Both the position numbers and the translations under genes were made by a program. Below are positions 1 through 64,000 of a stretch of DNA of 64,000 nt, piece after piece. Position 1 is the stretch's first letter. Each line of letters starts with the position of its first letter. The stretch lies in the IMG/VR virus record IMGVR_UViG_3300029258_004290, positions 1-64,000 of that record. One strand, given 5' to 3'. This stretch comes from a virus. Under the pieces are notes generated by a model. That model searched no databases and was not told the origin of the DNA. It saw only the letters and a program-made list of their open reading frames with translations.

Positions 1-1
1 C

Positions 2-76
2 ATCTCCTCCTCGATCATACAGGCGGCGCGCAAGGAGCTCGGCCTGAGCGGTGCCGGGAAGGTAAAGAGGAAATGA
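2..76 (+). CDS. 3' end of a CDS running in from the window edge; paralog of the basic protein at 1295
   Basis: Frame reads ISSSIIQAARKELGLSGAGKVKRK*; its TGA overlaps the ATG at 73; matches ASTSIIQACRRELGLVGK in ORF 1295. Confidence 0.6.
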   Translation: MSSSIIQAARKELGLSGAGKVKRK

Positions 77-387
77 GCGCGGAGGGCTGGGACAAGAAGA
101 GGGTCGTCGCCCTGCTCGACAGCAACCCGCGGGCGGTCGAGCGGGCGATGGTCGTCCTCTACAAGGCGCAGACCCTGGAGGAGCGGCTGTCCGCCCAGAC
201 CACCAAGCGCAACGGCGTCGGCTTCTCCGCGTTCCACGCGGAGCTGGGGACGGAGTTCGCGCGGCGTGTCCTGGGCGGGCGGAGGCTGGAGGGATACGAC
301 TTGGCCAGGGCCAGGAAGATGGCGAAGCGGTACACGCGGCAGCTGCTTGCCGCGATAGAGAAGAAGCAAGGGAGGGAACGACAATGA
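73..387 (+). CDS. hypothetical phage protein
   Basis: SD-like GAGG, ATGA coupling on both sides, coding-like composition. Confidence 0.7.
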   Translation: MSAEGWDKKRVVALLDSNPRAVERAMVVLYKAQTLEERLSAQTTKRNGVGFSAFHAELGTEFARRVLGGRRLEGYDLARARKMAKRYTRQLLAAIEKKQGRERQ

Positions 388-656
388 GCGCAGACCGGAA
401 GAGCAAGGAGCTGCTGCAGCACGAGACGGACGCGATCCGCGCGCTTGTCTCCGCCGTCCAGGCGGCCGACGAGACGCAGGCGCGGCTGAGCGACCTGAAG
501 GCGAAGACGCGGGACAGCGGGGGCGTCGTCCGCGGTCTGGCGGTCGAGCGCTGCACCTACGAGAACGCCTCGGACTTCGTGGCGAAGGCGAGGGGGCTGC
601 TGATGGCGGCGCTCGCCCGCGTCGCCTCGCTCGAGGACGAGGAGGGGGAGTCATGA
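384..656 (+). CDS. hypothetical protein (helical)
   Basis: GGGAGGG SD; overlaps both neighbours. Confidence 0.65.
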   Translation: MSADRKSKELLQHETDAIRALVSAVQAADETQARLSDLKAKTRDSGGVVRGLAVERCTYENASDFVAKARGLLMAALARVASLEDEEGES

Positions 657-1261
657 GGTCGCTGGCGGCCAGGCGACCGTGCTTCGCCGCGAGGCTGCGG
701 CAGGTACAGAAGGACATCGCGTTCCAGGCGAGGTACGTCGCGTCGAAGAGCGGCGTAGAGGAGGAGGACGCGGCCCAGGAGCTGCGCCTCGTCGCGTGGC
801 GAGCGCACCGGAGGTACCGGCCGGGGCTGCACGCGTCGTTCCGGACGTACGCCTACTGCGCGCTGCAGAACGGGGCGAAGAACATCCTGGCGGCGTGGTA
901 CCGGAAGGCGATGGAGACCGTGCCGATCGAGGCGGCGCCCGCGGAGGTCCTGTCGGTCGCGAGCCCGGCCGCGGAGGTGGAGAGCGAGCACGCGGCGTCG
1001 CAGCTGCGGTCGCTCATCCTGGCGGAGCTCCGGCGCGCGGCGCCCAGGCGGAACGTCCTGGAGGTGTTCAGGGGCATCTGCGCCGGGGATCGGCCGACGG
1101 AGGTTGCCCGGGCGCTGGGTATCTCGTACAGCCGGTACAACGCCGTGGTCCGCGAGAGCATCCGCCCGGCAGCCGCTGCGGCGGTGAAAAAAGGGTGGGC
1201 ATCGGAGCCCGGCACCCTGTATACTATAGTAGAGCGAGCCAGCATCGGTAGGGGCTGGTAG
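653..1261 (+). CDS. sigma-70/ECF-like RNA polymerase sigma factor
   Basis: Region 2-like EDAAQELRLVAWRAHRRYRPGLHASFRTYAY; region 4 HTH PTEVARALGISYSRY. Confidence 0.75.
   Translation: MRSLAARRPCFAARLRQVQKDIAFQARYVASKSGVEEEDAAQELRLVAWRAHRRYRPGLHASFRTYAYCALQNGAKNILAAWYRKAMETVPIEAAPAEVLSVASPAAEVESEHAASQLRSLILAELRRAAPRRNVLEVFRGICAGDRPTEVARALGISYSRYNAVVRESIRPAAAAAVKKGWASEPGTLYTIVERASIGRGW
1218..1234 (+). promoter_or_regulatory. putative -10 promoter element (TGTATACTATAGTAGAG)
   Basis: Rare AT-rich patch upstream of ORF 1295; resembles the patch at 15507. Confidence 0.4.
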
Positions 1262-1294
1262 GAAACAACCGAGACCACAAAGGAGGTCGAGAAA

Positions 1295-1705
1295 ATGGCG
1301 AAAGCGAAGAAGAAAGGGAAGAAAGGGAAGAAGGCCAAGGCCGCGAAGAAGACGAAGACGGCCGAGGGCCGGACCGTCCGTGCGGACGGCTTCCGCGCGA
1401 AGGTCGACTTCGCCCTGCCCCTCGTGAAGAAGGGCATGGAGCGGAAGAAGATCGTCCGCATGCTTTGCAAGAAGTTCCCGGGGCTCCGCGAGGACTACGC
1501 CTCGACGAGCATCATTCAGGCGTGCCGCCGCGAGCTCGGGCTCGTCGGCAAGCCGGCAAAGAGCTCCAAGTCGAAGGCCAAGGCCGCGGCGAAGTCCAGC
1601 AAGAAGAAGGCGCGGAAGGCGGAGAAGGCCAAGGCGAAGAAGAAGTCCAAGGCCGTCGTCGAGGACGACGACGATGATGAGGACTGGGACGAAGAGGACG
1701 AATAG
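1295..1705 (+). CDS. Lys/Ala-rich histone H1-like DNA-binding protein with acidic tail
   Basis: AAGGAGG SD; KKAKAAKK-type repeats around a small core; ends in DDDDEDWDEEDE. Confidence 0.65.
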   Translation: MAKAKKKGKKGKKAKAAKKTKTAEGRTVRADGFRAKVDFALPLVKKGMERKKIVRMLCKKFPGLREDYASTSIIQACRRELGLVGKPAKSSKSKAKAAAKSSKKKARKAEKAKAKKKSKAVVEDDDDDEDWDEEDE

Positions 1706-1731
1706 CCCGCGCACCCGAGCCCCAAGACCAT

Positions 1732-1766
1732 GAGGACCCCGCCATCGCGCGGGGTCCTCTCTATCT
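1732..1766 (+). terminator. hairpin, possible intrinsic terminator
   Basis: 11-bp stem GAGGACCCCGC/GCGGGGTCCTC followed by TCTATCT (weak U tract). Confidence 0.5.
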
Positions 1767-1789
1767 AGGGGCGGAATACTGGAGGAAAC

Positions 1790-2374
1790 ATGCCGAAGAC
1801 CCTGGGCAAGAAGGCCCGGAAGAAGATCACCAAGCACAACGCGGCCGTCGGGGGCAACCGCGACTACGCCGAGCTGCGCGTCTCGTGCGGGGAGCTGCAG
1901 ATCAGGGAGGACCTGCGGCCGCTGCTGGAGATCAACGCCAGTGTGCCGGCAGAGCTCATGGCCGCCATGGCCCGGCTGCCGGCGACGTACGGGCTCTGGG
2001 CGAACGTGCGGGAGGAGGCGGAGGCCTACGTCGAGGCCCTGCAGCAGGACTACGATGTCTGGCACTCCAAGGTCTATGACGCCGTGTCGGTCGAGTTCCC
2101 CAAGGCGACCGAGACGTTCAAGGAGGCCCAGATCCGCGTCCAGCACGAGGAGGACTACCGGGCGCGGCAGGCGGAGCTGGCCCAGGCGCGCTCCGCTCTT
2201 AACAGACTCAAACGGGTGCTGCTCAAGGCGCTCGAGTTCAAGAAGGACATGCTACAGTCCATAGGGGCCATGGTGCGCGCCGAGCTCGACGCGCACGGGC
2301 TCCGCGACACCATCTCGTCCGCGGAGACGGACGGAAACCTGAAGAACGTCGGGAGACGAGGAGGATCGAGTTAA
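1790..2374 (+). CDS. UvsY-like recombination mediator
   Basis: Long coiled helix with ATETFKEAQI and ALEFKKDMLQSIGAMVRAEL; directly upstream of SSB and RecA. Confidence 0.55.
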   Translation: MPKTLGKKARKKITKHNAAVGGNRDYAELRVSCGELQIREDLRPLLEINASVPAELMAAMARLPATYGLWANVREEAEAYVEALQQDYDVWHSKVYDAVSVEFPKATETFKEAQIRVQHEEDYRARQAELAQARSALNRLKRVLLKALEFKKDMLQSIGAMVRAELDAHGLRDTISSAETDGNLKNVGRRGGSS

Positions 2375-2375
2375 C

Positions 2376-3416
2376 ATGGGAAAGAGCCTGAAGAAGAAGG
2401 CGGACGTCGCGCAGTCGCAGGCGGCGGACCAGCGCACGGGCGGAGGGGACTTCATAAAGCTGGACGGCAAGACCACGTTCGTGGTCATCACGTCGCCCAA
2501 CTACGAGGACTGCTTCGAGCACTGGGTGCAGGTCGGGCCGAACCGGCAGGACCGACGCCGGGTGTCGTGCGCCGGCGGGATCGAGGCCAAGGGCTACGCC
2601 CCGGACGACTGCCCCGTATGCGCCAGGGCGAAGAAGCATTGGGACAAGAAGAAGCGGATGCTCGAGGCCGGGGACACGAAGGGCGCCGAGACGGAGAACA
2701 AGCGGGGGCTCGAGCTGCGCGCCAGCTACCGCGCGTTCTACGAGGCGGTCAAGGGCGAGGCCCTGGTCGAGCGCAAGGGGAAGAAGCGGGTCACTACGCC
2801 CGACTTCGAGAGCGAGGAGGTCGACGTGACCCGGCGCATCCTGGCACTGACCTCCGCTCAGAACCGCATGCTCCTGGGCGTCATCGACGACGAGAAGCAC
2901 CCGGAGATCGAGAGCGGCGAGGACCTGGTCAACCGGATCCTGGCCTTCAAGAAGGAGAAGGCCGAGGGACGGCAGCACCCGTCGATCAAGGAGGTCATCC
3001 CGCTCGACGAGCAGGAGTTCGAGTTCGAGGAGGACGACCCGGTCCCCGATCTCGCCGCGCAGGTCGCTGAGACGCCGGCCGCCGAGGTGAAGAAGGTCCT
3101 GGCCCAGTACGTCTGGGACACCGACGAGGCCGCAACCGAGGAGGCCGACGACGAGGAGGAGCCTGACGAGGACCTCGACGACGAGGAAGAGGAGGAAGAG
3201 GAGGAGGAAGAGGAGGAAGAGTCCGACGACGAGCCCGAAGAGGAGGAAGAGGAGGAGGAAGAGTCCGACGACGAGGAGGAAGACGACGAGGATTGGGACG
3301 ACGAGGAGGAGGAGAAACCCGCGCCGAAGTCCAAGCGGAAGGCGGCTGCCAAAAAGGCCGCACCGAAGCGCAAGTCCAAGCCTCAGGCGAAGGCCAAGGC
3401 GCGCCGGAAGAAGTAG
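2376..3416 (+). CDS. single-stranded DNA-binding protein (gp32-like)
   Basis: HW...SC...DCPVC metal site, long Asp/Glu tract, position before recA. Confidence 0.7.
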   Translation: MGKSLKKKADVAQSQAADQRTGGGDFIKLDGKTTFVVITSPNYEDCFEHWVQVGPNRQDRRRVSCAGGIEAKGYAPDDCPVCARAKKHWDKKKRMLEAGDTKGAETENKRGLELRASYRAFYEAVKGEALVERKGKKRVTTPDFESEEVDVTRRILALTSAQNRMLLGVIDDEKHPEIESGEDLVNRILAFKKEKAEGRQHPSIKEVIPLDEQEFEFEEDDPVPDLAAQVAETPAAEVKKVLAQYVWDTDEAATEEADDEEEPDEDLDDEEEEEEEEEEEEESDDEPEEEEEEEEESDDEEEDDEDWDDEEEEKPAPKSKRKAAAKKAAPKRKSKPQAKAKARRKK

Positions 3417-3425
3417 GGAAGACCG

Positions 3426-4436
3426 ATGCCGCGCAGCGTAGCCGACCTCACCAAGATCGCCAAGGGCATCAAGCACGTCATGGTCATGGACGACCGCGTG
3501 TTCCGGCGGCGGTCGTACGAGGGCTTCTCGTCGGGGAGCAGGATGCTCAACATCACCCTGACGGGTAGGCCCGCGGTCGGCTACGTGCGCGGCCGCATCT
3601 ACGAGGTGAAGGGCCCGGAGGGCTCGGGCAAGTCGACCTTGGCCCTTCACCTCGTCGCGGAGGCGCAGCGCGCCGGGGCGGACGCGGCCCTCGTCGACGC
3701 GGAGCACGCGCTCGACCCGGTCTACGCCGCGGCGATCGGCGTCGACCTCGACCGGCTCCTGCTCTGCCAGCCGGAGTGCGGGGAGGACGCGCTCGCCGCC
3801 ACCGAGGCCCTGGTGCTGAAGGGGATCGAGGTGGTGGTCGTCGACAGCGTCGCCGCGCTCGTGCCCCGGGCGGAGATCGAGGGGGAGATGGGGGACGCGC
3901 ACGTCGGGCTGCAGGCGAGGCTCATGAGCCAGGCGCTGCGGAAGCTGTCGCCCAAGGTGGGGAAGCACAAGACGGTCCTCATGTTCCTCAACCAGATCCG
4001 CTTCAAGATCGGCGTGACGTACGGGAGCCCGGAGACGACGCCGGGCGGAGCGGCCCTGCCGTTCTACGCCGGGGTGCGGATGGACGTGCGATCGCCTAGG
4101 GGCGGGAAGATCCTGGCGTCCGGCACGGCGAAGAAGATGATCGGGAAGTCCAGCACGATGGAGGACTCCGAGCAGGGGACGCACCTGGTCGTGAAGACGA
4201 TCAAGAACCGGATCTACCCCCCGTTCAAGAAGGCGAGCCTCTGCATCCTGTACGGGAAGGGGATCGACAAGACGCGCGACCTGCTGGCCGTCGCCCTGCA
4301 CGCCGGCGTGGTCACCGAGCTGTCCGACAAGAAGTTCACGTACCTGGGCAAGGAGCGGTCGGTCGAGCGCGTTAACGCGGCCCTGCTGAGGGGGATCCGC
4401 GACAAGACGAAGCGGGCGCTCAGGAGACACCAATGA
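3426..4436 (+). CDS. recA: RecA/UvsX recombinase
   Basis: Walker A GPEGSGKST; DAEHALDPVYA; VVDSVAALVPRAEIEGEMGD; GLQARLMSQALRKL; NQIR; PETTPGG. Confidence 0.95.
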   Translation: MPRSVADLTKIAKGIKHVMVMDDRVFRRRSYEGFSSGSRMLNITLTGRPAVGYVRGRIYEVKGPEGSGKSTLALHLVAEAQRAGADAALVDAEHALDPVYAAAIGVDLDRLLLCQPECGEDALAATEALVLKGIEVVVVDSVAALVPRAEIEGEMGDAHVGLQARLMSQALRKLSPKVGKHKTVLMFLNQIRFKIGVTYGSPETTPGGAALPFYAGVRMDVRSPRGGKILASGTAKKMIGKSSTMEDSEQGTHLVVKTIKNRIYPPFKKASLCILYGKGIDKTRDLLAVALHAGVVTELSDKKFTYLGKERSVERVNAALLRGIRDKTKRALRRHQ

Positions 4437-4497
4437 CGAGAGCCAACCCTAAAGGGCCCTTAGGAATATTGGGGCCCCCAAATTCCATAGGGGGCGG

Positions 4498-7400
4498 GTG
4501 ATGGCCGCCACCGTCATCCACGCAACGGGCGACTGGCACAGCATCGCCGAGCGCTTTCCGCCCGGGACGAACGCCAAGACCCGAAACGAGGACATCGCCG
4601 CGCAGGTCGAGATCATGTGCGAGCGGGCGCGGCGCGACAGGCGGAAGAGGCCGAAGGACAGGATCGTCGGCGTGCTGCTCGGCGACCTCGCCCACGTCAA
4701 CAAGCCGCCGCCGAGTGTCGTCGCGTTCCTGGAGGACCAGCTCGGCCTCATGCTCGAGGTCTACAACGAGCTGCACGTTATCCTGGGCAACCACGAGGCG
4801 AACGACGCGGAGGAGGACGCGCTCGCGACGCTCGAGGGCCGGCTGCACACCGCTAGGCTGACTGTGCACCGGGACGTCGAGCACGACCAAGTCGGCGACA
4901 CCCCGGTCGTGTGGCTCCCGCACCTGACGCGCAAGGTCCTGAAGTGCAGGCCGTCCGCGTCGTACGACGAGGCGGTGTCGGCGTACCTCGCGGAGAAGCA
5001 GCTGGTGCGCGAGCGCGGGCCCGGCCTGGCCTGGGGGTCGATCGTCTTCGGGCACGGGACGTGGCCCGGGGCGAAGGCCGGCTCCGAGGAGCGCATGGTG
5101 CCGGGCGGCGTGATGGCCCTGCCGTCGCTCGCCTGCCGGCTCGCGGTCATGGGGCACATCCATCGGCCGCAGGACATTGGGGACAACGTCCGGTTAGCCG
5201 GCTCCCCCGTGTGCGTCGACTTCGCGGAGCGCCTGGAGAAGAAGCGCTTCCTCGTCATACGCGACGGCGCGGTAACGAGCGTGCCGCTCGACCCGCAGCC
5301 ATACGTCCAGGTGGAGCTCGACTACACGGGCGACGGCGAGGAGATGCCGAAGGAGGAGGCCGTCTCCGGCGCGGTCGTCAAGGTCGTGGTGAAGACGACG
5401 CAGGCCCGCCGCGGCAGCGTGCCAATGGCCGAGATCGTCGGGGAGATCAACAAGCGCGGCTATGTCCGGCAGCAGAAGCTCGAGGTGGTCGACAGGGACG
5501 ACGCAAGGGAGCGCAAGGCGGAGGAGACCCCCGGCCGGCTGGACCTGACGCCCCTGACCGCGACGAAGAAGTGGCTCAAGGCCGCGGATGCGGAGGAGGG
5601 CACGAAGCGCGCGGCGTACCGCGTGGCAAAGAAGGCGCTCGCCGAGACGGCGCCGCCTCCGCCGCCGGTTGAAGGCGCGGCGGCGGTGAGGCCGACCAGG
5701 CTGAAGATCAAGAACCTCTTCAACATCAGGAAGGCGGACATCCACCTGCCCAACGGGGTGCTCGGAGTGCTCGGCCGGTGGGCGTCGGACCCGGCTAGCT
5801 CCAATGGCGCGGGAAAGAGCGGCGTACTCAAGGCACTCTACCTCGCCTGGACCGGGGAGAACCCGGACGAGGGCGACACTGCGAATGACGCGGCGAACGA
5901 CGTGACCAAGGAGCCTAGCGAGGTGAAGATGCGCCTGTCCTGCGGCGGCGGGAAGTACGCGACCGTCACCCGCGGGCGCAATGCGTGGGGCGCGGACGGG
6001 AAGAGGCGTAGCGCGGCCCGGGCCTACGCCCAGCTCACGTTCAAGGGCGCGGACGGACCGGCAGCGACCGGCGACACGGAGGTGACCAAGGCGCTCGAGG
6101 CTCTGACCGGGGCGACGGCGCAGACGTTGGCGCAGACCTCGTTCTTCTTCGAGGCGTTCCAGGACGAGTTCCTCCGGGCGAAGCCGGCGGCGCGCAAGCA
6201 GTGGTTGCAGCGCTTCTTCGGGATGGAGCACTACGAGCGCGCCCGCGCCAAGGCGATGAAGGCCAAGGGCGAGGCGGACCGCGAGGCCGCGGCCACCAAC
6301 GGGGCGTTGTCCCTCCTGGGCAAGCAGCGGGATCTTAACGTGAAGGCGGCGAGGGCGCGGGCGAAGGCCTTGGCCCGGGAGGAGAAGGCGAAGACCGAGG
6401 AGGCCGTGCGCCTGCGGGAGGAGATCGAGCAGGAAGCGCGGCTGGCGGAGCGGGCCGAGCACGCCAAGGAGCTGCGCGACGCCGCGAAGGCGGCGGCGGA
6501 GGCGCTGGCGGAGGCGCTGGCGTCTGTCGAGGAGCTGAAGACGGCGGCAACCGACCGCGCCGGTAAGCTGGAGAAGCTGCGTGCCTTGGAGACGGACGTC
6601 GTGGCCAAGGAACGGGCGAACCAGAAGGCCGTGCAGGCGCATGCGACCGCGAAGGCGGCGGCCGAGACCCTCCGCGCCAGGGTGGAGGAGATGAGCGCGC
6701 TCGACGGGGAGGTCACGTGCCCGACGTGCGCCCAAGCGCTGGACCCGGCCGCGGTCGCCGGCATGCTCGCGCAGGTGCGCGCCGAGAGCAAGGCCGCGAC
6801 CACCGGGGCGGAGGCCACGTTCCGGGTGCAGGCGGAGGCCTGGGACGCCCTGACGGCGGCCAGGCAGGCGAAGACCAGGGCGGAGCGCGCCGTGCCCGCG
6901 GACCCGGCGGCCAGGCTGGCGAAGCTGGCTGACCGAATCCCCAAGTTGAAGGCGCGGAAGGCGAAGGCCGCGAAGGCCGCGAAGGCCGCGACGGAGGCGA
7001 AGGCAGCCAACGTCCAGGACCTCAAGACGCAGGCGCACCTGGCGGAGCTCGCCGCGCGGGAGGCGACCAGGCAGCTCGCTGAGACAAAGACCGCGATCGA
7101 GGAGCACGGGCGATGGAAGAAGAAGGTCGCGGAGCTCACGAAGAAACACGAGGCGCAGAAGGCCGCGGTCGAGGCGGCGGCGCTGGCGTGCAGGGCGCTC
7201 GACCGGAACGGCGCGCCGTCCGCGGCGACAAGCGCGATCGTCAGGGAGGTCGAGGCCAGGGCGAACGACAACCTGGGCCGGCTGACCGAGCGCGGGGACA
7301 AGCTCGTCATCGAGCTGGAGAACTTTCAGCGCACGAAGACCGACGCGGTCCGCGAGGGCGTGGACATCCTCGTCCGCTTCGACGGGGGCGAGCGCCGGCG

Positions 7401-7695
7401 GTACACCAGCTACTCGGGCGGCGAGCGCGGGCTTATCAACTTCGCCCTGCGCATGGGGATGGCGCAGACGCTGTCGGACCTCGTCGAGTTCCGCGCGGCG
7501 TTCCTCGCGCTCGACGAGGTGATGAAGCAGATGGACCCGCCCAACCGGGCGGCGATGCTGCGGATACTGGACTACGTGAAGAGGCGGTTCGGCCAGGTGC
7601 TCGTCGTGACGCACACGGCTTTGAAGGACCAGCTGCCCGCCACCGTCACCATGGTGCGCGGGTACGACCGGACCTCGACAGTGGAGGGGGGATAA
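4498..7695 (+). CDS. fused SbcD (Mre11-like nuclease) - SbcC (Rad50-like ATPase)
   Basis: N-terminal metallophosphoesterase motifs GDWH, GDL, GNHE, GH, GHIH; then Walker A NGAGKS, coiled coil with CPTC zinc hook, YSGGE signature, LALDE Walker B, VVTH H-loop. Confidence 0.9.
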   Translation: MMAATVIHATGDWHSIAERFPPGTNAKTRNEDIAAQVEIMCERARRDRRKRPKDRIVGVLLGDLAHVNKPPPSVVAFLEDQLGLMLEVYNELHVILGNHEANDAEEDALATLEGRLHTARLTVHRDVEHDQVGDTPVVWLPHLTRKVLKCRPSASYDEAVSAYLAEKQLVRERGPGLAWGSIVFGHGTWPGAKAGSEERMVPGGVMALPSLACRLAVMGHIHRPQDIGDNVRLAGSPVCVDFAERLEKKRFLVIRDGAVTSVPLDPQPYVQVELDYTGDGEEMPKEEAVSGAVVKVVVKTTQARRGSVPMAEIVGEINKRGYVRQQKLEVVDRDDARERKAEETPGRLDLTPLTATKKWLKAADAEEGTKRAAYRVAKKALAETAPPPPPVEGAAAVRPTRLKIKNLFNIRKADIHLPNGVLGVLGRWASDPASSNGAGKSGVLKALYLAWTGENPDEGDTANDAANDVTKEPSEVKMRLSCGGGKYATVTRGRNAWGADGKRRSAARAYAQLTFKGADGPAATGDTEVTKALEALTGATAQTLAQTSFFFEAFQDEFLRAKPAARKQWLQRFFGMEHYERARAKAMKAKGEADREAAATNGALSLLGKQRDLNVKAARARAKALAREEKAKTEEAVRLREEIEQEARLAERAEHAKELRDAAKAAAEALAEALASVEELKTAATDRAGKLEKLRALETDVVAKERANQKAVQAHATAKAAAETLRARVEEMSALDGEVTCPTCAQALDPAAVAGMLAQVRAESKAATTGAEATFRVQAEAWDALTAARQAKTRAERAVPADPAARLAKLADRIPKLKARKAKAAKAAKAATEAKAANVQDLKTQAHLAELAAREATRQLAETKTAIEEHGRWKKKVAELTKKHEAQKAAVEAAALACRALDRNGAPSAATSAIVREVEARANDNLGRLTERGDKLVIELENFQRTKTDAVREGVDILVRFDGGERRRYTSYSGGERGLINFALRMGMAQTLSDLVEFRAAFLALDEVMKQMDPPNRAAMLRILDYVKRRFGQVLVVTHTALKDQLPATVTMVRGYDRTSTVEGG

Positions 7696-7940
7696 TGAAG
7701 AGGAAGAGGCTTGGGCGCGTCATCATCGACGTGTTCGACGACGGGACGGCGGACGCGTTCGACCTGCCGGCTGGCTGCATACCCGAGGGCATGCGCGCCG
7801 CGCGCGGCCTGGAGACCGCGCTCGCTCTGTCGGCGGCGAGCCGCTTCGTGACGGAGGCCTCGAACCGGGACCCGGCCAAGCCGTGGCCCGAAGAGGAGGG
7901 ATGCATGGCGTCCCCATACGAAGAGCGTAAGGGAGGAAGA

Positions 7941-8321
7941 ATGTCGAACGAAGCGTTGGCGGTCGAAGCCGCGAAGGCGGTACCGAAGCCGAAGGAGAAG
8001 CCGTTCTGGAAGAAGGAGTCGGTCAGGCTCATCACCGCGTGGGTGGTGCTGGCCGTATGCTTCACCCTGCTCATGCTGGACGGGAAGCTGGACCTCGCCC
8101 CGTGGATGGTCCTGACCATCGGCACCCTGCTGGCGGTCATACGCCGCGGGGACAACAAGACGGCGCAGGACACGGCCCGCATCGCGATGGCGGCGAAAGC
8201 CATGGAGATGCTGCCGCCCGAGGCCGCGGCGAAGGCCGCCGGCCTGGTGGACGCCATCGCGCCGCTGAAGGAGCTCGTATACCCCTCGAAGAAGGAAGAC
8301 CCTTCGGGTGAGGGCGGCTGA
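7941..8321 (+). CDS. putative holin / two-TM membrane protein (in-frame upstream start at 7695 possible)
   Basis: GGGAGG SD; PFWKKES followed by two hydrophobic helices and a charged C-terminus. Confidence 0.5.
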   Translation: MSNEALAVEAAKAVPKPKEKPFWKKESVRLITAWVVLAVCFTLLMLDGKLDLAPWMVLTIGTLLAVIRRGDNKTAQDTARIAMAAKAMEMLPPEAAAKAAGLVDAIAPLKELVYPSKKEDPSGEGG

Positions 8322-8622
8322 CCTAGCGAAAGACAGGGAGTGGTCGCGGGCGGTCCTGACCAGGGACCACCGGGACGGCCACGACACGTGCAGGTGGTGC
8401 GGGGGCATCGACGGGGTGACCCCGCACCACATAATCAAGCGGCGTTTCAGGGAGTTCCGGTGGCAGGTTGAGAACGGGCTGTCGTTTTGCTACCGGTGCC
8501 ACGAGTACGCCGAACGCAACCCGAAAGAGGGGCTGGCCCGGTGCCGGCTGATCCTCGGGATAGACAAGGAGACGGACACGAGGCAATGGCTGCGGGATCA
8601 AAGAAGCAAGACACCCCGGTGA
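8308..8622 (+). CDS. HNH endonuclease
   Basis: RD...CRWCG...HHII...ENGLSFCYRCH. Confidence 0.8.
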   Translation: MRAADLAKDREWSRAVLTRDHRDGHDTCRWCGGIDGVTPHHIIKRRFREFRWQVENGLSFCYRCHEYAERNPKEGLARCRLILGIDKETDTRQWLRDQRSKTPR

Positions 8623-11105
8623 TGCCCCACTGCAACCGGTGCAAGCGGATGGCGAAGGACTGGGCGTCCCTGCCGGACGACGCACGGTGCAACCGCATGA
8701 ACGGGAAGGGGCCGAAGACCGCGAGGGTCATGGTGGTCGCCGAGTACCCGGGCGCCGAGGAGTGCCGGCGTGGCGTGCCGTACGCGGGGCCGGGGGCGAA
8801 GCTGCTCAAGGGCATGCTGCATGAGGCGGGGCTGAGCCTGGCCGACACCCGGCTAGAGCTCGTGGTGCGGTGCAGGCCGAAGCGCGGCCGCAAGCCGACG
8901 CCGACTGAGGTCGGGAACTGCGCGAGCTACCTCCGCAGCCGGATCCGGAAGTGGCATCCCCGCGCGGTCGTCGCCCTGGGCCGGACCGCCTGGAACGCCG
9001 TCACCAACAACCTGGGCAACGTGTCCAGGTGGGAGGGCCGGAAGGTGTGGTCTCGCAGGTTCCGGTGCTGGCTCGTGCCGCTGCGCCACCCGACAGCCCT
9101 ACTTAAGACCGGCAGCGACTGGGAGAGCGACTACGCGGCTAAGGCGATCGCGGAGGCGGTGCGCACGATGGGCGACCCGCCGCCGGGGATGACCACCGTC
9201 GTCCCACACCTTGTGACGTCGGACATCGAGGTGTCGGGTCTGGTGGAGGCGGTGAAGGCCGCTGAGCTGGTGGCGGTCGACACCGAGACGCACAACACCA
9301 ACCCGAGAAGCCGGCTGCTTGGCGTCTCGCTCGCCGTGAACTCTTTCAAGGGCTTCTACCTGCCGGCGCACGTGGTGAAGCGGCACCGCGTCGCGCTCCG
9401 GAAGGCACTGGAGCGGAAGGACGTAGCGATGCATAACTGCGCCTTCGACATGAAGGTGCTCGCGCGGAAGGGTTTCCGGTTCCAGGGGAGGGTGTGGGAC
9501 ACTATGCTGTTGCACCACCTCCTGGATGAGGCGTTCATGGGCGGCCTGAAGGACCTGGCCTGGGCGTTCACCGGGGTCGGCGGGTATGACGACCCGCTCG
9601 AGGACGCGAAGGCCGCGGCGAAGAAGGTGTGGGCGAAGGACGCGAAGGCCGCGGCGAAAGAGGGGCACGACCCACCGGCGGCCTTCGGGTACGGGCACAT
9701 CCCGTCCGGCGTCCTGGCGGAATACGCCGCGGTCGACGCCGCGGTGACATGGGAGCTGGCGCGGGTGTTCACAGGCCGGCTGCGCGCCGAGGAGCCGAAG
9801 GCGTTGCGGCTGTACGAGCAGATCGTGATGCCGGCCAGGCGGGTGCTCAACAAGATGGAGATGCGCGGTGCGCCGATCGACGTCGCCGGCTTCCGGAAGC
9901 TGGACACGAAGTTCGCCGCGGACCTTGAGTACGTCGAGGGCGTCTTGCGGAAGATGGCCAGGCGCCACGGCCTCGAGGACTGGAATATAGACGCGGACGG
10001 CCAGACGGCGGACCTGCTCTACGGCAAGCTGAGGCTTCCGCCGGGGCGCGAGACGAAGACGCGCTACAGCGTCGACAAGGACGAGCTCGAGCGCCTGAAG
10101 GACCGGCACCCGATCCCCGGCCTACTGCAGCTGCACAGGAAGCGGCAGACCTACCACTCGACGTTCATACGCGGGATTCTCGAGCGGCAGGTCGGCGGGC
10201 GTATCCATACGCGGTACCTGTCGAACGGGACGGAGTCGGGGCGGCTGTCGAGCCGCGACCCGAACCTGCAGAACATCCCGCGGGACCGCGACATCCGGAT
10301 GCTGTTCGCCGCACCGGAGGGGCGGGCACTGGTCGAGCGCGACTACTCGCAGATGGAACTGCGGCTGATCGCGCAGAGGTCCGGGGACAAGAAGATGCTC
10401 AGCGTGTTCGCGGAGGGTGGGGACGCGCATCTGGGGACCGCGGTCGTCATGTTTGACAAGCCGGCCGGGAAGATCAGCAAGGAGGAGCGGCGGATCGCCA
10501 AGACCCTCAACTTCAGCATCATCTACGGGAGCGGCATGTACCAGATCGCGGAGCAGGTTGGCTGCACGCCCGACGAGGCGAAGGAGTTCAGGCGGAAGTA
10601 CTTCGAGGAGTTCTCCGGCATCGCGGCGTTCCTGGAGAGGACGCACCGCCGCATCCGAAAGAAGCGGCGGCTGCGGAGCATGTTCGGCCGCGTCAGGCGG
10701 CTGGACAAGGTCGGGTACGACGACGACCTGATCGTCAGGCACGTTCTGCGCGAGGGCGCGAACTTCCTCATCCAGGGACCAGCGGCCGAGTGCACACTGA
10801 TCGCCCTGGCGCGGATCGACGCGCGCCTTGAGAAGGAGCTGCCGACCGCGTTCCCTGTTCTGACGGTGCACGACTGCATCGTCTGCGAGTGCGACGAGGG
10901 CGACGCGGAGGCGGTGTCCGAGATCATGCGCGAGGAGATGGAGCGCCCGATTGAGGGCGTCACCGTCCCCCTGGTAGCGGACGTGGAGATCAATCGGCGA
11001 TGGGGCCACGAGCAGGACAGCCTGGGTGTGGTCTACGCCGACATCGAGGAGGAGGTCCAGAAGGTCCTCTCCAAGTTCAAGAGGAAGCGGAGGAAGACAG
11101 CATGA
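8622..11105 (+). CDS. polA: DNA polymerase family A with N-terminal family-4 uracil-DNA-glycosylase-like domain and 3'-5' exonuclease (SPO1-type)
   Basis: UDG-like AEYPGAEE/CRP/ALGRTA/HP; exonuclease DTET, HNCAFD, YAAVD; polymerase motifs DYSQMELR, AKTLNFSIIYG, TVHD; TGATG coupling to the HNH gene. Confidence 0.92.
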   Translation: MPHCNRCKRMAKDWASLPDDARCNRMNGKGPKTARVMVVAEYPGAEECRRGVPYAGPGAKLLKGMLHEAGLSLADTRLELVVRCRPKRGRKPTPTEVGNCASYLRSRIRKWHPRAVVALGRTAWNAVTNNLGNVSRWEGRKVWSRRFRCWLVPLRHPTALLKTGSDWESDYAAKAIAEAVRTMGDPPPGMTTVVPHLVTSDIEVSGLVEAVKAAELVAVDTETHNTNPRSRLLGVSLAVNSFKGFYLPAHVVKRHRVALRKALERKDVAMHNCAFDMKVLARKGFRFQGRVWDTMLLHHLLDEAFMGGLKDLAWAFTGVGGYDDPLEDAKAAAKKVWAKDAKAAAKEGHDPPAAFGYGHIPSGVLAEYAAVDAAVTWELARVFTGRLRAEEPKALRLYEQIVMPARRVLNKMEMRGAPIDVAGFRKLDTKFAADLEYVEGVLRKMARRHGLEDWNIDADGQTADLLYGKLRLPPGRETKTRYSVDKDELERLKDRHPIPGLLQLHRKRQTYHSTFIRGILERQVGGRIHTRYLSNGTESGRLSSRDPNLQNIPRDRDIRMLFAAPEGRALVERDYSQMELRLIAQRSGDKKMLSVFAEGGDAHLGTAVVMFDKPAGKISKEERRIAKTLNFSIIYGSGMYQIAEQVGCTPDEAKEFRRKYFEEFSGIAAFLERTHRRIRKKRRLRSMFGRVRRLDKVGYDDDLIVRHVLREGANFLIQGPAAECTLIALARIDARLEKELPTAFPVLTVHDCIVCECDEGDAEAVSEIMREEMERPIEGVTVPLVADVEINRRWGHEQDSLGVVYADIEEEVQKVLSKFKRKRRKTA

Positions 11106-11836
11106 GTCGGTTCGAGGAGGTCCGGGTCAAGGACATTACCACTCGCCTGGTCGGGGAGGGCGCGTTCGCGGGGGCACCGGCGGTGTACGTCAGGTTCGCT
11201 CACTGCAACAGGAAGTGTCCGTGGTGTTACGAGCGCGGGCGGTGCATCGAGGGCGGGGAATGCTCGACGGACTTCGTCGTCGGGCCCGGTCGGCAGACGG
11301 TGTCTGACGTCGTCGGGGAGATCCGCCGGCGCTCGTCCATGGTTCCGGTCAGGCCGCTCGTCGTCCTGTCGGGCGGGGAGCCGGCGCGGGTCGATGGGCG
11401 CGTGATGGACCCACTGCTGCACGAGTTGACGGGCGCGGGCTACCGGATCCACCTCGAGACCAACGGGTCGCTCGAGCAGCCGTGGCTCCGGGGCGTCACG
11501 CACATCTCCCTGGCCCCGGTCATCTCGACGACCGCGGACGCGGAGGAGACCTGGCGCCAGGACGTGTCGACGGCCCTGGGCATCTTGGAGCGTGCGCGGT
11601 CGGCCGAGCTCAAGGTAGTCGTCGACCTGCGCAAGAAGGAGGACATCTCCAGGGCCGAACACCTCCTGTCGGGGGTCGAGGGGCGGCTGCGCTACCCGGT
11701 GACCCTGCAGCCGATCCTGGTCGAGATGGACTACGCCATGGCCGGCGTCGACGAGTTCATGGGGGCGAGGCACAAGCTGGGCAGGGTCTGGTCGAGGAGG
11801 CCGCTCCGTATCGCGCCGCCGTCCCCCCGGCCGTAG
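11102..11836 (+). CDS. QueE-like radical SAM enzyme (divergent)
   Basis: GEGAFAGAPAVYVRFAHCNRKCPWC (CxxxCxxC), VVLSGGEP, IHLETNGS. Confidence 0.75.
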   Translation: MSRFEEVRVKDITTRLVGEGAFAGAPAVYVRFAHCNRKCPWCYERGRCIEGGECSTDFVVGPGRQTVSDVVGEIRRRSSMVPVRPLVVLSGGEPARVDGRVMDPLLHELTGAGYRIHLETNGSLEQPWLRGVTHISLAPVISTTADAEETWRQDVSTALGILERARSAELKVVVDLRKKEDISRAEHLLSGVEGRLRYPVTLQPILVEMDYAMAGVDEFMGARHKLGRVWSRRPLRIAPPSPRP

Positions 11837-11862
11837 GGCCGGATGACTGGGAGGGGAGCGTG

Positions 11863-12363
11863 ATGGCGAGGGCGTACTACGCCGCGGAGTTGAGGGCGTG
11901 GTCGGCCAGAGCAACCGCGGCGGCGGCGGTGCGCAGGTGCCCGGGGGGTGCGGAACTCCTGGTGCCGACGCAGACGATCATCGAGGACGGGAGGCAGAAG
12001 ACGGTGCCGGCGCTATACGGGTACGCGTTCGTCGCCGTCGACGACCCGGGCCAGGAGGCCTTGGAGTTCCTTCGCCGCGACGACGTCACGACGCAGGTCC
12101 TGACGATGCTCGAGGGCGCGACGGCGCCCCTGGGCGAGGAGGACACGGCCTGGGTGTGCGACCTGCTCCGGTACGGGGCCGACATGGTGCTCAAGCGCCT
12201 CGAGCCGCGGCTGGCCGCCGGCGACATGGTGCGCGTGACGCGGGGGCCGTTCGCCGGCTTCGACGGGGCGATCACGGGCAAGGCCAGGAAGGGAAGGATC
12301 AGCATCAGGCTCGGGTCGCTGGACCTGACCGCACCTAGGAACGCGGTGGAGAAGCTCGGTTGA
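11863..12363 (+). CDS. NusG/RfaH-family transcription elongation factor
   Basis: NGN-like LLVPT...PALYGYAFV; C-terminal KOW GDMVRVTRGPFAGFDGAI. Confidence 0.8.
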   Translation: MARAYYAAELRAWSARATAAAAVRRCPGGAELLVPTQTIIEDGRQKTVPALYGYAFVAVDDPGQEALEFLRRDDVTTQVLTMLEGATAPLGEEDTAWVCDLLRYGADMVLKRLEPRLAAGDMVRVTRGPFAGFDGAITGKARKGRISIRLGSLDLTAPRNAVEKLG

Positions 12364-12953
12364 GGCTGCAGCGCTACTGGGAGGGCGTGACCCGCGAGCA
12401 CCCGAGTTCGGAGGTCCTGTGGGAGGAGCACCGGCTCGCGCGCATCAGGTACAGGGGGAAGCTCCGTATCGCGCGGATCCTGATCGAGCGGTTCTTCGTC
12501 GGCCGGGATCGGGAGCTTCTCACGCTGGTGCAGACCTCCGCGACGCCGGTCGAGGACGCGATGGCGATCTACGGCGTCAGCCACGTCGTGGTCTACAGGC
12601 AGCTGAACTACTTGAGCCGCGTCCTGGCGGAGTACGTCGACTACTTCCAGAAGCGCACCCATCGGGCGGCTGACCTGGCGATGCGCCAGGCTCTGTCCAG
12701 GACGAACTACGGGGTCTTCAAGCGGTACGTCCGCTGCAGGGACCCGGAGCTCGTCGCGGCGTCGCTCGGGATCACCGGCGACATGGCCCGGTACCGCGTT
12801 CGCCGGATCGACAAGACGATGAAGGCCCTGGTCGCGGTGCCGGCGGTCTTCGACCTCTTCGTGCTTTGGAGGAGGGTGAAGAAGATCCGCCGCACGTTCT
12901 ACGGCGGCGACAAGCGGCTCCTGAAGGGGCCTGAACTGGGTAAGGAGGAGTGA
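12360..12953 (+). CDS. hypothetical protein with HTH-like segments
   Basis: PELVAASLGITGDMARYRVRRI; TTG start coupled to the upstream stop. Confidence 0.5.
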   Translation: MRLQRYWEGVTREHPSSEVLWEEHRLARIRYRGKLRIARILIERFFVGRDRELLTLVQTSATPVEDAMAIYGVSHVVVYRQLNYLSRVLAEYVDYFQKRTHRAADLAMRQALSRTNYGVFKRYVRCRDPELVAASLGITGDMARYRVRRIDKTMKALVAVPAVFDLFVLWRRVKKIRRTFYGGDKRLLKGPELGKEE

Positions 12954-13378
12954 TGGATGCTGAGAGAACCGTCGGCGAGGTGTTCGACGAGGCGCTGAAG
13001 GCCGACCTGGACAAGGTGACGCCCGAGGCGAACGCGCTGCGCGTGGCGAAGGAGCTGCACGTGCCGGTCGACGCACTGGCCGCGGCGGAGACGCAGATGA
13101 AGCTCGATATGGCGAAGCTGCGCGGGGAGATCGAGCGGGAGCTGAAGCCGCTCTTCAACAAGTACAAGAACCGCCGGCTGAAGGGGCGCCAGCTGAAGAA
13201 GCTCCTGACCGCGGTCATGGCTGTGTTCCTCCGGCGGGGCATCGACCGGAACATGGCGCTGACGGTGGCGCGCGCGACGATCCTGCACTCGGCGCCGTCG
13301 CACAACATCACGGTCGTCCCGGTCGAGGCCGCGAAAGGAGAGGGAGATGCCGAGCCTGAAGAAGACGGGCAGCGGTAG
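12953..13378 (+). CDS. hypothetical protein
   Basis: AAGGAGGAG SD, TGATG coupling. Confidence 0.65.
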   Translation: MDAERTVGEVFDEALKADLDKVTPEANALRVAKELHVPVDALAAAETQMKLDMAKLRGEIERELKPLFNKYKNRRLKGRQLKKLLTAVMAVFLRRGIDRNMALTVARATILHSAPSHNITVVPVEAAKGEGDAEPEEDGQR

Positions 13379-14276
13379 GTACGGGGCGGTCGTCGTCGAT
13401 GGGACGAACTTCGCGTTCCGGTACGAGCGTCCGCCCTTCAAGACCTTCAAGACCCGGGACGGCCGGCCGACGGGCGTCGTCTACGGCATGCTCCGCGGCC
13501 TGATGGCCCTGCGCCGGGATTTCCTCACGCCGGGCGGGATGCTGATCTGCTGCTGGGACAGCAAGACGAACGTGCGGAAGAGCGCCTCCGCGAGGTACAA
13601 GGCCCACCGTTCGAAGGAGGGCAAGGAGCACGTCTACGCTCAGGTCGAGTTGCTGCAGGGGGCGGTACCGGCCATTGGGCTCGGCATGAGCGCCATAGCG
13701 GAGGGGTACGAGGCGGACGACGTCGCGTACACTATCGCGGCCGCGACCGTCGGGGAGCGGGCATCGTCCCGCGCGTCGTGGCACGCGAAGCGGGCCCTGT
13801 GCGTGAGCGACGACCACGATTGGCAGCAGTTGGTTGGGGGGCGCGTGCATCTGTGGAAGCCGCGGAAGAAGGAGCTGCAGACCGAGCCGCTCGACTACAG
13901 CTTCGAGGTGTTCCACTCCTTGCGCGGCGACCCGTCGGATGGGGTGCTGGTACCGTCCAGGAGGATCAACGACGCCGCGGCCCTAGACCTGGCGACGAAG
14001 TACCCGACGGTCCGCGCCATGTACGAGGCGGTCGTCGCCGGCGTGCCGGTCGGGCCGCCGAAGGTGGTGGAGGAGCTGCGGAAGCACAGGCGGCTGATCC
14101 TCCAAAACCGGGACTTGGTGCAGCTGCGCACGGTGGAGGAACGCGTCTTCGCCGTCGACTATCCGATCACTCACCAGGACACGCGACAGGAGAACGCGGA
14201 CGTGCTGTTCGATGAGCTCGAGTTCGGGGACAAGCTGCGAAAGGAGTGGGCGGCGTGCGTCGAGTCAGGGTCGTAG
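13347..14276 (+). CDS. 5'-3' exonuclease / flap endonuclease (T4 RNase H-like)
   Basis: VVDGTNFAFR, WD, YKAHR, GYEADD, SDDHDWQQLV, LRGDPSD. Confidence 0.9.
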   Translation: MPSLKKTGSGRYGAVVVDGTNFAFRYERPPFKTFKTRDGRPTGVVYGMLRGLMALRRDFLTPGGMLICCWDSKTNVRKSASARYKAHRSKEGKEHVYAQVELLQGAVPAIGLGMSAIAEGYEADDVAYTIAAATVGERASSRASWHAKRALCVSDDHDWQQLVGGRVHLWKPRKKELQTEPLDYSFEVFHSLRGDPSDGVLVPSRRINDAAALDLATKYPTVRAMYEAVVAGVPVGPPKVVEELRKHRRLILQNRDLVQLRTVEERVFAVDYPITHQDTRQENADVLFDELEFGDKLRKEWAACVESGS

Positions 14277-14779
14277 GCATCGACCCGTCGCTGACAGCGT
14301 CCGCGTTCGTCACCCTGGTGGACTCGCGGCTCGAGAGCGCAGTGAAGCGCGCCGCGCCCAGGGACTGGCGCAAGGGGCCGAATAGGTTCCGGGGCTATGA
14401 CGCCCTGTTGCGGGGGATTAGGTGGCGGGACGCGGCGCTGATCGTGGTCGAGGGCTACAGCATGCGGAGCAGCGGGAACGCCCTGACCAGGCTCGCGGAG
14501 CTCGGCGCCTGGATGCGCCAGCGGTGGTGGAGGGCCGGCGTGCCGTTCACGGAAGTGGCACCGGTCACGCTGAAGGCGTGGGTGACCGACGGCCTCTCCC
14601 AGGCGGACAAGATGCGGGTGCGCGAGCACGCAGCGGCCAGGTGGTCTGGGGTCGACGACTCCTGGGACGACAACCTGGTGGACGCGTACAGCCTTGCCCG
14701 GATGGGCACGGCGATACTCAAGGGAAGCAAGGATCGGCGGCTGGGCAGGCTGCAGGTCGTGCGACGGGAGGGGACATGA
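14255..14779 (+). CDS. RuvC-like Holliday junction resolvase
   Basis: VVGIDPSLTASA, IVVEGYS, LAELG, VAPVTLK, ADK, DNLVDAY. Confidence 0.85.
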   Translation: MRRVRVVGIDPSLTASAFVTLVDSRLESAVKRAAPRDWRKGPNRFRGYDALLRGIRWRDAALIVVEGYSMRSSGNALTRLAELGAWMRQRWWRAGVPFTEVAPVTLKAWVTDGLSQADKMRVREHAAARWSGVDDSWDDNLVDAYSLARMGTAILKGSKDRRLGRLQVVRREGT

Positions 14780-15480
14780 CCACGGAACACGAGCACAGGA
14801 GGAGGCATTGGTGGAGCCGCGCGCGCTGGCGCGCGACGGCGCTGACGGTAACGGCAGTCGCTGGGGTATGGTCGGTGCTGGGCACCCAGGCGGCTTACCA
14901 ATGGGCGAAACTGCGGTGGCACTTGCCGGAGAGGGAGAGGTTCGCCGTGAAGTGCGTTCACGCGGACCTGCCGCTGGCGGTCCTGGGCGAGATCAAGAAG
15001 ACTGAGTTCTCGGTCGCACAGGTCCTGGCGCTCGGCTGCGTGGAGAGCATGGGCTACGCCGAGGCCCAGAACGACGCGAAGAGCCCCACGTGTTTCGGCT
15101 GGCTGCAAGTACACCAGCGGCACGCGTGGCAACGGAAGATGGCGGTCCGCGATCTCTTCAACCCGGTCGTGTGCACCCGCGTGGCGCTCGAGGTGCTCTC
15201 CGAGCTGAAAGCCCAGTACGAGAAGCAGTACCAGGAGCAGGGCCCCGACGGCGAGATGCGGCCATGCGACGTGGAGTATTACTACATTAGCGCCTACAAC
15301 TGCGGGACTAAGAAGTGGGACCAGTACCTCCGGAAGGGGAACAGAGACCTGATACCCGATGAGACCGAGAAGCACTGGCAGCGGTACCAGCGGGTGAAGC
15401 GGCGGCTCGAGGTGCTCTTCGAACTCGGCGACTGGGTTGACACGCCCCTGGCCGATTGGAAGAACAAGCACGCGCTTTGA
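14776..15480 (+). CDS. lytic transglycosylase (SLT fold) with N-terminal membrane anchor; possible endolysin
   Basis: Catalytic VES, GWLQV (GLMQ-like), DLFNP, SAYNCG, ETEKH; basic then hydrophobic N-terminus. Confidence 0.8.
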   Translation: MTTEHEHRRRHWWSRARWRATALTVTAVAGVWSVLGTQAAYQWAKLRWHLPERERFAVKCVHADLPLAVLGEIKKTEFSVAQVLALGCVESMGYAEAQNDAKSPTCFGWLQVHQRHAWQRKMAVRDLFNPVVCTRVALEVLSELKAQYEKQYQEQGPDGEMRPCDVEYYYISAYNCGTKKWDQYLRKGNRDLIPDETEKHWQRYQRVKRRLEVLFELGDWVDTPLADWKNKHAL

Positions 15481-15506
15481 GGCGTGTATGCACAGCGCGT
15501 CGGGCT

Positions 15507-15523
15507 TGTATAATAAGGTAAGG
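15507..15523 (+). promoter_or_regulatory. putative sigma70-type -10 element (TGTATAATAAGGTAAGG)
   Basis: Perfect TATAAT at 15509-15514 in an intergenic gap of a GC-rich genome; no clear -35. Confidence 0.5.
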
Positions 15524-15525
15524 CT

Positions 15526-16071
15526 ATGATGAGGATCACGAGTAAGCGGAAGTGGTACGAGGTCGACGCGACCGGGCTGTTCAACCGGCCCCGACTGCAC
15601 ACGTGGCGGGAGTTCAAGGCGCTTCGCGGCAAGGACTGCGACGCCAAGCGGGGCTTCGGCGTCCGCTGGCTCGAGCCCGGACACGAGTGGTTAGGCGTGA
15701 TGACCTGGCACCAGGCGGTCTTCGTCCTGCTGGCGGGTATCAGGCTGGGGCACTACGCACCTGGGGACTTCCTGGTCTCGGAGTGCACGCCGATCGGCAG
15801 CCTGGTCGTGCAGGGTGAGGCGGCCTGGGTCGGCGGGCTCTTCCAATGTATTGCGTCGACTGTCAAGTTGCCCATGCGAGAGGCGTTCAAGCTCGGGACA
15901 TTCCAGGCGACGCGTGCGTGGCTTCGCGCGGCGATGGGGGGCGAGGACTACGGGAGGCTGATGGAGACGCTCGAGCAGTGGCCCGGGCACGCGGTGGAGT
16001 TCACGCTCTTCAATGAGCGGGTCGGTATACACCGCGAGCGGCTCGTCGTCTGGGAGGTCAGGTGCTACTGA
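15526..16071 (+). CDS. hypothetical protein
   Basis: ORF behind the promoter-like site; ends GLFN...VEF...VWEVRCY. Confidence 0.65.
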   Translation: MMRITSKRKWYEVDATGLFNRPRLHTWREFKALRGKDCDAKRGFGVRWLEPGHEWLGVMTWHQAVFVLLAGIRLGHYAPGDFLVSECTPIGSLVVQGEAAWVGGLFQCIASTVKLPMREAFKLGTFQATRAWLRAAMGGEDYGRLMETLEQWPGHAVEFTLFNERVGIHRERLVVWEVRCY

Positions 16072-16213
16072 AGAAGGGACACGGCGGGGAGGCGTCCGCC
16101 TCCGGGGGCGCGGTAGGGCGCCGAGGGAGGGCTCGCTCGGCGGCGCCCCCCGCCGACATCCCCCAGCGGACAGGCGACGAGGGGCGCCTGTCCGCGCTGG
16201 GAGGGGGACACTG

Positions 16214-16444
16214 ATGTTCGGATACGAGGAGCGGCCGGCCAGGCAGATCGAGCCGAGCCTGTACTTCGTGTTCCACCTCTGCGAAGGGTGCGGCCTCGCG
16301 GTCCCGCGCTTCATGCTCGAGGGCGTCGTCGACGTCATCGAGTGCCCGAGGTGCGGCGCGCGCCGGCGCTTCGCGGCCCTTTGCGGGCACGTGGGCTTCG
16401 TGGAGGTGCACGGCCCGACGAAGGCATGGAAAAAGGATGCCTAA
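16214..16444 (+). CDS. small zinc-ribbon protein
   Basis: CEGC...CPRC; GGAGGGGG SD. Confidence 0.6.
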   Translation: MFGYEERPARQIEPSLYFVFHLCEGCGLAVPRFMLEGVVDVIECPRCGARRRFAALCGHVGFVEVHGPTKAWKKDA

Positions 16445-17102
16445 CCTGCACGAGTTCTACCGGCGAATGTGCGGGCCGCAGCGGTGGTATCCCGGCCAAG
16501 GGGACCCCGTCGAGGGCGAGGAGATGTTCGAGAAGCGGGTAGGCTGGAAGCCGAATCCGGGAGAATCCGCGGCCTCCCTGCGTCGGTGGGCGCACGGCGC
16601 GGGCCTGGAATTGATCGAGCCGACGCCTGACGAGCGGGTCGAGCTCCTGACATCGGGCCACCACACGCGGTGCCCGGCGTGCGGCCTGGTGCAAGACCTC
16701 TCCTTCCTTCAGGTGTACCTGCGAGACAGAGAGCCGTCGCTCGACGCGTGCAGCCGCATCAGCGTCTACTGCGGGAGGTGCCAGCTCAAGACGGAGTACG
16801 AGAGGTTCCAGCAGCGGCGGTGGGTCCGGGGACAGGACATCTGCACAACCGAGTGCGGGAGGCCGGACTCGACGAGCCTCTACGCCTGGGCCACCCGCGC
16901 GTGCCGCGGCCATATCGCCGCGGCGCTCGGGGACAGGTACGCGACGTGCGCACTGTGCGGAACGGTCTGGGCGCTGATCTGGGGGAAAGGTCGCTTCGCC
17001 GCTTCCGTGGTCGGAAAAGTGGCTGTCGAGGAGAAGGACCTTAACGGCATCGCGACCGTGAGCGTCGGGGGAGAGGCAAGGGAATGGCGGTCCGGTGGGT
17101 GA
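16437..17102 (+). CDS. Cys-rich hypothetical protein
   Basis: CPAC, CGRC and CALC pairs. Confidence 0.6.
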   Translation: MPNLHEFYRRMCGPQRWYPGQGDPVEGEEMFEKRVGWKPNPGESAASLRRWAHGAGLELIEPTPDERVELLTSGHHTRCPACGLVQDLSFLQVYLRDREPSLDACSRISVYCGRCQLKTEYERFQQRRWVRGQDICTTECGRPDSTSLYAWATRACRGHIAAALGDRYATCALCGTVWALIWGKGRFAASVVGKVAVEEKDLNGIATVSVGGEAREWRSGG

Positions 17103-17236
17103 AGCGGGAGTTCTTCAGCTCGCTCACGAAGCACACGTGGGTGTGGGTGATACAGAGGGGAGATCGGGAGCAGAACCGGCAGATGGCCTACGCGGCCATT
17201 TTCGCGCAGAACGAGAGGGAGAGAAGGAAGAACTGA
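17084..17236 (+). CDS. small hypothetical protein (50 aa, not in the ORF track)
   Basis: MAVRWVKREFFSSLTKHTWVWVIQRG...RKN*; GGAGAGG SD; TGATG coupling to the next ORF. Confidence 0.5.
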   Translation: MAVRWVKREFFSSLTKHTWVWVIQRGDREQNRQMAYAAIFAQNERERRKN

Positions 17237-17538
17237 TGGGAACGAAGTTCGAGACGTGGATCGAGCCGGGCGACAAGGCCTGGGCCGTGGTGAGGCGCGC
17301 CCCCGGGGGCCGCGCGTCGACGCGGTGGGACGTCCTGCGTGTGAGGGTCGAGGTCGTTGAGGCGATCGCCGGCGTGCAGATCGAGCCGGCGTTGACGGCC
17401 CGGGTGGCGGAGCTGGCCAAGCAGGGGGTGCGCGGCAAGCTCGTCGCGTTGAGCGGGACCTACATCGTCCCGGCGAGCCAGGTGCTCAGGACCAAGAAGG
17501 AGGCGGACGAGTGGCTGCGAAGACGACGGCGCCAGTAG
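17236..17538 (+). CDS. hypothetical protein
   Basis: MGTKFETWIEPGDKAW...; coupled start. Confidence 0.6.
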   Translation: MGTKFETWIEPGDKAWAVVRRAPGGRASTRWDVLRVRVEVVEAIAGVQIEPALTARVAELAKQGVRGKLVALSGTYIVPASQVLRTKKEADEWLRRRRRQ

Positions 17539-17768
17539 CCCCGGTGCGCGGGGACATCGCGGAGAAGGTCGCGGAGGCCCTGCGCTCGGCCCAGGAGAAG
17601 GCCGGCATCTCCAGGTCGGAGCTAGCCAGGCGCGCCGGCAAGAGGCCCGGGTACGTGACCAACCTCATGCGGGGCCAGGTCAACCCCACGGTCCTGACGG
17701 TGGCGCAGCTCGCCCACGCGATGGACTGCGAGCTCTGGATCCTCCTGGCGCCGAGGCGGGCCGGGTGA
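17511..17768 (+). CDS. XRE-family helix-turn-helix regulator
   Basis: GISRSELARRAGKRPGYVTNLMRGQVNPTVLTVAQLAHAM. Confidence 0.85.
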   Translation: MAAKTTAPVAPVRGDIAEKVAEALRSAQEKAGISRSELARRAGKRPGYVTNLMRGQVNPTVLTVAQLAHAMDCELWILLAPRRAG

Positions 17769-18379
17769 GGGCGTCCTGGCGCCAGGCCGAGTCGTTCGTC
17801 GTCGTCGACACGGAGACCGGCGGCTTCAGCCCGAGGCGGGACGCCGTGATGCAGATCGCGGCGGTGTACTACGTCGGCGGTAGGTCGCACGACTCCTTCG
17901 AGACGCTTGTCAAGCCGGCTCGGGGCCTGCGCGTGACGGAGCGCGCCGTGGCGGTGCACGGCATCCAGCTCGAGCGCGCGATGGACGAGGGGCTCGAGGA
18001 GGCGGAGGCGTTCCGCCGGCTGCAGGCGTTCTACGAGAAGAACACCGGCTGCAGGAAGGACAAGGAGAAGCGGCCTTGGACGATCGGGCAGAATGTGAAG
18101 TTCGACATCGACTTCCTCTACCAGGTGGGAGAGCGCGTTCGGACGCCGCTGTGGTACTTCGTCGACCCGGCGAAGGTGCTGGACGTGCTGCAGTTCTACC
18201 GGTCGGCCCAGTACGTGGGCCTGGCGCCGAGCGGGAGCGGGAAGCTCGAGGTGATGGCGAAGGGGCTCGGTGTCCCGGTCGTCAAGTTGCACGACGCCCT
18301 CGAGGACTGCCGCGCGACGGCGGCGGTGTTCCTGGAGCTGCGTAGGCGGTTCCTGCACAGGATCGAGAATGGAGGCTGA
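17765..18379 (+). CDS. DEDDh 3'-5' exonuclease (Pol III epsilon-like)
   Basis: VVDTETGG, GQNVKFDIDFL, LHDALEDC. Confidence 0.9.
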   Translation: MRASWRQAESFVVVDTETGGFSPRRDAVMQIAAVYYVGGRSHDSFETLVKPARGLRVTERAVAVHGIQLERAMDEGLEEAEAFRRLQAFYEKNTGCRKDKEKRPWTIGQNVKFDIDFLYQVGERVRTPLWYFVDPAKVLDVLQFYRSAQYVGLAPSGSGKLEVMAKGLGVPVVKLHDALEDCRATAAVFLELRRRFLHRIENGG

Positions 18380-18380
18380 C

Positions 18381-18740
18381 ATGGGCGGGGAAAAGGACAG
18401 TCTGTACGGAAGGCCGGAGCTGGGGCCGCCGGTGACGGCGACGCTTCACCTGGACGGGCTCCGGGGCCACGTCTTCCACATACTTGAGCCGATGCTCGAC
18501 CAGCAGGCGGAGGCCTGCCGGGACGCGGTCAAGAAGGCGATCGAGCGGTACGACCTCGAGGGCGCGGTGGCGGACATCGTCTACCGGAAGATGCACGCGA
18601 CTCTGGAGGCCTCCCTCGGGAGGATGGTGGAGGACGCCGTCGAGCGGGCCACCCGCAGCGGGAAGTGGAACCTGCAGCAGGACATCGAGCGCCGCGTCGA
18701 GGCGGCGATGGAGGGGTTGGGAAATGCGGATAATCAATAA
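18381..18740 (+). CDS. hypothetical protein
   Basis: GGAGG SD; helical composition. Confidence 0.6.
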   Translation: MGGEKDSLYGRPELGPPVTATLHLDGLRGHVFHILEPMLDQQAEACRDAVKKAIERYDLEGAVADIVYRKMHATLEASLGRMVEDAVERATRSGKWNLQQDIERRVEAAMEGLGNADNQ

Positions 18741-19440
18741 GGGGCGGGCGGAGATTGTCGACATGACGCCGCGGCCGCTCGAGGCGATCGAGAGGGCCGG
18801 GCGCACGTGCTACCGGTCGGAGGACAAGATCACGGAGGGGAGCGCGAGGCGGTTCGTCGCGCAGCTCCTGCTCAGGGGGCACCACGCGATGATCGAGATG
18901 GCGGGCTTCACCGCCCGCTTCTGCGACATCAGCAGGGGGGTGTCGCACGCCCTGGTTCGGCACCGGCTCGCGTCAATGGCGCAGGAGTCGACGATCTGGA
19001 TGGACTACTCGAGGAAGGGCGAGCTCGGCTTCGTGCCGAACGACCTGCCGCTGGATGAAAAAATTTTTGAAACCGGGCGAGAGGCCGGGTACGAATATAC
19101 GTGGACGCTGCGGCAATGGCTTGAGTTGACAGAGGCGGTGTACCTCGGTCTGCGGAAGATGGGGTACAAGCCGCGGTCGGCGCGGCAGGTCCTTCCCATC
19201 GGGACGAGGACGGAGCTGGTGTTCCGCGCGAACATGAGGCAGTGGCGGCACATCTTCGCGGTGAGGTCGGACCCGACCGACCACCCCGAGACGAGGGCGG
19301 CGGTGCACCAGCTCCTCTGCAAGGCACAGGCCGCGGTGCCGGTCATGTTCGATGACTTCGTGTCGGAGGTGGGGTCGTACGAGGTGAGGCAGATCAGCCC
19401 GCGCGAGGCGTGGGGAGAAATAGCCGGAGGTAAGGCATGA
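18724..19440 (+). CDS. thyX: FAD-dependent thymidylate synthase
   Basis: AGRTCY, GHHAMIE, SRGVSHALVRHRLASMAQES (RHRx7S), ARQVLP, NMRQWRH. Confidence 0.9.
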   Translation: MRIINKGRAEIVDMTPRPLEAIERAGRTCYRSEDKITEGSARRFVAQLLLRGHHAMIEMAGFTARFCDISRGVSHALVRHRLASMAQESTIWMDYSRKGELGFVPNDLPLDEKIFETGREAGYEYTWTLRQWLELTEAVYLGLRKMGYKPRSARQVLPIGTRTELVFRANMRQWRHIFAVRSDPTDHPETRAAVHQLLCKAQAAVPVMFDDFVSEVGSYEVRQISPREAWGEIAGGKA

Positions 19441-19760
19441 ACGACAAGGACAGGGACCTGCTCTACGCGCAGATCGCGGACAAGGCGGAGGCGGAGCTGC
19501 GCCGGGCGCACGTGAAGTTCGGCGACCCGCCGACGCTGCCGCACGCAGTGGAGATCCTGAAGGAGGAGGTCAGCGAGATCGTGGCCATCGCGCGCGGCCG
19601 GGACTGGGGCGGCTCGATGCTGACGCGGCTCGAGCAGGAGGCGACGCAGACCGCCGCCATGGCGCTCAAGATCATGGTGTGGGCGGCGCGCGCCAGGAAG
19701 AAGCTGCAGGCGGACCCGAACGCGAACCTGCAGTGGCCGCTGGGCGACGAGGACTGGTAG
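19437..19760 (+). CDS. MazG-like all-alpha NTP pyrophosphohydrolase-like protein
   Basis: ILKEEVSE...EQEATQTAAMALK pattern. Confidence 0.5.
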   Translation: MNDKDRDLLYAQIADKAEAELRRAHVKFGDPPTLPHAVEILKEEVSEIVAIARGRDWGGSMLTRLEQEATQTAAMALKIMVWAARARKKLQADPNANLQWPLGDEDW

Positions 19761-19764
19761 GCCC

Positions 19765-20388
19765 GTGGACACGGTGAGCAAGGCGAAGCGCTCCGAGATC
19801 ATGAGCAGGATCCGGAGCCGGGACACGAAGCCGGAGCTGGCCCTGGCGGAGGAGCTGCGGAGGGCCGCGGACCCCGGGCTGCCGTTCGAGAGGGACGCCG
19901 GGGACGTGGACGGCCGGCCGGACTTCGCGTTCCGGCAGGTCAGGCTCGCCGTGTTCGTGGACGGCTGCTTCTTCCACGGCTGCCCGCGGCACTACAAGGA
20001 GCCGAAGTCGAACGTCGCCTTCTGGCGGGGCAAGATCGCCAGGAACAGGGAGCGGGACCGCCAGGTGCGGCGCCGGCTGAACTACCTGGGCTGGTCGGTG
20101 ATGCGGGTCTGGGAGCACGAGGTCCGGCGCGACCCCGCGGCCGTCGCCGGTCGCGTCCTGGCCCGCGCCAGGAGGGCCCCGGGGGCCCGGGCGTGGTTCC
20201 GGACCGGCTCGTACGCGGCCATGCGCCGGAAGGCCCGTCACGGGGCCTCCGCGGGCCTCTGCGGGCGCGCCGCCAGTCGCGCGAGGATGGCCCGTGCCGC
20301 ATCCGCCCCGCCGGGGGTACAGACACACTGCCGGGCCCAAAACGCGGCCATGGCGGCCGTCCTCGCGCGAACGGGGGCTATCCGGTGA
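19765..20388 (+). CDS. vsr: very short patch repair endonuclease
   Basis: RSEIMSRIRSRDTKPE, GRPD, FVDGCFFHGC, FWRGKIARNRERD, GWSVMRVWEHE. Confidence 0.9.
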   Translation: MDTVSKAKRSEIMSRIRSRDTKPELALAEELRRAADPGLPFERDAGDVDGRPDFAFRQVRLAVFVDGCFFHGCPRHYKEPKSNVAFWRGKIARNRERDRQVRRRLNYLGWSVMRVWEHEVRRDPAAVAGRVLARARRAPGARAWFRTGSYAAMRRKARHGASAGLCGRAASRARMARAASAPPGVQTHCRAQNAAMAAVLARTGAIR

Positions 20389-20408
20389 GGGACCACAGAC
20401 AGGGGGAA

Positions 20409-20897
20409 ATGGCGATGACGGGGAGGGCACGGATCACCACCAGCCAGATGCTGGGGAAGCTGGCCAGGGTCGCGGCCGAGCGGAGCGCGTGCCTCCGGCA
20501 CCAGCACGGGGCGGTCGTGGCGGTGGACGGCATGGTCGTCTCGACCGGGTACAACGGCCCGCCGCGGGGGTTCCCGCACTGCGCGGCCTGCGCCAGGGAC
20601 CGGCACGAGCCCGGGACCAGGGAGCGGCTCGAGTCGTGCCATGCGGTGCACGCGGAGGCGAACGCCCTGCTGCAGGCCGGGCCCAGGGCGAGGGGCGGCG
20701 ACATGTACGTGACCGGGGTCCCGTGCCGGAACTGCGCCAGGCTGATTGTCCAGGCGGGGGTGAGGCGCGTGTACGTGGTCGGGGGCTTTGAGCTGGGTGA
20801 GAATGCGTGGGACGCGGCCAAGGTGTTCGCGGCGGTGTCGGTCGGCTTCTGCTGCCTGGACCTGAAGACCGGGAGCGTGACGTACTGGAGGGAATGA
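20409..20897 (+). CDS. dCMP deaminase
   Basis: RSAC, STGYNGPPRG, HAEANAL, PCRNC. Confidence 0.9.
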   Translation: MAMTGRARITTSQMLGKLARVAAERSACLRHQHGAVVAVDGMVVSTGYNGPPRGFPHCAACARDRHEPGTRERLESCHAVHAEANALLQAGPRARGGDMYVTGVPCRNCARLIVQAGVRRVYVVGGFELGENAWDAAKVFAAVSVGFCCLDLKTGSVTYWRE

Positions 20898-21097
20898 TGG
20901 GCACCACGATGACAGTCAAGCAGGCGATAGCGGTGTGCGGGGAGAGCGGCGCCGGCGGCGGCTTCTATGTGGATGCGCAGCCGGTCATAGCGTCGATCGC
21001 GCGGCGGCTCAGCGTCGCGCTCGGGAAGAAGGAATGGGGCTTGGTGCGAAAGCTGCGCAACGAGGTCGCGGAGCTTTCGAAGGCGGCGAAGTCCTAG
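20894..21097 (+). CDS. hypothetical protein
   Basis: GGAGG SD, ATGA coupling. Confidence 0.5.
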   Translation: MMGTTMTVKQAIAVCGESGAGGGFYVDAQPVIASIARRLSVALGKKEWGLVRKLRNEVAELSKAAKS

Positions 21098-21144
21098 TCT
21101 CCGATACCGCTAAGGGTTTGCCGGTGTGCAGGAAGGGGATCGGA

Positions 21145-21903
21145 ATGCCCAAGACACTAGCGAACCGGAAGAAGACAAGCTCCAGGGTGAAAGCCCTGGG
21201 CAACAGGTACTCGAGCGAGGAGCGGAAGCGCCTGGCTAGGCTGCCGGCGGAGAAGCTAAACAGGGAGGAGGGGTTCGTCGCGGCGCGGCAGCGCGCCGGG
21301 CGCGGAGGCAACGGCGGCTTCAACCTCAACAGGAAGAACCGCAACGGCCTCACGCTGCAGCAGGAGCGGTACGCCGAGCGGCTGGTCTACGGCGGAGAGA
21401 CGAAACGATTGAGCGAGTGGGCCGAGGTCGTCGGCGTCTCTACCAACACGATCGTCCGCTGGCACAAGGAGAAGCCGTTCGTCGAGAGGGTGAATGCGCT
21501 CCAGGCGGAGAGGCGCGAGGCGATGCAGCGCGCGATGTTCGGGAAGGTGATGCCGGTCATCGAGCAGCTCGAGCGGATCATCCAAATGGACCCGACATAC
21601 GAGGAGACGAAGTACGGGAAGGACGACTACGAGGTCCACACCAAGCGGGCGGACGCGAAGATCGTGGAGCAGCAGAGGCTGGCGATCCAGGACTTCTTCG
21701 CCCTGCTCGGGATGAGCGCGCCGAAGGACGACCGGCAGACGCTCTTCCACTTCCAGCAGGTCGTCACGAACTACCACGCCGCCGGCGGGGACAAGTCGGA
21801 GGCGGAGATCAGGCGGGAGCTGCTCGAGCTCCGGGCGCTCGAGCCCGGGGAGCCGCTCGACGACGACAGGACGATCGACGCCGAGAGCGTCGAGGAGGGG
21901 TGA
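21145..21903 (+). CDS. terminase small subunit (HTH)
   Basis: LTLQQERYAE...SEWAEVVGVSTNTIVRWHKEKPF HTH plus helical oligomerisation region; upstream of the large subunit. Confidence 0.65.
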   Translation: MPKTLANRKKTSSRVKALGNRYSSEERKRLARLPAEKLNREEGFVAARQRAGRGGNGGFNLNRKNRNGLTLQQERYAERLVYGGETKRLSEWAEVVGVSTNTIVRWHKEKPFVERVNALQAERREAMQRAMFGKVMPVIEQLERIIQMDPTYEETKYGKDDYEVHTKRADAKIVEQQRLAIQDFFALLGMSAPKDDRQTLFHFQQVVTNYHAAGGDKSEAEIRRELLELRALEPGEPLDDDRTIDAESVEEG

Positions 21904-21904
21904 C

Positions 21905-22147
21905 ATGGCGGGGCCTGAACAGACCTGGGTGCGGCTGACGGGGGCGGACGGCTCCTGCCTGACGTACAGGCTGGACAAGGTCGCCGGGTGGGGGCCGGCG
22001 GGGGAGGCTGTGAAGGCGGAAAACCCCGGCGTGGAGAGCGTGGTCGAGCTTGACCTGCCCGGAGGCGACGTCCTCCTGGTGCGGGAGAAGATCGAGGAGA
22101 TCGACGCGCTCGTGCGGTCCGCGACCGACGCGGCGAGGAAAGCATGA
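21905..22147 (+). CDS. small FlbD/SwrD-like protein 1
   Basis: WVRLTGADG...LDKV...GDVLLVREKIEEIDALV. Confidence 0.5.
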   Translation: MAGPEQTWVRLTGADGSCLTYRLDKVAGWGPAGEAVKAENPGVESVVELDLPGGDVLLVREKIEEIDALVRSATDAARKA

Positions 22148-22356
22148 GCGGCGAGAGGGGCCTCGTCCGCGTGACCGCCGACAGCGGGTGCGCGCTCTCG
22201 TTCCCGGTCGAGGACCTCGAGAGGATCGAGCCGGGCGAGGGCGGCGGCTGCCGCCTGTGGGTGCAGGGCTACCAACAGCCGTTTCAGCTGCGCAACGCAA
22301 AGGCAGTGGTGCGCCGGCGGATTGACCGGGCCCTGGCCGAGAGGAGGGAGCGTTGA
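22144..22356 (+). CDS. small FlbD/SwrD-like protein 2
   Basis: LVRVTADSG...VEDLERIE...PFQLRNAKAVVRRRI. Confidence 0.45.
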   Translation: MSGERGLVRVTADSGCALSFPVEDLERIEPGEGGGCRLWVQGYQQPFQLRNAKAVVRRRIDRALAERRER

Positions 22357-22730
22357 TACACTGCGATGAGATCGAGCGCGTTCGGGTGGGGCAATCGTGC
22401 CGGGCGCCGAGCAAGGAGGACGCGAACATTCTGGTTGACGTGCCGGGGATGGAGACGCGGTGGGTGGAGCGGCAATACTACGCCCGCTGCGACGAGTGCG
22501 ACGTGCTGGACGAGGTGGGCGAGCCGGCGGGGCACCGGTACCCCTCGGCGCGCCAGGCCAGGATGGCCGCCGTCCGGGACCGGGGCTGGATGTACGAGTT
22601 CAAGGTCGACGACCTGCTCTGCCCCAAGTGCGCGCTGAGGCTCTACCCCGGCGTGTACCAGGCGATCAGGAGGGCCACGAACAGGCCCGTGACCGAGGAG
22701 GAGCGAAAGGAGGCCGGGCTATGCGGGTAG
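22353..22730 (+). CDS. zinc-finger hypothetical protein
   Basis: CDEC...GW...LCPKC. Confidence 0.55.
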   Translation: MIHCDEIERVRVGQSCRAPSKEDANILVDVPGMETRWVERQYYARCDECDVLDEVGEPAGHRYPSARQARMAAVRDRGWMYEFKVDDLLCPKCALRLYPGVYQAIRRATNRPVTEEERKEAGLCG

Positions 22731-23068
22731 ACGGCTGGATCGAGGTGACGGAGCCCGACGGCAATGTCCTAGGGCTGCCGCTGCGCGCCATAAGGAAGGT
22801 CGAGGGCGGGGACAAGACCGCCACCATCTTCACGGACGCGTACGACCCGATCCACGTGGAGGAGACGGTCGCCTCGGTGCTCTCGAAGATCAGGGCGGAG
22901 GAGGATCGGACGCGGCCGCTCGCTTACTCGTGGCAACGGTGGTGGAGCCCGTTGTGGTGTCCGCCTGGTTGGCCGTACACGACGGTTGACGCGCCGAACT
23001 CCTCCGGCGCGATACAAGGAAGCGTGGTCATCAATGGGGTGACGTATGAGGCGAAGCGTGAATGCTGA
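22721..23068 (+). CDS. small FlbD/SwrD-like protein 3
   Basis: WIEVTEPDG...IRKVE...IHVEETVASVLSKI; AAGGAGG SD. Confidence 0.5.
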   Translation: MRVDGWIEVTEPDGNVLGLPLRAIRKVEGGDKTATIFTDAYDPIHVEETVASVLSKIRAEEDRTRPLAYSWQRWWSPLWCPPGWPYTTVDAPNSSGAIQGSVVINGVTYEAKREC

Positions 23069-23367
23069 GCAAGAGAGACAGGCGCTGCATCCGCCACATG
23101 GCCATGACGGCGCCGCTGCGGTACCCCCAGGTCCTGCGGCCGGAGCAGCAGCGGAGGATAGCGCTGCTCCTGGCGAGGCTCGAGGGGCTCGAGGACGGTC
23201 TGGCGGGGAAGGACACGGAGGCGGAGTGGCGGAAGGCGTGTGGGCCTGTCCGGCGTGCGGGGGCACGACGTTCAAGAAGAACATCGTCAGGCCGGGCGTC
23301 TGGCGGTGCGAGGCGTGCCGGCGCGAGTGGTCGACGCTCGCGCTCGTGCGCTCGGCGCGCTAAGTAA
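23062..23367 (+). CDS. hypothetical protein (overlaps a CPAC/CEAC zinc-ribbon frame ending at 23363)
   Basis: Coupled start; the true frame of the 3' half is ambiguous. Confidence 0.4.
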   Translation: MLSKRDRRCIRHMAMTAPLRYPQVLRPEQQRRIALLLARLEGLEDGLAGKDTEAEWRKACGPVRRAGARRSRRTSSGRASGGARRAGASGRRSRSCARRAK

Positions 23368-23377
23368 GGAGGGGATC

Positions 23378-23698
23378 ATGAGAGAGAGCAGGTGGATTTT
23401 CGTATCGGCGTTGGTGGCGCTTGCCGCGGGAGCCGTGACGTGGGCGGTGCTGGACTACGCCAACAAGCCGGCGCAGGCAGCTGTCGCGTCGCCGCCGGCG
23501 GTGCACTTCGTGGAGCTGCCGGTGCTCCATGAGGGGGCGCGGCTTTACGCGGCCCGGACGCCGGAGGGCTGGCTCGTGTGGGGCCGCGGTGGGGGTTTGA
23601 CGTACGTCCCGGACCCCGATATGAAGTGGGGGCCGGCCGCGGCGGAGCTGCGTGAGCTCGAGGGATTGATGCCGGCTAAGGGACACGCGTCCCGGTGA
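23378..23698 (+). CDS. small membrane-anchored protein
   Basis: AAGGAGG SD; N-terminal TM WIFVSALVALAAGAVTWAVL. Confidence 0.65.
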   Translation: MRESRWIFVSALVALAAGAVTWAVLDYANKPAQAAVASPPAVHFVELPVLHEGARLYAARTPEGWLVWGRGGGLTYVPDPDMKWGPAAAELRELEGLMPAKGHASR

Positions 23699-24636
23699 GT
23701 TTCTGGAGGGACGTCCTGCGGCCCTGGCTGAAGTATCTGGCGATCGTCGGCATCGTCGCGGCGGTCATCGGCCTGTGGTGCTGGCTGGTCCTGGGGTGCG
23801 ACGGCAACGAGACGCCGCCGCAGGCGCGGGAGTACCCCGACGACTTCAGCATCGGGACGCACCCGAGGACGCAGGCCGGAGAGCGCAGCTTCCACAATGG
23901 GGTGAAGCTCTACAACCTCAGGGAGTACGAGGACGCGGAGGTCCTGCTGGCGAAGTACGTCTTCGAGAAGGGCAGGTTGGAGGCCCGGCCGATGGCCTAC
24001 CTGCTCCTAGGGGAGATCCAGCGGGAGAAGGACGACCACTGCGGGTCGATACCGTACTACGAGCACGCGCTGAAGTACGGCAGTCCGTACGTCCGGCACC
24101 ACGCCGGGGTCAACCTCGTCTACGCGGCCCTGCGGTGCGACCGCGTGGACCTCGCCGAGCAGGTTTCCACCAATCTCATGAATGACAGCGAGGCCCGGTT
24201 TCGGAAGGCCGACGTCGGGGCGAACGACGACATCGAGACGGCGCGGGCGTTCGTCTACCGGCGGATGGGCCACGACGCGGCGAACAAGGGGTGGTGGGTC
24301 ACCGCGGTCGATAACTACCATTGCGCCTTGGAGCTGAGGCCGGACCTGGTGGACGTGGCCTGCGACAAGGCGTGGGCTCTGCTGCGCCTGGCTGAGACGG
24401 TGTGGCGAAGCGGCCTGCGCGACCGGAGCATGCGGCACCTGGTGGATGCGAAGGACATCCTCTACGACCCGAGGTACTCCCGCTTCGATGACGGCCGGTG
24501 CGCCGACCTGCGCGTGGAGATCGAGAGCGAGATCACCCGGCAGTACGGCTTGACGGTCGGCCGGGACAAGGCGAGATACGAGGATCCGCGGCACATGCGG
24601 ATCCTGGCGGAGATAACGAACGGAGGAGGCAGCTGA
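23695..24636 (+). CDS. membrane-anchored or lipoprotein TPR-repeat protein
   Basis: N-terminal TM ending LVLGC; TPR-like AYLLLGEIQ...YYEHALK and YHCALELRPD. Confidence 0.65.
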   Translation: MSFWRDVLRPWLKYLAIVGIVAAVIGLWCWLVLGCDGNETPPQAREYPDDFSIGTHPRTQAGERSFHNGVKLYNLREYEDAEVLLAKYVFEKGRLEARPMAYLLLGEIQREKDDHCGSIPYYEHALKYGSPYVRHHAGVNLVYAALRCDRVDLAEQVSTNLMNDSEARFRKADVGANDDIETARAFVYRRMGHDAANKGWWVTAVDNYHCALELRPDLVDVACDKAWALLRLAETVWRSGLRDRSMRHLVDAKDILYDPRYSRFDDGRCADLRVEIESEITRQYGLTVGRDKARYEDPRHMRILAEITNGGGS

Positions 24637-24854
24637 TGCCAGTGAAAAAGAGGAAACCGCGGAGGCGGGTGAAGAAGGCGGTCGCAAAGGCCCGGGACCG
24701 GAAAGACCCGGGCTTCAAGATCGTGAAGGTGACGAAGGTGGGGTTCGGGGAGCTCGAGGTCGTCGTACGCGTCTCGCTGCTCAATGTCCTGAAGAAGGCG
24801 GTCGCCGCAGCGGTGGCCGGGATAGCGAAGAGGAAAGCGAGGAAAGCGAAGTGA
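24636..24854 (+). CDS. small basic protein
   Basis: GGAGG SD; MPVKKRKPRRRVKK... Confidence 0.55.
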   Translation: MPVKKRKPRRRVKKAVAKARDRKDPGFKIVKVTKVGFGELEVVVRVSLLNVLKKAVAAAVAGIAKRKARKAK

Positions 24855-25192
24855 GAAAGACCATCGACACGAACAGGGCCCTCGAGGCGCTGGACCGGGA
24901 GGCGACGCAGTGCGACCTGCTCGCCGGCCAGGCGGTGCGGAAGGGCGACGAGAAGAACGCGCAGCGGTTCGCGGGGGCGGGCTCGCTCGCCTTGTCGCTG
25001 GCGGCCGCGATCCGCGCGGACAACTGGCCGACGCCTGCCAAGGAGCAGGAGGCCGAGAACCTGATGGCCGGCCTCGACAAGGCGGCGAAGGCCGCGGAGA
25101 AGGCCGTGGAGGACGCGAAGGCCGGCGCGAAGGAGCCCGCGGCCGTGGACGGCGGAAAGGCGAAAGACGACGGGAAGGGGGCGGCCCAATGA
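24851..25192 (+). CDS. hypothetical protein
   Basis: GTGA coupling. Confidence 0.6.
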   Translation: MRKTIDTNRALEALDREATQCDLLAGQAVRKGDEKNAQRFAGAGSLALSLAAAIRADNWPTPAKEQEAENLMAGLDKAAKAAEKAVEDAKAGAKEPAAVDGGKAKDDGKGAAQ

Positions 25193-25551
25193 GCCTGGAG
25201 GAGAGGAAGCCGACGTTCAAGGAGCGCAGCGAGTGCTGCAAGAAGGCGTTCACCGACGGCCTGAAGACCGCGATCCTGCAGGTGCTCCGCACGCTGCGGG
25301 ACGAGGCGAAGCTGCCGGACGTGCTCGGGCAGGGCATGTACTTCGCGATGGGCGAGGAGTGCGAGTGCCCGTACGGCGAGGGGCCGGACCGCAACACGTG
25401 GATGGCCGGCTGGATGAGGGCGTGCCGTCAGGACCACGCCAACAGGGCGCAGAAGGAGGGCCGCGACCGGGACAAGGCTGTGGTTGAGGAGGCCCAGAAG
25501 GCCATAGACCGGTTCGGCGAGAAGCTGGGCTTCATGGCCGCCAACGTCTAG
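25189..25551 (+). CDS. protein with RMF-like motif
   Basis: G...CPYGEGPDRNTWMAGWMRA resembles the ribosome modulation factor core CPY-x5/6-R-x2-W-x2-GW. Confidence 0.5.
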   Translation: MSLEERKPTFKERSECCKKAFTDGLKTAILQVLRTLRDEAKLPDVLGQGMYFAMGEECECPYGEGPDRNTWMAGWMRACRQDHANRAQKEGRDRDKAVVEEAQKAIDRFGEKLGFMAANV

Positions 25552-25555
25552 AGCC

Positions 25556-25813
25556 GTGGGAAAGCCGAGAAGGCGGGCGCTGCGCTGCCCGGTGTGCCGG
25601 GGGAAGATGGTCGTGACGCGCAACCGCGTCGACTACCCCGTCGTCTACGAGGTGAACGGCACGCCGCACCCCGACAGGAGGACGCCGCCGACCGCCGAGG
25701 CGAGCGCGGTCTGCCTGTGCGGGGCCGCGGTCGACCTGTCGGGCGACGGGCACAAGGTCGCCGACTTCGTGTCCGGCCTCGAGCTCGGAGACCTGCGGGC
25801 GGTCTCGCTGTGA
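25556..25813 (+). CDS. zinc-ribbon hypothetical protein
   Basis: CPVC...CLCG. Confidence 0.55.
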   Translation: MGKPRRRALRCPVCRGKMVVTRNRVDYPVVYEVNGTPHPDRRTPPTAEASAVCLCGAAVDLSGDGHKVADFVSGLELGDLRAVSL

Positions 25814-26031
25814 AGAGGGGGAAGGCCGTCTACACGTCGGGGAAGGTCGTGGCGTGCGTGGCCGAGGACTCGGCCGGCGTCACGCAGGTCTGCATCGAGT
25901 ACCCGGAGCAGTCGCACACGGCGGCGGTGTGGGTGCCGCTAGGGGAGTTCGGCGACCTGCGCGAGATCGTGAGGCAGGTCGAGACGTACGAGCTGACCGG
26001 CCCGACGCGGCGGGAGACGCTGGGACGGTGA
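25810..26031 (+). CDS. hypothetical protein
   Basis: GTGA coupling. Confidence 0.5.
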   Translation: MKRGKAVYTSGKVVACVAEDSAGVTQVCIEYPEQSHTAAVWVPLGEFGDLREIVRQVETYELTGPTRRETLGR

Positions 26032-26170
26032 GGTGGCGGATCGCCCTGGCGCGCCGCGTCGCGGCCGGGAAGAGGATCGGGGCGTCGGTGGGCGCGCCGC
26101 GGCGGCTGGCCTCGTGGGTCGGCGACAGGTTCCGGTGGCTGCACGGGTACGATCCCGAGACGGAGGGGGC

Positions 26171-26380
26171 GTGGTAGCGGGCAGGCGAGCGGGCGTGTGG
26201 AGGTGGCTGGCGCCGGTCCTCGCCGGGCTGGTCGCGACGCTGGCGCCGATCGCGTACCGGTGCTACGAGGACAACCGGACGGAGCCGCCGGGGAGGATCG
26301 TCATCGAGCAGCGCGTCGTCGGCGGAGGGGGCGGGGGCGTGACGATCGACAAGACAGTCACGGTGCGGAGCAACCGGTGA
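26171..26380 (+). CDS. small membrane protein
   Basis: GGAGGGGG SD; WRWLAPVLAGLVATLAPIAY. Confidence 0.5.
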   Translation: MVAGRRAGVWRWLAPVLAGLVATLAPIAYRCYEDNRTEPPGRIVIEQRVVGGGGGGVTIDKTVTVRSNR

Positions 26381-26449
26381 CCAGGGAGCTGGCGTTGCGC
26401 CTGGAGTTCACCCGCCGCGTCATCGAGGAGATCGTGAGGCGGCTGCGGC

Positions 26450-28255
26450 GTGCCTAGCCTCGAGAACCTGAAGAGGGAGGCGGAGCTCCGCAAGGAGAAG
26501 CTGCGGCGGGACAGCCGCAAGCTCTTCTGGGCGCTCTACCACCACCGCAACACGAGGGGGAGGCGCATGTCCTTCAGGGACGCGCGCTTCCTCGTCCCCA
26601 TCTACAAGGCGCTCGACGCGCACCGCGAGGTCGTGCTCGAGAAGAGCGTGCAGTGCGGGATCAGCGAGGCGTTCGTCATCTCCCACCTGGAGGAGGCGGC
26701 GAGGGGCTTGGCCGTCATCTACGCGCTGCCGACCGGGGACCTGCGGAACGGGTTCGTCCAGCACAGGGTCAACAAGCCGATCAAGGACATCCCGCTCTAC
26801 GCCAGGATCCTGAAGGACACACCGGTCGCGAGGGCCGACAGCGTGAGGCAGAAGAACTTCGGGCGGGGCGTGATAAGGTACGCGGCGTCGGACGTCGTGG
26901 AGAGCTGGAAGGAATTCCCGGCGGACGCGGTCTACCTCGACGAGAAGGACGAGATGGACCAGGACGTCATCAGGATGGCGCCGGACAGGCTGAAGTCGTC
27001 GGAGCACAGGCTCTTCAGGGCGGTGAGCAACCCGACGGTCGAGAACTACGGGATCGACGTGGACTGGAGGGAGTCGAGCAAGGGCCTGTGGCACGTGAGG
27101 TGCGGGTGCGGGGCGTGGCAGCCGCTCGAGTGGTACCGGAACGTGGTGAGGCGGGTCGGCGACGGGGAGTGGGAGTTCCTCGACAGAGAGTGGGACCCGG
27201 AGGACCCGGCGTCGGAGCTGAGGCCGGTGTGCGGGGAGTGCGGGAGGCCGCTGGACCGCTTCATGGCCGGGGAGTACGTGCACGAGAGGCCGGGGGCCAG
27301 GAAGCGCGGCTTCAGGGTGGACCAGACGTTCGGCGCGCCGAAGGTGCCGCTGCGGGAGGTCGGCGAGTGGTTCCTGAAGTCTAGGGGGAGCGCGCACGCG
27401 GAGCAGCTGTTCGACAACAGCGCGTGCGGGATGCCGCACTCGAGCTCCGAGAACAGGGTGGACAGGGCCGCGCTCAGGGGGTGCGAGGTCCCCGGGGCGC
27501 GGAGGGCCAGGCCGCGGGCGGAGGGCGAGGAGCCGCTGCGGAACGCGGTGGCCGGGATCGACGTCGGCAAGCGGTGGAACATGGTGGTCAGGCAGGCGTT
27601 CAGGGCCGGCGAGGGGCTGCGGGCGCCGCTCGTCTGGTGCGGCGTCGTGGACGGCCCGGAGGGCGCGCGGGCGGAGCTGAGGAGGTGGGGCGTGAAGCGC
27701 GCCGTGGTGGACGCGCTGCCCGAGGCGAGGCTCGTGAAGGAGGCGCAGAAGCAGGAGAAGGGCCTGTGGAGGTGCTACTTCTCCGACTCCGCTAAGTACC
27801 CCATCGTGAATAGAGACGAGAGGGCCCTGACGCTGGACAGGACGGAGGCCATCGACGCCGTGCTGGCGCTGGTGAGGGCGCGGGGGTACGAGAACCCGCC
27901 CTGGCTGATGGACGTCCCCGACTACGCCGACCAGATGGGGGCGAACACCAGGGTCTTCGTCGAGAAGCGCGGCCGGTTCGCCTGGCTGCAGACCGGGCCG
28001 GACCACTACCTCCTGGCGGAGGCCTACTGCGTCCAGGCCGCGCTGATGACGGTGAAGGTCGACTTCCTGGACTTCTACAAGGACGCGAGCGGAGAGGCCC
28101 AGGACGAGATCGAGAGGCTCGCGGCCCAGGAGCCGTCGTTCGGCCAGAAGGTGGCGGCGGCGACCGAGGGCATGAGGCCGGACCAGGCGCTCGCGGCGAT
28201 CGCGAGGCTGAACGGGTCTGAGGCCGCGCCGCCGGGGATACTCGGCGGCTTCTGA
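26450..28255 (+). CDS. terminase large subunit (GpA/SPO1-like)
   Basis: Deviant Walker A KSVQCGISE, Walker B VYLDEKD, SNPT coupling motif, CGC/CGEC zinc insert, nuclease GIDVG, VVDALP, PDHY. Confidence 0.88.
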   Translation: MPSLENLKREAELRKEKLRRDSRKLFWALYHHRNTRGRRMSFRDARFLVPIYKALDAHREVVLEKSVQCGISEAFVISHLEEAARGLAVIYALPTGDLRNGFVQHRVNKPIKDIPLYARILKDTPVARADSVRQKNFGRGVIRYAASDVVESWKEFPADAVYLDEKDEMDQDVIRMAPDRLKSSEHRLFRAVSNPTVENYGIDVDWRESSKGLWHVRCGCGAWQPLEWYRNVVRRVGDGEWEFLDREWDPEDPASELRPVCGECGRPLDRFMAGEYVHERPGARKRGFRVDQTFGAPKVPLREVGEWFLKSRGSAHAEQLFDNSACGMPHSSSENRVDRAALRGCEVPGARRARPRAEGEEPLRNAVAGIDVGKRWNMVVRQAFRAGEGLRAPLVWCGVVDGPEGARAELRRWGVKRAVVDALPEARLVKEAQKQEKGLWRCYFSDSAKYPIVNRDERALTLDRTEAIDAVLALVRARGYENPPWLMDVPDYADQMGANTRVFVEKRGRFAWLQTGPDHYLLAEAYCVQAALMTVKVDFLDFYKDASGEAQDEIERLAAQEPSFGQKVAAATEGMRPDQALAAIARLNGSEAAPPGILGGF

Positions 28256-28266
28256 GGGGAGAGAAG

Positions 28267-28695
28267 ATGGAAGAGGGCCAGGACGTCAGGGAGCTCGAGA
28301 CGCGCGTCAGCGTGGTCGCCGAGCCCGTCATACTGAGGCCGCGGTGCCAGCACGGCCACGAGTGCCCGCACGCCGGGTCGCACGAGACGACCGGCGAGCC
28401 GGAGACCCTGTCGGTCGACGCGGCGGACCTGGTCGAGCTGGCGCAGTCCAACCCGGGCCACCAGCCGCCGGAGCCGTGGCACGCGAGGATGACGCTCCGC
28501 GACGGGCGGAGGTTCGTCCTGCGCGCCGAGAGGGACTTCGCGGCGCTGGTCGAGGCGCACCGGAACAGGCTGCGGATCGACATCCTCGCGGAGCAGGCCA
28601 GGCAGGCCGAGGTCTGGTTGCGGCGGCACGGGCACGAGGGGCTGGCGGTCGAGGCCTGCGCCGAGCGCGCCGAGCTGACCGGGGCGGGCGAGTGA
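28267..28695 (+). CDS. hypothetical protein with weak FlbD-like core
   Basis: LSVDAADLVEL...RMTLRDGRRFVLRAE. Confidence 0.5.
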   Translation: MEEGQDVRELETRVSVVAEPVILRPRCQHGHECPHAGSHETTGEPETLSVDAADLVELAQSNPGHQPPEPWHARMTLRDGRRFVLRAERDFAALVEAHRNRLRIDILAEQARQAEVWLRRHGHEGLAVEACAERAELTGAGE

Positions 28696-29027
28696 GCGCC
28701 CTGGTCTGCCCCTGCGGCGGCAGGGTGAGGGCGAGCGACGACCTCATGACCCTCGAGTGCGGCAAGTGCAAGGAGAGGTGGACCGGCGCGGACGCGGTCG
28801 ACCTGCTCCGGACGGTCAACGAGGGCTCGGCGTCGCCACTGGACGCGGTCGACGAGCTGGTCGGGGCGCAGCGGAAACTGGCCGCCAGGATGGCGGCGGA
28901 GATCAGCGAGGACCGCACGGACGAGAAGAGGCGCCGGGCCGAGAGGGACCTGGCGCAGGCGAGGAAGAACGACGCGGAGCACACGCCGGAGAGGCTGAAC
29001 GCGATCATGGGAGGAAAGACATGCTGA
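28692..29027 (+). CDS. zinc-ribbon hypothetical protein
   Basis: CPCG...CGKC. Confidence 0.55.
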   Translation: MSALVCPCGGRVRASDDLMTLECGKCKERWTGADAVDLLRTVNEGSASPLDAVDELVGAQRKLAARMAAEISEDRTDEKRRRAERDLAQARKNDAEHTPERLNAIMGGKTC

Positions 29028-29269
29028 CGACGAAGAACACAGAAGACGGGAAGAAGAGGGGCGACGACAAGCCCAAGGCGAGGAAGAAGGCCGAGCCGAA
29101 GCCGTGCAAGGGCCACGTCTTCAAGGTGGACCCCGGGCACGCGGGCCCGGCGGTGAAGTACGGGCGGGACGGGGCCGTCACGGTCGCGCCGGCGACCTGC
29201 GAGAACTGCGGGCGGACGACGATCGAGGCCGTCAACGAGGCGCTCGAGGGCGCCGAGTTCAGGCGGTAG
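29021..29269 (+). CDS. hypothetical protein
   Basis: GGAGG SD; CxGH...CENC. Confidence 0.55.
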   Translation: MLTTKNTEDGKKRGDDKPKARKKAEPKPCKGHVFKVDPGHAGPAVKYGRDGAVTVAPATCENCGRTTIEAVNEALEGAEFRR

Positions 29270-29270
29270 C

Positions 29271-29396
29271 GTGGTCCACTGGGCCTGGGTGCTGATCGCG
29301 TTCGCGGGGGGCGCCGCCGCCATGCTAGGCGGCATGGCCTTGGCGGTGCTGTCCGACCTGGGCCCGCACCACCGGCCCAGGGGGCGGAAGCCGTGA
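29271..29396 (+). CDS. small membrane peptide (41 aa, not in the ORF track)
   Basis: VVHWAWVLIAFAGGAAAMLGGMALAVL...; fills the gap; GTGA coupling. Confidence 0.45.
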   Translation: MVHWAWVLIAFAGGAAAMLGGMALAVLSDLGPHHRPRGRKP

Positions 29397-29737
29397 CGCG
29401 CTACCCGCAGGTCCGCAGGTTCCCCCTGACGAGGGAGGGCGACGCCGCCAGGCACGCGAGCAAGGGCGGCATCGCCCTCGTCGTGCACCCGTCCAAGAAG
29501 ATAGGGTACGACCGCAGGACCGCGGAGTTCGGGATCCTGATGCACAACGTCCGGGGCGTGCTCGAGCAGTTCGCCTCCAACCTCGGGAACAAGTACCCGA
29601 CCATCACGCGGCGGTCCGCGAGGTGCTGGGAGGCGCAGCTGTTCGGCAAGCCGCTCGAGAACGCGAAGGGGCGGTCCGCGCCGGCGAGCCGGTTCGGCGT
29701 CTGCCAGGGGCTGAAGCGGCTCAGGAGGGCGAAGTGA
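29393..29737 (+). CDS. hypothetical protein
   Basis: Coupled ORF. Confidence 0.55.
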   Translation: MTRYPQVRRFPLTREGDAARHASKGGIALVVHPSKKIGYDRRTAEFGILMHNVRGVLEQFASNLGNKYPTITRRSARCWEAQLFGKPLENAKGRSAPASRFGVCQGLKRLRRAK

Positions 29738-30003
29738 CGAACACGGCCTACTTCATAGGCGCCGCGGACTACGCCCTGTACGGGGACAGCCGCAAGTGCC
29801 CGTACCCGGAAGGGACGGAGGAGCGCGCGGCGTGGATCAAGGGCTGGGGCCGTGCCATGCGGCGCGACGAGGCCGCTAAGGCGGGGGTGCCTTGGGGCAA
29901 GGTCGGGCGGGGAAAGCTGACGGGAGACGCTAGGCGGGATGAGGCCGTCCAAAGGTTTACCCGCATGTCGAGGCTCCGGATACAGAGGGTGATCGCGAAG
30001 TGA
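29734..30003 (+). CDS. ribosome modulation factor (RMF)-like protein
   Basis: AYFIG...G...KCPYPEGTEERAAWIKGWGRAM vs E. coli RMF ..GRSKEMCPYQTLNQRSQWLGGWREAM (from memory). Confidence 0.55.
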   Translation: MTNTAYFIGAADYALYGDSRKCPYPEGTEERAAWIKGWGRAMRRDEAAKAGVPWGKVGRGKLTGDARRDEAVQRFTRMSRLRIQRVIAK

Positions 30004-30117
30004 AGCTGGCGATGAAGTCGAAGGTCGTCCGCGTCCCGATCCACATGCCCACCGAGCTGACGGCCCGCTAGGGCCGCCGGCAGTCTTCATACCGACAACG
30101 ACCAAGGAGGAACGCAG

Positions 30118-30471
30118 ATGGAGGCGAGGCTGACCCTCGACCTGAAGATCCAGGGGACCGGCGCGGCGACGGACCAGCGCCTGGACAAGGTCATAGACTC
30201 CGTGCAGTCGCTCGGGAACGGCCTGACCGTCGTGAAGGACGTGACGGTCGCGACAGGCGGCGGCGACGTGGCGATCGACCTCACGCAGGTCGCCACGGGC
30301 ACGACGCTGCTCGTGAGCGCGCCCGCCGCGCTGAGCGCGAAGGTCAACGGGGGCCCGGCCGTCCAGTTCGGGCGGCTGCTCGTCATGCACTACGATGCGG
30401 CGGTCACGTCCCTGGTCCTGGTCAACGACACCGCGGCCGACGTGACCGCGACCGTGGCGGCGGCGTCGTGA
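30118..30471 (+). CDS. putative virion structural protein (beta-rich)
   Basis: AAGGAGG SD; Thr/Val/Ala-rich; first gene of the late cluster. Confidence 0.55.
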   Translation: MEARLTLDLKIQGTGAATDQRLDKVIDSVQSLGNGLTVVKDVTVATGGGDVAIDLTQVATGTTLLVSAPAALSAKVNGGPAVQFGRLLVMHYDAAVTSLVLVNDTAADVTATVAAAS

Positions 30472-31133
30472 CCGGCCTCAGGATAGGCGGGGAGAGCGAG
30501 CGCCCCCTCTCGCGGGAGCTGGCGCTGCGGGAGGCGCTGATGAAGGCCAGGTCGGGCCTCGTGCGGAAGAAGGTCACGGTCTCCCGCGGCGGCAGGACCT
30601 TCCAGACGACGGTGTGGGCCAGGCCGGATTTGACGGTCAGTGACCTGACCACCAGGCAGTACGAGGGCGTCCGGCGGGTCGTCGACGAGGCGATCGACTA
30701 CGCCAAGGACAAGTACTCGCCGTTTGCCCGCGCCGCGTTCGACAAGTACGTCGCGCACCGCAACAGCGGGCTGCCGCATCGCCAGGCCCTGGCAAGGCTG
30801 CGCGGCTCCCTGCAGAAGGAGCCGGCCGAGGCGGCCAAGAAGGGGGTCGGCGTCCCCAAGGACCTCGACGCGGCCTACGAGGAGAAGTACAAGGTCATGG
30901 AGGCCGCGGAAAAGGAGGCGCTGGCCGTCTTCAAGAAGCGCGGCATGAAGGTGCGCGACATCAGCGACCGCGCCGCCGACCGCCTCTCCGAGAACGTCGG
31001 CGACGAGCTGCAGGGCCTCATGGACAAGATCGACGAGGGAAAGCCCGTGTCCGCCAAGGAATGGAAGGCGGCGAAGGGCCGCGCCCAGGACCGGGGCGTG
31101 GACGCAATCATGGCCGCGATGGGAGAGACGTGA
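30468..31133 (+). CDS. tagged putative internal head protein A
   Basis: LSRELALREALMKA-RSGLVRKKVTVSRGGRTFQTTVWARP plus unique cargo. Confidence 0.7.
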   Translation: MTGLRIGGESERPLSRELALREALMKARSGLVRKKVTVSRGGRTFQTTVWARPDLTVSDLTTRQYEGVRRVVDEAIDYAKDKYSPFARAAFDKYVAHRNSGLPHRQALARLRGSLQKEPAEAAKKGVGVPKDLDAAYEEKYKVMEAAEKEALAVFKKRGMKVRDISDRAADRLSENVGDELQGLMDKIDEGKPVSAKEWKAAKGRAQDRGVDAIMAAMGET

Positions 31134-31765
31134 TGGACATCCGCCGGAAAATGGAGCTGCAAGAGCGCCTGAGGAAGGCCCGGGAGGGGCTGGTGGCCAG
31201 GAAGAAGACGGTCTACCGCAAGGGGAAGGCCGTGCAGACGACGGTGTACGTCAGGCCGGGCGAGAAGAGGGCGGCCGATAAGGAGGCGATCCGGGCCAAA
31301 GCGGGAAAGAAGCTGGCCGGCACAGGTAAAGCCGCGATGGACGCGGCCACAGAGGCGGCAAAACGCGCGTTAGGCGCCGACGCGGTTGTTAAGTACGGGC
31401 TGCGGACTGAGTGGGACAAGAAGCCGGAGTACTATGTGGAGACGAAGGACGCCGTTTATCCCGGCGCCAAGACTCCGGGCAAGGCGGTGGAGTCCGTGGT
31501 TTCCGAGCTCAGAAACCGGGCCGGCGACATGGGCTTTAAGACGATCGGAGAGGTGCTAGTTTACGAGCGGGGCCTCGGCCGGGCTTCGACCTTCGCCAAA
31601 AGGCTGGAAAGGGCCGGTTGGCACGAAGACGACGCGTACGACTTTGCGATCACTGCCTACGACGAGGCCGTCAGCAGGGCCACGAAGGGCGGGAAGTCCA
31701 TGACCGCCGAGGTCGCCAAGAAGGCGGTCGCCGCGGCGGCGAAGGCCGTAGAGGGGGAGGCGTAA
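31133..31765 (+). CDS. tagged putative internal head protein B
   Basis: IRRKMELQERLRKA-REGLVARKKTVYRKGKAVQTTVYVRP plus cargo with more AT-rich codons. Confidence 0.7.
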   Translation: MDIRRKMELQERLRKAREGLVARKKTVYRKGKAVQTTVYVRPGEKRAADKEAIRAKAGKKLAGTGKAAMDAATEAAKRALGADAVVKYGLRTEWDKKPEYYVETKDAVYPGAKTPGKAVESVVSELRNRAGDMGFKTIGEVLVYERGLGRASTFAKRLERAGWHEDDAYDFAITAYDEAVSRATKGGKSMTAEVAKKAVAAAAKAVEGEA

Positions 31766-32319
31766 TGGACCCGCGGAGGGTCCTGGCGAAGTCCCGCTTG
31801 GCCCGCGACGTCGAGGGGCTGCGCAAGGGCGTCTCGGCCAGGCGCCGGGCCAGGCAGGCCGGGGCGGCGGGCACGCTCGGCCTGGCGAGGCAGCGGATGA
31901 CCGGCGCGCCGCGGCCCGCGTTCGCGGCCAGGGTCGCGCTGCCGGGGGAGCGGCGCGAGTGGAAGGCCGGCACGCACCAGAAGACGGCCCAGGGCGGTTG
32001 GGTCAGGGTCGCGAAGACCGGGAGGGGCGCGAGGGTGAAGGGCCCGACGAACATACCGGAGGCGAACGCGATGGTCCGCGAGGCGATGCGGGGGGCGCGG
32101 GTCGTCGCCCGCATGGTCGGCGTGAGGCACGAGTACGCCGTCCGCGTGGGCGAGCGGGACGTGATGGTCGGCGACGACCTCGGGACGCTGGTGCACGCGT
32201 TCCAGCGTGAGCAGAAGAGGAAGGCCAGGGAAGTCAAGACCGCCGTGGACGGGGTGCGCGGCGACGCGTACTCGCCCGTCATGCGGGTGAAAGGAGCCAG
32301 GAATGTCGGCAGGAATTGA
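31765..32319 (+). CDS. tagged putative internal head protein C (type-2 tag)
   Basis: LAKS...LRKG...ALPGERREWKAGTHQKTAQGGWVRV. Confidence 0.6.
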   Translation: MDPRRVLAKSRLARDVEGLRKGVSARRRARQAGAAGTLGLARQRMTGAPRPAFAARVALPGERREWKAGTHQKTAQGGWVRVAKTGRGARVKGPTNIPEANAMVREAMRGARVVARMVGVRHEYAVRVGERDVMVGDDLGTLVHAFQREQKRKAREVKTAVDGVRGDAYSPVMRVKGARNVGRN

Positions 32320-32701
32320 CACCGCGCTGTCGCTGAGGGCGACGCTGCGCAAGGCGAAGGCGATCGGGGGCGGGCGGTTCGGCCTCGTCCGGCAGAAGAG
32401 GACGATCTCCCGCGCCGGGGGGACGTTCCAGACGACCGTCTACGTCCGCCCGGACAGGAAGGAGGCGAGGGCGATCAAGCCGGCGAAGGCCAGCGGCGCA
32501 CCCGGGGTCGCGGCGCAAGCGAAGTCTGACGCGCTGAAGACGCAGAGGGCCCGCAAGGAGCGCTTCGACAAGGTGTACTCCGAGTACAACCAGGCGCTGG
32601 CGAAGCTGAGGCCGACGGACAAGACGGCCGCGGCGGAGACGCTCCGCGCCATGCACCGGGGCCTGCAGCTGGCGAAGAACATCCTAGAGGGAGGCGGCTG
32701 A
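32303..32701 (+). CDS. tagged putative internal head protein D
   Basis: IDTALSLRATLRKA-...GLVRQKRTISRAGGTFQTTVYVRP. Confidence 0.7.
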   Translation: MSAGIDTALSLRATLRKAKAIGGGRFGLVRQKRTISRAGGTFQTTVYVRPDRKEARAIKPAKASGAPGVAAQAKSDALKTQRARKERFDKVYSEYNQALAKLRPTDKTAAAETLRAMHRGLQLAKNILEGGG

Positions 32702-34539
32702 TGAGCATCGAGAGGGAGCTGATCCGGCGCGACGCGCTGCGGAAGGCCCGCCGGGGCTGCGGCGCGGGGAACGCCGTCGCCGGCAGGGGCGGCAGGCCGC
32801 TGACCGAGGAGGAGCGCCGCAGGCGCCACAAGCGCCTGACCGGCGAGGACGAGCCGCCCCCGCGCGGGGCCGGCCGCCGCGAGGGGCTGAGGAAGGCGAG
32901 GGGCCGCGAGGGCCTCACGCCGCAGAAGAAGACCGTCACCAGGGGCGGCAGGACCTTCCAAACGACCGTGTACGTTCGCTCGGGTGAGAAGCCGGCCGGC
33001 GACGGGGGCAAGAAGGACAAGGCCGCCAGGGAAAAGGCCGGCTACGTGTTCCGCAACCGCGCCGCGCGGAGGATCTTCAGCCGAATGGAGAAGTTCGCCC
33101 CGGACCCGTTCGGCAACAAGGCGGACCGCGCGGCGTGGGACGCGGCGGAGAAGGCCTGGGTCGACGCCACGGTCGCCGGGGCCACCAAGACCCCGGCCGA
33201 CGACGCGGCGGTCGCGGCCGCCAAGAAAGCGCGCGCCGCGCACGCCGGCGAGGAGTTCAAGGAGAAGGGCGCGCGGGAGATGAAGTTGTCCGCGGAGGGA
33301 AAGACCGGCGTGAAGCAGGGCGAGGCGGCGGAACCGGCAAAGTGGTCCACGGCGGGGGTCGCCAGGGCCGCCGCGAGGGACGCGGCCAGGAAGATGCTCG
33401 CCGGGGCCAAGGCGGGCCCAAAGGAGTCCGGCGCGGAGGCGGCCGGGCGCCGGGACAGGGAGGCCGAGGCCCTGGCGAAGAAGATCGAGGGCGCGGTCGC
33501 CGCCGAGATCAAGGGCCTGGACCCGAAGAAGTCCGCGACGCTGAGCGCGGCGATGCGCGTCGCCAGGGCGGAGGCGGTCCGGGAGTCCGGCGGCGTCGCC
33601 AGCGCCTCGCAGGCGCGGGACGAGATCGATGACCCCTTCGTGACGGAGGTCAGCCAGGAGATGGGCCTCGAGGTTATGTCCATCCTGGGCATTGAGGAGC
33701 CGGCCGGGAAGTCGTTCGACGAGGCGTACGCCGCCGGCCACAACGCCTACGTCGCGGCGAGGATGGCCGGGCGGTCTGTGAAGCAGGCCGAGGGGGACGC
33801 CGTGTCCGCCGCCGCCGCCATGGCGGAGCGGATGAAGGAGGAGGACCCCTACGACGAGTTCCGGGAGCGGCGGGTCGCCGAGGCGCAGGCGCGGGCGAAA
33901 GGGAAGGCCGGCGGGCCGAAAGCCGCGGCCAGCAAGAAGAAGATGGAAGGCATGACCGTCGGCGAGTGGATGTCCGAGGGCCGCCCGCGGCGCCCGTCGC
34001 CCAGGAAGAGGGGCCCGGCCGCGCCGTGGCTCGGGCCCGCGGAGAAGTCCACGGCCATCGGGCGTGAGCTCGGCCGCAGGGAGGCCCCAAAGGGCGGAAG
34101 GGCCCCATCCAAGGAGAAGGGGACCTATGAGGAAAGGATGCACGCGAAGTTCACGGGCGCGCTCCCGAGGGACGAGCGGCGGGCCGAGTACTACAAGAAG
34201 AACATCAACCGCCTCAAGAATCTGTCGGCGAAGGGCAACGAGACGGCGTGGGAGACGGTCGCCGACATGGAGCTGGACAGGGCCTTCGGCTTCCCGAAGG
34301 GTGTGACCATGCGGATCAGGAAGACCGGCAAGGGCTGGTTCGCCGTCGCGGACGCCACGCGCGTCTCCACCTACAACAAGACGCCGGAGGGGGCGCTCGG
34401 CAGCGCGCTGCATTGGCGGAAGATCGGCCGGACGGAGTATGGCAAGAAGAGGCCAGAGGCCAGGAAGTCCACGGCCATCGGGCGCGAGCTCGGCCGCAGG
34501 GAGGCCCTGCGCAAGGCCAGGCTGAGGGGGCTGATATGA
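32701..34539 (+). CDS. tagged putative internal head protein E (multi-module)
   Basis: IERELIRRDALRKA; EGLRKA-RGREGLTPQKKTVTRGGRTFQTTVYVRS; internal KSTAIGRELGRREA twice. Confidence 0.7.
   Translation: MSIERELIRRDALRKARRGCGAGNAVAGRGGRPLTEEERRRRHKRLTGEDEPPPRGAGRREGLRKARGREGLTPQKKTVTRGGRTFQTTVYVRSGEKPAGDGGKKDKAAREKAGYVFRNRAARRIFSRMEKFAPDPFGNKADRAAWDAAEKAWVDATVAGATKTPADDAAVAAAKKARAAHAGEEFKEKGAREMKLSAEGKTGVKQGEAAEPAKWSTAGVARAAARDAARKMLAGAKAGPKESGAEAAGRRDREAEALAKKIEGAVAAEIKGLDPKKSATLSAAMRVARAEAVRESGGVASASQARDEIDDPFVTEVSQEMGLEVMSILGIEEPAGKSFDEAYAAGHNAYVAARMAGRSVKQAEGDAVSAAAAMAERMKEEDPYDEFRERRVAEAQARAKGKAGGPKAAASKKKMEGMTVGEWMSEGRPRRPSPRKRGPAAPWLGPAEKSTAIGRELGRREAPKGGRAPSKEKGTYEERMHAKFTGALPRDERRAEYYKKNINRLKNLSAKGNETAWETVADMELDRAFGFPKGVTMRIRKTGKGWFAVADATRVSTYNKTPEGALGSALHWRKIGRTEYGKKRPEARKSTAIGRELGRREALRKARLRGLI
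34044..34507 (+). repeat. 44-bp direct repeat (34044-34087 and 34464-34507, 1 mismatch), 420-bp period
   Basis: GAAGTCCACGGCCATCGGGCG(T/C)GAGCTCGGCCGCAGGGAGGCCC at both positions. Confidence 0.9.
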
Positions 34540-35237
34540 CCGCCGACCAGGTCCGGCGCCGGCTGGCGCTTCTCGGGGAGCTGCGGAAGGCGAAGGGCCG
34601 GGCGCACGGCCGCGGCCACCTCGTCCCGCAGCAGAGGACCGTCATCCGCATGGGGAAGCAGGTGCAGACGACCGTGTGGGTGAGTCCGGGGGAGGCCGGG
34701 CCGACCGCGGAGGGCGAGGCGAAGCCGGCGGAGAAGAAGACCGGCGCCGACAAGCCGCAGGCCTCCCCGGTGTGGGAGGGTCCGGCGAAAGGGAGCGCGC
34801 AGTGGTGGGTGAGGCTCCGCCACGAGTGGGACTACTCCGGGCTCGGCCCGAGGGTCGCCGCCGTGCTCGGCAAGGTCGGGGGCGCCTCCGCCGAGGACTA
34901 CGACGCCGCGGAGGGCCGCGTCATGGAGAAGTGGTACGCGGCCTACGATGAGGAGGAGCCGAAGAAAGCGGACCCCGTGGCCATGCGCGCCGCCAGGGCG
35001 GAGGCGAAGAGGCTGGCGAAGCCCGCGCCGAAGAAGGACAAGTTCGCGGAGTGGCAGAAGGCCTCCGACAAGGCGTGGCCCACCGTCGACCGCGTCGCCA
35101 GGGACCACGGCCTGGGCAAGGAGGAGCGCGGCCGGTTCCACACGGAGCTGTCCAATGCGATCATGGAGGGGAAGCCGACCGGCCCGATCGTCGGCAAGTA
35201 CATCCCGAAGAACCCGGCCGTCCGCCACCGCTACTAG
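34536..35237 (+). CDS. tagged putative internal head protein F
   Basis: VRRRLALLGELRKA-...GHLVPQQRTVIRMGKQVQTTVWVSP. Confidence 0.7.
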   Translation: MTADQVRRRLALLGELRKAKGRAHGRGHLVPQQRTVIRMGKQVQTTVWVSPGEAGPTAEGEAKPAEKKTGADKPQASPVWEGPAKGSAQWWVRLRHEWDYSGLGPRVAAVLGKVGGASAEDYDAAEGRVMEKWYAAYDEEEPKKADPVAMRAARAEAKRLAKPAPKKDKFAEWQKASDKAWPTVDRVARDHGLGKEERGRFHTELSNAIMEGKPTGPIVGKYIPKNPAVRHRY

Positions 35238-35402
35238 CAGGCACAACCTGCCCCCCTCGCCCGAAGCCAGGGCCGGGGAGCCAAAATAGCTACAGACTAG
35301 CCCCGCGGGCTCGGACCCGGCGCCGTCGCAGTGGCGCGGCAGCCGGGCAACCGCGCGCGCCCGCAGAGGCGGGCGAGGCGAGCCGGGGGCAAGGAGAGTG
35401 GA

Positions 35403-36449
35403 ATGCTGCCTTCGACAACGACACTGACCGCGAAGCAGCAGGACCGCCTCGACCGCATGTGCCCCGCCGGGCACAACGCGGCGATCGGGACGGTCGTGCG
35501 CGGCGTCCAGACGGACATCGCAGACCTGCTGGGCTCGGCCTACGGGCCGGGGCTCACGCTCTACGTCGACGGGAAGTACGGGTCCGACGACGTCACCGTC
35601 GCCGCCCCGAACCGCTACCCCGCGAGCGCCGTCAACCACGGCACCACGTGGGCCACGGCGTTCAAGACCATCCAGGCCGCCCTGACGGTCGCGAGGGGCG
35701 CGGGCACGGGCTCCAACCCGGCGCTCGACAGCAACTACGACCAGGACCACCACGTCACGGTCGTGGTCGCGCCCGGCAACTACGCCGAGAACCTCATCAT
35801 GGTCGGCGCGGGCATCCGCCTGGTCGGCATCGGGGTCCCCGGCACGGACCGCGGCGTGAGCGTCACGCCCCCGGACATGAGCGGGAGCTACCCCGGGTCG
35901 ATGATCGTCCAGGGGTCCGGGCTCGAGATCGGGAACATCCTGCTCGTCAACAACTTCGCCTACCCGACCATGTGGTTCGACAAGATGCACTCCAGCTGGG
36001 TGCACGACGTCGTCTTCTACGGGGACGGGGACGCGACGAAGGCGTTCACCACGAACGGGATGAAGAACTCGATCCTGGAGCACTGCCGGATCAGCGAGTT
36101 CTCGGCGGCCGGCATCGAGGTCAATTACGACGCCAGTTCGCCCGACTACCTGATCGGGTCCCAGATCCGCCACAACCGGATCGGCCAGGGCTCGGGGACG
36201 GGCATCCTGGTCGACGTCAACCTCGTCGCCTACGACAGCTCGATCTACGACAACACGGTCATCGGGGCCCTGACGCTTGGGATCGACAACAACGCCACCG
36301 GCCCGATCGCGATCCACGACAACTTCGCCTGTATCGTCGACAACACGGCGCCGATCGAGAGCGCCTCGACCATCGGCGGGATGCACCGGAACGCGGTCGT
36401 CTACAACGCCAACGGGACGCGGACGTTCCCGTTCCCGGCGAACGCGTAG
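35403..36449 (+). CDS. putative head fibre/decoration protein with right-handed beta-helix (pectin lyase-like)
   Basis: AAGGAG SD; LYVDGKYGSD...AFKTIQAAL...VAPGNYAE, then IxxNxI beta-helix rungs. Confidence 0.65.
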   Translation: MLPSTTTLTAKQQDRLDRMCPAGHNAAIGTVVRGVQTDIADLLGSAYGPGLTLYVDGKYGSDDVTVAAPNRYPASAVNHGTTWATAFKTIQAALTVARGAGTGSNPALDSNYDQDHHVTVVVAPGNYAENLIMVGAGIRLVGIGVPGTDRGVSVTPPDMSGSYPGSMIVQGSGLEIGNILLVNNFAYPTMWFDKMHSSWVHDVVFYGDGDATKAFTTNGMKNSILEHCRISEFSAAGIEVNYDASSPDYLIGSQIRHNRIGQGSGTGILVDVNLVAYDSSIYDNTVIGALTLGIDNNATGPIAIHDNFACIVDNTAPIESASTIGGMHRNAVVYNANGTRTFPFPANA

Positions 36450-36484
36450 GCGCGCCGGAAGCCCGAGGAAAGGAGAACAGGACA

Positions 36485-36664
36485 GTGAAGACGGAAAAGG
36501 TCCACGACGAGAAGACGGCCGCGGAGGTCGCCGCCGGATTCCGCAAGAGCGGCGTCGGCATGGCCCCCGAGCAGGCCGGGAAGATGTTCCCGCCCCCCTC
36601 CGAGGAGGCGCAGGCCGCGGCGAAGCCCGAGGCCGCGAAGAAGAAGGCCGGCGGGAAGAAGTAG
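36485..36664 (+). CDS. small hypothetical protein
   Basis: AAGGAG SD; contains an FRKS site. Confidence 0.5.
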   Translation: MKTEKVHDEKTAAEVAAGFRKSGVGMAPEQAGKMFPPPSEEAQAAAKPEAAKKKAGGKK

Positions 36665-36873
36665 CACAGCCTTCGGCGCCCCCTTGGGGGGATTGACCGG
36701 GGGGTAGGCATCTAGCACTGCCTCCGGGGCCCGTCCGCGGGCCCCCCTCGCCGCCGCCTCCCCGCGCCCGCCTAGGCCACGGGGACCCGGAACCCGCCGG
36801 ATCGCGGGCCGGGATGCGGGGGGCGGCGAGGAAGACCCGCGGGCCGACAGAACAAAGGAGAGAAGGGGAGAGC

Positions 36874-38502
36874 ATGGCGACCAAGAGCCTGAAGGACATA
36901 GGGAGCCCCGGCAAGCTGCTCGCGCAGCTGACCACCGGCGGCTTCGTCCCGTTCGCGGAGGGCGTGCGCCGGCGCGTGATGCGCGTCAGCTTCGCCGTCC
37001 TCGAGCGGATGGCCGACCGCAACCCGATCGCGAACGCGATCGTCAACAAGCGGTGCCAGCAGGTGCGGCCGTTCTGCCGCGTCTCGACCGACCCCGCGGA
37101 GAGGGGCTTCTCCATCCAGCCGAAGTCCGGCCTCACGCCGAAGATGAAGGAGGGGAAGAAGCCGCGGCGCATCGTCGAGCTCGAGGACTTCGTGATGAAC
37201 ACGGGGTTCGCCTACGAGCCCGACAGGGAGGACGACTTCCCGGACTTCGCGCAGATGCTGGTCCGCGACGTCCTCACCTTCGACCAGAACGCGACGGAGC
37301 TGCGCAGGACGAACGCCGGCAAGGTCTTCGACTACTGGTACATCGACCCGACGACCATCGCCCGCGCCGTCCCGATCGGGGGCGGCCAGGTGCACCACCC
37401 CTCGCCCGCGCCGGTCGGCGGGAAGGGCGCGGCATCGGCCACGCTCCGCTCCTGGATGGAGAGGGCGCGGGGCCCCAAGGGCCGGGACGTGCGCTTCGTG
37501 CAGCGCGAGCTGCAGAACAACCGGACGAAGATCACCGCGACGTTCACCGCGGAGAACATGATCTTCGACTACATGTACAAGAGGAGCCGGCAGCAGTACC
37601 GGGGCTACGGCTACTCGCCGCTCGAGCAGTGCATCGACACGGTGACCACGCTCCTGTTCGGACTCACCTACAACAAGGACCTCTTCATACGCGAGCGCCT
37701 GCCCAAGGGCTTCCTCAAGGTCATGGGCGACGTCGACGCGGCGACGCTCCGGGCGGTGAAGAACGCCTGGGTCGCGGAGATGACCGGCTACGGGGCGAAG
37801 TTCCGCGTGCCGATCATCCCCTCCGGCAAGGAGGGCGTCGGGATCGACTGGCAGGCGCTCGGCCAGTCCAACCGCGACATGGAGTACACCAAGCTCCTCC
37901 ACCTCATCATTTCCATCATGTGCGCCGTCTTCACCATCGACCCGATTGAGATCGGGATCAAGACGGACCTCGCGCCCCAGGGCCTCGGGCACTCCGGCAC
38001 TAAGCCGAAGATCGAGGAGAGCAAGGACACCGGGCTCGGCGCGCTCCTCATGTACATCGAGACCTACATGAACAAGATCCTCCACAAGGTGGACGAGGAC
38101 GTCGTCTTCAAGTTCACCGGCGTGAAGGAAGGGGACGCCAAGAAGAAGGCGGAGCTGCGGGAGATGCAGATCAAGCAGAGCCGGAGCGTCGACGACTTCC
38201 GCCGAGCCGACGGCCTCGAGCCCTACGAGGAGCTGTGGAGCAGCATCCCGCTGCGGCCCGAGATCGTGCAGCTGGTCCAGGCCGAGAAGCAGGAGCAGCA
38301 GATGGCCGCGATGGGCGGCGGGGCGCAGCCCGGCGGCGGGGAGGAACCCGCGGACGAGGGCGGGGACGGCGGCGAGGGCGGCCGGTTCTCCTGGGAGGTC
38401 GGCGAGGGGGACGCCGAGCTCGAGGGCGGGGCCGCGGAGAAGTCGCTAGCCTCCCTCGAGGACGCGCTCTTCAAGGGCGGGCCGTTGGAGGTCGTCATCT
38501 GA
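36874..38502 (+). CDS. portal protein
   Basis: AIVNKRCQQV, RDVLTFDQ, IDPTTI, GYGYSPLE, PKGFL, NRDMEY, IDPIEIG (HK97/SPO1-like portal). Confidence 0.9.
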   Translation: MATKSLKDIGSPGKLLAQLTTGGFVPFAEGVRRRVMRVSFAVLERMADRNPIANAIVNKRCQQVRPFCRVSTDPAERGFSIQPKSGLTPKMKEGKKPRRIVELEDFVMNTGFAYEPDREDDFPDFAQMLVRDVLTFDQNATELRRTNAGKVFDYWYIDPTTIARAVPIGGGQVHHPSPAPVGGKGAASATLRSWMERARGPKGRDVRFVQRELQNNRTKITATFTAENMIFDYMYKRSRQQYRGYGYSPLEQCIDTVTTLLFGLTYNKDLFIRERLPKGFLKVMGDVDAATLRAVKNAWVAEMTGYGAKFRVPIIPSGKEGVGIDWQALGQSNRDMEYTKLLHLIISIMCAVFTIDPIEIGIKTDLAPQGLGHSGTKPKIEESKDTGLGALLMYIETYMNKILHKVDEDVVFKFTGVKEGDAKKKAELREMQIKQSRSVDDFRRADGLEPYEELWSSIPLRPEIVQLVQAEKQEQQMAAMGGGAQPGGGEEPADEGGDGGEGGRFSWEVGEGDAELEGGAAEKSLASLEDALFKGGPLEVVI

Positions 38503-38503
38503 C

Positions 38504-40333
38504 ATGAGGCCCCTGACCCTCATACCCAGGCCGCGCAGCGCCCTGAGGAAGGCGTTCGGCAAGCAGGCCGACCCCGACTTCACGGTCAAGCGCTTCTCCG
38601 ACGGCAACTATCACATGAAGGTCCCCGGCAAGGGGTGGATGAAGCTCGGCAAGGACCGCGCGCGGGCGGAGGAGTTCGCCAGGAAGCGCAGGGCAGGCGG
38701 CGGCGAGAAGCCGCAGGCCAAGGTCGGCCAGACCGTCCGCATCAGGGGGAGCGGCCGCGGGTCGCTCGGCCGGGGCGTCGTGGGGAAGATCAAGGAGATA
38801 GGCCAGGGGTTCGTGCGCGTGGCGGACGAGGCGGGGCGCGTGTTCCGCGTCAAGACGCCCGCGCTCGCCCTGGCCAAGGCCGCGCCGCCCCCCGAGCCCG
38901 GGCCGTCGGGCCCCCTCGCGCTGTACAAGGCGCGGCCCGGGCTGGTGCGCCAGGCGCGCCTGGCCGCGCGGGGCGGCCGGACGTTCCGGACCCACGTGTG
39001 GGTGAGGCCCGGCGATCGCCCGGCCGCGGCGGGGGGCTCCCGCGCCGCCGCCGTCAAGGAGTGGCTGAAGAGCCGCTCCTCCCTCGAGGTCGAGACGCTG
39101 TCGCCGGCCGAGGCGGCGTCGGTCCTCAACTCCCTCGGGACGGACCCGGACCGCCTGCACGCGGCCAGGGAGCCGGCGAACGCCGCGCACGCCGTCGGCA
39201 GGATCGCCGCGTCCGCCCTCGTCCGCCGGGCCGCGGGGCAGGACCTCTCCGCATTCCGCTCCCGCCTCGAGGACCTCGAGAGGGCCACCGGCGACGCGGT
39301 GTGGAACATGGACATCCGCGAGGAGGCGACCCTCTACGACCCCTCCTCCTCCGAGGAGGACGTGGCCTACGCCATGATGGGCGCCTGGGGCAGCTCCACC
39401 AACAAGGTGGCGGCAGTGATGCTGCAGGAGGCCGCGGCGGAAGAGTTGCTGGGGGTAACCAAGTTCCGCGTCTGGCAACGGCACAACATGCCGGCGGTCA
39501 GGGACGAGGAGGCCAGGAGGCTGGAGGCCGAGGTAGTCCGCGCGCAGAAGGCCTGGCAGGTGACGCCCGCCAACACCCCCGAGTCTGCGGCGGCCTTCGA
39601 CGAGCTGGACGGGCGGAGGGCGGCGCTGCACCGCCATCAAGACGCGGCACGGGCCAGCGGCACGAGGGCCTACGTGCCCCCGGAGGTGTTCGCCAGGGCG
39701 CGCCGCGCCGTCCGCGCCATGTGGGGGCGGACCCAGGAGGAGCTCCGCACGAGGCCCCCGTGGTCCCTCGAGGCCCAGGGAAGGGAGCGGGCGTGGCGCG
39801 TGGCCTGCAACACGGCGGCGATCCGGCTGCAGGACGTCCCGGGGTCCGCCGACGTGCTGGCGCGAATGGCGACGGCCGGCTCCAACGCGGCCGCCACGAT
39901 GCGGGACTACTTCGGGGAGGTACCGGCCGACTGGTCCTCCCCGTCGGCGGAGGCCCCACGGCGGGTGCTGGCGGAGGCGCATTCGCTCATGGCCGGCGCC
40001 GTGGAGGAGGGGCGCGACCCGTTCGACGAGGAGACGTTCCGCCGGTGCGCGGCAGCCGTGGCGGAGGAGCTGACGCGGAAGCGGCCGTTGCTGCTGTATC
40101 GGGGCGTGACGCAGGACACCGTCGCCGGCAACGTCGTGGAGAGCTGGTCCACGTCGCGGAGCGTCGCCCGGCAGTTCGACGGCTACGACATCCTCGAGGA
40201 CGCCGGCGTGCCGTACGGCCGGATCCTCGCGTTCTGGGGGTCCGACAGCAAGCTGGCCAGGAACAACCTGCACCACGGGGAGAAGGAGTTCCTGCTGCTG
40301 TTTGACGACCCGGGAGAGGGCGGCCGGCCGTGA
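38504..40333 (+). CDS. tagged polyvalent head protein G with C-terminal ADP-ribosyltransferase-like domain
   Basis: LRKA plus type-2 tag; KOW/SH3-like segment; LYKA plus type-1 tag; LYRG...ESWSTS...EKE. Confidence 0.72.
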   Translation: MRPLTLIPRPRSALRKAFGKQADPDFTVKRFSDGNYHMKVPGKGWMKLGKDRARAEEFARKRRAGGGEKPQAKVGQTVRIRGSGRGSLGRGVVGKIKEIGQGFVRVADEAGRVFRVKTPALALAKAAPPPEPGPSGPLALYKARPGLVRQARLAARGGRTFRTHVWVRPGDRPAAAGGSRAAAVKEWLKSRSSLEVETLSPAEAASVLNSLGTDPDRLHAAREPANAAHAVGRIAASALVRRAAGQDLSAFRSRLEDLERATGDAVWNMDIREEATLYDPSSSEEDVAYAMMGAWGSSTNKVAAVMLQEAAAEELLGVTKFRVWQRHNMPAVRDEEARRLEAEVVRAQKAWQVTPANTPESAAAFDELDGRRAALHRHQDAARASGTRAYVPPEVFARARRAVRAMWGRTQEELRTRPPWSLEAQGRERAWRVACNTAAIRLQDVPGSADVLARMATAGSNAAATMRDYFGEVPADWSSPSAEAPRRVLAEAHSLMAGAVEEGRDPFDEETFRRCAAAVAEELTRKRPLLLYRGVTQDTVAGNVVESWSTSRSVARQFDGYDILEDAGVPYGRILAFWGSDSKLARNNLHHGEKEFLLLFDDPGEGGRP

Positions 40334-43300
40334 AGCGCCGCGCGCTCCGGGGCCTCGGCGGCCGGCGGGTGGAGGTCCTGACGCCCGAGACCGAGGCCGA
40401 CGCGGCCCGCCTCGCCTCCGCGGCGGCGGCGGGGGAGGCCGACGGCCGCGCCTCGTTCGGCGACGGGCGCCCCCTGCGCAAGGCCCGCCGCGGGATGGTG
40501 CTGGGTAGGCGCGGCCGCCTGGTCCCCGAGAAGCGGACCGTCACCCGCGGCGGCAGGACGTTCCAGCAGACGGTGTGGGTCCGGCCGGGCGAGAGGCCGA
40601 AGGCGCCGGCAACGGCGGCCGCGGTGGCAAGGGCGATCGAGCCCGTCGTGGCCGAGGTGAAGCGCATGGCCCCGAAGTGGCTGGCCTTCCGGCAGCAGGG
40701 AGAGCCCGCCTGGGGCGGCAAGCGGAAGAAGGAGACGGCCGCGGGCCTCGCCAGGTCCGCGATGCACGACTGGGACATCGGCAAGCAGGTGACGGCGATC
40801 CTCCGGAAAAGACCGAGGCTGGCGGCGGCGTTCTTCAACGACATGGAGGGCGTCAACCGCGAGCTGAAGAGGCAGACCGGGCTCGCGATGGACTACGCCC
40901 GCTTCGGCGAGATTGACCTGCTGGACACGATGAAGGCGGCGGCCGCCTCCGGTGAGAGCCTCGCCGGGTTCCGCGCGCAGGCGAAGGGGCTCGGCGAGAG
41001 GTACGACAAGGGCCGGATCATCGACAACCCGCGCTACGACCGCGGGCTGCGGTGGGTCGCCACCATGCACGACCCGACCTCGACGACCGAGGAGATCCAG
41101 CACGCGATGCTCGCGCAGTGGGAGCGTGGCGGCCTCGGGGCGAACGCGGTCACGCACCAGATCGTGCAGAGCGCGTTCGCCGGCAAGCCGGTCCGGGACG
41201 CGGGCATCCCCGACGTTATGGTGGAGAAGGCGAAGCACGCTGTCCTCGACCTGTATCGCCGGACCCAGGACGCGCTGCGCGCCAGGGGCGAGAAGAAGAT
41301 CCGCCTCTATCGCGGCGTACAGACGATGGCGGGCGGCAACATCCTCGAGAGCTGGACCCCGGACGAGGAGATGGCCACGTTCTTCGCCAACATCGGCAAG
41401 TTCAAGGGCAAGGTCCGGCGCGGGAACATCCCGGCCGCGCGCGTCCTGGCGACGTACGACACGCCGCCGGGCGAGGGCATCCTCCGCGACAATGAGCAGG
41501 AGTACATGGTCCTGACCAAGCGGCCCGACGCGTTCGGCAAGAGCATGGCGTGGATCCTGGAAAAGGCTCGAGCCGGCCTGGTGCAGCGCGAGGTCCAGGT
41601 CAAGGGGCGGCGCAGGTTCTACTTCGCGAAGCGCTGGGTGAAGGTCGGGCCGGAAGAGGACGACCTGGAGCCGATGGCGCTCTCCACCATGCCGAAGCCG
41701 GTCGGCTACATCACGCCGTCGGGGAACGTCCGCCGGCTGAGCAAGGCGGGCAGGTACGGCTGGGGCAAGGCGTCGAGGGCGCAGCTCGAGCGCTGGCGCG
41801 ACGTCATCACCGGGAAGGCTGCGCCGGAGACCGAGGCGGAGCGGCTCGGCCGCCGGGAGTACGAGGCCGGCGAGTACGGCGGCACGCCGCCGGGGTACGA
41901 GCACAAGCATGGCAAGATGCCAGACGGGAGCCCGCCGCCCGGGGACGGGAGCAGGGCTACGCCGGAGCGGATGCTCGCGGAGTGCCCGAAGATCGGCGAG
42001 GCGCTGCGGAACATGGCCGGGCCCTGGGACTACCTGGGGTCGCACGGCGACCAACGGATGTTCTTCGACGCGTACTCGGGAAAGGACGCCGTCCCGGTCG
42101 AATACCAGGACCGCTTCTGCCAGGACTACGAGTTCGCGTTCAAGACCTGGCGCGCCGCGGCCCCTGACGGGAGCCCGCGAAGGGGGATCCCGACGCCGCA
42201 CGAGCTCGTCTCCAAGCTGCCCGGGGTCAAGGGCGTGCTCGGCCGGCTGAAGGGCGCGCAGGTGAAGAAGGCGGCGAAATGGCTGTGGGACCACCTGGCG
42301 TCGGTCGCGTGGGGCAGCTTCGTCAAGGGCGTGAAGACCGTGACCGAGGCGCAGCGCGCCCAGGCCGACGCGTGGATCGCGGCCTTCAAGGACCCGGAGG
42401 GGATGGGCATCTCGTACGCCGGGGCCCGCGCGCTCGCCCTCTACTCCGACGCGTGCCACCGGGAGGCGGAGGCGCAGAGCTACACGAAGCAGCGGACGAA
42501 GCGCCTGGTCGCGGGGATGAAGAACGCGGAGGGCTACGACTTCGCCGGCAGGCAGATCACGCCGAAGGAGGCGAAGGGGATCGACGCCATGCTCGGCCGG
42601 ATAAGGGGCCTGGTGCCGAGCGCGAACCGCCTGGCCACGGCGTGGCAGCTGCGGGTCAACGTCATCGCGCTCGGGTCGATCAAGGGGCCGACGGGCCAGG
42701 GCGTCGCGGGCCAGTACTGGCCCGACCTCGGGCCGGAGGACGCCGCCGGCGAGCCGGAAACCTGGCGGAAGAGGGGCGTCAAGTCCCGCGAGCTGGACCT
42801 GGACTACAAGCACACCTACGCGGTCGCGCACGAGCTCATGCACTCGTGGGACGACGCGGCGAAGAAGGGCATCGCCGTTGACCCGGGCGCCGGCGCCCCG
42901 AAGGCCAGGGGCTCCATTGGCTGGAAGTTCCGCGAGCTGATGGGCGACGCCATGGTGGAGAACGGCACGCTCGCCCGGTGGTACCGCTTCGGCACGGACG
43001 CGGCCATACCGACGACCGCGAACGAGCGAGAGTACCGCGACGCGTCCGATAAGCTGGCCTACGCGGTCGGCGAGCCGGAGGCCTCGATCACCGCGCAGCT
43101 CGTGCGTTTCACCCACACGAAGCACGGAAGCCGCGTCAAGACCCTCGACGCCGTGAGCAAGGCGTTCCGGAAGGCTGCCACGGAGGCGGGCCTGACGGAG
43201 AGCGAGAGCGGCGTGTTCTGGAAGGACGTGCGTCACACGTGGGAGGCGCGGCGGTCGCCCTTCGCCCGGCTGGTCCGCACCAAGTACGGGACGCGCAAGG

Positions 43301-45084
43301 AGACCGTCTACGAGACCCTGCAGCGCGAGAAGAACTCCGGCGCGTACCTCTGCAGCACGGCGGAGTATACGGCGCGGTTCTTCGAGCAGTACGCCGCGTG
43401 GAAGCACCGCGGCAAGGAGATCGACGGGCCGGCCGGGTTCCTCAAGTGGGAGCGGTACCTCCGGCGGTCGCACTACTTCACCGAGGCGGAGTTCAAGGCG
43501 CTGCTCCCCCACTTCAAGGCCGCGTGCAGGGAGCGGATGGGCGAGAAGTTCCTCAAGTCGCTCCTCCGCCGGCTCACGCTGCTCCTGAAGGGCAAGGGCT
43601 TCCCGGTCGGGACCATCCGGAAGATGGCCGGCCTGTGGCACAAGAAGCTCCCGACCGGGAAGTGGTGGCCGCTGAAGAAGGACGAGGTGAAGGCGCACGA
43701 GGCCATGCTCAAGGAGAAGGGCCTCCTGAAGCCGGGCGAGGAGCAGAAGCCGCGCAGGCGGAAGAAGAAGGGCGAGGCGCAGGACAAGGCGCCGCCGCCC
43801 CCGCCGGGGCCGGTCGGCGAGATGGCCGCCGCGATCGTGAAGAACAACCCGAGCGCCGGCAGGATCAAGCCGACGCCGGGGGCGACGTCCCAGAACTACG
43901 CCGTCCCCTACGACTACGGCCAGCTCCTCGCCGAGTACACGAAGGACGACCCGGACCTCGCGGCGTCCGTGCTCAACGACCTCGAAGGGACGATGCGCGC
44001 CATCGCCCAGGCGTCGGGCGGCGTGAGCCCCCCGAACAGCGGCGCCTTCGCCGCGCTTCTCAACCGCATCACCGACTCAAACCTGCAGGCGATGCTGCTG
44101 GCCGCCCACAAGGGCGGGAAGTCGCTCGCCGGCCTCCGGGCGAAGATGCCGGCGTACGCGAAGCTCACCGGCAACAAAGAGTGGGACCTGCAGCGGAGGG
44201 AGTGGGCGACGTGGCCCGACCCGATGTCATCCAGGCAGGACGTCCACTACGCCATGCTCGGCGCCTGGGGCTCTAGCTCCGGGAAGCCGGGCGCGGTGCT
44301 GCTGCAGCAGACGGTCGGCGAGGTGCTCCTCGGGCGGAAGCCGTTCATCTGGCAGCACCTCGTGGCGAAGAAGGGCAAGGGCGGCAAGTTCCCCATCCAC
44401 CCGAAGGTGCGCGAGACCGCGAAGGACGCGGTGCGCTGGCTGTACGCGCAGACGCAGCGGAGGCTCAAGGAGGTCGATGACATCAAGACGCTCCAGGACC
44501 TGGACTACAGGGGCAAGGACGCCGCCGCCCTGATGGACGCGGTCGGCGCGGAGCTCACGAGGGACATGCCGCCCGGCGACGCCAAAACCAAGCGCCTGGA
44601 GATCTACGCCGAGGTCGCCAAGTCGCTGCCGCGGGAGTACCCGACCTTCTTCGTATCCGAGCAGAACACCGTGCAGGTCATGCAGGCGATCGTGGCGATC
44701 GCCGCGGAACCGCTCAAGGCGGCCGGCCTGGACCAGCCGTACGGCATCGAAGTGACCGTCAGGAACGCGCTCAGGAAGGCCATGAAGGGGACGGCGGCGA
44801 AGGCCGGGTCGAAGGACAGGCTGGTCCTGTTCCGCGGCGTCAAGGCCCCGACCGTCGCGCGCAACGCCGTCGAAAGCTGGACCCGCCGCAAGTCCACCGC
44901 CGACAGCTTCGACCACCACAAGGTGTTCCGCGAGGAGGTCCCGCTCTCGCAGATCCTTGCGTTCCCCAAGACCGACAGCAAGCTCGCGGCGAACGAGGGC
45001 AAGTACGGAGAGGACGAGTTCCTCCTCCTAGCCACACCACCGCTCGAGCACCTGGCCACGCAGGCCAAGGAGGCGCACTCATGA
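40330..45084 (+). CDS. large polyvalent head protein H: ART-like + zincin metallopeptidase-like + ART-like
   Basis: LYRG/ESWT/EQE (41308-41502); HELMH (42829-42843) with downstream EYTARFFEQY; LFRG/ESWT/EDE (44830-45018); each module preceded by a K|A/S/G site and a tag. Confidence 0.75.
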   Translation: MKRRALRGLGGRRVEVLTPETEADAARLASAAAAGEADGRASFGDGRPLRKARRGMVLGRRGRLVPEKRTVTRGGRTFQQTVWVRPGERPKAPATAAAVARAIEPVVAEVKRMAPKWLAFRQQGEPAWGGKRKKETAAGLARSAMHDWDIGKQVTAILRKRPRLAAAFFNDMEGVNRELKRQTGLAMDYARFGEIDLLDTMKAAAASGESLAGFRAQAKGLGERYDKGRIIDNPRYDRGLRWVATMHDPTSTTEEIQHAMLAQWERGGLGANAVTHQIVQSAFAGKPVRDAGIPDVMVEKAKHAVLDLYRRTQDALRARGEKKIRLYRGVQTMAGGNILESWTPDEEMATFFANIGKFKGKVRRGNIPAARVLATYDTPPGEGILRDNEQEYMVLTKRPDAFGKSMAWILEKARAGLVQREVQVKGRRRFYFAKRWVKVGPEEDDLEPMALSTMPKPVGYITPSGNVRRLSKAGRYGWGKASRAQLERWRDVITGKAAPETEAERLGRREYEAGEYGGTPPGYEHKHGKMPDGSPPPGDGSRATPERMLAECPKIGEALRNMAGPWDYLGSHGDQRMFFDAYSGKDAVPVEYQDRFCQDYEFAFKTWRAAAPDGSPRRGIPTPHELVSKLPGVKGVLGRLKGAQVKKAAKWLWDHLASVAWGSFVKGVKTVTEAQRAQADAWIAAFKDPEGMGISYAGARALALYSDACHREAEAQSYTKQRTKRLVAGMKNAEGYDFAGRQITPKEAKGIDAMLGRIRGLVPSANRLATAWQLRVNVIALGSIKGPTGQGVAGQYWPDLGPEDAAGEPETWRKRGVKSRELDLDYKHTYAVAHELMHSWDDAAKKGIAVDPGAGAPKARGSIGWKFRELMGDAMVENGTLARWYRFGTDAAIPTTANEREYRDASDKLAYAVGEPEASITAQLVRFTHTKHGSRVKTLDAVSKAFRKAATEAGLTESESGVFWKDVRHTWEARRSPFARLVRTKYGTRKETVYETLQREKNSGAYLCSTAEYTARFFEQYAAWKHRGKEIDGPAGFLKWERYLRRSHYFTEAEFKALLPHFKAACRERMGEKFLKSLLRRLTLLLKGKGFPVGTIRKMAGLWHKKLPTGKWWPLKKDEVKAHEAMLKEKGLLKPGEEQKPRRRKKKGEAQDKAPPPPPGPVGEMAAAIVKNNPSAGRIKPTPGATSQNYAVPYDYGQLLAEYTKDDPDLAASVLNDLEGTMRAIAQASGGVSPPNSGAFAALLNRITDSNLQAMLLAAHKGGKSLAGLRAKMPAYAKLTGNKEWDLQRREWATWPDPMSSRQDVHYAMLGAWGSSSGKPGAVLLQQTVGEVLLGRKPFIWQHLVAKKGKGGKFPIHPKVRETAKDAVRWLYAQTQRRLKEVDDIKTLQDLDYRGKDAAALMDAVGAELTRDMPPGDAKTKRLEIYAEVAKSLPREYPTFFVSEQNTVQVMQAIVAIAAEPLKAAGLDQPYGIEVTVRNALRKAMKGTAAKAGSKDRLVLFRGVKAPTVARNAVESWTRRKSTADSFDHHKVFREEVPLSQILAFPKTDSKLAANEGKYGEDEFLLLATPPLEHLATQAKEAHS

Positions 45085-45725
45085 GGCTCATAGTCTTCAC
45101 CAAGGCGAAGAAGGAGACCGCCCCCTCGTCCCGGCCGCCGAAGGGCTGGTGGGAGAGGGTCACGGCCGCTCTCGGGGGGGAGAAGGGCGTCAAGTCGGTC
45201 CGCCGCCTCGCCGGCTGGATTTGGTACCACGGGATCAAGACCGGCAAGGGCCGCCAGGAGCGGCGGAAGGCCGAGGGGAAGACGTACCGGTGGCGCGAGG
45301 GCGAGAAGAAGAAGGGCACCAGGAAGTCCCTGGCCGCGGTCTTCTCGCCGTCCGCGATGCGTAAGTCCCGTGTCGGCGAGGAGGACTTCGGCAAGAAGTT
45401 CGCGGCCCTGGTCAAGAAGGGCGACCTGTCCGACGAGACGTTCCACGCCTGGGCCAAGCGCCAGGGCTGGGACGAGCACCGGGCCGAGGAGGCCGCGTAC
45501 CGGATGCTCGCGTCCTTCCTGGGTGGCGGACTCGCCAGGAAGAAGGGCTTCACCGAGAAGGACGCCGACCCGAAGGAGCTCCGCCTGGGCGTCAAGGTCG
45601 AGATGGAGCACACCAACTCCAGGTGGATCGCGAAGCGCATCGCGCTCGACCACCTGGCCGAGAACCCGCGGTACTACTCCGAGGTCCTCCTGCCGGCCGA
45701 GAAGAGGGCGGGGTCAGCGCACTGA
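45081..45725 (+). CDS. putative head protein with DUF5661-like C-terminal domain
   Basis: DPKELRLGVKVEMEHT...AKRIALDHLAENPRYY; FTKA, TRKS and MRKS sites. Confidence 0.6.
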   Translation: MRLIVFTKAKKETAPSSRPPKGWWERVTAALGGEKGVKSVRRLAGWIWYHGIKTGKGRQERRKAEGKTYRWREGEKKKGTRKSLAAVFSPSAMRKSRVGEEDFGKKFAALVKKGDLSDETFHAWAKRQGWDEHRAEEAAYRMLASFLGGGLARKKGFTEKDADPKELRLGVKVEMEHTNSRWIAKRIALDHLAENPRYYSEVLLPAEKRAGSAH

Positions 45726-45967
45726 TGCCGCTGGCCGGAGGAAAGGAGCCCACCGGGAAGGACAAGGCCCGGTGGGAGGAGGCGAAGGCCGCGGCCCGGA
45801 AGAAGGGGCTGAAGGGCGATCGCTTCTGGGCGTACGCGAACTCGATCTACCAGACCCGCGCCGGGCGGAAGTCTTGGGCCGATGACCTCGAGGCGCACCA
45901 CCGCTTCAAGTACGGCGAGCCCGGGGTCACGCGCATACGCTTTTACGTGAGGAGGGGCATCCATTGA
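45725..45967 (+). CDS. small putative head protein
   Basis: RWEEAKAAARKKG...FWAYANSIY...GRKS; TGATG coupling. Confidence 0.55.
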   Translation: MPLAGGKEPTGKDKARWEEAKAAARKKGLKGDRFWAYANSIYQTRAGRKSWADDLEAHHRFKYGEPGVTRIRFYVRRGIH

Positions 45968-46191
45968 AGCGGCACAAGGTGCTCGCCTGGGACGGCGGCA
46001 CGGTCGAGGTCGTCGAGGCGGAGAACGAGAGGGACGCGGCGGAGATCCTGAGGGGGGTCAGGTCCGGCGCGATCGACGGGCGTGCGAGCCACGCGGACAT
46101 GAGGGAGTCCGTGCGGCGCGGCGAGCTCGGCAGGTCGCACCCGACGGGGCCGACCCGGCGGCTGACGATCCGGCGCAAGCGGCGCCGCTAG
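45964..46191 (+). CDS. hypothetical protein
   Basis: GAGGAGG SD; TTGA coupling. Confidence 0.5.
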   Translation: MKRHKVLAWDGGTVEVVEAENERDAAEILRGVRSGAIDGRASHADMRESVRRGELGRSHPTGPTRRLTIRRKRRR

Positions 46192-46214
46192 CGACACAAC
46201 GGTAGGGAGAGACC

Positions 46215-47309
46215 ATGGGGAAGGAGAGGGAGCTGACGCTCCGCGTCCGCCTGGACGGCGACGACGGGGAGCGGCGCGCCAGGCTCGCCAGGGGCGTGGC
46301 CGTCATGGCCAAGGCGCTCCGGACGCGGGCCAAGATTAGCGACGGCGACCCGCAGGCGCACCAGAAGGAGGTGCCCCTGCCGGTCGTCGCGGAGGTCGAG
46401 GAGGAGTTCAAGCGGCTCGGGCACGCGATCGGTCAGGAGCTCGCGGTCCTGGTGGCGAGGCACACGGGCCTGCTGTCCAAGGCTGCGGCCCCGTTCAGGC
46501 TGGGGACGAGGGTCTTCGTCGACCCGGCGACCGGCAAGCCGCTCACCCAGCGGCAGTGGAACCGCCTGACCAGGGCGATCGACGGCTACATCAAGCAGAG
46601 GATCGGCGGCGCGGCCGAGCGCCTGGTCGCGCGGCAGACGGCGCTCGGGGCCATCACGCAGCGGCTCGAGGCGCGCGGCCAGGACCCGGAGGCGCTGAAG
46701 CTGGCGGACATCCGGCAGCCGCTGCCCGCGTCCGCGAAGGCCGCGTCCGCCATCTTCAAGGAGGCGGCGCTGGCGGCGCGGCCCGCGTTCAACACCGAGC
46801 GGACGGCGCAGTACGTGACCTCCGCCTCGGAGAAGATGCGGAACGACATCAAGCGCGTCATCAACGACGGTCTGTCGCAGCGGAAGGGCCGGGGCCAGAT
46901 GGCCCAGGAGCTCCTCGAGCTGCGGGGCAAGTGGAACCGGGACTGGGACCGGATCGTCGAGACCGAGAGCCAGGACGCCTTCAACGACGGGTACCTGGCC
47001 TCGGAGCTCGACCAGGCCGACCCCGGGGAACCGGTCTACATGGTCGGGAAGGGGGCGGCGAACGCCTGCCCGGTCTGCCGGCGGGACGTCGTCGGCCGGG
47101 TGGTGCGGCTCCTGCCCGGCCCCCCGGAGGGCGGAGGGGAGAAGATTCGCGACCCGCACACGGACACGGCCATCTGGCCCGGGAAGTCGAGCGTCGGGCA
47201 CGGGGCGAAGGAGTCGTACGCCGTCATCACGCGGCACCCCTGGTGCTGCTGCCGCTGGGCCAGGACCTACCCAGAGGACATCGAGTTTGAGAACACGCCG
47301 GCCCCGTAG
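46215..47309 (+). CDS. MuF / SPP1 gp7-like minor head protein
   Basis: NRDWDRIVETESQDAFNDG, ACPVC, HPWCCCRW. Confidence 0.85.
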   Translation: MGKERELTLRVRLDGDDGERRARLARGVAVMAKALRTRAKISDGDPQAHQKEVPLPVVAEVEEEFKRLGHAIGQELAVLVARHTGLLSKAAAPFRLGTRVFVDPATGKPLTQRQWNRLTRAIDGYIKQRIGGAAERLVARQTALGAITQRLEARGQDPEALKLADIRQPLPASAKAASAIFKEAALAARPAFNTERTAQYVTSASEKMRNDIKRVINDGLSQRKGRGQMAQELLELRGKWNRDWDRIVETESQDAFNDGYLASELDQADPGEPVYMVGKGAANACPVCRRDVVGRVVRLLPGPPEGGGEKIRDPHTDTAIWPGKSSVGHGAKESYAVITRHPWCCCRWARTYPEDIEFENTPAP

Positions 47310-47357
47310 GACGCTTCCGCAGGCGCTAAGGGCCCAACGGTAGTTAGAGAACCCTAT

Positions 47358-47747
47358 ATGTCGAACCAATGGAAAAAGGATCATCCCGAGAAGGCGCGCG
47401 AGATTGGAAGGGCGGCGTCCGCCCGCTTTCGCGTTAAGCATCCGCGCCGGCACAAGGACCAGTACATCCGCTGGAAATACGGTATCAGTTTGAAGGAGTT
47501 TGAGACCCTGCTCAAGGCTCAGGGGTATTGCTGCGCTATTTGTGGTGGCAATCTACGTGGGCGGCGGAGAAAGAACATCGACCACGACCATGAGACCGGT
47601 GAAGTGCGCGGGGTCCTCTGCTATGCCTGTAACTTGATGCTCGGGTTTGGGCGGGATAACCCGGAAACCCTGAGGCGCGCTGCGAAATATCTCGAAGCCG
47701 AGAAAGGGTCCGTCCTCTGGCTGGTAAGGAGCGAGGCCAATGGATAA
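47358..47747 (+). mobile_element. free-standing endonuclease VII-family (HNH-like) putative homing endonuclease gene
   Basis: YGISLKEF...QGYCCAICG...[37 protein letters not shown]; visibly lower GC than flanks. Confidence 0.8.
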
Positions 47748-48612
47748 ATACGCGTATATCACTCTGCCGTCCATTCTCATTAAGGCAGATAAAAAGGAGA
47801 AGGACATCCTCTATTTGGAGGCGTCCAATCCGCAGGTTGACCAGCAAAGAGAGAAGGTGCTGCCATCCGCGCTTGAAGACGAGGCGCACAACTTCCTCAA
47901 GTCCGGCGTCATTAGCTGGGATCACCAGCACAAAATCCGTCAAGACCCGTCTTACATCATCGGGGAGCCCCTCGACGTCCGTGTCGGGAAGAAGCGCGCA
48001 ACCCTGGTGAAGGCGCGGATCTACCGGGACTGCCGGTACGGGAGGGCGGTGCTCGAGCTCGCGAAGTCCGCGTGCACCCGCCTGGGCGCCAGTATCGGCG
48101 GCTTCATTGTGAAGAGGGTCACGCAGTTCGACGCGGCCCTGAAGAAGTCCATCCCCACGATCGCGAAGATCCTGTGGGACGAGGTGGCCATCACCCATCG
48201 GGCCGTCAACGCCGCGACCGCGGCGGCCGGCGGCGGGCAGGGCGTGTCGATCACGCCCTTCGCGGAGTTCGCGAAGAGCTGGATCCTGGACGAGGCCGAG
48301 CGGGCGGAGGTCATCAAGGGCCTGACCGCCGGCTACGGGACGGACGCCGCGGCGTACGCGGGCGGCCGCGCCCTCCAGAAGGAGAGCCTCATGGGGGCGA
48401 AGGAGCCGATGGACTCGCAGCACCGCCGGCACCTGCAGGGGGCGTTCGTGGACCTGCTGCGCCACCTGTCGACCGGGCAGGTGCGGCACTACGGGGATTT
48501 GACGAGGGTGCTCCGCGCCCACGGCGCGGAGGACGCGGCGGACGAGGCCGCGAAGCTCATCGTGGAGAATAAAGACCGACTCAAGCGCATGCTACCAACC
48601 ATAAGGAGGTAA
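47740..48612 (+). CDS. prohead maturation protease
   Basis: [16 protein letters not shown] (His), LGASIGG (Ser), EVAIT..AVN; between MuF and scaffold/MCP. Confidence 0.8.
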
Positions 48613-48619
48613 GAACGGC

Positions 48620-49498
48620 ATGGACGTGACGAAGGAAGCCAGGGACCTGGCGCGCCTGCTCAAGTCCGCCGCGGGCGGCGAGGCCGCCGCGGAGGCCGAG
48701 GCCGAGGAGTCGCCCACGCGGGCGGCGTTCGACCAGGCCGCCGAGGAGCTCCGGAAGGCCGCGGGCCTCCCGGGTCCCGAGGACGAGGACGAGGAGACGG
48801 ACGCCGGCGACGACGACGCGGAGGAGGCCCCTGAGGCCGACGCCGACGACGAGGCAACCGAGGAGAGCGGCGAGGACGCCGCCGACGACACGGAGCCGAC
48901 CCCGGAGAACCTGAAGAAGGCCTGGGACGACTTCATGAAGAAGAAGAAGAACGGGAAGAAGAACGGGAAGAAGGGCAAGAAGGACAACGAGGACGACGAC
49001 GACGAGGAGGACGAGGCCTACAAGTCCCGCGCCGTCGCCGAGACCGTCGCCGCCGACCCGGAGGCCGAGGCGGCCATGGACATCGAGCCCTTCCTCAAGG
49101 CGCTCGTCCACGGCATCGACCGCCGGCTCGACGCGATCGAGGCGACCGTCGCCAAGGCCGCCAAGGCCCAGGAGGCGGTGTTCGCGGTCCAGAAGAGCGC
49201 GGCGGGCCTGGCCCTGTCGCACGGCGACCTGGTCCGCGAGGTCCACGAGGTCGTCTCCGCGGCCGGCGGCCAGCCCGCGGAGCGCCGCGGCAGGCTCCGC
49301 GTCGTCGAGCGCTTCGGGAAGAGCGCCGCCGAGGACGGCGCCGACTACGACCCCCAGGAGGCGAAGGCCAAGCTGCTCGAGCTCGCCAAGAGCAAGGCGC
49401 TGTCGCCGGAGCAGATCGGGGTCTGCGAGATGCGGATCAACCACGGGCAGGAGCTGCCCGCCTACTTCGCGAAGCACTTCGCCGGGTCCGGCGAGTAG
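48620..49498 (+). CDS. scaffolding-like acidic protein
   Basis: Between protease and MCP; acidic/coiled; many K|S/A sites (LLKS, LRKA, LKKA, AYKS, FLKA, VQKS, FGKS, LAKS). Confidence 0.65.
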   Translation: MDVTKEARDLARLLKSAAGGEAAAEAEAEESPTRAAFDQAAEELRKAAGLPGPEDEDEETDAGDDDAEEAPEADADDEATEESGEDAADDTEPTPENLKKAWDDFMKKKKNGKKNGKKGKKDNEDDDDEEDEAYKSRAVAETVAADPEAEAAMDIEPFLKALVHGIDRRLDAIEATVAKAAKAQEAVFAVQKSAAGLALSHGDLVREVHEVVSAAGGQPAERRGRLRVVERFGKSAAEDGADYDPQEAKAKLLELAKSKALSPEQIGVCEMRINHGQELPAYFAKHFAGSGE

Positions 49499-49533
49499 CC
49501 GAGCGCAGAGAGAACACAAGGAGGTAAAGGGCA

Positions 49534-50925
49534 GTGGAAAACGCTGTTGTGGAACTTCTCGCGTCGCAGGCCGGTGACGGCTTCGCGATGGCGAACGACC
49601 TGGTGCTCGAGGACCTGCAGAAGGCCCTGACCGCCGGGTACGGCACCGACGCCGCCACCTTCACGGGCGGCCGCGCGCTCATGCCCGAGTCCCTGGACAC
49701 GACGCTCGTCTCCGTCCTGCACACGCAGGAGGAGGCCAAGCTCTTCCAGCGGCTCAAGAAGCAGCCGGTCAGCTCGACCGTGCACCAGTACGTGAAGCGG
49801 ACCGAGGTCGGGGACGACGACGGGGCGTTCGTCGCAGAGGGCGGCAACTCCCAGGAGAAGGACCAGACCCTCGCCCGCAAGATCGTCAACATGAAGTACC
49901 TGCAGACCAAGAGGCAGGCGACGATCCAGGCGGTCACGGCGAACACCATCGAGGACGCCATGGCCATCGAGCAGAACGCGGCGACCCTCTGGGTCATCCG
50001 CAACGTCGAGAAGACCCTGTTCACCGGGAACAGCTCCTTCGTGACCGAGCAGTTCGACGGGCTCGACGCGCTCCTCACCACGCACGTCCTGGACATGCGC
50101 GGCGGGGACGCGACCGGCTCGGCGTTCGAGAACAAGGTCAACGAGAGCTGCCGCCGCATCCGGGACTACTTCGGGAAGCCGAGCCTCATGCTCAGCTCGA
50201 CGATGGTCATGGAGGACATCCAGAAGCTCCTCCGCGACCGGATCCGCGTCGGCACCGGGGAGATCGTCTCCGGCAACGTCGTCTTCAACGCCTACCCGAC
50301 CAAGTTCGGGAAGCCGGAGCTCGAGGACGACGTGTTCATCAAGGAGGGGACCACGCCGGTCGCCTCCACGATCACCGCGTCCAGGCCGGGCGCGCCCACG
50401 ATCAACTCCGAGGCCGCCGGCGCCCACGCCTCCAGCGAGTTCGCCGCGGCCGACGCCGGCGCCTACTGGTACAAGGTGGTCGCGGTCAACGCCTACGGCG
50501 ACTCGACCGCCGACACCTCGTCCAGCGCCGTCACCGTCGCCTCGGGGGACCGCGTCACGCTCAACGTGACCGAGGGCTCCCCAGCCGCCACCGCGTACAA
50601 GGTCTACCGGAGCCAGAAGGGCGCGGCCACCGCGGCCGACTGCCGGTACGCCTTCACGGTCGCGCGCACCGCGGCCACCCAGGACATCTACGACACCAAC
50701 TCGTTCCTGCCGGGGACGTCGAGCGTCTACATCCTCACGATGGAGGCGCTCTACAACGGCATCGAGTGGAACCAGTTCCTCCCGATGATGAAGTTCCCCC
50801 TGTTCCCGACCGCCGCCGCGGTCTACCCGTTCCTGATGCTTCTCTTCGGCGCGCTCAACGTGAAGAAGGAAGAGCAGATGGTCCGGATCAAGAACGTGGC
50901 CTACAGCGGGATGGGGTGGTTCTAG
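49534..50925 (+). CDS. major capsid protein (SPO1/Twort-like)
   Basis: [12 protein letters not shown]...GGRAL..ESLD, STVHQY, EQFDGL; Ig/FN3-like insert YWYKVVAVNAYGDS; C-terminal VRIKNV; AAGGAGG SD. Confidence 0.9.
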   Translation: MENAVVELLASQAGDGFAMANDLVLEDLQKALTAGYGTDAATFTGGRALMPESLDTTLVSVLHTQEEAKLFQRLKKQPVSSTVHQYVKRTEVGDDDGAFVAEGGNSQEKDQTLARKIVNMKYLQTKRQATIQAVTANTIEDAMAIEQNAATLWVIRNVEKTLFTGNSSFVTEQFDGLDALLTTHVLDMRGGDATGSAFENKVNESCRRIRDYFGKPSLMLSSTMVMEDIQKLLRDRIRVGTGEIVSGNVVFNAYPTKFGKPELEDDVFIKEGTTPVASTITASRPGAPTINSEAAGAHASSEFAAADAGAYWYKVVAVNAYGDSTADTSSSAVTVASGDRVTLNVTEGSPAATAYKVYRSQKGAATAADCRYAFTVARTAATQDIYDTNSFLPGTSSVYILTMEALYNGIEWNQFLPMMKFPLFPTAAAVYPFLMLLFGALNVKKEEQMVRIKNVAYSGMGWF

Positions 50926-50950
50926 GCCCCGCCACAACCGAGTGACTGAC

Positions 50951-50994
50951 GCGGGCGCGCCCGCCGGCATCGAGCCGGGCCAGGGCGCGCCCGC
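50951..50994 (+). terminator. GC hairpin after the major capsid gene
   Basis: GCGGGCGCGCCC / GGGCGCGCCCGC 12-bp stem; no U tract. Confidence 0.4.
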
Positions 50995-51026
50995 CCGCGC
51001 ATAACAACGGTAGGGAGTGCAAAGAC

Positions 51027-51470
51027 ATGGCAAAGGCGAAGAAGAAGAAGAAGGAGACCGACGGGGAGGAGGCGGAGGAGCTCGACCAGGCGGCAGCCGA
51101 GGCGGCCCTCGACGGCATCGTCGAGAGCGAGCCCGAGCCCGAGCCCGAGCCCGAGGACGAGGACGAGCCCGACGAGGAAGAGGAAGAGGAAGACGAGGAC
51201 GAGGTGGACGAGCCCAAGCCCAGGAAGAGGGACAGAATGGACTTCGTGTCCCAGGCGGAGGCGACCAAGGAGCGGAGGGAAGCGCCGGTGACGGTGAAGA
51301 GCCCCGAGCTCCGCGAGTCGAAGCTCTGGCTCAACAAGCCGGGGTGCGAGGGCCAAATCACGTTCGACGAGTTCGGCGAGGCCACGGTCCCGCAGTACAT
51401 CGCCGACGAGCTGATGCGCATCCACCCGCACGTCACGATCGCCGAGAAGAAGAAGAGAAGCCGGCGCTAG
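51027..51470 (+). CDS. acidic hypothetical protein
   Basis: EP repeats and Glu tract; follows MCP. Confidence 0.6.
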   Translation: MAKAKKKKKETDGEEAEELDQAAAEAALDGIVESEPEPEPEPEDEDEPDEEEEEEDEDEVDEPKPRKRDRMDFVSQAEATKERREAPVTVKSPELRESKLWLNKPGCEGQITFDEFGEATVPQYIADELMRIHPHVTIAEKKKRSRR

Positions 51471-51621
51471 CGCCGGAGGGGGCCTGCGCCCCCGCCATCC
51501 CCCGCCCGCCAGACCTCCTCTAGCTGGACCGGGCCCAGGGACGCAGACACGCCCCCAAACCGATCGCGGCGGGGGATAGCGGGAACGCAGGACAGCCCAC
51601 CCACCACACAGGAGGGACCAC

Positions 51622-53340
51622 ATGCCCAACAAGGACTTCACCCGCGCACAGATCGGCGCCGACGAGGTGCTGGCCTACATCGCGGTCGACACGGACGACG
51701 ACGGGAAGCCGGACGCGATAGGCGTCTGCAACGCCGACGGGTCGTCCGTCGGCACCGCGGCGACCGTCCTCGACGACATGGAGGACGCGGCGCCCTGGTC
51801 CGCCATCTCCGGCCTGGCGGCGGACAACCTGGCCGAGTCCACAACCCACAAGATCGGCTCCAAGTCGCTCGAGTTCGACAAGGCCGCCGGCCACGTGGAC
51901 GCCGGCGTCGAGCGGACCTTCAACGTGCCGTTCGACCTCGGGACCGCGGAGGCGACCAGGAAGAGCATCCAGTTCGCGGTCAACCTCTCCAGCCTGACCG
52001 ACGTCGTCTCGGCGTGGGTCCGGCTCGGGACCGACGGCAGCAACTACGCCGAGTTCCGGGTCCCGGTCGCGGACCTGGCCAGCGGGTGGAACAGGTGCAC
52101 CAGGCACCTGCTCGACAACGGCTGGACTCAGGCCGGGACCGGGCTCAACACGGCCGCGCTCACCTACCTGGCCGTCGGCGTGGAGTTCTCCGCCGCCGGC
52201 GACACGCTCGCCGACATCCTCTTCGACAACGTCCTGTTCCTCGAGCACGTCGAAGTGGAGAGCAAGGTGCTCCTATCGACGTCCGTCACCGTAGGCGTCG
52301 TCGACGCGAACATGCGGGACGGCGGCGGGACGGCGCTCACCTCGACGACCGTTGGGGCTGACCGCGCCCTGGACGTCAACGTGGTCCAGGCCGTCGGCGG
52401 CGCCGGGCTCGCGACTGAGGCGACCCTCGCGTCGATGGCGGCGGCCGTGGCGACGGCGGCGAACCAGGCCACCGGGAACGCGAGCCTGGCGACGGTTGCC
52501 GGGGACACGACGTCGATGGATGGGAAGATGCCGGCGGACCCGGCGCGCGAGGGTGGGAACCTCGCGACCGCGGTCACGCATCTCTCTACCGTCGCGGGGG
52601 ACACGACGAGCATCGACGCGAAGGTGTCGACCGCCGCGAACCAAGCGACCGCGAACGGGCTGCTCGCGACGATCGACTCCGACACGAGCGATCTCGCGAG
52701 CACGGTCGGGACTTACGCGGGAGGGTTCGCCAACAAGCTGCTGGTCGTCGGCGGGCACGACAGCGGTACGCTTCGCGCTCTGGAGCTGGACAGCAACCGG
52801 TACCTCCACGTGACGGTGAAGGACGCGCCGTATTTCAATGCGTGGGAGGGCGCTGCGAGGCCGGCGTTCGCCGTCCACGACAACGCGCTCGGTGCGTCCA
52901 CGGGGCTCCACGTCCTCGGGTCGCGGTACGAGAGCAGCCTGTCGAAGGTGTCCACCGACGGGGACTGGACGCGACAGAAGGCGACGATCGAGGGCATCCC
53001 GCTCACGCGGCCGGAGCACCCGACGTCGACGACGCATGGCGAGACATTCGCGGCGGCGCAGACGGACTACAGCCCGGCCAACGGGAAGTGGGACGCCCCC
53101 GGGGCGGGGAAGCGGCTGGTGATCGTTGGTTACGATTTCTCGGCAGCGGCGGCGCAGGGGTTCTCGCTGCAGGACGAAGACGACAACGAGCTGATCGGAA
53201 AGGTCTGGCTGCCCGCGACCGGCAACAAGGGGAAGGAGAAGTGCTACATCCCCTTGCCGACGAACAAGGCGCTGGAGCTGACGACGGACAACGCGGTTAA
53301 CCATTCGGCGACAGTGAGCGTAATCACGGAGCAGGTGTAG
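51622..53340 (+). CDS. putative collar/whisker or head fibre protein
   Basis: N-terminal jelly-roll/CBM-like domain (LASGWN...ILFDNV); repeated TAANQATxNxxLATxxxDT shaft. Confidence 0.55.
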   Translation: MPNKDFTRAQIGADEVLAYIAVDTDDDGKPDAIGVCNADGSSVGTAATVLDDMEDAAPWSAISGLAADNLAESTTHKIGSKSLEFDKAAGHVDAGVERTFNVPFDLGTAEATRKSIQFAVNLSSLTDVVSAWVRLGTDGSNYAEFRVPVADLASGWNRCTRHLLDNGWTQAGTGLNTAALTYLAVGVEFSAAGDTLADILFDNVLFLEHVEVESKVLLSTSVTVGVVDANMRDGGGTALTSTTVGADRALDVNVVQAVGGAGLATEATLASMAAAVATAANQATGNASLATVAGDTTSMDGKMPADPAREGGNLATAVTHLSTVAGDTTSIDAKVSTAANQATANGLLATIDSDTSDLASTVGTYAGGFANKLLVVGGHDSGTLRALELDSNRYLHVTVKDAPYFNAWEGAARPAFAVHDNALGASTGLHVLGSRYESSLSKVSTDGDWTRQKATIEGIPLTRPEHPTSTTHGETFAAAQTDYSPANGKWDAPGAGKRLVIVGYDFSAAAAQGFSLQDEDDNELIGKVWLPATGNKGKEKCYIPLPTNKALELTTDNAVNHSATVSVITEQV

Positions 53341-53882
53341 TGAAGGCGCTCGTCGTCTACGAGACGGCAACGGGGATCGTCAAGAAGATCGCGTGGGACC
53401 GGGAGGACCCGGGGACTGCGGCGCTGCCGGCTGGATGCGATTGGGTCGTCATCGGCGAGTTCGCCACGCGGAAGGACGTCAAGAACCGCTACCTGAACAC
53501 GGCGGTCGTGGTCCCGCACACGATCATGGACAAGGACACGCCGGACCTCGTGAAGAAGTGCCGTTACCTGACGATCGAGGCACCGGCGAGTTGTACGGTT
53601 GGGGAGCCCGTGAGCGTGACGGTGAAGGCGTGGAACGCTGATGGTTCTCCTTGCACAGCGAGCGGAACGTATCGCCGGAGGGTGTGGTACGCGAAGACCA
53701 TGTGGATCGAAACGCTGGAACGTCCGATCAGCGGAGGCGAAGACACGTGGGGCGGAACAGTCCCAGACAGGCCAACCGTTGAGGGAGAGCCGCACGCGGG
53801 AGGGATCGTGGTTGAGGTCAAGCCGAATTTCGATCTCGCGTACGGTGCGCGGTGCCATATCGACGTGGAGGACCCGGCATGA
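53340..53882 (+). CDS. putative fibre-associated protein
   Basis: Coupled to fibre genes; Ig-like C-terminal half. Confidence 0.5.
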   Translation: MKALVVYETATGIVKKIAWDREDPGTAALPAGCDWVVIGEFATRKDVKNRYLNTAVVVPHTIMDKDTPDLVKKCRYLTIEAPASCTVGEPVSVTVKAWNADGSPCTASGTYRRRVWYAKTMWIETLERPISGGEDTWGGTVPDRPTVEGEPHAGGIVVEVKPNFDLAYGARCHIDVEDPA

Positions 53883-55051
53883 CGACGCTGACGGTTGGAT
53901 CGACCGGTGACTACTCTACGTTCGGGGACCTGCTGACCTACCTGCGCGGGATAGATCCGCTTGGCGACGACTACACGATCCTCGTGCAAGACGAGACGTT
54001 CAACGAGCTGGTCTACTGGGACGTGGACAACGGTGGCAACACGGTGACGATCGAGCCAGTGCCGGGGGCGACGCCGATCATCGACGGAGAGAGTACTCGC
54101 GACCACGCGATCGACATCGAAGGTGGCGGTGGGCTCATCATCAAAAGCATCCAGATGGAGGACACGCTCGGGGGCGCGGTCTGCGTCCACAGCGACGTCA
54201 CGCAGGCTGTTCAGGTGCTCGGCTGCTCCTTCTACCGATGCCTCCGCGGCGTGAACGACGGGAACAACGACATGGACCTGCTGGTGCAGGGCTGCTACTT
54301 CGAGGACATGGACGAAGACGCGGTCGACTGCTATTCGTACAACGGGTTGAAGATCATCCGCGGGTGCCATGCACATTGGACGAGCAGCGGGCCCACAGCA
54401 GATTTCGGCTTCGAGTTTGACGGGACCGGGGACGCGAACTGCATCATTGAGGGATGCAGGATAGACACGGACGACGTTACAAAGGGGCCGGCGCACGCCA
54501 TCTTCGGTGCGAATTACACCGTGGACAGATGCAAGGTCTTCAACCCGCGAGGGTCGTTCTTCCGGCCGGGGTGGGGGAGCACGTTCGTTCTGCGCCGATC
54601 GCTCGCGTCTGCAAGCGCAGGATCGTGCTACCACGGGGTCTACTCAACCGGAGGGACAACGTGGACGATCTTGAACTGCCTCATCCGTGGGGCAGGCCGG
54701 AGCTACACGGGGGTCCGCGTCACGGGCGGATCGACGGTGACGATCAAGAACACCGGGTTCCTAGACCTGTCGAGCGACAGCGCAGTGGACACGGATGCTG
54801 GAACGACGGTCGACAACAGCTACAACGGCTACTACAACTGCGCGACGAAGGTTGGTGGCGGCGGAAGCTGGAACAACCCGGAGACAGGCGAAGTCACGAC
54901 GGACCCGACGGAGTATGGAGACGATGGCGACCTGATCCCAGAGGGCTCTCCGTGGGAGGGGGCCGGGACCGATGTTGGACTTCCGTACCCGGGAACGGCA
55001 GCGGACATCGGGTGCGAAGAGCTGATGCCGGCGAACCTCATGGAGTCATGA
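53879..55051 (+). CDS. right-handed beta-helix (pectin lyase-like) virion protein
   Basis: TVGSTGDYST; IIDGE; repeated IxGCxF rungs; C-terminal SPWEGAG...DIGC. Confidence 0.65.
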   Translation: MTTLTVGSTGDYSTFGDLLTYLRGIDPLGDDYTILVQDETFNELVYWDVDNGGNTVTIEPVPGATPIIDGESTRDHAIDIEGGGGLIIKSIQMEDTLGGAVCVHSDVTQAVQVLGCSFYRCLRGVNDGNNDMDLLVQGCYFEDMDEDAVDCYSYNGLKIIRGCHAHWTSSGPTADFGFEFDGTGDANCIIEGCRIDTDDVTKGPAHAIFGANYTVDRCKVFNPRGSFFRPGWGSTFVLRRSLASASAGSCYHGVYSTGGTTWTILNCLIRGAGRSYTGVRVTGGSTVTIKNTGFLDLSSDSAVDTDAGTTVDNSYNGYYNCATKVGGGGSWNNPETGEVTTDPTEYGDDGDLIPEGSPWEGAGTDVGLPYPGTAADIGCEELMPANLMES

Positions 55052-55052
55052 C

Positions 55053-56006
55053 ATGAAGAGGATATTGCAGGTCGACGGAGGAGGGATCATGGGGATCATC
55101 CCCGCGGTCTTCCTCGCAGGGCTTGAGGCCCGGCTCCGCGAGAGGGGGATCACGACACCACTGTACGATCTGTTCGATCTCATGTCCGGAAGCAGCACGG
55201 GCGCCGTCCTCACGGCAGCGTTGGCGAGCGGGCTCACGGCCGAGCAGGCATCGAAGATCTACACGGAGGAGGGCGTGGCACTCTTCGCCGACGCGGTCCA
55301 CCGCAACTGGCGTTTCCGGCGACCGTGGAGGGGGAAGTACCGCCGGGAGGATTTCGTCGAGGAGTTCCGCCGGCATCTGAGCAAGGGGACGCTTGCCGAC
55401 CTTCACTGTCGCATCATGATAACCGCGGTCTCGATCGTGGACTTCCGAACGCACTACCTCAAGAGCGACGACACACGGAGACCGAGCCGGGGGGGACCGG
55501 CGGACGCGGAAATCCGAGTGATCGACGCCGTTGCCAGAAGCGGACTGAGCGCACCGTACTACTTCAACCCGGTTGACGATCCCGCCGGCAAGCAGGTCTG
55601 GATCGACGGCGGGAGCTTCACGGAGAACTGCTCCGCGGAGGAGTGCGTCATCGAGGCGATCGACCGCGGCTGGCACAACAAGGCGGAGGTCCGGGTCTTG
55701 TCCCTGGGGACGGGGCACTACGACCCGTCGCGGACTTTCGAGAAGGCCGTCAAGGTCGAGTCCTGGGGGACGGTCACCGACTACGTCAACCGGGCGCGGC
55801 AGCTGTGCGTGCCCCGGCAGTTCGAGCGCATGAAGAAGGGGTTGCTCAAGCTGGCCCCCCAGATCAGGGTCATGCGCGTGGACATGCCGGTGCCGAAGGA
55901 GGTCAACGTCCTGGACGGCGCGGAGCACGCCGAGAAGTACAAGAGCTTCGGCCTGCAGCTGGGCGAGGGCCTGGCCGAGAAGGCCGCCGAGTTCCTGGAG
56001 GTGTAG
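55053..56006 (+). CDS. patatin-like phospholipase
   Basis: DGGGIMG oxyanion loop, GSSTG nucleophile, SAPYYF, IDGG, VLSLGTG. Confidence 0.9.
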   Translation: MKRILQVDGGGIMGIIPAVFLAGLEARLRERGITTPLYDLFDLMSGSSTGAVLTAALASGLTAEQASKIYTEEGVALFADAVHRNWRFRRPWRGKYRREDFVEEFRRHLSKGTLADLHCRIMITAVSIVDFRTHYLKSDDTRRPSRGGPADAEIRVIDAVARSGLSAPYYFNPVDDPAGKQVWIDGGSFTENCSAEECVIEAIDRGWHNKAEVRVLSLGTGHYDPSRTFEKAVKVESWGTVTDYVNRARQLCVPRQFERMKKGLLKLAPQIRVMRVDMPVPKEVNVLDGAEHAEKYKSFGLQLGEGLAEKAAEFLEV

Positions 56007-56007
56007 G

Positions 56008-56874
56008 ATGCCCAAGACCGGTCACACGTTCGGCAACTACACGCCGCCCGCGGGGGAGTGGGGCGACGGCCTGACGCCGGACGACATCCGCTACACCTTC
56101 CTCTACGGGGTCGACCTGGTCGCGAACAACGGCCAGGAGGTCGAGGACGAGCAGCTCCGCTACATGTCCAGGGTCGCCGTCGCGTTCGTGGAGAGGTCGC
56201 TCGGCCTCACGATCCGGAAGAGGATCTTCAAGACCAGGCCGGCTGCTTCGCTCGTCAGGGCGAAGGAGGTCGGCCCCGGCGTCGACTACACGGACGAGGA
56301 GGACACGTACGCCTACGACTCCGACACGTGGGCGAACGGGTACGCGTTCCTCCAGCTGCGGCACAGGCCGGTCATCTCGGTCGAGAGCGCGGTCCTGAAG
56401 TCCCCGGTCGACACGGACGTCATCCTGCTGTCGGCCGACAACTGGACCCGCCTGCAGAAGCAGGCCGGCCAGTGCTACTTCTACCCGAGGTCCGGGGTCG
56501 GGACGCTCACGCACGGGCCGTTCCTCGGGGCGTACGGCACGGTCGTCTCGCGCTTCCGCGGCTACTACCCCGACGGCTACTTCATCGACTACACCGCGGG
56601 CTACGAGACGGCGAACGACATGCCGGAGGACCTGCGGGAGGCGGTGTCGAAGATCGCCACCGTCGGGACGCTGCAGTGGGTCGGGGACGGCCTGCTCGCC
56701 GGCTTCTCGAGCTCGTCCATCAGCATGGACGGCCTGAGCGAGAGTTTCAGCTCGACGCAGTCCGCGACGAGCGCCTACTTCGGCGCGCGCATCCTCTCGC
56801 TCCAGAAGGAGTGGAAGGAGCTGCTCAAGGAGCTGAAGCGCAAGTACCAAAACCTTCCCATCGAGTTCTGCTAG
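56008..56874 (+). CDS. head-tail adaptor / neck protein
   Basis: FLQLRHRPVISVE, IDYTAGY, SISMDGLSESFSSTQSATSAYFGARI (SPO1-like neck protein). Confidence 0.75.
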   Translation: MPKTGHTFGNYTPPAGEWGDGLTPDDIRYTFLYGVDLVANNGQEVEDEQLRYMSRVAVAFVERSLGLTIRKRIFKTRPAASLVRAKEVGPGVDYTDEEDTYAYDSDTWANGYAFLQLRHRPVISVESAVLKSPVDTDVILLSADNWTRLQKQAGQCYFYPRSGVGTLTHGPFLGAYGTVVSRFRGYYPDGYFIDYTAGYETANDMPEDLREAVSKIATVGTLQWVGDGLLAGFSSSSISMDGLSESFSSTQSATSAYFGARILSLQKEWKELLKELKRKYQNLPIEFC

Positions 56875-56891
56875 GCAAAGGAGAGAGACGC

Positions 56892-57269
56892 ATGATCTTC
56901 AACAACAGGCTGGTGCTCCGGAAGGCGAAGTCCGGCGACCTTAAGCCCGTGCCCGCGAAGGAGGGCGCGATCACCAGGGAGAACGTCGAGGCGAAGATCC
57001 AGGCGGTCGACCTGATCGTGAAGAACCTCTGCGAGAAGATGGGGCTGTTCCAGATGGAGAACACCTGGACGGACAAGAAGGGCCTCGTCGGACAGTGGGC
57101 GACGGTGCGGCGCGAGCTGGCCGACAAGGCGAGCGCGTGCCTCCGCCGGGAGGCGGACGCCTCCAGGGCGAAGGCCGCGAAGAGGCTCGTCGAGGAGGCG
57201 GGGCTCGATCCGGCCCCGGCGTACGGCGACTCCACGGTCCGCCTCGCGAAGTCCAGGTTCGAGGCCTGA
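56892..57269 (+). CDS. hypothetical virion protein
   Basis: AAGGAG SD; VLRKA and RLAKS sites at both ends. Confidence 0.6.
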   Translation: MIFNNRLVLRKAKSGDLKPVPAKEGAITRENVEAKIQAVDLIVKNLCEKMGLFQMENTWTDKKGLVGQWATVRRELADKASACLRREADASRAKAAKRLVEEAGLDPAPAYGDSTVRLAKSRFEA

Positions 57270-57278
57270 CCGGGGAAC

Positions 57279-58430
57279 ATGCCCTCCGCGCGCTCCGGCA
57301 TCGACGTCTTCCTGACGCAGGAGTCCTACGACAGGCAGATCACCAAGCACGGTCAGTGGGTCCGGTGGCTCCGCTCTCAGCCGTGCTTCTGCATCCTGAA
57401 CACCGGGCAGCCGGACCCGGGGTGCGACAAGTGCGTCGGCCGCGGGAGGCTCTTCTCCCACCAGGAGAGGGCCGCGGTGAAGTCGGAGAACAGCGCGCAC
57501 GACCTGTCGGAGGTCCTGCCGACGAACACGCCGGTCACCTCCGTCCAGGCGGTGAGGCGCGGCGTCAACGGGACCGACGAGTACGCCGTGACGGGCTTCA
57601 CCGACACGAAGGTCACGATCGCGGCGACCGCCGCCCTGCCGGAGCTCCCGCGGCCGCACCAGACCCTGGAGGTCGACTACACCTACTCCATGGTCCAGGA
57701 GCTGACCCAGGCCCCGACGTACCGGGGGAACGGCGTCTTCGACGTGGTCCTGCCGCCGGTGCGGACCAGGAACCAGGAGCCGGTCACCGGCGAGGTGGTC
57801 TCGGTCTCGAACCTGGAGAACACGACGAAGGGCGTGACGTACGCTGTCTCGGCGACGGCGCGGAGCGAGATCCACGCGGAGTTCGTCGACCCCGGCGACG
57901 AGCCGGCCGCCGGCGACGCGCTCACGGCGACCTTCAAGTACGCGAACCCTGTCCTGGCGCTCCTGCTGGGGGTCCAGGAGAGGCTTCGCTCGGAGGACCC
58001 CTCGCTCGCCATCGGCGGCGAGGCGGTCATCACGGTCCCCTACAACCTGGCGATCGGGTCGGGCGACCTCATCACGCAGCTGGCAGGCTTCCAGCGCGGC
58101 ACCGCCGTCCAGGAGCCGACGCACGGGTCGGACGTCGACGAGATCGCGTCCGCGTTCGAGGTGCACTCGGTCCTGCGGGTCGTGGACGCGGTACGCGACT
58201 ACGAGGAGGGGACGGACTTCGTCCTCTGGGGGCGCAACGGGATCAAGTGGGTCCAGGGCGGGAGCAGGCCCGGGGGATACTACTCGATCATGTACAACTA
58301 CCACCCCACGTTCTCCGCGCTCCCCGGCCGGCCGATGGTGCGGGCGGGCGAGAACCTCCGGCTGCCGCGGCGCGTCGGGCTCACCGTCTTCGACAAGGTG
58401 AGCGCGCGCTTCGACGCGGAGGTGAGGTAG
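57279..58430 (+). CDS. head closure / neck protein
   Basis: PCFC...PDPGCDKCVGRG; C-terminal YSIMYNYHP...LPRRV. Confidence 0.65.
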   Translation: MPSARSGIDVFLTQESYDRQITKHGQWVRWLRSQPCFCILNTGQPDPGCDKCVGRGRLFSHQERAAVKSENSAHDLSEVLPTNTPVTSVQAVRRGVNGTDEYAVTGFTDTKVTIAATAALPELPRPHQTLEVDYTYSMVQELTQAPTYRGNGVFDVVLPPVRTRNQEPVTGEVVSVSNLENTTKGVTYAVSATARSEIHAEFVDPGDEPAAGDALTATFKYANPVLALLLGVQERLRSEDPSLAIGGEAVITVPYNLAIGSGDLITQLAGFQRGTAVQEPTHGSDVDEIASAFEVHSVLRVVDAVRDYEEGTDFVLWGRNGIKWVQGGSRPGGYYSIMYNYHPTFSALPGRPMVRAGENLRLPRRVGLTVFDKVSARFDAEVR

Positions 58431-59218
58431 TGGCCGAGATCTTCGACCTGCGCCGGCTCGAGGCGAGCATCGCCCCGCTCCTGGCCGCGGGGGAGGCGCT
58501 GACCAGGCACGAACTGCCGGCGACCAGGCACGCGCTCAAGCGCGCGGCTGCGTACGTCGAGCGGACCTGGATCGACTTCGCCAGCGGGCATCCGATCCCC
58601 GGCACGGACCGGACGGTCAACAGCACGGAGTACCGCAACGGCATCACCAAGACCCAGGTCGGGCGGTTCGCGTGGATCATCCACAACACGGCCGGCGCCG
58701 TCGCCGACAGGGTCGAGGACGGAACGCCGAAGCGGGACCTCAAGGAGGAGGTCGCCACCTGGCGCCGCCGCCGTGAGACGAACGACGGCCTCGCCTCCTA
58801 CGCGCACATCCCGTTCCGGCACAAGGTCGCCGCCATAAAGAAGGCGGCCGCGAAGTCGCCGGGCCTGGCGCGCCGGATCACCCGCATGAAGAAGAGCCGG
58901 GTGGTCGGCCGCTACAAGGACAAGCGCGGGATCATGCGCAACGCCTACCGGTGGGGGGCCAGGGTCAAGAGCGACCCGGAGCTCGACGTGCCGGCGCGGC
59001 TCGTCGGGATGGTGCGGTTCGAGGCGTCGGCGGGCAAGGCCGGCAGCTCGGTCTACATGACGTTCCGCACGGTGTCGACGCGGAGCCCGGCGGGCACCTG
59101 GATCATAAAGAAGAAGGACGGGGTCCCGATGGTGCAGAAGGTCCGGGAGGCGACCGAGCAGAGAGTCACGCAGATGGTGGCCGAGGGCCTCGACACTGAC
59201 CTGGGGATGCTGGGATGA
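58430..59218 (+). CDS. tail completion / neck protein
   Basis: VEDG...DLK, IPFRH, YMTFRTVS...WI; position before sheath. Confidence 0.6.
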   Translation: MAEIFDLRRLEASIAPLLAAGEALTRHELPATRHALKRAAAYVERTWIDFASGHPIPGTDRTVNSTEYRNGITKTQVGRFAWIIHNTAGAVADRVEDGTPKRDLKEEVATWRRRRETNDGLASYAHIPFRHKVAAIKKAAAKSPGLARRITRMKKSRVVGRYKDKRGIMRNAYRWGARVKSDPELDVPARLVGMVRFEASAGKAGSSVYMTFRTVSTRSPAGTWIIKKKDGVPMVQKVREATEQRVTQMVAEGLDTDLGMLG

Positions 59219-59946
59219 TCTTCAAGTTCGCGGCGCGGGAGAACATCAAGTCCGACACGATCGACGCGCTCAAGGCCTACCTGCACGACGCCGACGGCAT
59301 CGGGTGGAAGGAGCTCTTCCCCCACCACAGCCCGGTCCGCGTCGAGGCGACGCACCCCTTCGCCAGGATCAACGCGGCGAAGATCGCGGGCCAGGCGGAG
59401 CCGGCCGGGCTGTTCCCCTCGGTGACCGTGAGCGTGACCAGCGAGACGGACGCGGAGCAGCTGCTGGCGTTCTCGAACCAGGTCGCGACGGTGACTGAGG
59501 CGATCATACAGGGCTGGATCGGCCTGGAGGCGCACCAGCGGCTCCTGTCGAAGGCGCGGCTGCAGCAGCTCCTTGCAGCGGCGCAGGGCAAGGGGGGCCA
59601 GGTCTTCGCGGAGGTGAAGACCCGGCACTTCACGCAGCAGGTCGCGTTCTCCGTTTGGTCGGAGAACGACGCGGTCTCCGACTCGCTCTACTACGCGACC
59701 AAGGCGTTCATCGAGCAGAACCTGGAGACGTTCTCCGACGCCGGCATGGAGAACCTGGCCCTGAGCGGGTCGCCGAACGGCATCTACAGCGTCGACACCG
59801 GGCGCGTCCTCTACGGGGGCGAGCTCATGCTGTCCGGCACGAACCGGACGGAGGCTTACTACATAGACACGGAGTGGACCCAGTCGACGGTCATCAAGCA
59901 CTCCGCGGCGAACAACGACATCCAGAACGTTGACTGGAACCCCTGA
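59215..59946 (+). CDS. tail terminator-like protein
   Basis: FPSVTV; position; ATGA coupling. Confidence 0.5.
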   Translation: MIFKFAARENIKSDTIDALKAYLHDADGIGWKELFPHHSPVRVEATHPFARINAAKIAGQAEPAGLFPSVTVSVTSETDAEQLLAFSNQVATVTEAIIQGWIGLEAHQRLLSKARLQQLLAAAQGKGGQVFAEVKTRHFTQQVAFSVWSENDAVSDSLYYATKAFIEQNLETFSDAGMENLALSGSPNGIYSVDTGRVLYGGELMLSGTNRTEAYYIDTEWTQSTVIKHSAANNDIQNVDWNP

Positions 59947-59960
59947 CGGAGGAGGGCGCA

Positions 59961-60239
59961 ATGAGCGGAAAGATCCTAGGGAAGAAGCGTAAGGCGGAAG
60001 AGGCCGAGCCGGCCGCGGCCGCCGACGAGAAGGAGCCCGTCGAAAAGGAGGCGAAGCCGGCGGAGCCGGACGCGCCGCCCGAGGGGCCGGTGAAGCTCGA
60101 CGTCTACCTGGCGTACACGCCGATGGACAAGTACCTGAAGGCGCTGCTGCGGCAGGCGCACGGGACCGAGCTGCACGACATGCGCGAGTGGTCCGAGCTG
60201 GCCAAGGCGGCCACGGCGCAGGAACACAGAAGCGACTAA
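59961..60239 (+). CDS. hypothetical protein
   Basis: GGAGGAGG SD; small gene before sheath. Confidence 0.6.
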   Translation: MSGKILGKKRKAEEAEPAAAADEKEPVEKEAKPAEPDAPPEGPVKLDVYLAYTPMDKYLKALLRQAHGTELHDMREWSELAKAATAQEHRSD

Positions 60240-60254
60240 GGAGGAAACCAGGCC

Positions 60255-61991
60255 ATGAGTGTCAAGACCAGAACATTCACCTCTGCCGGTCGGACCACGC
60301 AGCACACCATCCCCGGCGCGTACTCGCGCTTCACGAGCGCGAAGGGGGCGGGCGGGCTCGCGTCGACCAGCAACTGCGTCTTCCTGGGCACCGCGTTCGG
60401 CGGCGAGCCCGGGAAGATCCACGTGGTGCAGAACGCCGACGACGCCGTCGCCCTCCTGCAGGGGCAGGGCAACCTGATGGAGTGCATCCGCGCGTTCTTC
60501 AAGCCGGGGAACGAGCTGCGCCCGCAGGAGGTCGGCATCTACCGGATCAACACGGCGGTCCAGGCGTCGGCGTTCATCGAGGACGCGGCGACGGACAACG
60601 TCGTGAAGATCCTCAGCCGCGACTACGGGATCCTGTTCAACCAGATCCAGTACAAGGTCGAGACGGGGACGGTCGCGGGGACGAAGAAGTTCACCGAGAA
60701 GTTCAAGGGGGTGGAGAACGTCTTCGACAACATCGAGAAGAAGTCCTTCACCGTCCAGTACACCGGGGCCGCGGCGAGCGCCACCATGACGATCAGCGCC
60801 ACCCAGCTGACGACGTCGTGCGCGGCGACCCCCGCCGACGACCTCACCATCCTGTTCAGCGCGTACCCGAACGTGGAGGCGCTCGTCGCCTACATCAACA
60901 ACCACGCCTCGTACACGTGCACGGCAGACGACGCGAACGCGGCCTCCGCGGCGTGCTCGGAGCTGGACGCGGTGACCGCGCAGGACATCAAGACCGCCCC
61001 GTACACGGCGGACAGCAACGTCCAGGCCATGATCGACACGATCACCGACCAGGCGTCGTTCGTGACGGCGGAGCTCGTCGCCGCGGCGGTGCGGGACCCG
61101 CTCGCCAACACGACCGGCTACCCGTACCTCACCGGCGGGTCGGAGGGGAGCGCGACCTCCACGGAGTGGACCGCGGCCCTGACGGACCTCGAGGACGAGG
61201 ACGTCCAGCTGATCGGCGTCGCCATCGAGGACGCGTCGATCAACACGCTGGTCGAGACCCACCTCGACACGACCAACTCCGAGACCGGGAAGCGGGAGCG
61301 GCGCGCGCTGCTGCCGTCGACCCAGTCCACGATCGACACGGCCATCACCGAGGCGGAGGGGAAGAACCGCTACGCCGAGGGCATGGCCTACGGGGCCTAC
61401 AACGACTACAACGTCAACAACGTCTGGACGGGCTTCACCTCCATGCACGTGGCGGCGAAGCTGCTCGGCATGACGGTGGCGCTCAGCCTCAACGAGCCGC
61501 TCACCTACAAGTGGCTCGACGTCGGGGAGCTCACCTCCAAGCCGACCAAGACCCAGCAGAAGAACGCGATCCTGGCGGGGCTCATGATCCCCCGGGTCGA
61601 CGGGAGCCTGGCCCGCGTCGTGCGGAGCGTCACGACCTCGAAGCTCGACGACCTGAAGTACGTCGAGTGGAGCTGCGTCGGCGAGATGCTCTTCATGAGC
61701 TACGACATGCGGACGCTCCTGGAGACCACGTTCACCGGGAAGGCGGGGACCAACAGCTCCATGGTCGCGGTCGAGCCGACGATGCGGGAGCGCCTGCAGG
61801 TCTACGAGGAGCGGGAGAAGCTGATCGTGGCCGACCCCGACAACCCGAAGGCCAACCCGGCCTTCGACGACATCCAGGTCATCCGGCAGGCGGACGTCAC
61901 GCGCGCCCGCTACAAGGCGAACATCGTGGCGCCCAACAACTTCATCTTCCTGACCCACTACTTCGACCTCCTGGTCCAGGCGGCGACGTAG
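60255..61991 (+). CDS. contractile tail sheath protein
   Basis: PGAYSR, GTAFGGEP, SRDYG, LTGGSEG, EPLTYK, PNNFI. Confidence 0.9.
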   Translation: MSVKTRTFTSAGRTTQHTIPGAYSRFTSAKGAGGLASTSNCVFLGTAFGGEPGKIHVVQNADDAVALLQGQGNLMECIRAFFKPGNELRPQEVGIYRINTAVQASAFIEDAATDNVVKILSRDYGILFNQIQYKVETGTVAGTKKFTEKFKGVENVFDNIEKKSFTVQYTGAAASATMTISATQLTTSCAATPADDLTILFSAYPNVEALVAYINNHASYTCTADDANAASAACSELDAVTAQDIKTAPYTADSNVQAMIDTITDQASFVTAELVAAAVRDPLANTTGYPYLTGGSEGSATSTEWTAALTDLEDEDVQLIGVAIEDASINTLVETHLDTTNSETGKRERRALLPSTQSTIDTAITEAEGKNRYAEGMAYGAYNDYNVNNVWTGFTSMHVAAKLLGMTVALSLNEPLTYKWLDVGELTSKPTKTQQKNAILAGLMIPRVDGSLARVVRSVTTSKLDDLKYVEWSCVGEMLFMSYDMRTLLETTFTGKAGTNSSMVAVEPTMRERLQVYEEREKLIVADPDNPKANPAFDDIQVIRQADVTRARYKANIVAPNNFIFLTHYFDLLVQAAT

Positions 61992-62018
61992 GGGCGCGGG
62001 TGAAAGGAGAATAGGGAG

Positions 62019-62441
62019 ATGGCAAAGCAGCTTGCAACGTCGATCGCCGGCGGCGCGTGGGTCGAGGTCCAGGTGGACGGGGTGCCGATCCTCCTAGCGC
62101 AGGGGTGCTCCTACTCCGAGGACTTCAACGTCCAGCCGCTCGAGACCCTCGGGTTCCTCGGCGCGCGGGAGTACGAGTCCTTCGGCTACACGTGTGAGAT
62201 CACCCTCCGGTGGCTCATCGCGAAGAACAAGGCAGACTACAACCGCCTGGTCCCGAAGCGCAGCGACATCCAGAAGGACGGCCTGCTCCAGGACCACGTC
62301 GTCACGTTCGTCGACATCTCGCAGCAGACGGTGCACACCGCGTTCCGCGGCGCCGTCATCGCGAGGGCGGGGGAGAACATCGACGCCAACCAGTTCGTGG
62401 CCGGCGACGTGACCATGTTCTCGGTCGAGCGGATCCAGTAG
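62019..62441 (+). CDS. tail tube protein
   Basis: 140 aa, beta-rich, directly after sheath. Confidence 0.8.
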   Translation: MAKQLATSIAGGAWVEVQVDGVPILLAQGCSYSEDFNVQPLETLGFLGAREYESFGYTCEITLRWLIAKNKADYNRLVPKRSDIQKDGLLQDHVVTFVDISQQTVHTAFRGAVIARAGENIDANQFVAGDVTMFSVERIQ

Positions 62442-62455
62442 GGGTCCGAGCAACG

Positions 62456-62489
62456 GGCCGGCGGCGGTTTCGGTAGGCCGCCGCCGGCC
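62456..62489 (+). terminator. hairpin after tail tube gene
   Basis: GGCCGGCGGCGG / CCGCCGCCGGCC 12-bp stem plus G-U extension; no U tract. Confidence 0.45.
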
Positions 62490-62507
62490 AGAGAAGGGGA
62501 AGAGAAA

Positions 62508-63026
62508 ATGAGGAAGGTTTCAGAGACGCCCGAGAAGTACACAGACGAGGAGATCCGCATCGGCGACTACCTCCTCAACCGGGAGGACGTCACCAAGGAG
62601 ATAGACACGCCCAGGGGGACGTTCACCATCAGGATACCGTCGGCGGGGATGCGGAGACTCATCATCTCTTCGACCGCCAAGTCGCTCGGAGCACCGCTCG
62701 ACCACGTCCCCGCGGAGGACTACCTGTTCGTGGCCGCCCTCTGCACCCTCGACAGGGTGCTGGTGGGGTGGCCCGACTGGTGGAAGGGCGCGGCGCAGTG
62801 CCACGACGAGGAGCTGATCGGCACCATCTTCGCGGCGTTCCGCGAGTTCGACGAAGCCTTCAGGAGGCGTCTTCGGGGAGACGGACCTGGCGCGAGTGGC
62901 GAAGTCGAGGTCGCTGGAGGCGTGGGTGATAAACAAGTTCCGCGTGCTGCCGACGGATCCCCGCTTCCAGGAGCTGACGGAGGAGCAGATGCTGCTCCTA
63001 TACGAGATGGAGGCGAACCTACCTAG
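62508..63026 (+). CDS. tail assembly chaperone
   Basis: GTFTIRIPS...PDWW; between tube and tape measure. Confidence 0.7.
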   Translation: MRKVSETPEKYTDEEIRIGDYLLNREDVTKEIDTPRGTFTIRIPSAGMRRLIISSTAKSLGAPLDHVPAEDYLFVAALCTLDRVLVGWPDWWKGAAQCHDEELIGTIFAAFREFDEAFRRRLRGDGPGASGEVEVAGGVGDKQVPRAADGSPLPGADGGADAAPIRDGGEPT

Positions 63027-63297
63027 CGAAGAGGAGGTGCGGCTCGGCATCCGGCTGGCGGCGCGGCGCAAGGTCGAGGCCGACGAGCGGGTGCACGAGC
63101 GCGCCAAGGGCATGGGGATCGACCTCAGGGGAGCGCTCGACCTCATCGCGGGGAAGGGCGGGCCCGCGCCGACCCCCGGGGAGCAGCACGTGACCAAGGA
63201 GCAGTTCTACGGCAAGCGCCAGGCGCCCGCGCGCCGCGCGCCCCGGACGCTGCGGCGGCACCCCGGCCTCGGGGGCTGGAAGCGGAGAAGAAGATAG
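62872..63297 (+). CDS. second tail assembly chaperone segment (+1 frame; likely frameshift extension)
   Basis: WVINKFRVLPTDPRFQELTEEQ; overlaps the upstream ORF; no good SD at GTG 62896. Confidence 0.6.
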   Translation, partial: FGETDLARVAKSRSLEAWVINKFRVLPTDPRFQELTEEQMLLLYEMEANLPSEEEVRLGIRLAARRKVEADERVHERAKGMGIDLRGALDLIAGKGGPAPTPGEQHVTKEQFYGKRQAPARRAPRTLRRHPGLGGWKRRRR

Positions 63298-63303
63298 GAC
63301 GGC

Positions 63304-64000
63304 ATGCCGACGGGTAGACACAACATCTGGCTCGGCTTCAGCGGACCCTGGGAGCGCCAGCTCAAGACGCTCTACAGGGAGCTAGAGAAGAACGCGCAGT
63401 CCGCGAAGAAGTTCGCGTCGACGAAGTCGTCTGCGATCCAGGACCAGATCGCGGCCCTGGGCAAGGAGCAGGCGGCGACCGAGGCCAGCTGGAAGGCCGG
63501 CGAGCGCCAGGAGCGGCGCGGCCGCTCGGTCCGCCAGCGCCAGGCCCAGATGATCCGGTCCGCCGCGACGGCGCCCCTGGCCGCGGTCAGCGGCGGGATG
63601 GGCGCCGGCCCGATCGGTGCGGCCGGCGGCGGCGCGGAGGCCGTCGGCGGCATGCTCCAAAACCGGGGAATGCTGCGCACGGGCGTCGCGGTCGCGGCCG
63701 GCGGCATGATCGCCAAGTTCCTGGGGCAGCAGGCCGCGTCGTTCGCGCCGATCCTCGAGCAGCTACAGTCGCTCCGCGCCCTGACGGGGACGTTCGGGGG
63801 CGAGACGACGCGGGCGCAGCTCGACCGGTACCAGGCGCTTGCCAGGGAGACCGGCATCGCCCCGCGGGACATGCGGCAGGCCGCGCTCATCATCGCGCAG
63901 CAGACCGGGGAGGCGGTCGAGGACGCGGACATGAAGCAGCTCGGCCTGGTCGCCAGGACGGTCGGGATGCAGGCCGAGGAGCTCGCGCAGTTCCGCGCCA
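63304..64000 (+). CDS. tape measure protein (5' part, runs off the window)
   Basis: MPTGRHNIWLGFSG...; Ala/Gly-rich helical; open to the window end; follows the chaperones. Confidence 0.75.
   Translation, partial: MPTGRHNIWLGFSGPWERQLKTLYRELEKNAQSAKKFASTKSSAIQDQIAALGKEQAATEASWKAGERQERRGRSVRQRQAQMIRSAATAPLAAVSGGMGAGPIGAAGGGAEAVGGMLQNRGMLRTGVAVAAGGMIAKFLGQQAASFAPILEQLQSLRALTGTFGGETTRAQLDRYQALARETGIAPRDMRQAALIIAQQTGEAVEDADMKQLGLVARTVGMQAEELAQFRA

Follow-up and report, generated by a model that had tools for sequence, protein, structure and literature searches.

Seven plus-strand genes flank the portal gene of an uncultured, SPO1-type myovirus (complete genome, 86.9 kb), and their products share a short basic motif. 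What might such a motif do in proteins encoded within a head module? The window analysed here is a stretch of 64,000 nucleotides (positions 1 to 64,000 of IMG/VR record IMGVR_UViG_3300029258_004290).

A repeated motif around the portal gene

The head region has the following features, in which an arrow marks the position of a predicted cut.

30468..31133, + strand: tagged ORF 1, 221 aa, pI 9.7; LMK↓A at residues 24-27, hairpin at nt 30555-30626
31130..31765, + strand: tagged ORF 2, 211 aa; LRK↓A at residues 14-17, hairpin at nt 31187-31258
32303..32701, + strand: tagged ORF 3, 132 aa, pI 11.2; LRK↓A, hairpin at nt 32381-32452
32701..34539, + strand: tagged ORF 4, 612 aa; full cassette with LRK↓A at residues 63-66 and hairpin at nt 32911-32982, plus a leader-only site at residues 13-16 and a truncated C-terminal cassette at nt 34480-34536
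34539..35237, + strand: tagged ORF 5, 232 aa; LRK↓A at residues 15-18, hairpin at nt 34617-34688
36814..38502, + strand: portal protein of SPO1 type, about 30% identical to Spounavirinae portals
38504..40333, + strand: tagged ORF 6, 609 aa; conserved N-terminal module, cassette (LYK↓A at residues 140-143, hairpin at nt 38939-39010), then helical and ADP-ribosyltransferase (ART)-like cargo (conserved R, S, E)
40330..45084, + strand: tagged ORF 7, 1584 aa, polyvalent-like; in order, cassette 1 (LRK↓A at 49-52, hairpin at nt 40516-40587), ART-like module, cassette 2 of a variant subfamily (LEK↓A at 410-413, hairpin at nt 41575-41646), HExxH module, ART-like module
46215..47309, + strand: MuF-like head-morphogenesis protein
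47740..48612, + strand: prohead (head maturation) protease, phrog_1028; carries VIK↓GLTAGYGTD
48620..49498, + strand: acidic scaffold-like protein, pI 4.5
49534..50925, + strand: major capsid protein, SPO1/Herelleviridae type, phrog_752; predicted maturation site LQK30↓A31

The tagged ORFs around the portal gene are followed by the MuF-like, protease, scaffold and capsid genes. The tagged products have basic isoelectric points of 9.7-11.2, and that of the scaffold is acidic. A MuF-like region is absent from all seven, the MuF-like protein being a separate gene. Frame inspection ruled out that ORFs 4 and 5 are joined by frameshift or read-through. The tag region of ORF 2 matches phrog_1917, 'virion structural protein', a PHROG label that is the only hint of virion presence for any tagged protein.

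A preliminary description of this DNA had reported eight copies of the motif in these seven proteins, each hairpin starting 2-11 residues past L-x-K-A, and both statements were borne out. A six-frame regex search of the window for the hairpin core gave exactly seven matches, all on the + strand and one per ORF (F/V of 'FQTTV' at 30600, 31232, 32426, 32956, 34662, 38984 and 40561). When a profile of leader plus tag was run on the 86,914-bp genome, these seven were recovered together with an eighth copy at 41518-41655 (62-83 bits, E 1e-18 to 1e-24) and one further, leader-only copy at 34480-34536; there was no other match. The window thus holds eight copies of a basic hairpin of ~24 residues, seven of them strong and one a variant, preceded by LMKA, LRKA (five times), LYKA or LEKA. 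The eighth copy, previously called degenerate, shows no decay but represents a variant subfamily (VQVKG..G.Y.A.RWV) with further members in unrelated metagenomic proteins. The copies are 64% identical in DNA and encode the same residues by different codons, so recent DNA duplication or gene conversion is ruled out as the source of the repeats, and the copies are maintained by protein-level selection.

The sequence downstream of the tag had been described as mostly unrelated between genes. This holds only in part: the 609-aa ORF is homologous to the final third of the 1584-aa ORF (E 2e-36), and a weak A/K/E-rich similarity links several small ORFs. The cargo comprises two proteins with ART-like modules, one of which also has the HExxH motif, and five basic, A/K/E-rich proteins. 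The ART-like assignment rests on motifs (R, S-W and E are invariant in six sequences), on a sub-threshold DRAT match of the 1584-aa ORF (E 0.0064) and on Atlas feature matches to DRAT (0.93) and ART families. No match was obtained at the Pfam cut-off for the ART-like cargo or the modules of the 1584-aa ORF, and an AlphaFold2 model of the cargo module (pLDDT 68) gave generic helical matches and no ART match in Foldseek or VIA. The only hallmark polyvalent Pfam match in the window is LPD22, and it is weak (19.7 bits, cut-off 28.6). LPD22 was rejected as the tag family, as the match is sub-threshold and begins inside the second strand. Cassette-bearing relatives carry ART-PolyVal, LPD1 and zeta toxin.

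Distribution of the cassette

The cassette of site and hairpin also occurs outside this phage. When 1.84 billion representatives were searched with a profile, it was found in 262 protein clusters at E<=1e-3, with 1-4 copies per cluster member and a different domain after each copy (ART-PolyVal, zeta toxin, RadC, NUDIX, DNA ligase, SNF2-like helicase, 2'-5' RNA ligase/Acb1-like, LPD1). It is N-terminal in small zeta-toxin, ART and inositol-phosphatase proteins and lies between domains in giant polyvalent proteins; most carriers are single-module proteins with neither MuF domain nor peptidase. In a diverse alignment the Lys is invariant, the Ala is more than 90% conserved and the spacer to the hairpin is variable, ranging across the family from 2 to 12 residues. 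A K-A site lies at most 16 residues upstream in 171 of 200 foreign hairpins, against a background of 11%; this 86% association is inflated, because the profiles that gathered the relatives contained the K-A site.

The genomic context of metagenomic matches was taken from pattern scans of IMG/VR and GTDB, in which exact back-translated patterns gave 0, 0 and 1 matches and a degenerate pattern then found tag-positive records. On IMG/VR contigs and one MAG contig, tagged ORFs adjoin an SPO1-type portal and a MuF-like gene. The phrog_752 capsid gene is present in four of nine tag-positive records, the others being fragments, versus none of eight chance-pattern records. In tblastn searches, a window ORF had no match in cultured phages, and the P0021 and P0002 queries matched cargo domains only; cultured carriers were detected solely via P0081 and per-record profile searches. 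These are the Spounavirinae Shanette, YungSlug, Nachito, LysYB1, EalM-132 and SPO1L1, with the cassette just upstream of the portal; some copies are 15-29 kb away from it (Shanette gp68, YungSlug gp74). The tag is absent from the SPO1-type phages Goe26, phiSA_BS1, Jeremy and MA9V-3, and is therefore not required by this head type.

The tag had not been recognised as a named family, and this stands: Pfam has no model covering the cassette, and no family was found in Pfam, a PDB sequence search or Foldseek. Neither a description of the cassette nor virion proteomics of the cultured carriers was found in the literature searched. We conclude that this is a widespread, Pfam-uncatalogued, two-part cassette.

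The site, the leader and the hairpin

The site is not confined to the cassette. The preliminary description had placed the same L-x-K↓A at the predicted maturation site of the major capsid protein, and comparison agrees with it: hydrophobic-x-Lys↓Ala/Ser/Gly is found at the capsid-protein maturation junction in all relatives examined (LQK↓A, LQK↓A, LNK↓A, LMK↓A, ILK↓A, LIK↓A, LNK↓A and ALK↓S in eight phages), and PDB entries 9row, 9rox and 9roz of a staphylococcal relative begin exactly past the aligned Lys24 of the 463-aa precursor, 5lii. The cassette site is identical in type to this junction (hydrophobic-x-Lys, then a small residue). The window protease, whose VIK↓GLTAGYGTD resembles the capsid-protein junction, has seven hydrophobic-x-K-[AGS] sites versus 1.5 expected. 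The scaffold-like protein has eight versus 1.3 expected, a number reached in 0 of 1000 shuffles. Scaffold ORFs in six of seven phages tested (P100 excepted) contain 8-14 sites versus about 1-1.6 expected (0/1000 shuffles), so that the motif is over-represented 6-10 fold in the scaffolds of this lineage; the capsid, portal and terminase of these phages are not enriched. Enrichment of L-x-K-A is 4.4-fold and restricted to the head block. What the computation shows directly is the cassette itself, how widely it occurs, its association with head modules, and that its site is the capsid and scaffold motif. Since the site is shared with the capsid junction, the protease and the scaffolds, the prohead protease (47740-48612) most probably cuts it inside the prohead.

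The preliminary description took the N-terminal leader to be the prohead address. The leader helix would then be removed and the hairpin would merely tether the cargo to DNA or portal, and T4 internal proteins do behave in this way (PMC9026906). A similar helix (RELxxRxxLRKA) indeed precedes most copies in the window phage. Across the family, however, there is no conservation upstream of hydrophobic-x-K-A. Leader length ranges from 0 to several hundred residues (10 or fewer in 54 of 171; more than 60, making the cassette internal, in 54 of 171), and in polyvalent proteins the 'leader' is an entire upstream enzyme domain. Moreover, an 869-aa YungSlug protein and a 909-aa ORF of G013 have the hairpin at residue 3-5 without leader or site, and such extreme N-terminal hairpins would show that the hairpin works on its own. 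Given these leader-free, site-free hairpins and the unconserved leaders, the retained hairpin is the better address candidate, and we consider a leader-based address distinctly improbable.

The hairpin could also serve in processing only, by exposing the site for cleavage by the prohead protease or the carrier's own zincin peptidase, with loading left to, for example, a MuF-like domain or co-assembly. This would fit the giant relatives P0008 and P0014, in which a MuF-like N-terminal domain precedes several cassette-separated modules, as well as the HExxH module inside the 1584-aa ORF and the autoprocessing of polyvalent proteins proposed by Iyer et al. Yet the single-module carriers that predominate have no MuF domain or peptidase, an extreme N-terminal hairpin is preceded by nothing from which it could be released, and the capsid and scaffold sites appear to work without a hairpin. 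We therefore find a role restricted to processing quite unlikely.

AlphaFold2 predicts a helix that ends at K-A and directly adjoins a confident hairpin (pLDDT about 91). The hairpin has a charge of +3 to +7 and, in Foldseek, a weak likeness (E about 1) to the hairpin with which ribosomal protein S7 binds RNA; several carriers also have lysine-rich tails (SPO1L1 ORF8, Shanette gp90). These properties would suit an uncleaved mini-domain, in which the hydrophobic stretch up to K-A packs as a helix or third strand with the hairpin into a single small fold that binds nucleic acid or condenses head DNA, the likeness to the capsid site being coincidental. K-A is invariant even where just 3-6 residues precede it, and with leaders this short, which many family members have, cutting seems pointless. 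A single folded unit is harder to reconcile with a spacer that varies from 2 to 12 residues, with hairpins that lack any K-A, and with the presence of the motif at capsid and protease junctions and its enrichment in scaffolds; taken as a whole, this explanation is unlikely. The same basic beta-ribbon and weak S7 likeness, together with the attachment of the hairpin to many host-directed enzymes, could alternatively mean that it docks injected enzymes on a host target (nucleic acid, ribosome) and has no role in assembly. However, the hairpin also heads non-enzymatic, lysine-rich small proteins adjoining the portal, and its link to one head type and to the head-protease motif is tight, which makes a purely host-directed function highly improbable.

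A putative capsid-loading signal and known systems

The reading that we favour, with somewhat more confidence than doubt, places a prohead-protease cut ahead of the hairpin and gives the hairpin, which would stay on the product, the task of loading the cargo into the head or holding it there. The cassette probably marks proteins loaded into the capsid. Its first part, the hydrophobic-x-Lys↓Ala/Ser/Gly site, would be cut by the prohead protease inside the prohead. The second part, 2-12 residues on, is the basic beta-hairpin of ~24 residues (consensus GLVxKKVTVxRGGKTFQxTVWVxP), which would remain as the product's new N-terminus and act as a loading or retention element. During prohead assembly it may anchor the basic cargo to a conserved component inside the head, for which the acidic core of scaffold, the inner face of the capsid and the portal are candidates, and after assembly it would lie with the DNA. 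In giant relatives that start with a MuF-like domain, the cassette separates effector domains. A site plus a retained hairpin, found also between effector domains, would therefore amount to 'cut here' and 'keep this piece in the head'. The cut, the binding partner, packaging and ejection are what we infer from these sequence patterns.

It is possible, though doubtful, that in SPO1-type myoviruses the hairpin alone suffices as a portable signal for capsid loading and co-ejection. If so, a protein behind 'hydrophobic-x-K↓A + hairpin' would enter the prohead, be trimmed and be delivered with the DNA. The packaging of polyvalent effector proteins would then be explained, and the cassette would be a natural protein-delivery tag, testable in Bacillus subtilis phages.

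Several known systems invite comparison. Like the cassette, encapsulin cargo-loading peptides are short and portable and bring cargo to the inner face of an HK97-fold shell, but they are C-terminal, unstructured and without a link to proteolysis, and encapsulins are not viruses. The T4 capsid targeting sequence is also a short N-terminal signal on unrelated, head-internal, injected proteins (IPI-III and Alt, an ART) and is coupled to the prohead protease, gp21. The T4 address, however, is a ~10-residue peptide cut off at L/I-x-E, whereas here the conserved part follows the cut, has 24 residues and would be retained; a conserved ~10-residue N-terminal address of T4 type was not found, the upstream sequence being unconserved and the leader 0 to >60 residues long. 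Unlike the L/I-x-Glu of gp21, the site here is hydrophobic-x-Lys, with a phrog_1028 protease and an SPO1-type capsid. To our knowledge, no shared retained hairpin has been described in phiKZ-like ejection proteins, and no common peptide tag in P1 Dar proteins. Many ejection or inner-body proteins of phiKZ-like jumbo phages such as SPN3US are similarly head-internal, processed at one motif by the prohead protease and ejected (PMC5694885, PMC7411985, PMC10052503), but their motif is A/S/G-x-E and long propeptides are removed, whereas the motif here ends in Lys. The P1 Dar proteins (DarA/Hdf/DarB/DdrB) are likewise head-packaged, partly protease-processed and injected for counter-defence, but are loaded via a hierarchy of Dar proteins, unlike the tag here (PMC9024508, PMC12810830). 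MuF-fused polymorphic toxins and SPP1 gp7-type minor head proteins resemble the cassette in placing swappable cargo on a head-incorporation module beside the portal. The MuF-like gene is syntenic with cassette genes, and a MuF-like domain heads some giant relatives; however, the cassette has about 35 residues and can be repeated within one protein, while a MuF domain has ~100-300.

Polyvalent proteins are portal/MuF-adjacent multi-enzyme proteins (ART, zincin peptidase, zeta toxin, NUDIX, helicases) for which head packaging and injection have been proposed (Iyer, Burroughs, Anand, de Souza, Aravind 2017, PMC5512222; Iyer et al. 2022, PMC9503650). The 'plug-in effector platform' of the preliminary description overlaps with this published concept. 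Like polyvalent proteins, the tagged ORFs of the window are encoded with portal, MuF-like and head-morphogenesis genes. Unlike the polyvalent giants, many cassette carriers are single-module genes, and the window ORFs fall below the Pfam thresholds for hallmark domains. Text searches of both papers found no mention of the junction cassette.

The capsid loading of counter-defence and host-takeover enzymes is understood in mechanistic detail for T4 only, and partly for P1 and phiKZ-like phages, and the loading of polyvalent proteins has so far been conjecture. The cassette would give a concrete loading and processing rule for SPO1-type phages, supported by unrelated enzymes that it heads or separates in hundreds of clusters, by its occurrence with one head type and by a motif common to capsid and scaffold. 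Because cultured, tractable Bacillus phages carry the cassette (SPO1L1, of the SPO1 genus; Shanette, a Siminovitchvirus, the genus of CP-51; and YungSlug), the rule is directly testable. If it holds, the cassette would annotate injected effectors in metagenomes and provide a tag for packaging proteins in phage particles.

Cassette copies and the head gene block

The window covers the initial 64 kb of an IMG/VR virus record that is complete at 86,914 bp and has direct terminal repeats; its GC content is about 69%, and every gene lies on the + strand. Since a tail sheath gene is present (60255-61991), the phage is a myovirus. Seven ORFs flanking the portal gene (221, 211, 132, 612, 232, 609 and 1584 aa; 'tagged ORFs') carry a cassette consisting of a leader that ends in L-x-K-A and a basic beta-hairpin of about 24 residues (the 'tag').

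Head gene block of the phage
26450-28255, +, large terminase
30468-35237, +, five tagged ORFs
35331-36449, +, beta-helix protein
36814-38502, +, portal, SPO1 type
38504-45084, +, two large tagged ORFs
46215-47309, +, MuF-like protein
47358-47747, +, endonuclease VII-like ORF (phrog_2914, E 5e-32)
47740-48612, +, prohead protease (phrog_1028)
48620-49498, +, acidic scaffold-like protein (pI 4.5)
49534-50925, +, capsid protein, Herelleviridae type (phrog_752)

The endonuclease VII-like ORF (47358-47747), which separates the MuF-like gene from that for the prohead protease, may have entered the head block as a mobile insertion of the homing type. Two right-handed beta-helix proteins are encoded (35331-36449 and 53852-55051), the first of which stands where a tailspike-like fold is unexpected, between the portal gene and tagged cargo genes.

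A preliminary description had reported eight copies of a basic motif in the seven proteins, each 2-11 residues after L-x-K-A. A six-frame regex search matched seven hairpin cores and no more, one in each ORF and all of them on the + strand. A leader+tag profile run over the whole genome recovered the same seven and an eighth copy (62-83 bits); besides these it detected only a lone leader, at the C-terminal end of the 612-aa ORF. The spacing from L-x-K-A likewise holds for 8 of 8 copies. The eighth copy, previously regarded as degenerate, instead conforms to a variant subfamily, which occurs in foreign proteins as well. Recent duplication or gene conversion is ruled out as the origin of the copies, because they share only 64% DNA identity and encode the same residues by different codons.

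The C-terminus of the 612-aa ORF (34480-34539) is a truncated cassette, with leader, LRK|A (the bar marks the predicted cut), 'RLRGLI' and a stop codon, and the next tagged ORF starts there. The peptide 'STAIGRELGRREA' is present twice in the same ORF, and together these features look like the scar of a cargo-gene split or fusion. Residues 1-76 of the 1584-aa ORF (40330-40557) are 38% identical (E 4e-7) to an entire 75-aa ORF at 45964-46191; this small ORF is the pre-cassette leader domain encoded by itself.

Four ORFs contain a second short motif, K.(P/T)GKGW..(V/L), associated with the hydrophobic-x-K-[AG] sites FPK|G, LLK|G, LRK|A and LRK|G; it follows the site directly in three ORFs and after about 45 residues in the fourth, and may be a second junction tag.

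Positions of the second motif
31765-32319, K.(P/T)GKGW..(V/L) motif
34291-34380, in the 612-aa ORF from residue ~531
38543-38690, at the N-terminus of the 609-aa ORF
43582-43700, in the 1584-aa ORF from residue ~1085

Residues 24-126 of the 609-aa ORF, its N-terminal module, share 54% identity with a module inside P0008, a giant cassette-bearing relative.

Distribution among proteins and phages

A cassette profile run against 1.84 billion representative proteins matched 262 protein clusters (E<=1e-3), in which the tag stands ahead of many unrelated domains, bearing out the expected diversity of cargo. Many matches are 1000-2600 aa long with 2-4 cassette copies and another domain behind each copy, including ART-PolyVal, zeta toxin, RadC, NUDIX, DNA ligase, SNF2/strawberry-notch helicase, 2'-5' RNA ligase/Acb1-like and LPD1 domains. 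Many other carriers are small, with a cassette at the extreme N-terminus followed by a zeta toxin, ADP-ribosyltransferase or inositol-phosphatase domain. The view that the tag is not a named family also stands: no Pfam model covers the cassette, a PDB search found it in no chain, and we found no description of it in the literature. PHROGs 1917 ('virion structural protein') and 4162 take in part of it.

Across a diverse alignment every sequence has the Lys, the Ala is more than 90% conserved and the spacer to the hairpin is variable. A hydrophobic-x-K-[AGS] site lies at most 16 residues upstream of 171 of 200 foreign hairpins, against a background of 11%, although the site was part of the query profiles, which inflates this proportion. 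The leaders (n=171) comprise at most 10 residues in 54 cases, 11-30 in 46, 31-60 in 17 and more than 60, that is, with an internal cassette, in 54.

The ORF at 45081-45725 encodes a DUF5661 domain (E 3e-10) and has an N-terminal FTK|A without a hairpin; DUF5661 also occurs within P0005, a cassette-bearing polyvalent protein, and in a tagged ORF of the IMG/VR record G016.

Among uncultured relatives, a scan of IMG/VR with a degenerate DNA pattern returned 16 records, 9 of them with true tags. These nine have several neighbouring tagged ORFs (up to 6 copies per record), which adjoin an SPO1-type portal and a MuF-like homologue, with protease and capsid genes nearby. The co-occurrence with this capsid type envisaged in the preliminary description was found: the phrog_752 capsid gene is present in 4 of the 9 tag-positive records, the other five being fragments (13-31% estimated completeness), versus none of 8 chance-pattern records. 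Scanning GTDB genomes turned up six matches to the pattern, of which three are real tags: one in a Spirochaetales MAG contig together with a portal and a MuF-like gene, and two in Gammaproteobacteria and Thermoplasmatales assemblies, where the tagged ORFs alone were seen.

Cultured phages carry the tag as well.

Tagged proteins in cultured phages
Bacillus phage YungSlug, gp74 directly after the terminase
Bacillus phage YungSlug, 869-aa 'PARP polymerase' immediately upstream of the portal, hairpin from residue 3
Nachito and Lysinibacillus LysYB1, homologue of the YungSlug 869-aa protein
Shanette, five copies: gp87, gp88 and gp90 right upstream of the portal, ParB-like gp68 and one further
Exiguobacterium vB_EalM-132, five copies
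SPO1L1 (SPO1-genus phage), 144-aa lysine-rich ORF immediately upstream of the portal

These carriers are all annotated as hypothetical proteins. LysYB2 also encodes a homologue of the 869-aa protein (the tag scan covered Nachito and LysYB1). No tag was found in Goe26, Staphylococcus phiSA_BS1, Chryseobacterium MA9V-3 or Pseudomonas phage Jeremy, and the result for P100 was marginal. Cassettes lie internally in ParB-like 'partition' proteins of cultured Spounavirinae, namely Shanette gp68 (L041, the Shanette sequence, 1-2756) and its EalM-132 homologue (L049, the EalM-132 sequence, 2378-5449), which suggests that these are head-packaged polyvalent proteins of the ParB-nuclease type and not partition factors.

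The hydrophobic-x-Lys site and the prohead protease

L-x-K|A had also been placed at the predicted maturation site of the major capsid protein, and the comparison agrees: a hydrophobic-x-K motif of this type stands directly ahead of the conserved mature N-terminus of the capsid protein in 8 of 8 phages examined, and the prohead protease has a similar junction in 4 of 5. A 463-aa staphylococcal relative is represented by PDB 5lii, and PDB 9row, 9rox and 9roz contain a 439-aa chain that starts right after the Lys aligned to K30 of the window's capsid protein. Furthermore, the scaffold, encoded after the protease, has 8-14 such hydrophobic-x-K sites versus 1-1.6 expected in six phages (0/1000 shuffles), with P100 as an exception; the same count gave no excess in capsid, portal or terminase. 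L-x-K-A occurs 18 times in the head block of this genome (4.05 expected) and 8 times elsewhere (8.2 expected). Because of the capsid and protease junctions, the chain start in 9row/9rox/9roz and the scaffold enrichment, we take hydrophobic-x-K|A to be the cutting rule of the SPO1-type prohead protease, which would also cut the tagged proteins themselves at this site.

The portal C-terminus (38470-38502) reads DALFK|GGPLEVVI, with a hydrophobic-x-K-G site eight residues before the end; trimming of the portal tail by the protease is possible.

The hairpin, its cargo and known systems

From an alignment of 22 sequences, AlphaFold2 predicted a helix that ends at K-A and, behind it, a hairpin of two strands (mean pLDDT 83, ~91 in the hairpin). 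Foldseek gave no significant match to this predicted structure; a weak resemblance to the RNA-binding hairpin of ribosomal protein S7 came up repeatedly and is a lead only. Since the hairpin is the sole part conserved in all carriers, and is also present at extreme N-termini without a preceding site, it is the putative functional core, independent of cleavage. Its charge is +3 to +7, and it is linked to a single head type and to portal-adjacent genes; the tagged ORFs of this phage all encode basic products (pI 9.7-11.2), in contrast to the acidic scaffold (pI 4.5). On account of these associations and charges, we favour a role in loading cargo into the prohead and retaining it there, followed by association with DNA. 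Its partner could be the scaffold, the inner capsid face, the portal or DNA.

With regard to the cargo, the 609-aa ORF is homologous to the final third of the 1584-aa ORF (E 2e-36), and invariant R, S-W and E residues are common to these and foreign modules. A DRAT match is sub-threshold, and the Atlas neighbours of the module are DRAT (0.93), ADPrib_exo_Tox and Mod_ADP_RT. An ADP-ribosyltransferase identity was not confirmed by Pfam, Foldseek or VIA and is a lead only. The five smaller tagged ORFs are A/K/E-rich, with no recognised domain.

The tagged proteins are probably of the same kind as the polyvalent proteins (Iyer et al.). By analogy, the cassette would work much as the capsid targeting sequence of T4 does, and may be likened to the propeptide processing of ejection proteins in phiKZ-like phages. 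Three features would set it apart from these systems: a cutting rule based on Lys instead of Glu, a conserved element that sits after the predicted cut and would be retained on the product, and the nature of this element as a 24-residue hairpin that is able to recur within one polypeptide.

Follow-up and report, generated by a model that had tools for sequence, protein, structure and literature searches.

The 64,000-nucleotide stretch of phage DNA analyzed here (the window) comes from the complete 86.9-kb genome of an uncultured phage and carries, between the portal gene and the genes for MuF, prohead protease, scaffold, and capsid, one very long gene. This locus raises the question of whether its product is a polyprotein, packaged in the phage head and cut there into separately tagged effectors. 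The gene exists as the sequence-only reading had claimed: a single 1584-aa ORF occupies 40330-45084 on the plus strand from a GTG start, with a GC3 of 0.96 versus a genome GC of 0.69. An antisense ORF at 40183-43698 was rejected as a gene; it is long and a typical high-GC artefact. The protein (P0001) consists of three cassettes, namely an ART, an unknown domain followed by a zincin/LPD1 module, and a second ART. Its parts and upstream neighbors, with the MuF gene, are as follows:

30468-35237, + strand: six stand-alone genes, each with a short leader, L-x-K-A-[KR], and a type A tag or variant (paralogous copies)
36814-38502, + strand: portal protein (Pfam Phage_portal, E 2e-17; PHROG 12)
38504-40333, + strand: gp609 (609 aa), a separate ART paralog gene, its parts given in the text
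40330-45084, + strand: gene for the 1584-aa polyvalent protein; the GTG start overlaps the gp609 stop (GTGA)
40330-40485, + strand: N-terminal leader (aa 1-48), then L-R-K-A (aa 49-52), a candidate N-terminal processing/targeting motif
40486-40593, + strand: tag 1 (type A), a basic β-hairpin, aa 53-88; AF2 strands 65-73 and 76-84
40615-41523, + strand: module 1, helical domain (aa 96-318) and ART core (aa 323-398) with R328, S341, E389, and E391
41533-41568, + strand: junction 1, F402-A413 (FGKSMAWILEKA), F-G-K-S-MAWI-L-E-K-A, in a low-pLDDT helix (399-414)
41569-41658, + strand: tag 1' (type A variant), aa 414-443; model hairpin 420-431
41659-42462, + strand: N-terminal region of module 2, unknown fold; also conserved in P0002 and P0003 (long zincin modules)
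42463-43539, + strand: zincin metallopeptidase core and LPD1-like C-terminal part; invariant ligands, LPD1 in homologs
42829-42843, + strand: HELMH zincin motif, aa 834-838
43363-43392, + strand: E1012-Y1021 (EYTARFFEQY), in the LPD1-like C-terminal part
43549-43593, + strand: junction 2, F1074-G1088 (FLKSLLRRLTLLLKG), F-L-K-S-LLRRLTL-L-L-K-G, with conserved lysines
43594-43686, + strand: tag 2 (type C), aa 1089-1119; further copies in P0003 and L012
43687-45081, + strand: module 3, basic/proline-rich linker, helical domain, and ART core with R1502, S1516, E1561, and E1563
46215-47309, + strand: separate gene in the window for a MuF-like head morphogenesis protein

The placement of ART modules at both ends of the protein is supported by paralogy and by the catalytic triad. 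In BLASTP, module 1 (aa 1-402) aligns with its paralog, module 3 (aa 1075-1584), in two collinear blocks (E values of 2e-13 and 3e-06). The product of the upstream gene, gp609, is a third paralog (3e-19 and 6e-18), and the R/S/E-x-E triad of the R-S-E class (LYRG, ESW[ST], E-x-E) is invariant in 7/7 aligned copies. VIA returned at least 10 ART toxins in the top 50 rows over aa 233-412, with ART2.2, TreX, Vis, iota-like, C2-I, and ExoS among the module 1 matches, at Z scores of only 4.2-5.1; Foldseek gave no match for the ART fold at E ≤ 0.001, and module 3 has a weak Pfam DRAT match (E 0.0064) below the cut-off. In module 2, conservation supports the proposed HELMH zincin with EYTARFFEQY: H834, E835, H838, and E1012, that is, HExxH and a Glu in a later helix, are invariant in five aligned zincin modules, and HExxH with the distal Glu is kept in all eight zincin modules of the P0001 family. 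P0001 itself has no Pfam match, including to the ART-PolyVal and MPTase-PolyVal models; LPD1 (PF18796) scores above the curated Pfam cut-off in the relatives P0002 (33.3 bits) and P0003 (31.1 bits), where it aligns to P0001 aa ~1000-1070, and is found in 25 of the 30 Atlas clusters nearest to the zincin/LPD1 region. Anthrax LF is the best VIA row for the zincin (Z 6.0, 118 aligned), with further rows for PPEP-2/3, BoNT light chains, and Wss1, all from a low-confidence model (pLDDT 41.9); the AF2 model of the N-terminal region of module 2 was not usable.

P0001 combines at least two unrelated enzyme domains, an LPD (via P0002 and P0003), and a head-morphogenesis context. With its three cassettes and the paralogy of module 1, module 3, and gp609, it belongs to the phage-type polyvalent proteins (Iyer, Burroughs, Anand, de Souza, and Aravind, 2017; PMC5512222). 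A polyvalent ART-zincin-ART protein next to a MuF gene, as first proposed, is supported by intact catalytic residues and by the gene at 46215-47309; in P0002, P0006, and L010, MuF is fused at the N terminus of the polyvalent protein. The family is tiny, with six relatives among 1.84 billion representatives, which would suit an unpackaged cytoplasmic multi-enzyme protein in which the repeated motifs are a functionless lineage-specific linker. We consider this reading highly improbable, given that the location of the gene, with the portal on one side and MuF, protease, scaffold, and MCP on the other, is kept in the sister phage L012, that relatives are fused to MuF, that tag 1 is 68-72% identical over 25 aa to its L012 counterpart in phages with unrelated cargo domains, and that the motif is enriched in head proteins (see below).

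The tags inferred from the letters are real, as judged by their recurrence. The string LRKA + GLV..KRTVTRGGRTFQTTVWVRPGE is repeated in gp609 and in the six stand-alone genes, the cargo domains of which are mutually unrelated, and tag 1 has paralogous copies in six other genes. L-x-K-A-[KR] is seen 10 times in the proteome versus 0.8 expected, a count that does not represent 10 independent events since nine of these are homologous tag copies. The tag 1' form also stands at two module starts of P0002, and copies of tag 2 occur in P0003, at the N terminus of L012 15089-16036, and twice in L012 264-3314. The order in gp609 is L-R-K-A near the N terminus, an SH3-like segment, L-Y-K-A with a tag, and the ART. 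It had been suggested that relatives be checked for modules encoded as separate genes, and L012 is informative in this respect: it lacks a separate gp609 gene, its 2102-aa polyprotein (P0003) opens with a module of this architecture, three tags are fused in one of its ORFs (1016 aa), and tag 2 stands at the head of one of its stand-alone genes. Cassette fission and fusion between the phages coincides exactly with the joints. Because the joints are conserved and recurrent and L012 fuses the gp609 architecture and three tags, the cassettes behave as autonomous units.

The joints lie exactly at the coordinates first assigned to them, 41533-41568 and 43549-43593, and share a pattern of F-x-K-[S/A], a short amphipathic helix, hydrophobic-x-K-[A/G/S]-[K/R], and then the basic β-hairpin tag. 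In junction 2, of which seven more copies are found among relatives, K1076, K1087, and K1089 are invariant in five aligned proteins that share no more than 23-31% identity. The two lysines of a joint lie 11 residues apart on an amphipathic/hydrophobic helix, a K-to-K spacing repeated in eight joints, and junction 1 resembles the linker of the phage's own prohead protease; after LPD1 in unrelated Bacteroidales proteins, the joint is absent. AF2 models are uninformative at both joints. One part of the sequence-only reading fails here, namely that a Met near each joint is a fossil gene start: no Shine-Dalgarno sequence precedes M406 and only a too-close AGGGAG precedes M1070, and the 1584 aa include 38 Met, so that one falling close to a joint is unremarkable. 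The fragments predicted from the joints, 353, 664, and 497 aa, agree with the 350, 660, and 500 aa estimated earlier.

If the joints are cut, the enzyme might be the zincin of P0001 itself, acting in the head or after ejection with the prohead protease uninvolved. MPTase autoproteolysis was proposed by Iyer et al. (2017), P1 DdrB is processed, HExxH with the distal Glu is retained in every zincin copy, and G-F-x-K-S directly follows every zincin/LPD1 module in the family. We nevertheless judge self-cutting to be improbable, though a rival to be taken seriously, as F-x-K-S also follows ART domains with no preceding zincin (junction 1 and SFEKS in P0003), the stand-alone tagged genes have the L-x-K-A site without any zincin, and the motif is present in scaffold, protease, and MCP, the natural substrates of a prohead protease. 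The features of these head genes are as follows:

47740-48612, + strand: prohead protease (PHROG 1028 "head maturation protease", E 2.9e-16)
48268-48279, + strand: protease F-A-K-S, aa 177-180
48310-48321, + strand: protease V-I-K-G, aa 191-194, then a copy of the capsid N-terminal motif
48620-49498, + strand: acidic scaffold-like protein with three motif copies
48656-48667, + strand: scaffold L-L-K-S, conserved in the L012 scaffold
49091-49102, + strand: scaffold F-L-K-A, conserved in the L012 scaffold
49313-49324, + strand: scaffold F-G-K-S, conserved in the L012 scaffold
49534-50925, + strand: major capsid protein (PHROG 752, E 2.8e-71); strong SD before the GTG at 49534
49615-49626, + strand: MCP L-Q-K-A, aa 28-31, immediately before the conserved capsid segment

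By PHROG 1028 and the ESM-Atlas lead only (26/30 matches to Peptidase_S78, score 0.95; structure rows with S78 at TM 0.46-0.56), the protease is a putative S78-like enzyme; H62 and S118 are invariant relative to L009, searches against Pfam and NCBIfam gave no match, and hhalign against HK97 gp4 was negative. The motif copies in the protease linker, scaffold, and capsid N terminus are conserved in L012, with all three scaffold motifs kept at 39% overall identity and the MCP L-Q-K-A site retained (as L-K-K-A in L009). F-x-K-[SA]-hydrophobic occurs seven times in cargo, protease, and scaffold (4367 aa) versus 0.7 expected, a number reached in 0/2000 shuffles, and 6/6 occurrences in L012 fall in polyprotein, protease, and scaffold. 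Hydrophobic-x-K-[AS] lies 6-49 residues from the N terminus in nearly all head-block proteins, MCP and scaffold included (13/14 head-block genes versus 14/82 others, Fisher P 6e-8), although P values here overstate independence since the motifs were picked with the sequence in view and the tags are paralogous copies.

These same data bear on whether P0001 is instead packaged and ejected intact, its helices and hairpins being permanently uncut elements for docking, DNA binding, or ejection that resemble segments of scaffold and protease because all bind the same inner capsid surface. The 11-residue spacing suggests a folded docking helix, P0003 terminates in GFIKS and a helix with nothing left to release, the protease segment F-A-K-S-WIL, with the duplicate of the capsid N-terminal motif beside it, has the look of a tail that binds capsid, and N4 vRNAP, also with an MPTase, is packaged unprocessed. 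Both the spacing and the P0003 terminus argue against a simple spacer and are equally compatible with a never-cut docking helix. Against an intact protein, the N-proximal motif occupies a typical propeptide position in head-block proteins, the joint F-x-K-S matches the HK97 cleavage site, and linkage is dispensable, since cassettes also occur as genes of their own. We regard intact delivery as rather unlikely, but as a serious alternative.

Our preferred reading, which we hold to be plausible at somewhat short of even, is that P0001 is packaged and then cut at the joints by the prohead protease into three tagged effectors. The joints are plausible cut sites because F-x-K|S matches the HK97 gp5 site and the motif recurs in head proteins; hydrophobic-x-K-[AGS] also occurs ~8 times within folded parts of P0001, so accessibility would have to select the cut sites. 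This reading is also favored by the head-gene setting and polyvalent membership, by the invariant joint lysines, by the absence of the joint after LPD1 elsewhere, and by cassette exchange at the joints. Each cassette comprises a short amphipathic leader helix ending in hydrophobic-x-K-[A/G/S], a basic β-hairpin tag, and an enzyme. P0001 would be coassembled into the procapsid, where the HK97-family (S78-like) protease would act near the N terminus at L-R-K|A and, in each joint, behind the Lys of F-x-K|S and that of hydrophobic-x-K|[A/G]. The leader helices would be stripped off in this way, and three proteins, each with its tag and about 353, 664, and 497 aa long, would be left. These would be cargo within the capsid, delivered along with the DNA, and the ARTs would modify host targets after ejection. 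We infer that the protein is packaged and cleaved, and likewise which enzyme cuts it and what the tags do.

Among known systems, HK97 provides a matching site: S78 protease gp4 removes the gp5 delta-domain at T-F-N-K103|S104-L-G, which matches F-G-K-S-M and F-L-K-S-L of P0001 and F-A-K-S-W of the protease. A short way downstream, G-[ST]-D-A..G..L..P begins the mature capsid protein, so that the site has the same relative position as L-Q-K-A in the window MCP. HK97, however, has no packaged effector cargo and, unlike this phage, no separate scaffold protein, and the protease here has no pairwise or profile similarity to gp4. T4 Alt, a precedent for the preferred reading, is a packaged, ejected ART trimmed at both termini by prohead protease gp21, and in Alt and IPI-III, short N-terminal peptides (CTS) address the prohead core and are removed by gp21, a role that the P0001 leader may share. 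P0001 was nonetheless rejected as T4-type CTS cargo: gp21 is of a different family and cuts after L/I-x-E, whereas the protease here is S78-like, the conserved joint residue is Lys, and the candidate sites lie after it. T4 cargo proteins are single enzymes, whereas P0001 strings enzymes as beads on one chain, and its basic hairpin would stay on the mature products; P0001 would then work like T4 CTS cargo without being a member of that class. In phiKZ and SPN3US, motifs for the prohead protease are present in many proteins of the head interior, which shed propeptides of 20-254 residues. The SPN3US ejection proteins, which lose N-terminal propeptides, are a second precedent, but the protease is T4-like with A/S/G-x-E sites and each gene yields one mature protein rather than the three enzymes predicted for P0001. 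The P1 Dar proteins (DdrB, DarB) and the N4 virion RNA polymerase (vRNAP) are giants of the head interior that include MPTase domains, as P0001 with its zincin is predicted to be. DdrB undergoes processing before or during packaging, whereas N4 vRNAP is packaged uncut; both lack tagged cassettes in repeated form, and for neither is cutting into several enzymes that are all retained known.

Finally, polyvalent proteins are predicted to be packaged, delivered with DNA, and proteolytically released, mainly by an embedded MPTase (Iyer et al., 2017; PMC5512222). P0001 shares with them unrelated conflict enzymes (ART, zincin MPTase) and an LPD in one giant polypeptide, encoded beside MuF and head genes, with relatives fused to MuF. 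Neither a conserved joint motif nor tags on each module are described there, whereas P0001 modules start with a leader, a K-[A/G/S] site, and a hairpin tag that also head stand-alone genes, and the joint motif is common to MCP, scaffold, and protease. The polyvalent protein itself is of a known kind (Iyer et al., 2017), and the joint motif appears to be a new part.

The parent virus record of the window is complete and uncultured (86,914 bp, direct terminal repeats, 68.6% GC), the window comprises its first 64 kb, and all convincing genes of the window are found on the + strand. Those relevant to the 1584-aa protein, designated P0001, are as follows.

26450-28255, +, large terminase (GpA_ATPase)
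30468-35237, +, block of small and medium genes
between this block and the portal, +, beta-helix protein gene
36814-38502, +, portal
38504-40333, +, 609-aa gene (gp609)
40330-45084, +, 1584-aa gene (P0001), GC3 0.96
45081-45725, +, DUF5661 gene, directly downstream of the P0001 gene
46215-47309, +, MuF-like gene
47358-47747, +, endonuclease VII gene (Pfam E 4e-24), flanked by the MuF and protease genes
47740-48612, +, prohead protease (PHROG 1028)
48620-49498, +, acidic scaffold-like protein
49534-50925, +, major capsid protein (MCP; PHROG 752)

The 1584-aa ORF is a real gene, and both junctions between its modules lie exactly where the sequence-only reading had placed them. The endonuclease VII gene has a lower GC3 than its neighbors, is missing at the same place in the sister phage contig L012, and has the appearance of a mobile insertion. 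The DUF5661 gene is kept in both phages (L012 12566-12940; 51% identity) and harbors [FL]-x-K-A-K at residues 6 to 11; its product may be an additional cargo protein whose leader is very short.

P0001 belongs to the phage-type polyvalent proteins as defined by Iyer et al. 2017 (PMC5512222). It has no significant match in Pfam, PHROGs, NCBIfam, or the PDB sequences, and none by tblastn against 50,697 phage records; a word search of 5.8 billion proteins returns P0001 itself and no other. An exhaustive HMMER search of 1.84 billion representatives retrieves only six relatives, locus scans with the metagenomic homolog P0002 or the ART alignment recover a single metagenome contig, L010, with no match in the viral and genome collections, and a locus scan with the zincin alignment found L012 (IMGVR_UViG_3300009082_000062), which encodes the homolog P0003. 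P0002 (2626 aa) and P0006 (1492 aa) open with a MuF domain, continue with a 2H/LigT-Acb1-like phosphoesterase and one or two zincin/LPD1 modules, and end in an ART; P0003 (2102 aa) comprises an N-terminal ART and three zincins, and P0005 is a piece of the L010 protein. The 2H domain of these relatives (2_5_RNA_ligase2, E 1e-12 to 1e-13; P0002 aa 654-763, P0006 aa 560-650, L010 ORF aa 305-394) is weakly similar to the anti-CBASS protein Acb1 and, within the same tagged polyprotein, is preceded by [LF]-R-K-A-R without a hairpin tag. In L010 (SDBT01038756.1, 1-5803), an intein-like insert with an internal endonuclease-like segment splits the MuF domain (…NRDWRRV/CFPAGTRVLT … VVVHN/CITETS), and the frame shifts within it (ORFs 1-1959 and 1937-5803), which points to an intein that is split or decayed or, alternatively, to a frameshift from sequencing. 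A more distant relative, L009 (IMGVR_UViG_3300049925_000122, 3-6287; MCP 29% identical), encodes at the same genomic place a protein of >2094 aa that includes parts resembling ParB and NlpC/P60 and has no hairpin tags; in it, two hydrophobic-x-K-A sites (NLQKA ... LLIKA) are found on either side of an acidic spacer between the last two domains.

Modules 1 (aa 1-402) and 3 (aa 1075-1584) of P0001 are paralogs (BLASTP E 2e-13, with a second collinear block at 3e-06), and gp609 is a third copy of the same module (E 3e-19 and 6e-18). In an alignment of seven copies drawn from the window phage and four metagenomic relatives, the R of LYRG, the S of ESW[ST], and E-x-E are invariant. These residues form the triad of the R-S-E ADP-ribosyltransferases (ARTs), and on these motifs we accept the modules as predicted ARTs. 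In the AlphaFold model of P0001 aa 1-450 (mean pLDDT 62.5), the tag is a beta-hairpin (aa 65-84), aa 96-318 form a helical domain, and aa 323-395 form a small beta core. Foldseek with the module 1 model returned helical-repeat noise only, and an exhaustive structural comparison lists at least 10 ART toxins over aa 233-412, all with Z of only 4.2 to 5.1 and including ART2.2, TreX, an ART-ARH toxin, Vis, iota-like, C2-I, ExoS, and Tre1; the modeled fold of module 1 appears, weakly, to agree with an ART.

In module 2, HELMH (aa 834-838) and E1012 of EYTARFFEQY are all invariant among five aligned zincin modules. Pfam LPD1 scores above cut-off in the homologous stretch of P0002 and P0003, and 25 of the 30 ESM-Atlas clusters nearest to module 2 carry LPD1. 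Module 2 is modeled poorly (pLDDT 41.9), probably in part because the alignment was built from whole proteins and has ragged ends, and only aa 712-854 are moderately confident; structural comparison of this part of a low-confidence model gives anthrax lethal factor as the best match (Z 6.0), with Pro-Pro endopeptidases and botulinum light chains next. Iyer et al. described this relationship for the MPTases of polyvalent proteins (PMC5512222). Some 270 residues between the hairpin of module 2 (tag 1') and the zincin have no fold assignment, and the three cassettes of P0001 thus hold at least four globular parts.

We tentatively propose, from sequence comparisons and with somewhat less than even confidence, that an S78-like protease cuts P0001 at its joints after procapsid entry. 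P0001 would reach the procapsid via its leader helices and/or its tags, and the protease would cut after Lys at L-R-K/A, F-G-K/S, L-E-K/A, F-L-K/S, and L-L-K/G; the short helices would then exit the head, leaving three hairpin-tagged proteins (about 353, 664, and 497 aa) to be ejected along with the DNA. In every relative, the joint has the same order, with a module end [G]-F-x-K-[S/A], an amphipathic stretch of ≈8 residues, hydrophobic-x-K-[A/G/S]-[K/R], and a basic beta-hairpin of one of three types: A (GLV..K.TV.RGG..FQTTVWVRPGE), B (VWV.P..KRKGYFR.DPR.KK), or C (FP.GTIR.W.G...KKLP.G.W.). The Lys-to-Lys distance is 11 residues in eight joints, and K1076, K1087, and K1089 are invariant in a five-protein alignment with an overall identity of 23 to 31%. 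This fixed spacing on a hydrophobic helix, together with a P0003 terminus of "GFIKS + helix," would suit a docking helix on a P0001 packaged intact, as N4 vRNAP is packaged (P1 DdrB, in contrast, is processed; PMC5512222), and both features fit an excised spacer equally; hydrophobic-x-K-[AGS] is also present inside folded domains, which argues against cleavage. We consider intact packaging somewhat less probable than such cutting. Two other explanations of the joint region were rejected. G-F-x-K-S is not merely the end of the LPD1 fold, as four Bacteroidales LPD1 proteins lack the motif and continue differently, and the Met codons near the junctions, previously likened to fossil gene starts, have no ribosome-binding sites.

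The joint elements are also found outside P0001. L-x-K-A-[KR] followed by a type A tag occurs at the start of six stand-alone genes (30468-35237) and inside gp609. One of the tagged genes (32303-32701, 132 aa) has a weak LPD22 match (E 0.001, below cut-off), which suggests that the separate tagged genes may be polyvalent-protein domains that have come apart. The 612-aa gene at 32701-34539 ends "...GRREALRKARLRGLI*" (window 34470-34600) in an L-R-K-A-R site without a hairpin, and the gene after it begins at once with its own leader, LRKAK, and tag; the terminal site may be the remnant of a former fusion joint. A 125-aa tail-region gene (56892-57269), which starts MIFNNRLVLRKAKSG, harbors the sole L-x-K-A-[KR] outside the head and cargo block and may encode another processed or packaged protein.

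L012 is 54% identical to the window phage in portal, 53% in MuF, 54% in protease, 39% in scaffold, and 68% in MCP. It has no separate gp609 gene; its polyprotein directly follows the portal, and the first module of P0003 shares the order of gp609, namely an N-proximal L-x-K-A, an SH3-like "RVFRV.T.AL..AK[AS]," a second K-[AS]-[KR] site, a hairpin, and the ART. Where the tagged genes are separate in the window, L012 has a 1016-aa ORF with three tags, and tag C begins a stand-alone gene in L012. This answers the question, raised earlier, of whether relatives encode the modules as separate genes: fusion and splitting of modules occur exactly at the joints. The type A tag is 68 to 72% identical between the two phages over 25 residues, and the attached cargo has no similarity; the cassettes are autonomous units.

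The candidate enzyme is a "head maturation protease" by PHROG, and the ESM-Atlas provides a lead to Peptidase_S78 (26 of 30 matches, score 0.95); there is no match in Pfam, NCBIfam, or the PDB sequences, and comparison with HK97 gp4 by BLASTP and hhalign is negative. HK97 gp5 reads T-F-N-K103/S104-L-G, with cleavage at K103/S104 (PMC10275583), and its F-N-K/S corresponds to the F-x-K-S of the P0001 joints. For motifs chosen after the sequences were seen and with nonindependent tag copies, F-x-K-S occurs 9 times in the window proteome versus 2 expected (five in P0001, protease, and scaffold), F-x-K-[SA]-hydrophobic occurs 7 times in 4367 aa of cargo, protease, and scaffold versus 0.7 expected (reached in 0 of 2000 shuffles), and an N-proximal hydrophobic-x-K-[AS] is found in 13 of the 14 genes between 30.4 and 50 kb versus 14 of 82 elsewhere (Fisher P 6e-8), or in five of six head proteins when the paralogous tagged genes are left out. 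In L012, where the joint motif was compared with protease type, polyprotein, protease, and scaffold account for all six F-x-K-[SA]-hydrophobic sites, with nine other ORFs having none. The window protease linker (an 11-letter segment ... VIKG/LTAGYG) resembles junction 1 (AFGKSMAWILEKA), and that of L012 (EFKKAWIEDP...IVKA/LMAGYG) retains K-small while the remainder drifts; scaffold LLKS, PFLK[AS]LV, and RF.KS are kept in both phages despite the low overall identity of this protein. The window MCP has L-Q-K-A directly before a conserved 16-residue segment (L-K-K-A in L009), placed like HK97 K103/S104 before GSDADSAGSLIQP; the literature on Herelleviridae-type capsid relatives yielded nothing usable on their MCP cleavage site.

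The zincin might process P0001 itself, as Iyer et al. favor MPTase autoproteolysis (PMC5512222), but F-x-K-S also follows ART domains without a preceding zincin, and MCP, scaffold, and stand-alone genes carry the same sites; we consider self-processing unlikely. Other readings of P0001 are still less probable, and that it is not packaged is highly improbable. Past its catalytic domain, the protease carries a copy of the MCP N-terminal segment (window 48310-48400, protease aa 191-220; window 49615-49700, MCP aa 28-56; ≈69% identity over 29 aa), also found in L012, which may be a means of building the protease into the shell or a self-cleavage site.

More speculatively, and with considerable doubt, a single "address-and-cut" code (amphipathic leader helix, hydrophobic-x-K/small, basic hairpin tag) could mark every head-interior protein, own-gene proteins and polyprotein beads alike, with the same K/small sites governing capsid, scaffold, and protease maturation. 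In that case, polyvalent proteins would be genuine viral polyproteins cut by an HK97-family prohead protease, and the cassette header would load any enzyme. The way in which polyvalent proteins give rise to working enzymes has been a matter of prediction since 2017, and this locus gives a concrete, testable answer, with defined lysine sites, a candidate protease, product sizes, and natural controls in the same cassettes encoded as separate genes in the window and fused in the sister phage. If true, this would explain the cassette-wise shuffling of anti-host enzymes by phages and provide an HK97-type phage with a portable header to load and release arbitrary capsid cargo, similar to the T4 CTS, which is used in engineered protein delivery. 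Polyvalent proteins, packaged ARTs, and prohead-protease trimming have all been described before. What appears to be new is a conserved joint with K sites and a tag on each cassette, of which we found no description in the literature, and the fact that this joint is identical to the HK97 site and shared by MCP, scaffold, and protease. The proposed processing of P0001 has its nearest precedents in T4 Alt, a packaged ART that gp21 trims at both ends (PMC9026906), and in the ejection proteins of SPN3US (PMC10052503).
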